Of a DNA stretch of 64,000 nucleotides, positions 1 to 64,000 are shown piece by piece. The notes beneath the pieces are model-generated. The model was given only the letters and a program-made list of their open reading frames with translations. It ran no database searches and was not told the origin of the DNA. The translations under genes were made by a program, and so were the position numbers. This stretch comes from Macrostomum lignano (taxonomy: Eukaryota), in contig NIVC01001883.1 in the NCBI GenBank assembly GCA_002269645.1, forward strand, positions 124,001-188,000. Direction: 5' to 3'. Numbering within the stretch: the stretch's first letter is position 1; every line of letters begins with the position of its first letter.

Positions 1-9
1 CCCTTATCG

Positions 10-662
10 CCTGACTCTCCCACTCCCTGACTCTCCCACTCCCTGAATCTCCCACTCCCTGACTCTCCCACTCCCTGACTCTCCCATTTCCTGACTCTCC
101 TACTCCCTGACTCTCCCACTCCCTGACTCTCCCATTTCCTGACTCTCCCACTCCCTGACTCTCCCACTCCCTGACTCTCCTACTCCCTGACTCTCCCACT
201 TCCTGACTCTCCCACTCCCTGACTCTCCCACTTCCTGACTCTCCTACTCCCTGACTCTCCCACTCCCTGACTCTCCCACTTCCTGACTCTCCTACTCCCT
301 GACTCTCCCACTCCCTGACTCTCCCACTTCCTGACTCTCCTACTCCCTGACTCTCCCACTCCCTGACTCTCCCACTTCCTGACTCTCCTACTCCCTGACT
401 CTCCCACTCCCTGACTCTCCCACTTCCTGACTCTCCTACTCCCTGACTCTCCCACTCCCTGACTCTCCCACTCCCTGACTCTCCCACACTCCCTGACTCT
501 CCTACTCTCTGACTCTCCCACTCCCTGACTCTCCTACTCTCTGACTCTCCCACTCCCTGACTCTCTCACTCCCTGACTCTCCCGCTCTCTGACACTCCCA
601 CTCTCTGACTCTCCCACTCCCTGACTCTCCCACTCTCTGACTCTCCCACTCCCTGACTCTCC
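10..662. repeat. 16-bp minisatellite (CCCTGACTCTCCCACT)n
   Basis: Directly visible; lies in an upstream SNAP-25 intron. Confidence 0.95.
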
Positions 663-850
663 AATTTTCACGCATCAGAATTTCAAGTAAATTTGGTATT
701 TGCAGGTTGAGTTTCACTATTGGTACTCGTATAAGTTTTTCCCAACGTTTGTAGTCCAGTGATCCCGTGGATAAAATGCTCTTCATATCCGTCAACCTGT
801 TCAGTTTACTTAATCTGTTTATTCCCCACCGCCCGCCTTCGCCTCTTCAG

Positions 851-3617
851 GCTAAGGAGGCCGGCATTTCCACTCTCGTGATGCTTGACGACCAAGGCGG
901 TGAGGCTCGCTTCCGTGTTGTGCTCTGATAATGCTAGTGGCTTCTTTCCTGCTGTAGCAATTAATGTTGTGTGAGACTGATGTCTGCTTTTCTGCACTTT
1001 TAGTTTTTTATTGATTTTTACCTGTTCAACATGATTGGATGATTGGTCAGCTGGGATAATTGATCAGTTATGATAATTGGTCAGCTGGGAGATTTGGTCA
1101 GCTGGGAGAATTGGTCAGTTGGGATAATTGGTCAGCTGGGATAATTGGTCAGCTGGGATAATTGGTCAGTTGGGAGAATTGGTCAGCTGGGATAATTGAT
1201 CAGTTATGATAATTGGTCAGCTGGGAGATTTGGTCAGCTGGGAGAATTGGTCAGTTGGGATAATTGGTCAGCTGGGAGAATTGGTCAGTTGGGATAATTG
1301 GTCAGCTGGGATAATTGGTCAGCTGGGATAATTGGTCAGTTGGGATAATTGGTCAGCTGGGAGAATTGGTCAGTTGGGATAATTGGTCAGCTGGGATAAT
1401 TGGTCAGCTGGGATAATTGGTCAGCTGGGAGAATTGGTCAGTTGGGATAATTGGTCAGCTGGGATAATTGGTCAGTTGGGATAATTGGTCAGTTGGGATA
1501 ATTGGTCAGCTGGGATAATTGGTCAGCTGGGATAATTGGTCAGCTGGGAGAAATGGTCAGTTGAGATAATTGGTCAGCTGGGAGAAATGGTCAGCTGGGA
1601 TAATTGGTCAGTTGGGATAATTGGTCAGCTGGGAGAATTGGTCAGTTGGGATAATTGGTCAGCTGGGATAATTGGTCAGCTGGGATAATTGGTCAGCTGG
1701 GAGAATTGGTCAGCTGGGAGAAATGGTCAGCTGGGATAATTGGTCAGTTGGGATAATTGGTCAGCTGGGAGAATTGGTCAGTTGGGATAATTGGTCAGCT
1801 GGGATAATTGGTCAGCTGGGATAATTGGTCAGCTGGGAGAATTGGTCAGTTGGGATAATTGGTCAGCTGGGATAATTGGTCAGTTGGGATAATTGGTCAG
1901 TTGGGATAATTGGTCAGCTGGGATAATTGGTCAGCTGGGATAATTGGTCAGCTGGGATAATTGGTCAGTTGGGATAATTGGTCAGCTTGGAGAAATGGTC
2001 AGCTGCGAGAAATGGTCAGCTGGGAGATTTATTATTTAAAGTTTACACTCAGGCTTCTGCTAGGCGGATGTCCTTATCAGATGCTGTAGTCTGCAAGAAT
2101 GTCACCAGCCTTCGGGTTATTTTTGTATTCTTTGCATGCACAGACTTTCTGTATTGAATATTTGACCCCGTAGTCCATTAGGAGTGAGCAAAAATATGCG
2201 TATTGATGCCCCCGAGTGTGACCCAGTGTACACCGACCCAGCCTGGCACAACCCCGGTGCCCATTCGTCATCTCAGAGCAAATGGACCGCATCGAGGAGG
2301 GCATGGACCAGATCAACACGGACATGAAAGACGCCGAGAAGAATCTGGACGATCTGAACAAGTGCTGCGGCCTCTGCATCCTGCCGTGGAACAAGTGAGG
2401 GTCAATCGAGTTCGTTTGAAATTACTCGCGCACCAATAGTTAATTTCCTGTCGAACTTTTTTCCTGCCAGAGCCGGCAAAGGCCAGTTCGACAAAAACTT
2501 CAAGAAGGACGACGACGGCACTGTGAACACCGACGGGCCCCGGGTGGTTCTCGGCGACAACGGAATGGGACCTCAGGGTGGCTACGTCACCAGGTGAGAG
2601 CGGCAGTGTCCTCTCAGGGAGAGTACTACTGAGATTGGATAGAGTGTACACTGGGGGAGAGGGCCGAGATTGAATAGAGTGTACACTGGGGGACAGGGCC
2701 GATATTGGATAGAATGTACACTGGGGGAGAGGGCCGAGATTGCATAGAATGTACACTGGGGAGAGGGCCGAGATTGGATAGAATGTACACTGGGGGAGAA
2801 CGCCGAGATTGGATAGAATGTACACTGGGGGAGAGGGCCGAGATTGGATAGAGTGTACACTGGGGGAGAACGCCGAGATTGGATTGAATGTACACTGGGG
2901 AGAGGGCCGAGATTGAATAGAGTGTACACTGGGGAGAGGGCCGAGACTGGATACAATGTACACTAGGGAGAGGGCCGAGATTGGATAGAATGTACACTGG
3001 GGAGAGGGCCAAGTTTGGATACAATGTACACTGTGGGAGAGGGCCGATATTGGATAGAATGTACACTGGGGGAGAGGGCCGAGATTGGATAGAATGTACA
3101 CTGGGGGAGAACGCCGAGATTGGATAGAATGTACACTGGGGAGAGGGCCGAGATTGGATAGAATGTACACTGGGGAAGGAGTACTTGAACAATGTCCTAT
3201 TCAATTTCAGAATCACGAAGGACGACCGCGAGGACGAGATGGACAACAACATCCAGGAGGTCGGCAACATGGTTGGCAACCTGCGCAACATGGCCATCGA
3301 CATGGGCAGCGAGATCACTTCGCAGAACAGGCAGCTGGACCGCATCCAGGAGAAGGTGGGTTTGCTTGATCCTACCAGCAGCCGGGGCTCGTGCGCTGCA
3401 GTCGTACAGAGTTCAAAGCAAGCAGTTGAAGAAAAAAAACTTTTTAATAGCCGAACTTCACAGCTAGTTTTAGTTTCCTGGGGGTTTGCTCTTTGCCATC
3501 AGTGCGCATGTACTCCATAGCACAAGCGACGCTGCGCTCCCCGCCCACCCGCAGGCCGCGTCCAACCAGACGCGCATCGAGGGCGCCAACGAGCGGGCGA
3601 ACAAGATGCTGAAATGA
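851..3617 (+). CDS. SNAP25: SNAP-25 t-SNARE, 5'-partial; join(851..899,2277..2394,2471..2593,3211..3355,3555..3617)
   Basis: All introns GT-AG and phases join. Translation [56 protein letters not shown]...[68 protein letters not shown]. Both SNARE helices and the palmitoylated Cys cluster are present; exon sizes 49, 118 and 145 nt equal those of vertebrate SNAP25. The first coding exons lie outside the window. Confidence 0.96.
1041..2027. repeat. 17-bp minisatellite (AATTGGTCAGCTGGGAT)n, ~55 copies
   Basis: Directly visible; SNAP-25 intron. Confidence 0.95.
2625..3178. repeat. 35-36-bp minisatellite (GGGGGAGAGGGCCGAGATTGGATAGAATGTACACT)n
   Basis: Fills the SNAP-25 intron 2594-3210. Confidence 0.95.
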
Positions 3618-4179
3618 GCAGGCGGCCGGAGGAGCCCGGACCCAGCGGCTCCCCTATCCCAGCAGACAGAGTTTTATCGCGTCTCACTGCTTAGTCTGTT
3701 GCGTCTAACTGAACACACCTGTCTGCTGCTATCAGTGCATATTCATATTTATACATATTAATATATATATATATATATATCTATTAAAGTACATGAATTC
3801 AGAATGTACACCCTGGCTGGGGTCGAAATCCGCCGGCCCCTTGTTTTTACCGAATTAATTTTTTCAGTTCCTCTCTCAATTTTTTGCACCTGTTGCTGCA
3901 TCACCTCATCGCCTCCCCAGCTGCATCAGTTCACACGAATATTGCCGCGTTTATCCGAAAATTTCTACAATATTCCGCCGTTTTCATTTTCTGTGCTTCA
4001 GCAAAAAGTTGATTGTCAATTTTCTGTTAAATTTTCCTCTGCATACTACTCACGCCGGCGCCAGCGTTACAAGTAGCTAGGAAGGGGCATTGATTGCGCC
4101 TTGACCTCACAGCTGCAGATTAAATCAACCCGCAGTCCCCCCGATTGCCCCATCGCCTCATCTGCCCGCCTGACTGCAT

Positions 4180-4185
4180 AATAAA
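4180..4185 (+). terminator. Candidate polyadenylation signal (AATAAA) of SNAP-25
   Basis: First canonical AATAAA downstream of the stop at 3617 (an ATTAAA variant occurs near 3783). Confidence 0.4.
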
Positions 4186-5325
4186 GACACGAGTTCGCGC
4201 CCGAGGCATAGATAAATATATATACATTTATCTATATTTATTTAAAACCAATCAAACATGGCTTGGCTTCTTTATTTCTGTTTGAACGATAGCGCCTAGG
4301 CCCGAGTGTTTCCAGTCCAAGTGCGTAGTATCACAATTAATATGCAAGGACTACTAGAAGGGCGCCGGTCGATTAGCTGGTGAATTCATTAATCTGCCGT
4401 GAAAATGACCTTCAATGTTACTCACAGTTTTTCAAAATTATACAAATAATCCCGCAAAATTTTTCCAAGCAGTCCCTGTAAATTTATCGGCAATTTGCTT
4501 AGGTTTCTACTGCCAGTAGAATACCTAGGCTATGTTTCGCTTTTTCAATAGCGGCAAAACTGCCGCTGTCCATGCGTCTCATCTCAAAAAGTGTTACACA
4601 GAGACAGCTGATTGGAGATAAACTGACAAGCTGGTATGAGATTGAGCCATATTTCCATTTTTTAGTTTATTGACTGCTTCGATTGGCTCCATCGGACTGC
4701 GGCAAGTGCAGATAAGGGCGACATATTTCATCCTGAACGTGGGTCGGCCAGTGCCACAGTGCAGCGTGTACTTTAATTAGAAATCCAGCCAGCAAAGGAA
4801 CTCTATGTCTACTTTGCTATACCTGATCCCCAGGGGAAGCAGAGACCGAGGAGCAAGTTTTTGCCTAGGGAGGGGAGCAAGAGCTTTTTTCTAAGCATCT
4901 GACCCCCCCTGCCCCCTGACCTCCCCTGAGTGGCTCCCGGATTGAATTCAAGCAATAATCTCACATTTCAGGGACAGGTGCCCCTCTGCCCCCCCCCCAT
5001 TCCGCAGTGCCTAACGCCACCGAGTCAGTGGTGCCAATACTTTGGCCATAGACATCTTCTCAGCGGGCGGGCTGCCTTCTTTCTTTATCCTTCTGAATGA
5101 GACTCAAACGATTTCGCTTAAATTGGAAACTAAATGAGAGAAGGTCTCTATGGCAACGAACCGCCAATGGAAACGGATCTGCCGTCTGTGGTCGTTCTGA
5201 GTTGAGCCATCAGCTGAGAGCAGGATTCCCAAAGCAAAGCAGATTAGCATAAGGATAGAATAGGCCTTATTAACCTTAGCTTGAACCTGCCTAGCAACTA
5301 AACGGCAAGTTTAAAAATCTCCCAG

Positions 5326-7407
5326 GCCCAGAGGCAGCAGCAGCAGCAGCCGGAGCCGCAGGGGCAACCGCCGCAGGTTTTCCACCCACCCGAGCAGCTG
5401 AGCCGCTGCGCGCACATCGGCTCGCTGACAGCCTACCGAGATGCCTACCTGCGCTCCATCACTGCGCCCGACGACTTCTGGCGCGAGGCTGCCGACTCGC
5501 TGCTCGACTGGCGCCACAGGCCGGACGACTGGCGCCAGGCACCGGTGACGCGTCAGAATCTCGACAAGCGGTGCGAGGGCGGCGTCGACTGCCGCTGGTT
5601 CGCCGGCTGGCGGCTCAACGCCTGCCACAACGCGCTGGACCGGCACGTTGCCGCCGGCCTCGGCGACCGCGTCTGCCTGCACTGGGAGGCCAACGAGCCC
5701 GACGGCGCCGGCCACGCCGTCACCTACGCGCAGATGCTCGCCCGAGTGCGCCGGCTGGCCCGCGCCCTGTCCGGCGCCGGCGTCCGGCGCGGCGACCGAG
5801 TCTGCGTCTACATGGCCAACGTGCCACAGCAGATGGAGGCGCTGCTCGCCTGCGCCCGCCTCGGCGCCGTTCACGTCGTCGTCTTCGCTGGCTACTCGGC
5901 CGAGTCGCTGGCCGAGCGGCTGCTGGACGCCGGAGCTCGAGTCCTGCTCACCTGCGACTTTGCCTGGCGCGGCCACCGGCGCCTCGGCCTCAAGCCCATC
6001 GCTGACGCCGCCATGCGCGCCTGCGCCGAGGCCGGCGCTGAAATCCGCGCCTGCTTCGTCCTGCGCCGCGCCGATGACCAGCCCTGCCCGATGGAGGCCG
6101 GCCGCGACCAGCCCTGGCCGGAGCCCCCATCGGAGGGCGACGAGGACTTTGACGAGGCCTCCGGGCCGCCGCCGGAGTGGCTGGACGCCGAGGAGCCGCT
6201 GTTCGCCCTGCACACCAGCGGCAGTACTGGAAAGCCGAAGGCGCTGCTGCACAGCACCGGCGGCTACCTGGTCTACGCCGCCTTCACCACCCGCCTGGCC
6301 TTTGACATGCGGCCGCCCACCGTGCACTGGTGCACCGCCGACCTGGGCTGGATCACCGGCCACTCCTACCTGGTCTACGGGCCCCTCCTGCTCGGCGCCA
6401 CCTGCGTCATGCTGGAGGGCCCGCCCTGCTGGCCGGAGCCCGGCCGCTGCTGGCGGGTGGTGGACCGCTACAAAGTCGAGTCGTTCTACACCGCGCCCAC
6501 GCTGCTGCGCGCCCTCATGCGGGCCGGCGACTCCCAGTTTGAGGGCAGCAGCCGCAGCTCCCTGCGCATCCTCGGCTCCGTTGGCGAGCCTATCAACCCG
6601 GAGGCCTGGCTGTGGCTGCACGCCAAGGTCGGCTCCGGCCGCTGCCCCGTGGTTGACACCTACTGGCAGACGGAGACCGGCGGTCACGTGATCGCCCCTC
6701 TGCCGGGCGCCACGCCGGCCAAGCCCGGCTCCGCCTGCCTGCCGCTGCCCGGCGTCCGGCCGGTGCTGCTTGACCCGGACACCGGCCGGGAGCTGGACGG
6801 GCCGGCCGAAGGCCACCTGGCGTTCGGGCCGCTGGCCTGGCCGGGCCTGGCCCGCAGCATCCTTGGCGACCACGAGCGCTTTGAGCGGACCTACTTCTCC
6901 GCATTCCCCGGCTACTACTGCTGCGGCGACGGCGCCAGGCGCGACGCCGACGGCTACCTGTGGATCACCGGCCGGGTCGACGACGCCATGAACGTCAGCG
7001 GCCACCTGATGAGCTCTGCGCAGCTCGAGGTCGCCCTTCTGCGCCACCCCGCTCTGGCCGAAGCCGCTGTGGTCGGCCGGCCCCACGACGTCAAAGGCGA
7101 GGCCGCCTGCGCCTTCCTCGTGCTGAAGGAGGACGACGGCTGCGGGCTGGACGAGCGGCTGCGGGCGAGCCTGCGCGGCCTGGTGCGCGAGGTTATCGGC
7201 CCGTTCGCCGTGCCGGACCACCTGCTGCGCGTGGCCGCCCTGCCGAAGACCCGCTCCGGCAAGGTGATGCGCCTCCTGGCCGCCGGCCGCGACCCCCGCT
7301 GCGTCGGCGACCTCAGCGCCCTGGCGGAGCCGCACTGCCTGGAGCAGCTGCGGGCGGCCGTGGAGGCGGAGTTCGGTCGGGTGGGGGAAATTCCCGCCGC
7401 GGACTGA
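5326..7407 (+). CDS. ACSS2: Acetyl-CoA synthetase (AMP-forming), ACSS2-like; single large exon, start codon must come from splicing
   Basis: Frame open from 5302 to TGA at 7407. Motifs: AHIGSLTAYRDAYLRSITAPDDFW (N-terminal domain), HTSGSTGKPK, DLGWITGHSY, SVGEPIN, DTYWQTETGG, GRVDDAMNVSGH, LPKTRSGK. Acceptor CCCAG ends at 5325 in phase 0; first in-frame ATG only at 5734. Confidence 0.93.
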   Translation, partial: AQRQQQQQPEPQGQPPQVFHPPEQLSRCAHIGSLTAYRDAYLRSITAPDDFWREAADSLLDWRHRPDDWRQAPVTRQNLDKRCEGGVDCRWFAGWRLNACHNALDRHVAAGLGDRVCLHWEANEPDGAGHAVTYAQMLARVRRLARALSGAGVRRGDRVCVYMANVPQQMEALLACARLGAVHVVVFAGYSAESLAERLLDAGARVLLTCDFAWRGHRRLGLKPIADAAMRACAEAGAEIRACFVLRRADDQPCPMEAGRDQPWPEPPSEGDEDFDEASGPPPEWLDAEEPLFALHTSGSTGKPKALLHSTGGYLVYAAFTTRLAFDMRPPTVHWCTADLGWITGHSYLVYGPLLLGATCVMLEGPPCWPEPGRCWRVVDRYKVESFYTAPTLLRALMRAGDSQFEGSSRSSLRILGSVGEPINPEAWLWLHAKVGSGRCPVVDTYWQTETGGHVIAPLPGATPAKPGSACLPLPGVRPVLLDPDTGRELDGPAEGHLAFGPLAWPGLARSILGDHERFERTYFSAFPGYYCCGDGARRDADGYLWITGRVDDAMNVSGHLMSSAQLEVALLRHPALAEAAVVGRPHDVKGEAACAFLVLKEDDGCGLDERLRASLRGLVREVIGPFAVPDHLLRVAALPKTRSGKVMRLLAAGRDPRCVGDLSALAEPHCLEQLRAAVEAEFGRVGEIPAAD

Positions 7408-8894
7408 ATTGAATGGTTGCTATTTTTAGACTCTGATTGGGTCTATTTTTAGACAGGGGATACTGAGGCCAATGTGGCTAGTCGGTCTTATACTCAAAAT
7501 GGTTGTCTTTAAAAGGAATTTTGATTATTATTTCATAATTTTACACATTTTTAATCAAAATCGTTAATCTGCTTTTAGTTAGCAAAGCAACTTTGTGCTT
7601 TGACACGTCCAAGTTTACTGCGACTTTTTGCTTTTGTTACACATCAACATTTTTATTGTGCTGTTTTTTATTACTTCAGAGTAGAATAGACTCGCGCTGA
7701 TTAAGTGTGGAATACTAATTCATCATATTTAGCATTTCTAGTTAATTTTTCATCCCCATAGCAACTAAGGATTTGCCTTGGACACAGCAGCTCAGATAGA
7801 CTATGAGCTGCCTGTCAGTCAATACGAACCTGTCCGCACATAATAAGCATAATAATAAGTATAAAACCAGTGGCTGTTTGCCCTTCTCTTTCTCTCTCAC
7901 ACGCGAAACTTTTTGACAGGTCAGAGGCAGCTGACTCGAAAACGGCCCAGCTTGTTGGCGCTGGCATCTGGCAGGGAGAACTCGAACCAGAGCCCCAGAG
8001 TATCCGGAGGGTTTCAATTTGCTTGCACAGCAGACAGGGGAGCTGACCGACCTTGTCTGCCAGAGCCCCCTGCGCAAACTGTTGGCAACTCGACATTCAG
8101 AACGCCAGACTCCCGAGAAGTTTCTCATAAATTCAATGAAAGATGCAAGATGAGGCACGAGCTCCCCTGCCTGCTGTGTGGCAGCTGAAGAACTATCAGG
8201 AACTGGGGTGCCAGTCAGTCCAAGTTCTCTTTTAAGTTGGCCTTGGCGCTGGGAGCCGCAGATCCCCCTGTCAGATACGGGGGGCCGCCGCCATCGCTGC
8301 CCAAGCCTGTCAAAATTTTCCCAACTAGGAATTTTTCCCCAAAGCTGTTTGCCTGACCAACAACTGTCCGAAACTGTGTGGTCATGTTGCTTTTGCAAAT
8401 CTTTTGTTGCAGAAATTGGCGCAGTTCTGGGCTGACATCTCTGGGCAGCAGCCAATATTTGGGTCTTTGTCGCAGCACTGTGCCAGCCGCATTTTGTGTT
8501 CTTCCCATGCTAAATTTCACACAGGTTGTATTAGCGGTAGCCAGCTAGCAGTGCACCAACTCTTTGTGCGTCTATTTTTTCATTTAGAATTTGCTTTCAG
8601 AGCACGCTTTCATACTACTGACGCCATCAGTAACCAGTATAGACTGCCGAGTTTTAGCAAGAATTTTGCTAGCATGTTTATTTTTATATATTTAATTTCT
8701 GCTCCAGCTGCAGTGCTGGGCGGCACGGACCTCCTGTTTACAAATACATGTTGTGCGCCGCGTAGCAATATCGATTTTAGTGGCATTTAATCTTCAGTCT
8801 GACTTCAGCAGTTCTCAAGTTCTTTTTTACTGTCGTTGAACATTGAAAAATGGATGAAAGTAATATAAATTTTTGGTGAAACTCTTTGTGACTT

Positions 8895-9722
8895 GACTCA
8901 GACTCAGACCCTGCTCTATTAGACTCAGACTCTACTCTATTAGACTCAGACCCTTTTTCAACTCAGACCCTGCTCTATTAGATTAAGACTCTATTAGACT
9001 CAGACTCTACTCTATTAGACTCAGACCCTACTCTATTAGACTCAGACTCAGACCCTGCTCTATTAGACTCAGACTCCATTCTATTAGACTCAGACTCTAC
9101 TCTATTAGACTCAGACCCTTTTTCAACTCAGACCCTGCTCTATTAGATTAAGACTCTATTAGACTCAGACTCCATTCTATTAGACTCAGACTCTACTCTA
9201 TTAGACTCAGACCCTTTTTCAACTCAGACCCTGCTCTATTAGATTAAGACTCTATTAGACTCAGATTCTACTCTATTAGACTCAGACTCTACTCTATTAG
9301 ACTCAGACCCTTTTTTCAACTCAGACCCTGCTCTATTAGATTAAGACTCTACTCTATTAGACTCAGACTCTACTCTATTAGACTCAGACCCTTTTTCAAC
9401 TCAGACCCTGCTCTATTCGACTCAGACTCTACACTATTAGACTCAGACCCTTTTTTCAACTCAGACCCTGCTCTATTAGATTAAGACTCTATTAGACTCA
9501 GATTCTACTCTATTAGACTCAGACTCTACTCTATTAGACTCAGACCCTTTTTTCAACTCAGACCCTGCTCTATTAGATTAAGACTCTATTAGACTCAGAT
9601 TCTACTCTATTAGACTCAGATTCTACTCTATTAGACTCAGACCCTGCCCAGAGACACTCAGACCCTGCCCAGAGACACTCAGACCCTGCCCAGAGACACT
9701 CAGACCCTGCCCAGACTCAGAC
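8895..9722. repeat. Compound minisatellite built on CTCTATTAGACTCAGA with higher-order units
   Basis: Directly visible. Confidence 0.92.
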
Positions 9723-10699
9723 CGCACCAAGCTGCTACTCCCAACGCCTGAAGGTCCCAAAGCAGCCAGCCTGATGCAGCGCGGCAGTTCGTGGCACCCC
9801 AGACAGCGGGAAGCTACAAGAGGCTGAAAGTTGCGTCATTAAGAATTCGCTTTGACTGCTCAAGAGAAGCGGCCGGGTCCCCGACGGGACTCCGCCGCGG
9901 CAGCAGCGCGGGGCTTCGCAGATCAAAGCACCGCTGCGCTCATCCGTCTGTCTTCTGCTTGAGCCCTGCGGGATTAGCTGCTTCTCAATTATTTTCCCAC
10001 CGCGCGGATCCCAACATAGGGGGGGGGGGCTTCTGTGCCGCAGGAGAGGCGAGAGCACAAACGTCCGAGTCGATTCGGAGACAGATGCAGAAACACAGCG
10101 AGAGCTGATGAAGCCGCTTGCCCCCAACGATATCCCCGCACTTGCAGAATCCTCAGTATCTCTCACGGCCAGAAACTCCTCCCCATCAGGAGGGAATCTT
10201 ATCCTCCGACGCGCTGGGGAACAAGTTTCCCACGGCAAAGGGGGGGGGGGGCTCAAGTGGCAGAGAGAAAGAGAGCGGGAGTGCGAGATCAAGAACTCGC
10301 TGCCACTACTCCCAGCTCGGGCTGAAGGGCCGAGTCTGGCAGGCAGGGCAGCCTCTGATTGAGTTAGGGCCGCTGAGGACCGCGGAGGCCTCGGTAATTG
10401 GGGCTGGGATTTCGGAGCCGGGCTCCACCTTCCCTCACTGGCCTCTCGCCTGCCTCGAAAATTCGATAACCCGAGGGAGGGCCCAAGAAACTGCCTCTCC
10501 ACACGGAGGAGGCTGGCCGGGGCGATGCTGAGCAGCACTGACTCACTGCCTGCTCACCGCCTCCTCCAGCTGCCCTTCACCTGGCCGGGGACTTCTGACT
10601 CCGCCTCCCCATCTGCCTCTCCATTTGGCGATTTCTCAGATTGCCAATTCCGGGACTTGCGAAACTCGTTGCTCGAGTGGACTTTTCGTTCCTGGTTGA

Positions 10700-11101
10700 A
10701 TGGCGCCAGTGTCCGAGCTGGACTGGGTGCTGATGGCGCCAGTGTCCGAGCTGGACTGGGTGCTGATGACGCCAGTGTCCGAGCTGGACTGGGTGCTGAT
10801 GGCGCCAGTGTCCGAGCTGGACTGGGTGCTGATGGCGCCAGTGTCCGAGCTGGACTGGGTGCTGATGGCGTCAGTGTCCGAGCTGGACTGGGTGCTGATG
10901 GCGCCAGTGTCCGAGCTGGACTGGGTGCTGATGGCGCCAGTGTCCGAGCTGAGTTTGGTGCCGATGGCGCCAGTGTCCGAGCTGGACTGGGTGCTGATGG
11001 CGCCAGTGTCCGAGCTGAGTTTGGTGCTGATGGCGCCAGTGTCCGAGCTGAGTTTGGTGCTGATGGCGCCAGTGTCCGAGCTGGACTGGGTGCTGATGGC
11101 G
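10700..11101. repeat. 33-bp minisatellite, 12 copies
   Basis: TGATGGCGCCAGTGTCCGAGCTGGACTGGGTGC. Confidence 0.95.
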
Positions 11102-11560
11102 CAGAAGAGATGGCAGAATAGATGGCCGAGTAGATGGCAGTGGAGATGGCAGAGGAGATGGCAGGGAGATGGCAGAGGAGATGGCAGAATAGATGGCAGA
11201 GGTGATAGCAGGGGAGGTGGCAGAGGAGATGGCAGAGGAGATGGCAGAATAGATGGCAGAGGTGATAGCAGGGGAGGTGGCAGAGGAGATGGCAGAGGTG
11301 ATAGCAGGAGAGGTGGCAGAGGAGATGGCAGAGGCGATGGCAGGGGAGATGGCAGGGAGATGGCAGAGGAGATGGCAGGGAGATGGCAGATGAGATAGCA
11401 GGGGAGGTGGCAGGAGAGATGGCAGAGGAGATGGCAGAATAGATGGCAGAATAGATGGCAGAGGTGATAGCAGGGGAGGTGGCAGAGGAGATGGCAGAGG
11501 AGATGGCAGAGGAGATGGCAGGGGAGATGGCAGAGTAGATGGCAGGGGAGATGGCAGGGG
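11102..11560. repeat. Purine-rich 12-bp-based repeat (GATGGCAGAGGA)n
   Basis: Directly visible; abuts the 33-bp array. Confidence 0.9.
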
Positions 11561-12628
11561 ATTCCGTGTTTCCCCTTGTCTCCCCGTGGCTCGGGGCCCC
11601 AGGCCGCAAGACAAGGCGCAGCTGCGGCAGTATTCAGGCAGGCCTCGCGCCAGCAGTCAAACGGACTGGCAGCCGAGGCTCGGCAGGAATCCCCCCTGCT
11701 GCGAAGCCGGCAACAACAGTTACGCAAGCCGGGCAGCCGTGTCACCAGAAACTGGGTCTGACAGCTCTGCCCGCCCGCGAGCCGCATCTGGGGATTTCGG
11801 GGATACTTGACAAGGGTCAGCCTGCCAGCATCCCCTGTGCACTTCTTAGTCAGCGGCCGCTGAAGTCGAATGCCGCTCGAAGCTCGGCTGCCGGAAAGAA
11901 AGCGGCTTAGGGAAATTTATCCCACAAAGGGAGCCTGGCTGGGTTGATGGCAGGCGGGGGCAAGGAGAGGAGGGGGTAGTCAGGCAGATATCGGAGGCGG
12001 TGGAGGCTGGCATTGTGGGAGAGTTTCCAGCAGACGGTGAAGCCGCGTATCCATCGCCATCTGTCAGCGGTGGGAAGTCGGCGAATCACTGAAGGCGGTG
12101 GTGGCTCAAGACGGCACACGAAGCTGCTGAAGCCGCCACCGCAGCCTAATGAGCAGTTATCCATCGCGGGGGATTAGCCCCCGCCCAACACAGCTCAGCA
12201 CTGGGCCGGGCCGAGTGGAACACGGAAAAATGATTATCGAAGCCAAAGGGGGAGGCTGGAAAGGGATGAAGGAGAGCTCTCAGATCCCCCGGCCCTCTAG
12301 CAGACTGTTGTTGGCGGGCCAGCAGCTGCGCCACTCTGCATTTTTGCCTTGATTTCTCAGCCCAGCCCAGCCGAGAGGTTCGCGGGACAAATTGGCGAAC
12401 TCGCGGCAAAGTTGGGGAGGCGAGAGGGAGACATTCGGGCCAAAGCCGGCCGAGAACCGCGCTGGATTCGCAGGCCGGCCGTCAGCCAATGGCGGCGCCG
12501 CCCCCTCCCCTGATTTCCATATGGGATCAGCGGCGCCAGGTGACTGATGAAGCTGGATCGGGAGCTGCAGTCCGACTGTGTGAAAGAGATAAGAATTCTT
12601 CAACCAACCCGCCAGCATCCAGCATCAA

Positions 12629-45446
<32,818 letters not shown>

Positions 45447-45671
45447 CCGGATGGCCGCTGCCCCTCGACCAGCGAGCGCCGCTCAAGGCGAGTGTGTTTT
45501 GGGGATTTTATCCCGATTTCTATTTCATCGAATTTGGCAGCTCACTGGAGCTGGAAGGATCAGTGCCATGTTGGAGCTCTGCTCAAAAGAATTTCGACCC
45601 GACTAAACTGCAAGTCAGAATAGCGACATAGCCTAGCTAATTCCCCCCAGTACAGCTGCCGGTTGCACCCC

Positions 45672-46200
45672 CTCAGCCCAGCTCCCCCCCAGCCCAGTTC
45701 CCCAGCCCAGTTCCCCCCAGCCTAGTTCCCCAGCCCATCTCCACCCAGCCCAGTTCCCCCCAGCCCAGTTCCCCCCAGCCTAGTTCCCCAGCCCAGCTCC
45801 CCCAGCCCAGCTCCCCCCCAGCCTAGTTCCCCAGCCCAGCTCCCCCAGCCCAGTTCCCCAGCCCAGCTCCCCCCAGCCCAGTTCCCCCCAGCCCAGCTCC
45901 CCCCAGCCCAGTTCCCCCCAGCCCAGCTCCCCCAGCCTAGTTCCCCCCAGCCCAGCTCCCCCCAGCCTAGTTCCCCCCAGCCCAGCTCCCCCCAGCCCAG
46001 TTCCCCCAGCCCAGCTCCCCCCAGCCTAGTTCCCCTCAGGCCTCAGCCCAGTTCCCCTCAGCCCAGTTCCCCAGCCCAGCTCCCCCAGCCTAGTTCCCCT
46101 CAGCCCAGTTCCCCAGCCCAGCTCCCCCCAGCCCAGTTCCCCCAGCCTAGTTCCCCAGCCCAGCTCCCCCCAGCCCAGCTCCCCCCAGCCCAGCTCCCCC
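45672..46200. repeat. C-rich 14-16-bp repeat (CCCCCAGCCCAGYT)n
   Basis: Begins ~225 bp after the neurexin stop. Confidence 0.93.
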
Positions 46201-47534
46201 ATCTCTCACACAAAGGCATGAACTCTCAGTGCCATCTCAACAGCACACAGCGGTCCACTCGATAGCTGAGCTCGAAGTCCGTCCACAACTTTCGATTGCA
46301 GATACGCCGACGCCGGAACTCCATGCTCGCCGAAACGCGCCAATTTTGCCTAGCAACCGCCCTTCTAATACTAAATATTAGCAGTTGATTCAATGAAGTG
46401 GAGCTACTTTCTGACAACTCTTCCCCGTAGACCATTTTGAATTGCCGCGTATTGCCAGCAGCACTTCGAACTCGCGCGTCCTTTCAACCCGCGTTCATAA
46501 TGCAACATTTTTTACTTTCTGCTTTGTCTGCTCATGTTCAGGCATTCCTGCTATGTAAGGGGCAGCGCCATGACTGTCACTTGACAATATGTTGCACTTC
46601 TCTGCGGCACTTGCCCGCAGGCGTCCTCGAGGCACAACTGAAATGCATTTTTTATCATTTAAGTAGCTCTGCTCTGCGCCGCTGTTTGACTCTGTCATCC
46701 GCCTGTTGAGCGACTCTTTGAGCTGATCCCAGCTGCCCTCCGCTCACCCCTCACCCCTCTTGACTTACTTTGACTTAGCTGCAGGGGCGTCCGGCGGATA
46801 TGCAGCGAGGAGGCGGAGGAGACCGCCCATTCAAATCCGCTTAGCCGCTGACGACGCTCACCCCTCACCCCTCCCCCTCCGCTTACCCCTCACCTTCCGC
46901 TCACCCTCACCCTCCGCGCACCATTTATCATCCGCCCACCTATGCTCATCCATGCCCCTTCATAAAAATGTGAGCCATCCTCCCTGACACTTATTGAGCC
47001 ATCCTCCCTACTTTATTACATGTAGCTCATCTGCTCACGATCCTCTCCTCCGCCCCCGCATCAGCCAGGCTATCAGAGCCATACGGTAACACGCAATGTC
47101 GTAGTACTTTCGCGTGCTCAGCAATCACCGAACAAAATCAATGCACTGGCAATCGTCGCCTGTCATCATTTTTCTCTGCTCCGCACTGGCTGGCAAGAAT
47201 GCCAAGTGTTTCTCATCATAAGCATTTGCGTCCGTGTCGATTTAATCTTGAAATGGGATTTCAAGGATCTTGTTAAAGCATCAGCGCTGCGTTCTGTTCA
47301 CAAACCTGATATTTTCAACAATGTACAAACAGGTGTGCAATGTACAAGCATGTACTCGTACACGCCATCTGTTTACTCAATACTCACTGTGAATGGGAAG
47401 ATTCCCCCCATGTCTGTAAATACAAAATTATTTTGAGACTGGAAAATGAGATGTTTTTGTGCGGCCATGCAGCCACAAATCTGCTTCTTGACTTTCGGTG
47501 GCACTGCTGCCTTTCTTGACGTGTAGCTTATCAC

Positions 47535-47826
47535 AGCCATAGCACACCCATAGCACAGCACTGGCAAATCCATTGCACAGCACTGGCAAATCCATTGCAC
47601 AGCACTGGCAAATCCATTGCACAGCACTAGCTCATCTATTGCACAGCACTAGCACACTCATAGCACAGCACTAGCACACACCCATAGCACAGCGCTAGCA
47701 CACCCATAGTACACCCATAGCACAGCGCTAGCACACACCCATAGCACACCCATAGCACAGCGCTAGCACACAGCCATAGCACAGCGCTAGCACACACCCA
47801 TAGCACAGCACTAGCACACACCCATA
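47535..47826. repeat. ~22-24-bp minisatellite (CCCATAGCACAGCACTAGCACA), left part
   Basis: Interrupted by the LTR element; resumes at 52679. Confidence 0.93.
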
Positions 47827-48034
47827 TGTTGTGTAATGATCGATGCTGGCTAGCCGACGTGCAGTCTTTCTCTTTCTCTCTCAGTGCACCTGCCCCCAGT
47901 CCCCCATTGACGCGTACAATGTACATTGCTCACTGCACTTGACTAAACAATAATATATATATCGGCTCTCTGCCCATCGCTGGCTTTAAGCGTTTCGTAG
48001 CTCGCACACACTCGCCTTGACTTCTAACATAACA
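47827..48034 (+). repeat. 5' LTR (208 bp)
   Basis: TGTTGTG...CATAACA; direct repeat of 52471-52678. Confidence 0.97.
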
Positions 48035-48046
48035 TGGCGTCGCAAG
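48035..48046 (+). promoter_or_regulatory. Primer binding site candidate TGGCGTCGCAAG
   Basis: TGG immediately after the 5' LTR (complement of tRNA CCA); cognate tRNA not verified. Confidence 0.7.
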
Positions 48047-48069
48047 TCTAAACTTTCTAGCAAGCAAGC

Positions 48070-48906
48070 ATGGATGGATTGAGGCCGCCAGAGCCCATGA
48101 TTTTTGACACCAATAGGGCAGACAACTGGAGGCGATGGATCAGTGCATTTGATTTCTACATGAAAGCTACGAAGAGGACTGAAGAAAGTGAAGAAGTGAA
48201 GATCGCTGTTCTCCTGACCGCGCTGGGATCCGATGGACAGGACGTATTCTCCACGTTTTCTGCAGACCAAGTAGCAACGTACGCAGCTGTAAAGAGTGCG
48301 TTCCAAGAGTACTGCGAGCCTTTGTCGAATGAGACCTTTGAGCGCTACCAGCTTCGAACAAGAGTGCAAGGAGAAGCTGAGGACTTCGACCAATTCGTTG
48401 GCTCACTTCGCCAGCTCATCAAGCGATGCAACTACAGCGAGCCAGCGAACAAGGAGACCATCGAGAACAGCGTCATTCGAGATCAGATCGTCATCGGTGC
48501 GAACGACCCAGCTCTGAGGGAGAGGCTTCTCCGCGAGACAAAGCTGACGCTGGACCGCGCCATCCAGATGGGTCGAGCGTCGGAGACTTCGAAGCGGCAG
48601 GCTTGGACCCTGGCCACAGCGCAGATCAGCCGAGCAACGCCTGCACCCGCGCCAGCGTCCGTCGAGGCAGTTCAAGGCGAACCAGCCGGTCGCAGCCCGC
48701 CAGCAATGCCAAGTCGGCTCGCAGTTGCGGCTTCTGCGGACAGCAGCATGAGCGGCGCAAGTGCCCGACATTCGGTAAGACCTGCAATAACTGTGGTCGT
48801 GCAAACCATTTCTCGTCCGTGTGCCGCTCAGCTAAGAAGGTCAACGAGCTGGTGGAGAACACCGAGACCGAGTCCGCGGGTGATGGCCCGGCTGCAGCAA
48901 TCATGA
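48070..48906 (+). CDS. gag: Retrotransposon Gag (capsid part; homology probably ends near 48675)
   Basis: NWRRW...F, ETFERYQLRTRVQGEAEDFDQFV, IRDQIVIG...LRERLL...LTLDRAI: typical Mag-type capsid. Confidence 0.88.
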   Translation: MDGLRPPEPMIFDTNRADNWRRWISAFDFYMKATKRTEESEEVKIAVLLTALGSDGQDVFSTFSADQVATYAAVKSAFQEYCEPLSNETFERYQLRTRVQGEAEDFDQFVGSLRQLIKRCNYSEPANKETIENSVIRDQIVIGANDPALRERLLRETKLTLDRAIQMGRASETSKRQAWTLATAQISRATPAPAPASVEAVQGEPAGRSPPAMPSRLAVAASADSSMSGASARHSVRPAITVVVQTISRPCAAQLRRSTSWWRTPRPSPRVMARLQQS

Positions 48907-51900
48907 CCGTGGAGCAGCCAGGTGCTCGAACCAAGGCGCAAACCGACAGCTCGGCGATGATGGTGTGCCTGACTGTCACGGACTCTGGAAGAAAGCTTCA
49001 GTTCAAGGTGGACACCGGTGCGGACGTCAACGTGATCCCTCTGAACCGGCTGATCCAGCTCGCCCCTGCAGCATCGATTGAGCCGACATCCTGGACTCTG
49101 ACAACGTACAACAAGCAGCTGCTGGACGTGGTCGGCATCACGTACTTGACTGTGTCTTCGCCCTGCCGGAAGAATGCCCGACTGCAGTTTGTTGTTGTCG
49201 GCGAGAACTCCACGCCTATCATCGGCTGGAAGTCAGCGATTGAGGAGCTGCAGCTGGTCAAGAAGCTGTTCTCGTTGCAGCAGAGTCCAAGCAGCATCAG
49301 CAAGGTGAGCAAGCAGCAGTTATCGGAACTGAACTCCAGCCAGTTAAAGGCCAGCTTCCCAGAAGTATTCAACGGCGTTGGTTGCATGAAGCAGCCATAC
49401 ACCATTCAACTGTCGGACAACGCAGTGCCTAAGGTGCAGCCTCCTCGCAAGGTGCCATTTGCTGCGTATCAACCTCTGAAGTGCGAGCTGGAGAGACTCG
49501 AGAAGGAAGGAACGATAGCGCGAGTCGACGAACCGACGCAGTGGGTCTCCAATGTGGCCATCGTGTGGAAGAAGGACGGCTCGATGCGACTGTGTCTAGA
49601 TCCGACCTACCTGAACAGGTTCATCATCAGAGAGTACCACCCGATCCCCACCGCCGAGGAAGTTCGAGCTGCGACTGCTGGAGCCATCCTGTACAGCTCA
49701 TTCGATGCGAACGAGAGCTTTCACCAACTAAAACTCGATGATGAAAGCTCCTTCCTGACCACGTTCCACACCCCGTTCGGCCGATATCGCTGGAAACGAG
49801 TTCCATACGGTCTCTCATCCATTCCCGAGGTCTTCCAGAAGAGAATGGAAGAAAACGTCACAAACAACGTGAGAAACTCTAAGAACTTCTTTGACGACAT
49901 CATCGTGTGGGGAAGAACAGTCGAGGAGCACGACCAAGCTGTGCGAGAGCTCCTGGAGCAGTGCAAGCGTGCCAAGGTGACACTGAACCCACAGAAGATG
50001 CGAGCCGGTGTCCAAGAGCTCAACTACCTAGGCGATGTGCTCAGCTCGGAAGGGTTGCGAGCAGATCCAATGAAGGTCAAAGCCATCAAAGAAATGATCC
50101 GGCCGAATGATGTTGAAGGTCTCACTTCGAAGAAGGAGCAGCTAAGGCGATTTCTCGGCTGTGTGACGTACCTGGCCAAGTTTTGTCCTCATCTTTCCGC
50201 TACTGCAGAGCCGCTTAGACACCTGCTCAAGAAAGACGTCATTTGGAGCTGGACGCATCAGCACGACGAGGCGTACGACTCAATCATCACGGAGCTGTGT
50301 TCTAACAGGGTTTTGGCCACATTTGACGTCAGCAAGCCAGTCACCGTGTCTGTGGATGCCTGCAAGAGCGGCATCGGTGCTGTGCTACTCCAAGAGGACC
50401 GTCCGGTTGAGTTCGCTTCATCAGCCATGACTAAAGCTCAGCAGGCATACGCGCAGATTGAGAAGGAGCTCCTGGCTATTGTGTACGGCTGCAAGAAATT
50501 TCACCGCTACCTCTGGGGCCGCACTGTCAATGTCCAGAGTGACCATAAGCCACTGGAGTCCATCTTAAAGAAGCAGCTCTGTGACACCACGCCGCGCATC
50601 CAGCGCTTGCTGCTGCAGCTGCAGCCCTACGACATTCGTGTGAAGTACACACCAGGAAAGGAGCTGTACGTCGCAGACACGCTAAGCCGAGCTCACGGAA
50701 AGACGGACAGCCTGACGCTTCTGCTGGAGGAAGCTTTGGACGGACAAGTGCTAGCTGTGGAGCGATGCTTCAGTGAAGACCGCGAGATTCTGACAATGAT
50801 CAAGAAGGCCACGGCTGCAGACCAGACGAGCCAGCGTCTGCAGGAGGTCATTCAAGCCGGATGGCCCGAGCATCGAAACCGACTACCTGACGATTTGAGA
50901 GTATTTTGGGATCTTCGCCATGATCTGACTTTCGTCTCAGGACTCCTGTGCCTGAAGGACCGCATCTACGTGCCAGCCGGCAGCGCCAGAAGCTCGATCC
51001 TAAGAATTTTGCACGCTGGACACCCTGGAATCGTCAAGATGGACCTGAAAGCCAAAGATTATTTTTACTGGCCAGGAATGCGCACCTGCATCGAGCGAAC
51101 TGTCAGCCAGTGCGAGGCCTGCCAGCGTAACATGAAGGCCCAGTCAAAAGAGACTTTGATGACCGTTGAAATGCCCGAGTTTCCGTTCCAAGTCTGCTCG
51201 ACCGACTTGTTCGAGTTCCGGGGCGCTGCGCACCTGGTGTACGTAGACGCCTACAGCCACTGGATGAGCATCACCCGCCTGCGGTCGACAACAAGCCTGG
51301 CAGTAGTTCAGGTGCTCCAAGATCATTTCCAGAACTTTGGAGTGCCAGAGAAGCTCATCAGTGACAACGGGCCGCAGTTCACCGCAGGAGAGTTCCGCCA
51401 GTTCATGACCAGATTTCAAGTGGAGCACCGGACATCGAGTCCGGCCTACCCGCAGTCCAACGGCAAAGCAGAGCGATATGTGCAGACTGCCAAGAATATG
51501 ATGAAGAAGTGCCAGGAGACTGGACAGAGCCTGGCACTGGCCCTTTTGCACTATCGCAACACGCCGGTCGGCAGCGGCTTCCCCAGCCCGGCGGAAATGG
51601 CGTTTGGCCGGAAACTGCGGTGCGACCTGCCGACAACGGTGCAAGATCTGCGGCCTCGGGAGACCTACGTGCATGCCAGCATCGAAGCATTCCAGAAGGA
51701 GCGGACCCGGGCAGCTCAGCTCTACAACCGCGGTGCGCGCGCACTTCGATGCTTGGAGGTCGGCGAGCCGATCTGGCTTCAGTGCGATCGTCGGAACTGG
51801 GTGGCTGCCGAGGTCGACAGCGAGTTGGACGGCAGCCCGCGGTCGTACTGGCTTCGCACGGAGTCGGGCCAGCTGCTCAGGCGCAACCGGCGGTTTATCA

Positions 51901-52163
51901 GGCCACGTGAGATCGGCGTGCCATTCCATGAAAGCTACCCAGTGGCAGTGGCTGATGAGGATGTCAATCTGTCGGAGGCGGACGACCAGCAGGCACCCGT
52001 GCAACCGGCCGTGCAACCCGCGACAGAGCAGCCTGCAGAGCCAGTGCAGCCAGCTGAGCAGCCGGCATCTGTGCAACCGTGCTCAAGCTCGGACGACTCT
52101 GGGTTCCGGACCAAGCGAGGTCGGCTTGTCCATCAGCCGCAGAGGTACCAGGCCTCGTGGTGA
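48426..52163 (+). CDS. pol: Retrotransposon NC-Pol frame (effective from ~48676): zinc knuckles, protease, RT, RNase H, integrase
   Basis: CGFCGQQHERRKC and CNNCGRANHFSSVC; VDTGAD; LCLDP, FFDD; VSVDAC, EKELLA, DHKPL; HAGHPG...CEAC, DLF, SDNGPQF, GKAER. No internal stop. Confidence 0.95.
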   Translation: MQLQRASEQGDHREQRHSRSDRHRCERPSSEGEASPRDKADAGPRHPDGSSVGDFEAAGLDPGHSADQPSNACTRASVRRGSSRRTSRSQPASNAKSARSCGFCGQQHERRKCPTFGKTCNNCGRANHFSSVCRSAKKVNELVENTETESAGDGPAAAIMTVEQPGARTKAQTDSSAMMVCLTVTDSGRKLQFKVDTGADVNVIPLNRLIQLAPAASIEPTSWTLTTYNKQLLDVVGITYLTVSSPCRKNARLQFVVVGENSTPIIGWKSAIEELQLVKKLFSLQQSPSSISKVSKQQLSELNSSQLKASFPEVFNGVGCMKQPYTIQLSDNAVPKVQPPRKVPFAAYQPLKCELERLEKEGTIARVDEPTQWVSNVAIVWKKDGSMRLCLDPTYLNRFIIREYHPIPTAEEVRAATAGAILYSSFDANESFHQLKLDDESSFLTTFHTPFGRYRWKRVPYGLSSIPEVFQKRMEENVTNNVRNSKNFFDDIIVWGRTVEEHDQAVRELLEQCKRAKVTLNPQKMRAGVQELNYLGDVLSSEGLRADPMKVKAIKEMIRPNDVEGLTSKKEQLRRFLGCVTYLAKFCPHLSATAEPLRHLLKKDVIWSWTHQHDEAYDSIITELCSNRVLATFDVSKPVTVSVDACKSGIGAVLLQEDRPVEFASSAMTKAQQAYAQIEKELLAIVYGCKKFHRYLWGRTVNVQSDHKPLESILKKQLCDTTPRIQRLLLQLQPYDIRVKYTPGKELYVADTLSRAHGKTDSLTLLLEEALDGQVLAVERCFSEDREILTMIKKATAADQTSQRLQEVIQAGWPEHRNRLPDDLRVFWDLRHDLTFVSGLLCLKDRIYVPAGSARSSILRILHAGHPGIVKMDLKAKDYFYWPGMRTCIERTVSQCEACQRNMKAQSKETLMTVEMPEFPFQVCSTDLFEFRGAAHLVYVDAYSHWMSITRLRSTTSLAVVQVLQDHFQNFGVPEKLISDNGPQFTAGEFRQFMTRFQVEHRTSSPAYPQSNGKAERYVQTAKNMMKKCQETGQSLALALLHYRNTPVGSGFPSPAEMAFGRKLRCDLPTTVQDLRPRETYVHASIEAFQKERTRAAQLYNRGARALRCLEVGEPIWLQCDRRNWVAAEVDSELDGSPRSYWLRTESGQLLRRNRRFIRPREIGVPFHESYPVAVADEDVNLSEADDQQAPVQPAVQPATEQPAEPVQPAEQPASVQPCSSSDDSGFRTKRGRLVHQPQRYQASW

Positions 52164-52470
52164 ACTTTTGAGTGAAAACTGACTGTTGACTGAATTTAAA
52201 GGAACTGAAAGCTCTTTTTAAGTTTCTATAATTTTGGTGAAAGGAGGTATAGCAGAAGTTGATGTGTTGCCTTTGCTGCTCAAGCGTGCGATTTAAAAAG
52301 CGGTCTAAAATGATATTTTTCAACATTAATATTGTATTGTTCCATATGATCGTAAAATATTTCAATGTTTTTATTTTTCCCCATTCAACTGTTTTCGTGC
52401 GACTCTATTCGTGCTACTATCTTCGTTCTACTATTTTCGTGCCATTATATTCGTACTTTTCAATGTAAGG

Positions 52471-52678
52471 TGTTGTGTAATGATCGATGCTGGCTAGCCG
52501 ACGTGCAGTCTTTCTCTTTCTCTCTCAGTGCACCTGCCCCCAGTCCCCCATTGACGCGTACAATGTACATTGCTCACTGCACTTGACTAAACAATAATAT
52601 ATATATCGGCTCTCTGCCCATCGCTGGCTTTAAGCGTTTCGTAGCTCGCACACACTCGCCTTGACTTCTAACGTAACA
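52471..52678 (+). repeat. 3' LTR (208 bp)
   Basis: TGTTGTG...CGTAACA; one A/G difference from the 5' LTR, 6 bp from the end. Confidence 0.97.
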
Positions 52679-52850
52679 CCATAGTATAGCACTAGCACAG
52701 ACTCATAGCACAGCACTAGCACACACCCATAGCACAGCACTAGCACACCCATAGCACAGCGCTAGCACACAGCCATAGCACAGCGCTAGCACACACCCAT
52801 AGCACAGCACTAGCACACCCATAGTACACTCAGCACAGCACTAGCACACC
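52679..52850. repeat. Same minisatellite, right part
   Basis: Identical unit continues after the 3' LTR. Confidence 0.93.
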
Positions 52851-53501
52851 GCTGTACTTGAATCAAAACAGGGGCACAAAAAAGCCAAGCAAAAAGCAGC
52901 AGAAGATAAAAAAGAACCGAAGCCGCAACAGCGCAATTATTTTCTAAGAAACGAGATCGCCGAGCCGCACGCACCCTGCCGATCCGGCCCAGTCTCCGCG
53001 ACAGAACAGCGACATCAAGGTGCGAAGAGTATTCCATATATATTTATGAACTAATAATAATCGTAATAGAATCAGTAAGTTGGATCGAAAGCAGGAACCC
53101 AAACTACAATCAAAACAGACACGAAAGGCACGCACAGTTTAATCAATAATCGATGGCACTTGGCAGAGCAGGCAAAATCATTATTATAAATATGAAAAAT
53201 CGCATATTAAAAATAAAGACGGTACTGGCGGCTGTGCTGGGAAGAGCTGAAAGATTCGGTCTGCCAATTGAGATAGATGGACAAATTAACAGAAGGGCGG
53301 TCGAAGTCCGGACACTGAAAATAGCTAAGAGAAAGCCTGGCTTGTAACAAAAGTGGAAAGCGGATTACAGAACTTAACCTCGCCCCATCCGTACTGCTGC
53401 GCCAGCTTCATCACAGAGTTGCAGAGATTTGAGCAGGCAGTTCAGAGACAGGCAATCAGTCAGTCTTAGAAATGGAGGAAGCCGCGGTCTGGCTTGGAGC
53501 G

Positions 53502-56500
53502 TCAGTCGTCCTCGCGGACGCCGCGGGCGGGTCCCTTCTCGATCTGGTCGTCCAGCTCCTTCTTGGTCTCCTCCTCCCACTTCCGGATCTGCTCCATGGT
53601 GAGGCCGTACCACTGGTCCATGCTGCAGAACACCTGCCTGTGGAAGTTCGTGAAGATCCGGCGCTCCATCTGCGGGTGGGCGAGGCGCATCCGGTGAGGG
53701 GTAGCTGATGAGGGGTATCCGGTAAGGGGTAGCTGGTGAGGGGTATCCGGTAAGGGGTAGCTGGTGAGGGGTATCCGGTGAGGGGTATCTAATGAGTGGT
53801 ATCTGGTGAAGGTATCTAACCAGGGGTATCTGGTGAGGGTATCTAATGAGAGTATCTGGTGAGGGATATCTAATGAGGGTATCTAGTGAGGGGTATCTAA
53901 TGAGGGTATCTAGTGAGGGGTATCTAATGAGAGTATCTGGTGAGGGATATCTAATGAGGGTATCTGGTGAGGGGCATCTAATGAGGGTATCTGGTGAGGG
54001 ATATCTAATGAGGGTATCTGGTGAGGGATATCTAATGAGGGTATCTGGTGAGGGATATCTAATGAGGGTATCTGGTGAGGGGTATCTAATGAGGGTATCT
54101 GGTGAGGGGTATCTAATGAGGGTATCTGGTGAGGGGTATCTAATGAGGGTATCTAGTGAGGGGTATCTAATGAGGGTATCTGGTGAGGGGTATCTAATGA
54201 GGGTATCTGGTGAGGGGTATCTAATGAGGGTATCTAGTGAGGGGTAGCCCAGTGAGATACGATGACAGTGACTGGAAGCAGAAGCAGCACTGGGAGGGCC
54301 CAGCTACACCGGTAGCAGCGCACAGCAGCAGTTCGCAACTCACAGTGTGGATGAAGCTCTCGATGCGGCCCTGCAGGCCGAACCACTTGAACTCGCAGGT
54401 GACCAGCTTGTAGGCGCACATCACCGGGCCGTCGAAGTTCTCCCACCAGGGCCGGTTGGTGAGCGGGCCGCGGCCGGTCTTGGAGGACTTGAACAGCTTG
54501 GGGTCGAACTCGCGCTTGTAGTCGGAGTTTGAGTACAGCTTGTCGTTGCCGATGTCGATGTACACAACCTCGCGCTTCTGAAGCAGGTTCGGCGGCAGCT
54601 GGTGCACATTCTCCTGCGTGCCGGCGTCCTGCACGTGCATGGACTCGATCTTGATGAAGAAATTATCCTTCATGTAGCCGGGGTTCTCCACCACAGTGCG
54701 GCAGTAGGGGTAGGCGTTCCAGGCTGTCTCCGTCATCTCCAGCGAGCCCGACGGCGCCAGCATGCGGATGAACTTCGGCACCTTGCTGGAGGAGGTTGGG
54801 CCGGATTCGGATCTCACCCCTGCATCTCCTGGCCCACACCAACCCTGCATCTCACGGTCCCTCATCAATCCTGCATCTCATGGCCCTCTCACCTCTGCGT
54901 CTCATGGTCCTTTATCTGACACCCTGCATCTTAAGCATGGCCCTTTATCCCTCACGCAAAATTCTTTCGCGCCCCAGTGCATTGGTAGTCTGTCAGTCAC
55001 TCGATCTGAAGACTTGGCAATATAAAAAATTCCGTCACCGCCAGTGCGGATAGCAGTCTAACATCACGCGACTATCTCACCGCATCGGTGAGCACACGAA
55101 CAAAAGTTGAAAAAAGTACATTGCTGCACACTCGAGAGACACTTGGCACTGCCTGTAGCGCAGCTCAGAGACGAAATGCCAAGTCTTGCACCCCAGCTCA
55201 CTCTATAGGGAGTGAAAACACATTCTCTTCGGAGAGATGTGGACAGGGCCAGGAGAGACAATAGACACTCGCCTCTCTCTCTGTCTGACGCAGCTAACAG
55301 TTCACAGACAGCAATTGGAACCGCAATCCCGTTCACAACAGCAACACTTCGGAGCCCAAAGTACATTCTGACCCAATGGTTAATGCCATCGCTTTGTACT
55401 CCAAGCTAAACATTCCAGGCATTGTTTGACGTCATTCAGACAGATTTGAGATTGCTGAATGGGATCTGGGAACATATGAACATATCTGAACATATGGGGT
55501 GGGGGTGACAGCCTAATCTGAACATATGGGGTGCGGGTGACAGCCTAATCTGAACATATGGGGTGCGGGTGACAGCCTAATCTGAAAATATGGGGTAGGG
55601 GTGAACATCCGGGAGGGTGACAGCCTAATTTGAACATATGGGGTGGGGTGACAGCCTAATCTGAACATATGGGGTGGGGGTGACAGCCTAATCTGAACAT
55701 ATGGGGTGGGGGTGACAGCCTAATCTGAACATATGGGGTGGGGGTGACAGCCTAATCTGAACATATGGGGTGGGGGTGACAGCCTAATCTGAACATATGG
55801 GGTGGGGTGACAGCCTAATCTGAACATATGGGGTGGGAGCGACAGCCTAATCTGAACATATGGGGTGGGAGCGACAGCCTAATCTGAACATATGGGGTGC
55901 GGGTGACAGCCTAATATCTGAAAATATGGGGTGGGGGTGAACATCCGGGAGGGTGACAGCCTAATCTGAACATATGGGGTGGGGTGACAGCCTAATCTGA
56001 ACATATGGGGTGGGGGTGACAGCCTAATCTGAACATATGGGGTGGGGTGACAGCCTAATCTGAACATATGGGGTGGGAGTGACAGCCTAATCTGAACATA
56101 TGGGGTGGGAGTGACAGCCTAATCTGAACATATGGGGTGGGGTGACAGCCTAATCTGAACATATGGGGTGGGAGTGACAGCCTAATCTGAACATATGGGG
56201 TGGGAGTGACAGCCTAATCTGAACATATGGGGTGCGGGTGACAGCCTAATATCTGAAAATATGGGGTGGGGGTGAACATCCCGGAGGGTGACAGCCTAAT
56301 CTAAACATCCGGGAGGGCGACAGCTTAATTTGAACATCCAGGAAGGTGACAGCCTTATCTGAGGATCTGGGGGATGACAACCTAATCTGAGCAGCTGGGA
56401 GGGTGACAGCCAAGTAGCAACCAGCTTTACCTGTGTACCAAAGGAAAGGCAAATGTGAACTCACTTCTGCAGCTTGTAGATCTTGTAGGTGTACTGGCCA

Positions 56501-58692
56501 GTGCCTCTATTGCCAAGCAGCGGCGTCTTTGGTGGCCACTTGTTGGCGGCAACATCAAAGGGCTCATTGTGCACCACAACAATACCCTCACCTCCGCCAG
56601 TCTCCTGCTTGGAGGCCTCAGCCACGGAGTAGAGCTGGGCAATCTGGTACTCCTCCACTGTCATGGGCAGGATCACGCGACTGCACAATAGGTGGGTAGG
56701 ACAGTGTCTTAGGAATCTGGTTTCAAACACCCAAGGGAATGCTAATTATTGATTATTGATTTATTCAGAAAATAAAAAAACATGTTTAATAAATTGAATT
56801 TATAACCATTAGTGTTTCTGCCACAAAAATATAATAAAATATTAGAACAATTAAAATACATTTGAAATTATGGTAAACATGATTTTAATTAATCAGAACC
56901 TAGATAAAAAAATTCAATGACTAAATACTCTTAATGGGGCAAGTACTTGTTCTAAGTAATCTTACTATAATATAATAAACCTCTTGATATATACTTAGTT
57001 AGATAGAGGCAGGCAAGTGGGCTATGTGCACTATGGTATACATTAGGAAACATTGTTTTATAACTATTAAGAGACATTACTACCCATTCTATCAATTCCC
57101 TTATATAGGTATACAAGCATTAAATATTTATATATATAGTTATATATGTAGGCATATAATCACATAGGAGTAATTTATTGTTCATTTATTATACCCTTCA
57201 ACTTGGTGTAATTCAACCCCTACCCTTTGTTCTATTTATAGGCACAACTTTTGAATGAATTGACATTTTTATCCCATTTAAAAAGCAAAACAACTGTTGG
57301 ATTTTTTTTACTTATGATGCAAGTTGCATCAAATTTGAATATCACAATTTCAATTAGCCTCTGTACTAGTTTTTCCCACTATTTCTGGGATAACCCTCAT
57401 ATATTTACATTGTAATATATAATAATATCTAACATCATAGACTCTATTTAAAAATGATTTAAATATATCTATAATATTATAAAATATGCTAACAATGTCA
57501 TTGATATTCTTTTTATGGAGTACTTATAGGCATGGTGGCCATGTCTATATTATTTGAGCTTATAGGCATGGCTATAATCATCAATATAAAACATGTGTTC
57601 TATAGCGCTCTCTCATAAGCAAACAGTGGCTTAGTGGATATGTCAATTGCCTTGGATTGAGTGTAAGCTAGGTTTGACTCCAAAGTGGTCAGAGTATTTT
57701 TTAATTTGTATTTTTTTAGCAAATAGAAAATTTTCAATCTAGAACTTTTTAAGTTTTTTAATTAAAATAAAAAATAAATTGAATTAAACTAAATTAAATT
57801 TTTATTAAGAAAAACACTAAATCTTAAAGTGTGTCCAATATGTATCAAAAAATATTTCTTTTCAGTAGCTACATATATATTTGCGGCCGCACTTTAAAAT
57901 GATTTTCTGTTACTCTTAAAAATTAATTTTAATTTAATTTTTATAAAATTCAAAATAAAAAACTCAGACTTTTCAATTGATCAATCTTTTCATCTGATCA
58001 ATGATTATATACATGGCAATGTCAGCCATGCCTATAAGTTCCAATATTAGAGACACGGCTACCCACCGTGTCTCTAAGCATGAACCTATTCAATATTAAT
58101 GATATAGCCACCCACCGTGTCTCTAAGTGTGAACCCATTCAATATTAATGACATGGCTGCCATGCAAGTTTCATTGACATAGACATAGACATGGTGGCCA
58201 TGTCTATAAGTATGGACCTAGTCATTATTAGAGACATGGCCACCGTGTCTATAAGTTTCTGCATTATAGACATGGTCGCCATGTCTCAAAGTGTGGCATT
58301 CCTTTTATCCTTTCAAAAGGTGTCTCACAAAGAATCTAAGCTATGCAATTGATTCTATTATTGAGAGAGACTAAGCATAATTGCATTTGAAAAAAGAAAT
58401 ATACTAAAATGTAACATAAAATAAAAATATACTAAGCTGCATAAAAATATATTATTAATTGACAAAACCTAAATAAGTGTGACTGGTAGGCACAATGAGA
58501 GGTAGGCCTAACAGAGTAAATATAAATCCTTCAAAAAAATATAAGTGAGAATGCCCTATTAAGATGCATAGAGATACCATGTGTTTCTTAACTATCTTAA
58601 CTAAGACAAGTTATACTAATATATACATACTAAGTTTTCAACACAAGCAGAATGGTATAAAACATAAGAACTTACTACTCTTTGATCAGCAT
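53502..58692 (-). CDS. PITPNA: Class I phosphatidylinositol transfer protein, 280 aa; complement(join(53502..53669,54344..54785,56465..56680,58676..58692))
   Basis: MLIKEY|[23 protein letters not shown]...[12 protein letters not shown]|[11 protein letters not shown]...[10 protein letters not shown]...[17 protein letters not shown]...|[20 protein letters not shown]...REDD*. GT-AG introns, total 843 nt. Alpha versus beta orthology is not resolvable here. Confidence 0.94.
53692..54245. repeat. 27-bp minisatellite (GAGGGTATCTGGTGAGGGGTATCTAAT)n
   Basis: Fills PITP intron 3. Confidence 0.95.
55478..56412. repeat. 32-34-bp minisatellite (GGGTGACAGCCTAATCTGAACATATGGGGTGG)n
   Basis: PITP intron 2; degenerates toward the donor at 56464. 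Confidence 0.95.
57620..57702 (+). other. Degenerate tRNA-derived segment (SINE head or tRNA pseudogene)
   Basis: A-box TGGCTTAGTGG (57627-57637), stem TCAAT/ATTGA, B-box GGTTTGACTCC (57671-57681), then a T6 run; acceptor stem does not pair. Confidence 0.5.
58021..58290. repeat. Degenerate tandem array of short hairpin units (AGACAYGG-loop-CCRTGTCT)
   Basis: 12-bp stem at 58047-58077 and 10-bp stem at 58185-58207; related copies at 57523-57575 in inverted arrangement. Confidence 0.7.
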
Positions 58693-58851
58693 TATAATGT
58701 TTTTGAGTGCGAAGTACTTAAAAACACACAGAAAACGATGCTAGTTGTAGTTATTATTTGTATCTATAAACAGAAGGAAATTTAACTATTTACTATTGTC
58801 TATGTAAAAAGTGAGGCGTGCCGTAAAATAAACATTCGGTCGGCATTTTAA

Positions 58852-59230
58852 GGGTCTCCCTAAAACACGCACCGCCCCGCCCCACAGCGCTACACGTTAA
58901 AACAAATTGGACTATAACTGAAGACATTTCAAAATGCGTTTTATGTTAAGCTTTAAGCTTTTATAAAATTTAGTTTGTTTTACTTTAAAATATTAAATTC
59001 GGTGTATAATAAGTGATACAATTAATAATATTAATAAAATAATAATAATTTAATTTAATAATGCAAACAAGAATATGAAAAATAATAATAATATTTAAAG
59101 TAATAATTAAAGTTAATTATTCTGTTACTCTTACAACAAATAGTTTTCTTTGCAATCAAAATACTGCATTGACAAAAATGTTATAATGTGTAGCGGTCGG
59201 GGCGGTGCGGTGCGTGTTTTAGGGAGACCC
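58852..59230. mobile_element. MITE, ~380 bp, ~44-bp terminal inverted repeats (GGGTCTCCCTAAAACACGCACCGC...)
   Basis: 58852-58895 is the reverse complement of ~59188-59230 with few mismatches; AT-rich non-coding interior; no clean TSD (TAA on the left only). Confidence 0.75.
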
Positions 59231-59439
59231 CATTTTAAAATATTATCCAAATATTGGATGAAACAAAACAAACTATACAAGAAATGCTTTCTGTACTTTT
59301 TCGTTAGGTAAAATTAATTTTGATAACATTTAACTGCAGCATGTATGAATTAATTTTAAACGTTTTACTTCGTATTTTAGGGCACAAATAAAGACGAATG
59401 AAATAATTACTGACTAATCGATTAGTGAGTGCTCAAGGA

Positions 59440-59699
59440 GGCTTTTCATATTACCAATTCCAGAATCAGAATCGGTTCGGATCTTCCAAGAAAAAACAGC
59501 AGTATAACTACTTAATTCTGTTGAATGTTTGACTGCCTTAACAACCTCACTTAGAACAATTTTTCACTTTCTTCTTGGCGATTGTCATTTAATAATAAAA
59601 ACTTTATAGCACGTATCTCCCTCTAGTTATGGAGACAAAAAGTTATACTTCACAAATTGGTTCTGGTTCTGGAACCAGAACAAGCAATATGAAAAGGCC
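59440..59699. mobile_element. MITE-like element, ~260 bp, imperfect ~40-bp TIRs (GGCTTTTCATATT / AATATGAAAAGGCC)
   Basis: Inverted termini including TTCCAGAAYCAGAAYC; CAAGGA occurs on both flanks (59434-59439 and 59700-59705). Confidence 0.55.
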
Positions 59700-59709
59700 C
59701 AAGGACGAC

Positions 59710-60390
59710 TTAAGTAAAGGACGGGAAACCTCGTTTCTGGAATTTTTTTTGAAGGCAGTTTTTTCCGAAAAATTTACACTACGGACATAAGAAGTTTTCG
59801 TTTTTTCAGCACAAAAATTGCTATTGCGCGCTTTTGATAGGAGGCAGATCCAGTGTTCATATTTTGATATGTTTTGCCTTTCTTATTGCTCTATCGATAT
59901 TCATAGAGCTTTTCGTTCAGAAAATTAGGATTCTATGTTGATTTTTTTCTACGTACATTTGCATGTGTCTTATGCCTAAAAACCATTGAAATGGCACCTT
60001 TGGTTTTATGAGTCTATTTTATCATTCTTAATTAGCTGACTGTGTAGCAAATTTTTGTAACAGAGATGATAAAATAGATTCATAAAACCAAGGATTCGAG
60101 CTGTGTCATGCATTTTTATGATTTTTAGGTACAGGAAATGTACGTAGAATAAAAAATTAACATTGAATCCTAATTTTCTGAACGAAAAGCTCTATGAATA
60201 TCGATAGAGCAATAAGAAAAGCACGTACAACATATCAAAAGATGAACACTACTGGATCTGTATCCTATCAAATGCAATAGCAAATTTTTGAGCTGAAAAA
60301 ATGAGAACTTCCTAATCTCCGTAGTGTATTTTTCGGGAAAACCTGCCTTCTAAAATTTTTCTAAGAAACGAGGTTTCCCGTCCTACTTAA
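59710..60390. mobile_element. Foldback element, ~680-bp near-palindrome bounded by TTAA
   Basis: GGACGGGAAACCTCGTTTCT (59719-59738) pairs perfectly with 60364-60383; inner arms pair along their length (e.g. ~55 bp perfect near 59885-59935 versus 60165-60220); ~40-bp central loop. Confidence 0.85.
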
Positions 60391-61710
60391 AAGTCGTCTT
60401 TGTTAGTGCTACTTAAAGTAGTTTCATGACATAATAAGATCGGGAGATACATGGTACAGGGAGCACTGTCCAAGGGTCCATTTGGCATTTGACGGAGGCT
60501 GGGTATTTGTTGTATAAAGAACGATTTCCACGGAAGCAAATAAAAATCAAGAATTGTCCTTAACTGTACCAACCCTAACACTAACCTTTCCTTTAAGTTT
60601 TCCACTAAAAACAGCTAAGTAATAGTTTAAAAGGATAATTTTATTAAAGTTAAAATAGACTTCAGTTTACCAAAAAATCCGGATTTTTAGAAACAGTGTT
60701 TTTCTTTAAATATTGTCACAAACCAATTATGCAATACGCGCTCTTATGAAGCGCACAAAATTAAACTTTGAGGCTCTCCTCACAGCTCAGATATCGATTT
60801 TGGGTCCAAAAATATTCTCGAACTCCTCAGTTAGCCATATCAGCACTTCATATCATGGTTTTGTGCATGTGCCAATTAAGCGCAGCTGGGAGTGTCAAAA
60901 GTACGGAACTGCTTTGACACACGCAATTTCTACACTTCTGACACTTCAATTGGGCGCACCTGACACCAAATTCGCTACCCAAAATGTCAGCTGCATGCTG
61001 TTTGAAACTCAAACCCACGATTTGACGGTTTATTGCGGGGGCGCTCGCGCTTGTATAGCACAACATATACCGGCTCTGTACTCAACTCACGTTAGTATAG
61101 TACAGAGTGTGCATAATAATTAAAGTGTACAAAGCGAAGCTGGGAAATTAAAAAGTTTACGGCGCTGCCCTGCCATGCTCACATCCCCATAATCTTGTAA
61201 TTTATCCCTTACAGAGCCTTACATTATGGCAACTATAGACTCACTGTTTTCCCACATTGCATTCAGAAAGATTAAGGGCAAGCATGCATTTCCCATTTCT
61301 TTACTCTTATCGCATAGGCAATGTGAAGCGAGTCACGATTTGAGCAGTTTTGCCGCTCTCACTGCAAAGCCTAAGTACGAATTCATTAACAGATTTTGCT
61401 ATCTTTCTCAATTAAAAACGGGTTACCCTAACTAGCTCGAGGCCGAATCAAGCCAGAACGCACAGTTGGACTTGTGCGCATAGACATTCACCAGAGTTTT
61501 TAAACACTGTAAATGCAGAGACTTCGTACTCAAAGTCTCGGTAGGGCGCGTCAAAAATGATAGGAAGGTCACCTGGCAGCAAAGTGAAACAAATAGCTAC
61601 GCATTAGTCATGCCGGTGGAAAGGCGAGTGTACGCGAGTTTCCTGCCCCGCACAGCCTGCAGTTGGGCCGCGCACGCAGCCGTACGCCAGGACAGTACAG
61701 AAGGAGCCTT

Positions 61711-61716
61711 TATAAA
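61711..61716 (+). promoter_or_regulatory. TATAAA element ~50 bp upstream of the HPS1 ATG
   Basis: Motif match only; it is followed by GTAAGC, which could instead be a 5'UTR donor. Confidence 0.25.
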
Positions 61717-61766
61717 GTAAGCCTCTAGTCGCGCACAGATATGCGAGCGCAGAAACGTCTAACAGC

Positions 61767-63833
61767 ATGAAAATCCTGGTTGTGTTCAACTCGGTGAATG
61801 ACATTGTGTTCTGTCATGCGGATCAAGCCTACTTGGCCAACCTGCTGGCCGCTTATCGCGGCTCCAACGAGGCTGGAGAGATAGCTGGCGTGTCCCGACA
61901 GACGCTGGACGTACTTGTGCAGCTCTTCTCGCCCTTACTGACCACCTACAACTTGATGAGAACGCAGCAGTCCGCCTATCGCCGGGTTGTACTGGCCAAC
62001 AGTGAGGAAGTTGTATTCAGACGGTGCGAGGACTTCCTCATGATCGGTGTATTCGGCTCAAAAACATTCTGCCCGCCGGCCAAGCAGCTAGCCAATGTGG
62101 AGCGGCAGCTGCGGTCGCTGGTGGGACCTTACTTTGAGACACTGAAGCATTACAAAGAAGGCGCATTCAGCCTGGTTGGCAGCATGGTGTCCGGCTGGAA
62201 GACTCTGTTTACGCACGAATTGGCGTTCACATTTTCTGCGGTGGAGCGCGTCAAGGTGGAGGGCAGCATCAAGGCCAAGGCTATCGAGTCGATTGAGCGC
62301 GGCTTCCAGCGAAGACGTCGAGAGTTGAGCGGTGTGGAGCACGTGCTGATTGTCTGCGGCACCAAGCTGCTGTGCCTGTACTCTACCGAGAGGACAAGTA
62401 AGCTTGTAGCCCAGGACTTTCTCACTCTAATCTCTCTGGTGCCCGCTCTGTTCCCAAAGTTTGACGTCTACGATGAGAGCCGCTACAAGGAACCAGAAGG
62501 AGCCACCTTCAACAGTTGCGCTGAGCCGACCAACAGTTCAAGCAACAGCGATGTTTCCTCTGCCTTCCACTCGTGCAACGAGTTCGTCCTCTCTGCCCCT
62601 CACAGTCCGCGGAGTTCCGGTCTGGCGACGACACCCGAACGAATAAATGGCGCATTTGGGACATCTCAGCGGCAATCTACTTCCTCATCTGGCAGTTGCA
62701 TCGAGTTGGAGCACAATGCTCACTATCCTCTGGTGCAGCAGATTGAGTTGAACAAAAGCTCTCCATCAGAGTCCAAAGCTATGCTTGTGTTTCTGAACAC
62801 TACCACATCGACTTTATCTCCATTCAAAGCTCACTTCGTACCAATGACGGGAAATGTTGTATTCTTGGCACTAGAAGCTGTGGAGCCGCGCTCCGTGGCC
62901 CGGTTGGTAGATCGAATGCACCGAGCGGCGGACCGAGCCCTGAGCCATGTAAGCCAACCCGTTGACGACCTGGCAGCAATGCAGGCTGCCATCTGCGCCG
63001 AGCTGCACTCGGTTAGACGACTCCTCGTCGAGCTGATCAGGACGTTGAGGGAGCCGCCAGGAGTCGCTGCCAGCTTCGCGCCCGCCTGCGAACGAGCAAT
63101 GCGCGATGTCAACGATCACCTGAGCCGGGCAGCTCCAGGGAGCGAGCATTTCCGCACCGTAGACTTGTACCTGAATGCGGTAGAGAACTTGCTGCATAAG
63201 TTAAAGTCTTCCGTCATGAAAGGCGTATTTGAGAACCTCTTCCTGCAGTTTCCCTTCAAGATGACGGCCACAGTGTGCCAGGCTGTGCAGGACCTTGCCC
63301 AGGCTTGTAGAAAAGACCTCCAGGACTACCTGCCATTTCTGGACGTAAAGGCGCGCAGAAACCTGGCCTCGTCCAGCGTGCTCGCCAACTACATCGGCCT
63401 GGTGCATTTCGCCCTGGTGGACCGGCGCAGCGACGAAATCGTCGCCCCGACGCCCGACTGGGGTCGCCACCCGAAGGGCCTCTCTAAGCGCATCCTTGCC
63501 ACCATCGGCGCCCTGCGCGACGCTGCCCACGCCGTGAAGGCTCGCGAGCGCGACCACTCCAGCTCTGGGGCTTCGGGTTCAGAGACAGGCGGAGAGTTCG
63601 CTCGCAGGAAGGAGGTTCAGCTCTACCGACGCGACAGGAGCCTCCAGTTCAGCTACCTCATCCAGTGGGAGCAGTCGAGCGCAGACCAGAGACTGCTGGA
63701 CGCCGGATTCGAGCTGGTCACGGTCCACTCGCTCGAGGCAAATCGGGACACCATTCAGCGACACCTGGTCAGTCTGACGGCCAAGTTCCTTCCCAGCCGG
63801 GACAGCTCCGACCTGGACAGCGGCCTCCTGTGA
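61767..63833 (+). CDS. HPS1: HPS1-like BLOC-3 subunit (longin domains), intronless, 688 aa
   Basis: N-terminus MKILVVFNSVNDIVF, QLFSPLLTTY, and C-terminal YLPFLDVKARRN...GLVHFALVDRRSDEIVAP resemble remembered HPS1 family segments; identification by recall, not by search. Confidence 0.82.
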   Translation: MKILVVFNSVNDIVFCHADQAYLANLLAAYRGSNEAGEIAGVSRQTLDVLVQLFSPLLTTYNLMRTQQSAYRRVVLANSEEVVFRRCEDFLMIGVFGSKTFCPPAKQLANVERQLRSLVGPYFETLKHYKEGAFSLVGSMVSGWKTLFTHELAFTFSAVERVKVEGSIKAKAIESIERGFQRRRRELSGVEHVLIVCGTKLLCLYSTERTSKLVAQDFLTLISLVPALFPKFDVYDESRYKEPEGATFNSCAEPTNSSSNSDVSSAFHSCNEFVLSAPHSPRSSGLATTPERINGAFGTSQRQSTSSSGSCIELEHNAHYPLVQQIELNKSSPSESKAMLVFLNTTTSTLSPFKAHFVPMTGNVVFLALEAVEPRSVARLVDRMHRAADRALSHVSQPVDDLAAMQAAICAELHSVRRLLVELIRTLREPPGVAASFAPACERAMRDVNDHLSRAAPGSEHFRTVDLYLNAVENLLHKLKSSVMKGVFENLFLQFPFKMTATVCQAVQDLAQACRKDLQDYLPFLDVKARRNLASSSVLANYIGLVHFALVDRRSDEIVAPTPDWGRHPKGLSKRILATIGALRDAAHAVKARERDHSSSGASGSETGGEFARRKEVQLYRRDRSLQFSYLIQWEQSSADQRLLDAGFELVTVHSLEANRDTIQRHLVSLTAKFLPSRDSSDLDSGLL

Positions 63834-64000
63834 ACACTTGGACGCTTTTTCGGTGAACGTTTTGCTATAATAAATATTAATATTTTATTCCGCGTTTTAA
63901 ACTGCAATTTTTTGGCTTTAATTTCATTGTTTTGATGCTGCAGATTTTGTACTGAAATAATGTGCAGAAAAGGTGCTCATATACGAGTGATGGCCTGTAA

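What the first reader, a model, noticed from the sequence alone, without database searches (positions are those of the whole stretch)
5290..5740. ACS has no start codon for its conserved N-terminus: candidate spliced-leader-donated AUG
Seen: the frame is closed by TAA at 5299-5301. The conserved N-terminal domain follows (5400-5500), but the first in-frame ATG is at 5734. An acceptor (CCCAG|GCC, 5325) with a CTAAAC branch-like motif ~25 nt upstream opens exactly in phase 0, and no strong upstream ATG+donor exon is evident. Established: flatworm spliced leaders end in a conserved AUG, which in schistosomes can serve as the initiator Met. Inference: SL trans-splicing gives M-AQRQQQQQPEP..., 694 aa. 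This depends on the host being a flatworm.
Basis: partly seen in the sequence, partly recalled or inferred. Interest (0 to 1): 0.7.

Follow-up and report, generated by a model that had tools for sequence, protein, structure and literature searches.

The report
Flatworm acetyl-CoA synthetase copy lacking a start codon
A second, intron-free, very GC-rich acetyl-CoA synthetase gene in the flatworm Macrostomum lignano has no start codon of its own; borrowing the AUG at the end of the worm's spliced leader is the most economical fix, a mechanism already known in flatworms, but no transcript evidence was available to show it.

Summary
The acetyl-CoA synthetase (ACS) reading frame is open from 5302 to 7404. 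It is closed by TAA at 5299-5301, and its first in-frame ATG is at 5734, which lies inside the AMP-binding domain.

The window is Macrostomum lignano (Mlig_3_7 contig NIVC01001883.1, bases 124001-188000). This worm's 35-nt spliced leader (SL) ends in ATG, and 30-39% of its genes are trans-spliced.

The gene is a divergent second ACS copy, 55% identical to the worm's canonical 7-exon ACS. It has no introns, GC3 of 0.92, and no matching protein in the public collection searched.

G+C content jumps at 5319-5325, exactly at the proposed acceptor, and falls again at the stop codon. The cis-spliced alternatives I could build all have poor splice signals.

Three cautions apply:
- Being "in phase" proves little, because 13 of the 16 AGs nearby are in phase 0 owing to CAG and GAG codons.
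- One cis candidate (ATG 5097, donor 5184) cannot be excluded.
- The missing annotation, and changes at 17 otherwise invariant residues, leave a silent relic possible.

SL-donated AUG is the best reading at about 0.4. It would be a new member of a known kind (Cheng et al. 2006), not a new mechanism.

The parts
5299..5301 (+). In-frame TAA that closes the ACS frame upstream
5298..5303 (+). CTAAAC, a possible branch-point motif about 23 nt before the AG at 5324-5325. The intervening AG at 5308-5309 is only about 7 nt downstream of it and is in phase 2.
   Evidence: (inference only)
5320..5325 (+). Candidate (trans-)splice acceptor TCCCAG|G in phase 0. It has one mismatch to the M. lignano trans-splice motif YTNCAG and a matrix score of 4.3.
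   Evidence: PMC8629364
5326..5331 (+). Second acceptor of a NAGNAG pair (gcccag|AGG), also in phase 0, matrix score 6.6. It would give M-RQQQQQ...
5326..7407 (+). Intron-free ACS coding block: 693 codons plus TGA. GC is 0.73 and GC3 is 0.92. The G+C change-points fall at 5319-5325 and 7403-7407.
5335..5349 (+). (CAG)5 run coding for poly-Q. Every repeat is another phase-0 AG.
5383..5397 (+). Strongest acceptor-like site inside the ORF (cacccacccgagcag|CTG, score 9.7, phase 0). It would give M-LSRCAHIGSL...
5434..5634 (+). ACAS_N domain (PF16177)
5644..6819 (+). AMP-binding domain (PF00501)
5734..5736 (+). First in-frame ATG, inside the AMP-binding domain; not a plausible start for a functional enzyme
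7024..7263 (+). AMP-binding_C domain (PF13193). It keeps the catalytic Lys motif PKTRSGK but has a 2-residue deletion just after it.
5097..5183 (+). Rival: the only phase-0 ATG-to-GTNNG cis-exon candidate in the 1.65-kb intergenic region. It encodes MRLKRFRLNWKLNERRSLWQRTANGNGSA (net charge +7). GC3 is 10/28 (by eye).
5184..5325 (+). Rival: putative 142-nt intron with donor gcc|GTCTGT. The donor scores -0.3, against 3.0-11.2 for 11 true M. lignano donors.
4808..5096 (+). 289-nt stretch with no ATG, directly upstream of ATG 5097 (P about 0.02-0.045)
4983..5007 (+). Best acceptor-like site of the region: a C-rich polypyrimidine tract plus CAG, score 11.6. Its role is unknown; an SL AUG joined here would read a 31-codon upstream ORF.

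Best explanation
The locus is a second, ACSS2-type acetyl-CoA synthetase gene of Macrostomum lignano. It is an old, intron-free (retrogene-like), strongly GC-shifted paralogue of the canonical 7-exon ACS.

Its coding block begins directly at a 3' splice acceptor and has no genomic initiator. The most economical way to express it is as follows. The pre-mRNA is SL trans-spliced at the AG at 5324-5325, or at the neighbouring phase-0 AG at 5330-5331. The AUG that ends the 35-nt M. lignano spliced leader then becomes the initiator. The product would be M-AQRQQQQQPEP... (694 aa) or M-RQQQQQ....

Shown:
- the frame anatomy;
- the organism and its SL;
- the domain content;
- the composition boundaries;
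- the weakness of the cis alternatives.

Inferred:
- that the locus is transcribed;
- that it is trans-spliced at this site;
- that the SL AUG is used.
For: Organism: the 688-aa ORF at 61767-63833 is identical to a gene on GCA_002269645.1 contig NIVC01001883.1. The window sequence equals that record.

Spliced leader: the M. lignano SL ends in ATG. 30-39% of genes are trans-spliced, and trans-spliced genes are enriched for conserved genes. The acceptor motif is YTNCAG. Authors of the Macrostomum genome papers treat the final ATG as a start codon. Use of the SL AUG as initiator is established in flatworms; more than 40 S. mansoni cDNAs need it.

Frame: there is no in-frame ATG from 5302 to 5733, and a TAA at 5299. 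ATG 5734 would delete ACAS_N.

N-terminus: homologues place the initiator Met a short stretch (by eye, about 4-21 residues) before the (V/I)(F/Y)xPP motif. The window has 16 residues between the acceptor and QVFHPP.

Composition: the G+C change-points fall at 5319-5325 and at the stop codon 7403-7407, so the GC-rich block equals the coding block. By eye, in-frame GC3 is 21/24 for 5326-5397 but 4/8 for 5302-5325. Native high GC3 is also seen in the neighbouring SNAP-25 exons, at 0.92-0.94.

Cis alternatives: no ATG exon with a credible donor exists between the upstream gene's stop (3617) and 5325. The candidate donors at 5184, 5188 and 5191 score -0.3, -6.6 and 0.2, against 3.0-11.2 for true donors.

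Constraint: the ORF aligns end to end with ACS structures without a frameshift. By eye I count at least 8 indels against the canonical paralogue in the alignment, all in frame.
Against: There is no transcript evidence of any kind.

No protein identical to this ORF, whether started at 5302, 5326 or 5734 or present as a fragment, is in the 15-billion-protein collection. That collection does hold proteins of this assembly, and 5'-partial CDSs from it are on record. This suggests low or no expression.

Phase-0 agreement is expected by chance here.

The acceptor at 5325 has a weak pyrimidine tract and only a middling score.

The distance to the upstream gene's AATAAA (4180) is about 1.1 kb, longer than the main operon spacing in this species.

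No AATAAA or ATTAAA lies within 1.5 kb after the stop.

17 of 164 universally invariant ACS positions are changed, against 0-5 in other ACS sequences.
Confidence: 0.4

Rival explanations
1. An ordinary cis-spliced first coding exon supplies the ATG. The only candidate in the intergenic region is ATG 5097-5183, encoding MRLKRFRLNWKLNERRSLWQRTANGNGSA. This is a basic peptide that might act as a mitochondrial presequence. It would be joined across a 142-nt intron (5184-5325) to the same acceptor, giving a 722-aa protein. An exon further upstream is a less likely variant.
For: Tiny or short first coding exons do occur in this genome. The PITP gene starts with ATGCTGATCAAAGAGTA|GTAAGT at 58692 on the minus strand, followed by a 2-kb intron (confirmed by the NCBI gene range).

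The candidate peptide has net charge +7 in 29 residues, which about 3% of random ORF segments reach.

The 289 nt upstream of ATG 5097 contain no ATG, with P about 0.02-0.045.

One true M. lignano donor is cag|GTCTGC, similar to GTCTGT.

Sharing of acceptors between cis- and trans-splicing is reported in parasitic flatworms.
Against: The donor gcc|GTCTGT scores -0.3, while all 11 true donors score 3.0-11.2. C at positions -1 and -2 is seen in 0 of 11 true donors.

The exon's GC3 is 10/28 (by eye), with mostly A-ending codons. That is non-coding-like, against 0.60-0.94 for M. lignano coding exons.

One such candidate is no more than chance gives: shuffles average 1.3 in the proximal 440 nt and 4.5 in the whole spacer.

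The better donor at 5144 (score 4.2) is in phase 2 and can reach only the non-CAG acceptors at 5309 and 5333.

Both supporting statistics were noticed after the fact.
Confidence: 0.22
2. The copy is a silent or decaying retro-paralogue. It would be a processed copy that lost, or never had, its 5' end and start codon. It still looks intact because very GC-rich sequence rarely creates stop codons.
For: It has no introns, while the canonical gene has 6.

It has no start codon.

No matching protein, identical or fragmentary, was found in the collection that holds the NCBI and UniProt M. lignano proteins.

It has no canonical poly(A) signal nearby.

17 of 164 universally invariant residues are changed, including P-loop G306A, Y296H and a 2-residue deletion in the A10 region.

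The antisense strand also carries a 702-codon ORF, which shows how easily ORFs persist at this composition.
Against: There are 693 codons without a stop or frameshift, and an end-to-end alignment to ACS structures.

By eye I count at least 8 indels against the canonical paralogue, all in frame. That has about a 1.5e-4 chance if they were neutral.

146 of 164 invariant positions are kept, including the catalytic Lys motif.

GC3 of 0.92 stops precisely at the stop codon, as expected for a translated gene.

No poly(A) tract follows the 3' end, so there is no fresh retrocopy signature.

A recent death cannot be excluded.
Confidence: 0.25
3. Translation starts at a non-AUG codon on an unspliced mRNA (ACG 5302, AUC 5317 or CUG 5398), or the deposited sequence differs from the living allele by one base. 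For example, ACG 5302 is one transition away from ATG.
For: Near-cognate codons are present in frame. ACG 5302 directly follows the TAA and would give MASLKISQAQRQ... after a single C-to-T change.
Against: ACG 5302 has T at -3, a poor context.

Codons 5302-5325 have GC3 of 4/8 (by eye), unlike the rest of the gene at 0.92, and they lie outside the composition boundary.

An unspliced leader would carry upstream ATGs at 5097, 5134, 5150 and 5167.

The paper describing the Mlig_3_7 assembly reports improved base accuracy over the earlier ML2 assembly.
Confidence: 0.05
4. The GC-rich block is bacterial DNA, either a horizontal transfer or an assembly contaminant, rather than a worm gene.
For: GC is 0.73 against about 0.45-0.55 in the flanks. 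There are no introns. Identity to planctomycete ACS (51-53%) is close to that with animal ACS (48-55%). A neighbour-joining tree places it as a long branch outside animals.
Against: The best hit by about 90 bits is the canonical M. lignano ACS.

Among the 120 homologues aligned, only the window sequence and the M. lignano ACS carry the longest, 'AP'-containing form of the PDxxxxAP insertion.

It has the animal-type SGHL.S motif in place of the bacterial and algal SGHR.GT, and it shares GSAC with M. lignano.

The GC-rich block coincides exactly with the CDS, with worm genes on both sides in one contig.

Its GC3 equals that of native SNAP-25 exons.
Confidence: 0.02

Closest known systems
Flatworm mRNAs that use the 3'-terminal AUG of the spliced leader as initiator Met (Cheng, Cohen, Ndegwa & Davis 2006, J Biol Chem 281:733; Schistosoma mansoni)
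   Same: The host is a flatworm whose SL ends in AUG. The ORF opens directly at a 3' splice acceptor in phase. There is no own AUG for the conserved N-terminus, and an in-frame stop lies just upstream in the genome.
   Different: Here the junction is only predicted from genomic sequence; no cDNA or read shows it. The species is the free-living M. lignano, for which use of the SL AUG is assumed by annotators (PMC10468722) but, as far as I could find, not catalogued gene by gene.
Canonical M. lignano acetyl-CoA synthetase (BOX15_Mlig020094g1 / Mlig030207g1; PAA94743.1, PAA88910.1; UniProt A0A1I8JEN4)
   Same: The domain architecture is the same (ACAS_N, AMP-binding, AMP-binding_C). Both carry the animal-type SGHL motif, the shared PDxxxxAP insertion, PEWLDAE and GSAC. 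It is the best database hit (819 bits).
   Different: The canonical gene has 7 coding exons over 8.7 kb, its own ATG (L002 6049) and GC3 of 0.60-0.80. The window copy has no introns and no ATG. Its GC3 is 0.92, it is only 55% identical, and it is changed at 17 universally invariant sites.
slORFs: ORFs created by SL addition in nematodes, Oikopleura and trypanosomes (slORFfinder, PMC9851317)
   Same: The start codon is supplied in trans by the leader.
   Different: Those cases mostly use near-cognate NUG codons within the SL and were called from ribosome footprints. No such data were used here.
Processed retrogenes that recruit new 5' ends
   Same: All 6 parental introns have been lost, and the copy lies 1.7 kb downstream of an unrelated same-strand gene (SNAP-25-like).
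   Different: No poly(A) remnant or target-site duplication is visible. The copy is old (45% protein divergence), so its origin by retroposition is inferred, not shown.

Membership tests
AMP-forming acetyl-CoA synthetase (ANL superfamily, ACSS2 type) | ACAS_N + AMP-binding + AMP-binding_C domain architecture above the Pfam cut-offs | tested here: met
   45.0, 271.4 and 84.8 bits against cut-offs of 27, 29.9 and 24.5
AMP-forming acetyl-CoA synthetase (ANL superfamily, ACSS2 type) | Full-length collinear similarity to experimentally solved ACS enzymes | tested here: met
   8sf3 E = 7.7e-196 over query 25-685; Salmonella Acs E about 1e-186 over 43-684; no frameshift
AMP-forming acetyl-CoA synthetase (ANL superfamily, ACSS2 type) | Core motifs: P-loop TSGSTGKPKG, YWQTETGG, GDGARRD, GRxDD, and the catalytic Lys in PKTRSGK | tested here: inconclusive
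   all motifs are present and the Lys is kept. However, the P-loop reads HTSGSTGKPKA (Y296H, G306A), and the segment after the Lys has lost 2 residues (GKVMR--LLAAG). In total 17 of 164 invariant columns are changed.
AMP-forming acetyl-CoA synthetase (ANL superfamily, ACSS2 type) | Acetate:CoA ligase activity | not testable with these tools
   needs an enzyme assay
Flatworm mRNA initiated at the spliced-leader AUG | The host has an SL RNA whose exon ends in AUG | tested here: met
   The window is M. lignano contig NIVC01001883.1. The SL sequence ends in ...TTGCATG (PMC8629364; PMC5173321).
Flatworm mRNA initiated at the spliced-leader AUG | A 3' acceptor AG in phase with the ORF, with no stop between the junction and the conserved protein | tested here: met
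   (AG at 5324-5325, also 5330-5331). This is weak evidence, since 13 of 16 nearby AGs are in phase 0.
Flatworm mRNA initiated at the spliced-leader AUG | No genomic in-frame AUG able to give the conserved N-terminus | tested here: met
Flatworm mRNA initiated at the spliced-leader AUG | No upstream cis donor or ATG exon using the same acceptor (the upstream segment is an outron, not an intron) | tested here: inconclusive
   one candidate (5097-5183) with a very weak donor; others need weak acceptors
Flatworm mRNA initiated at the spliced-leader AUG | cDNA or reads with the SL joined to the acceptor; translation from the SL AUG | not testable with these tools
   No read data were available. No matching protein or contig was found in the collections.
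Processed retrogene or pseudogene | Lacks the introns of a multi-exon parent | tested here: met
   the canonical ACS has 6 introns; the window ORF is continuous across the corresponding positions
Processed retrogene or pseudogene | Poly(A) remnant at the 3' end | tested here: not met
   no A-tract after 7407
Processed retrogene or pseudogene | Flanking target-site duplications | not tested
   No search for flanking direct repeats was run around 5320 and 7407.
Processed retrogene or pseudogene | Disabling stops or frameshifts (for the pseudogene label) | tested here: not met

The most novel reading that the evidence does not exclude
An ancient, promoter-less and ATG-less retrocopy of ACS has been kept translatable only because SL trans-splicing gives it both a cap and an initiator AUG. 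On this reading, a leader ending in AUG would be a general way for flatworms to rescue 5'-truncated retrocopies. Because GC3-rich coding sequence puts almost every internal AG (from CAG, GAG and AAG codons) in phase 0, nearly any trans-splice event into such a copy would be in frame.
Probability: 0.12. Interest if true: 0.55.

Novelty: new member of a known kind. Interest (0 to 1): 0.3.

Why it matters
If confirmed, this would be a clear M. lignano example of a conserved enzyme whose start codon is not in its gene. That would explain why the copy has no matching protein in the collection searched, which includes NCBI and UniProt M. lignano proteins. It would also argue that gene finders for flatworms should accept 'AG|ORF' starts.

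It also flags a second, strongly diverged ACS paralogue in a model flatworm. The mechanism itself has been known since 2006, so the gain is in annotation and evolutionary detail, not a new principle.

Tried and rejected
- SL RNA gene in the window: no match to the 35-nt SL with up to 3 mismatches. No Rfam family reached its gathering score.
- Transcript evidence through protein collections: full-length and N-terminal searches found nothing above 55% identity. Exact look-ups of three possible products were negative. An exact 30-mer scan of metagenome contigs found nothing.
- The canonical ACS also has no Logan-derived members, so the absence of Logan hits says nothing about expression.
- Supplementary tables of M. 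lignano papers: the searches timed out or no useful files were held.
- Homeologous copies of the region exist, but ACS lies 54 kb from the only usable anchor gene, beyond the 10-kb flank.
- Bacterial origin or contamination: rejected on animal-specific motifs, an insertion shared with M. lignano, and worm genes on both flanks.
- Fresh retrocopy carrying an SL at its 5' end: the sequence upstream of 5326 has no similarity to the SL, and no poly(A) tract follows the gene.
- Strong-donor cis exons: sites 4321, 4739 and 5024 have good donor scores but no ATG-bearing ORF (ATG list; the check for 5024 was by eye). Site 4380 (ATG 4342) is in phase 2 and reaches only aag|T or gag|G acceptors.
Full report
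**1.

In the ACS frame there is a TAA at 5299-5301. The frame is then open through 7404, with TGA at 7405-7407. The first in-frame ATG is at 5734, the first GTG at 5545 and the first CTG at 5398.

Pfam finds ACAS_N at ORF residues 45-111, AMP-binding at 115-506 and AMP-binding_C at 575-654, numbering from 5302. Solved ACS structures align collinearly from residue 25-43 to the end. A start at 5734 (residue 145) would therefore remove the whole ACAS_N domain and the beginning of the adenylation domain.

**2. The organism**

The best hit of the ACS is the Macrostomum lignano ACS, at 819 bits against about 730 for the next group. The best named hit of the window's Ty3/gypsy pol is also M. lignano.

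The 688-aa ORF at 61767-63833 settles it. It is 100% identical to a protein in the representative library. Its gene lies on GCA_002269645.1 (Mlig_3_7), contig NIVC01001883.1, and a 700-aa cluster mate is named as M. lignano. The fetched record is identical to the window over the first 12 kb compared. This places the window at bases 124001-188000 of that contig and the ACS block at record 129,326-131,407.

M. lignano has a single 35-nt SL, CGGTCTCTTACTGCGAAGACTCAATTTATTGCATG. Between 30% and 39% of its genes are trans-spliced, with enrichment for conserved genes, and the acceptor motif is YTNCAG (PMC8629364; PMC5730564). The authors of the M. cliftonense and M. hystrix genomes state that the final ATG of the SL is likely a translation start (PMC10468722). 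Use of the flatworm SL AUG as initiator was shown by Cheng et al. 2006. The SL AUG is in frame in 28% of S. mansoni trans-spliced transcripts, and more than 40 cDNAs need it (as cited in PMC9851317, and PMC12582326).

**3. What the gene is**

It is not the worm's canonical ACS. That gene (L002; PAA94743.1 and PAA88910.1) has 7 coding exons over 8.7 kb, its own ATG and GC3 of 0.60-0.80.

The window copy has no introns, and M. lignano introns fall at positions that are continuous here. It is 55% identical to the canonical protein and has GC 0.73 and GC3 0.92. It is of animal ACSS2 type:
- It has SGHL.S where bacteria and an alga have SGHR.GT.
- It shares the PDxxxxAP insertion with the M. lignano ACS; only these two of the 120 aligned homologues carry the longest, 'AP'-containing form.
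- It also shares PEWLDAE and GSAC.

A bacterial origin is therefore rejected, despite a long-branch position in a crude neighbour-joining tree.

The copy is unusually diverged. It differs at 17 of 164 columns that are invariant in 17 ACS sequences from bacteria to vertebrates, where every other sequence differs at 0-5. The changes include Y296H and G306A in the P-loop and a 2-residue deletion after the catalytic Lys. Yet the frame has no stop or frameshift. By eye I count at least 8 indels against the canonical paralogue in the alignment, all in frame. So it was under coding constraint for most of its history.

**4. Neighbours**

On the same strand, 1.7 kb upstream, a SNAP-25-like gene ends. 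Its exons are at 2282-2394, about 2565-2593, about 3211-3355 and 3555-3617 (stop TGA at 3615-3617), with AATAAA at 4180. The ACS acceptor lies about 1.1 kb beyond that signal. That is longer than the roughly 100-bp mode for M. lignano operons and close to the 1-kb threshold those authors used.

**5. Evidence that coding starts at the acceptor**

A two-segment G+C change-point analysis puts the 5' boundary at 5319-5325 and the 3' boundary at 7403-7407, which is the stop codon. The GC-rich block is therefore the translated block, not the transcript. By eye, in-frame GC3 is 21/24 in 5326-5397, a non-conserved Q/P-rich stretch, and 4/8 in 5302-5325.

Homologues place their initiator Met a short stretch (by eye, about 4-21 residues) before the (V/I)(F/Y)xPP motif. 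The window has 16 residues between the acceptor and QVFHPP.

**6.

- Of the 16 AGs between 5293 and 5402, 13 are in phase 0 because they end CAG or GAG codons. 'Exactly in phase' carries no weight.
- The true junction could be 5325, 5331, any of the CAG repeats, or 5397.
Leave-one-out scores for the 8 true sites range from -0.9 to 7.3.
- The best acceptor-like site in the area is at 5007 (score 11.6), 318 nt upstream. An SL AUG joined there would read only a 31-codon upstream ORF.

**7. Cis-spliced alternatives**

The window itself shows why these must be taken seriously. The PITP gene on the minus strand starts with a 17-nt coding micro-exon (ATG at 58692, TA|GTAAGT) and a 2-kb intron. I found this from homology, and the NCBI gene range confirms it.

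M. lignano donors are also loose. Three of the six canonical ACS donors are GTGTGC, GTCTGC and GTGTGT. With the relaxed rule ATG...|GTNNG in phase 0, exactly one candidate exists between 3618 and 5265: ATG 5097-5183 with gcc|GTCTGT, giving a 142-nt intron. Shuffles give 4.5 such candidates on average.

In favour of this candidate:
- Its peptide, MRLKRFRLNWKLNERRSLWQRTANGNGSA, has net charge +7 (P about 0.03). It could be a mitochondrial presequence.
- The 289 nt upstream contain no ATG (P about 0.02-0.045).

Against it:
- The donor scores -0.3, against 3.0-11.2 for 11 true donors.
- GC3 is 10/28 (by eye), with A-ending codons.

A better donor at 5144 (score 4.2) is in phase 2 and reaches only aag|T or gag|G acceptors, whereas all 8 true acceptors seen are CAG.

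**8. Expression**

This is the main gap. No protein identical to this ORF, whole or in part, is in the collection. That collection contains the NCBI and UniProt M. lignano proteins, and 5'-partial CDSs from this assembly are on record (PAA94743.1; the L003 16925 gene). The Mlig_3_7 annotation is transcript-based, so the simplest reading is low or no expression in the libraries used.

No AATAAA or ATTAAA lies within 1.5 kb of the stop. This keeps a 'silent relic' reading alive, although the in-frame indels and the sharp coding-limited GC3 argue against a long-dead gene.

**9. Verdict**

If the gene is expressed, an SL-donated AUG at 5325 or 5331 is the most economical way to translate it, and the cis models need poor splice signals. 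My estimates are:

| Reading | Probability |
|---|---|
| SL-donated AUG | about 0.4 |
| Cis-spliced first exon | about 0.22 |
| Silent relic | about 0.25 |
| Non-AUG start or base error | about 0.05 |
| Bacterial DNA | about 0.02 |

The mechanism is known, so this would be a new member of a known kind. The practical result is an unannotated, diverged ACS paralogue and a concrete read-mapping test that would settle its 5' end.

Noticed in passing
window 840-3617 (+): The 3' part of a SNAP-25-like gene. It includes exons encoding ...[52 protein letters not shown], ...[45 protein letters not shown] and [20 protein letters not shown]. Its introns are filled with 16-, 17- and 35-nt tandem arrays. 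The first exons probably lie before the start of the window.
   Followed up: partly
window 54224-58692 (-): Phosphatidylinositol transfer protein gene. Its first coding exon is only 17 nt (ATGCTGATCAAAGAGTA|GTAAGT), followed by a 2-kb AT-rich intron and a phase-2 acceptor at 56681. It served as an internal control for hidden first exons and matches the NCBI gene range.
   Followed up: yes
window about 47600-52850 (+): Ty3/gypsy-type LTR retrotransposon with open gag-like (48070-48906) and pol (48426-52163; RT, RNase H, integrase) frames. Its terminal repeats share a 208-nt stretch at 100% identity, so it looks recently inserted. The pol product found no identical protein in the collection; the best match was 64%, from an ENA metagenome contig.
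   Followed up: partly
window 5314-7419 (-): A 702-codon ORF antisense to the ACS gene. I take it to be a by-product of GC3 0.92 on the sense strand, not a gene. It is a warning that ORF length means little at this composition.
   Followed up: partly
window 4983-5007 and 4808-5096 (+): A C-rich polypyrimidine tract ending in CAG, the best acceptor-like site of the region (score 11.6). It lies within a 289-nt stretch that has no ATG. No explanation so far; it could be a real trans- or cis-splice acceptor of an unannotated 5' exon.
   Followed up: partly
window 12593-13588, 34493-34885, 39941-40450 (Pfam LamG/EGF matches); 42216-44304 (no Pfam match) (+): Scattered GC3-rich exons with laminin-G and EGF domains; the first starts with a signal-peptide-like [14 protein letters not shown]. 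They suggest one large multi-exon gene with introns of 20 kb or more full of repeats. The ORFs at 42216-44304 had no Pfam hit and are included on composition and by-eye resemblance only.
   Followed up: no
window 61767-63833 (+): Single-exon gene weakly similar to HPS1 (BLOC-3) and Fuz longin domains. It has 90%-cluster mates on two other M. lignano contigs, consistent with the known hidden polyploidy of the sequenced line.
   Followed up: partly
whole window: Very dense short-period tandem repeats (periods 10-35 nt). Examples are 10-662, 1037-2025, 2631-3176, 8900-9715, 10700-11561 and 53729-54327. They create many spurious long ORFs in several frames.
   Followed up: no
L002 5988-6050 (M. 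lignano canonical ACS): The NCBI CDS of the canonical ACS is annotated as 5'-partial, starting 16 codons upstream of its ATG. A CAG acceptor lies 13 nt further upstream, out of frame with the ORF. So the canonical gene does not need the SL AUG.
   Followed up: partly
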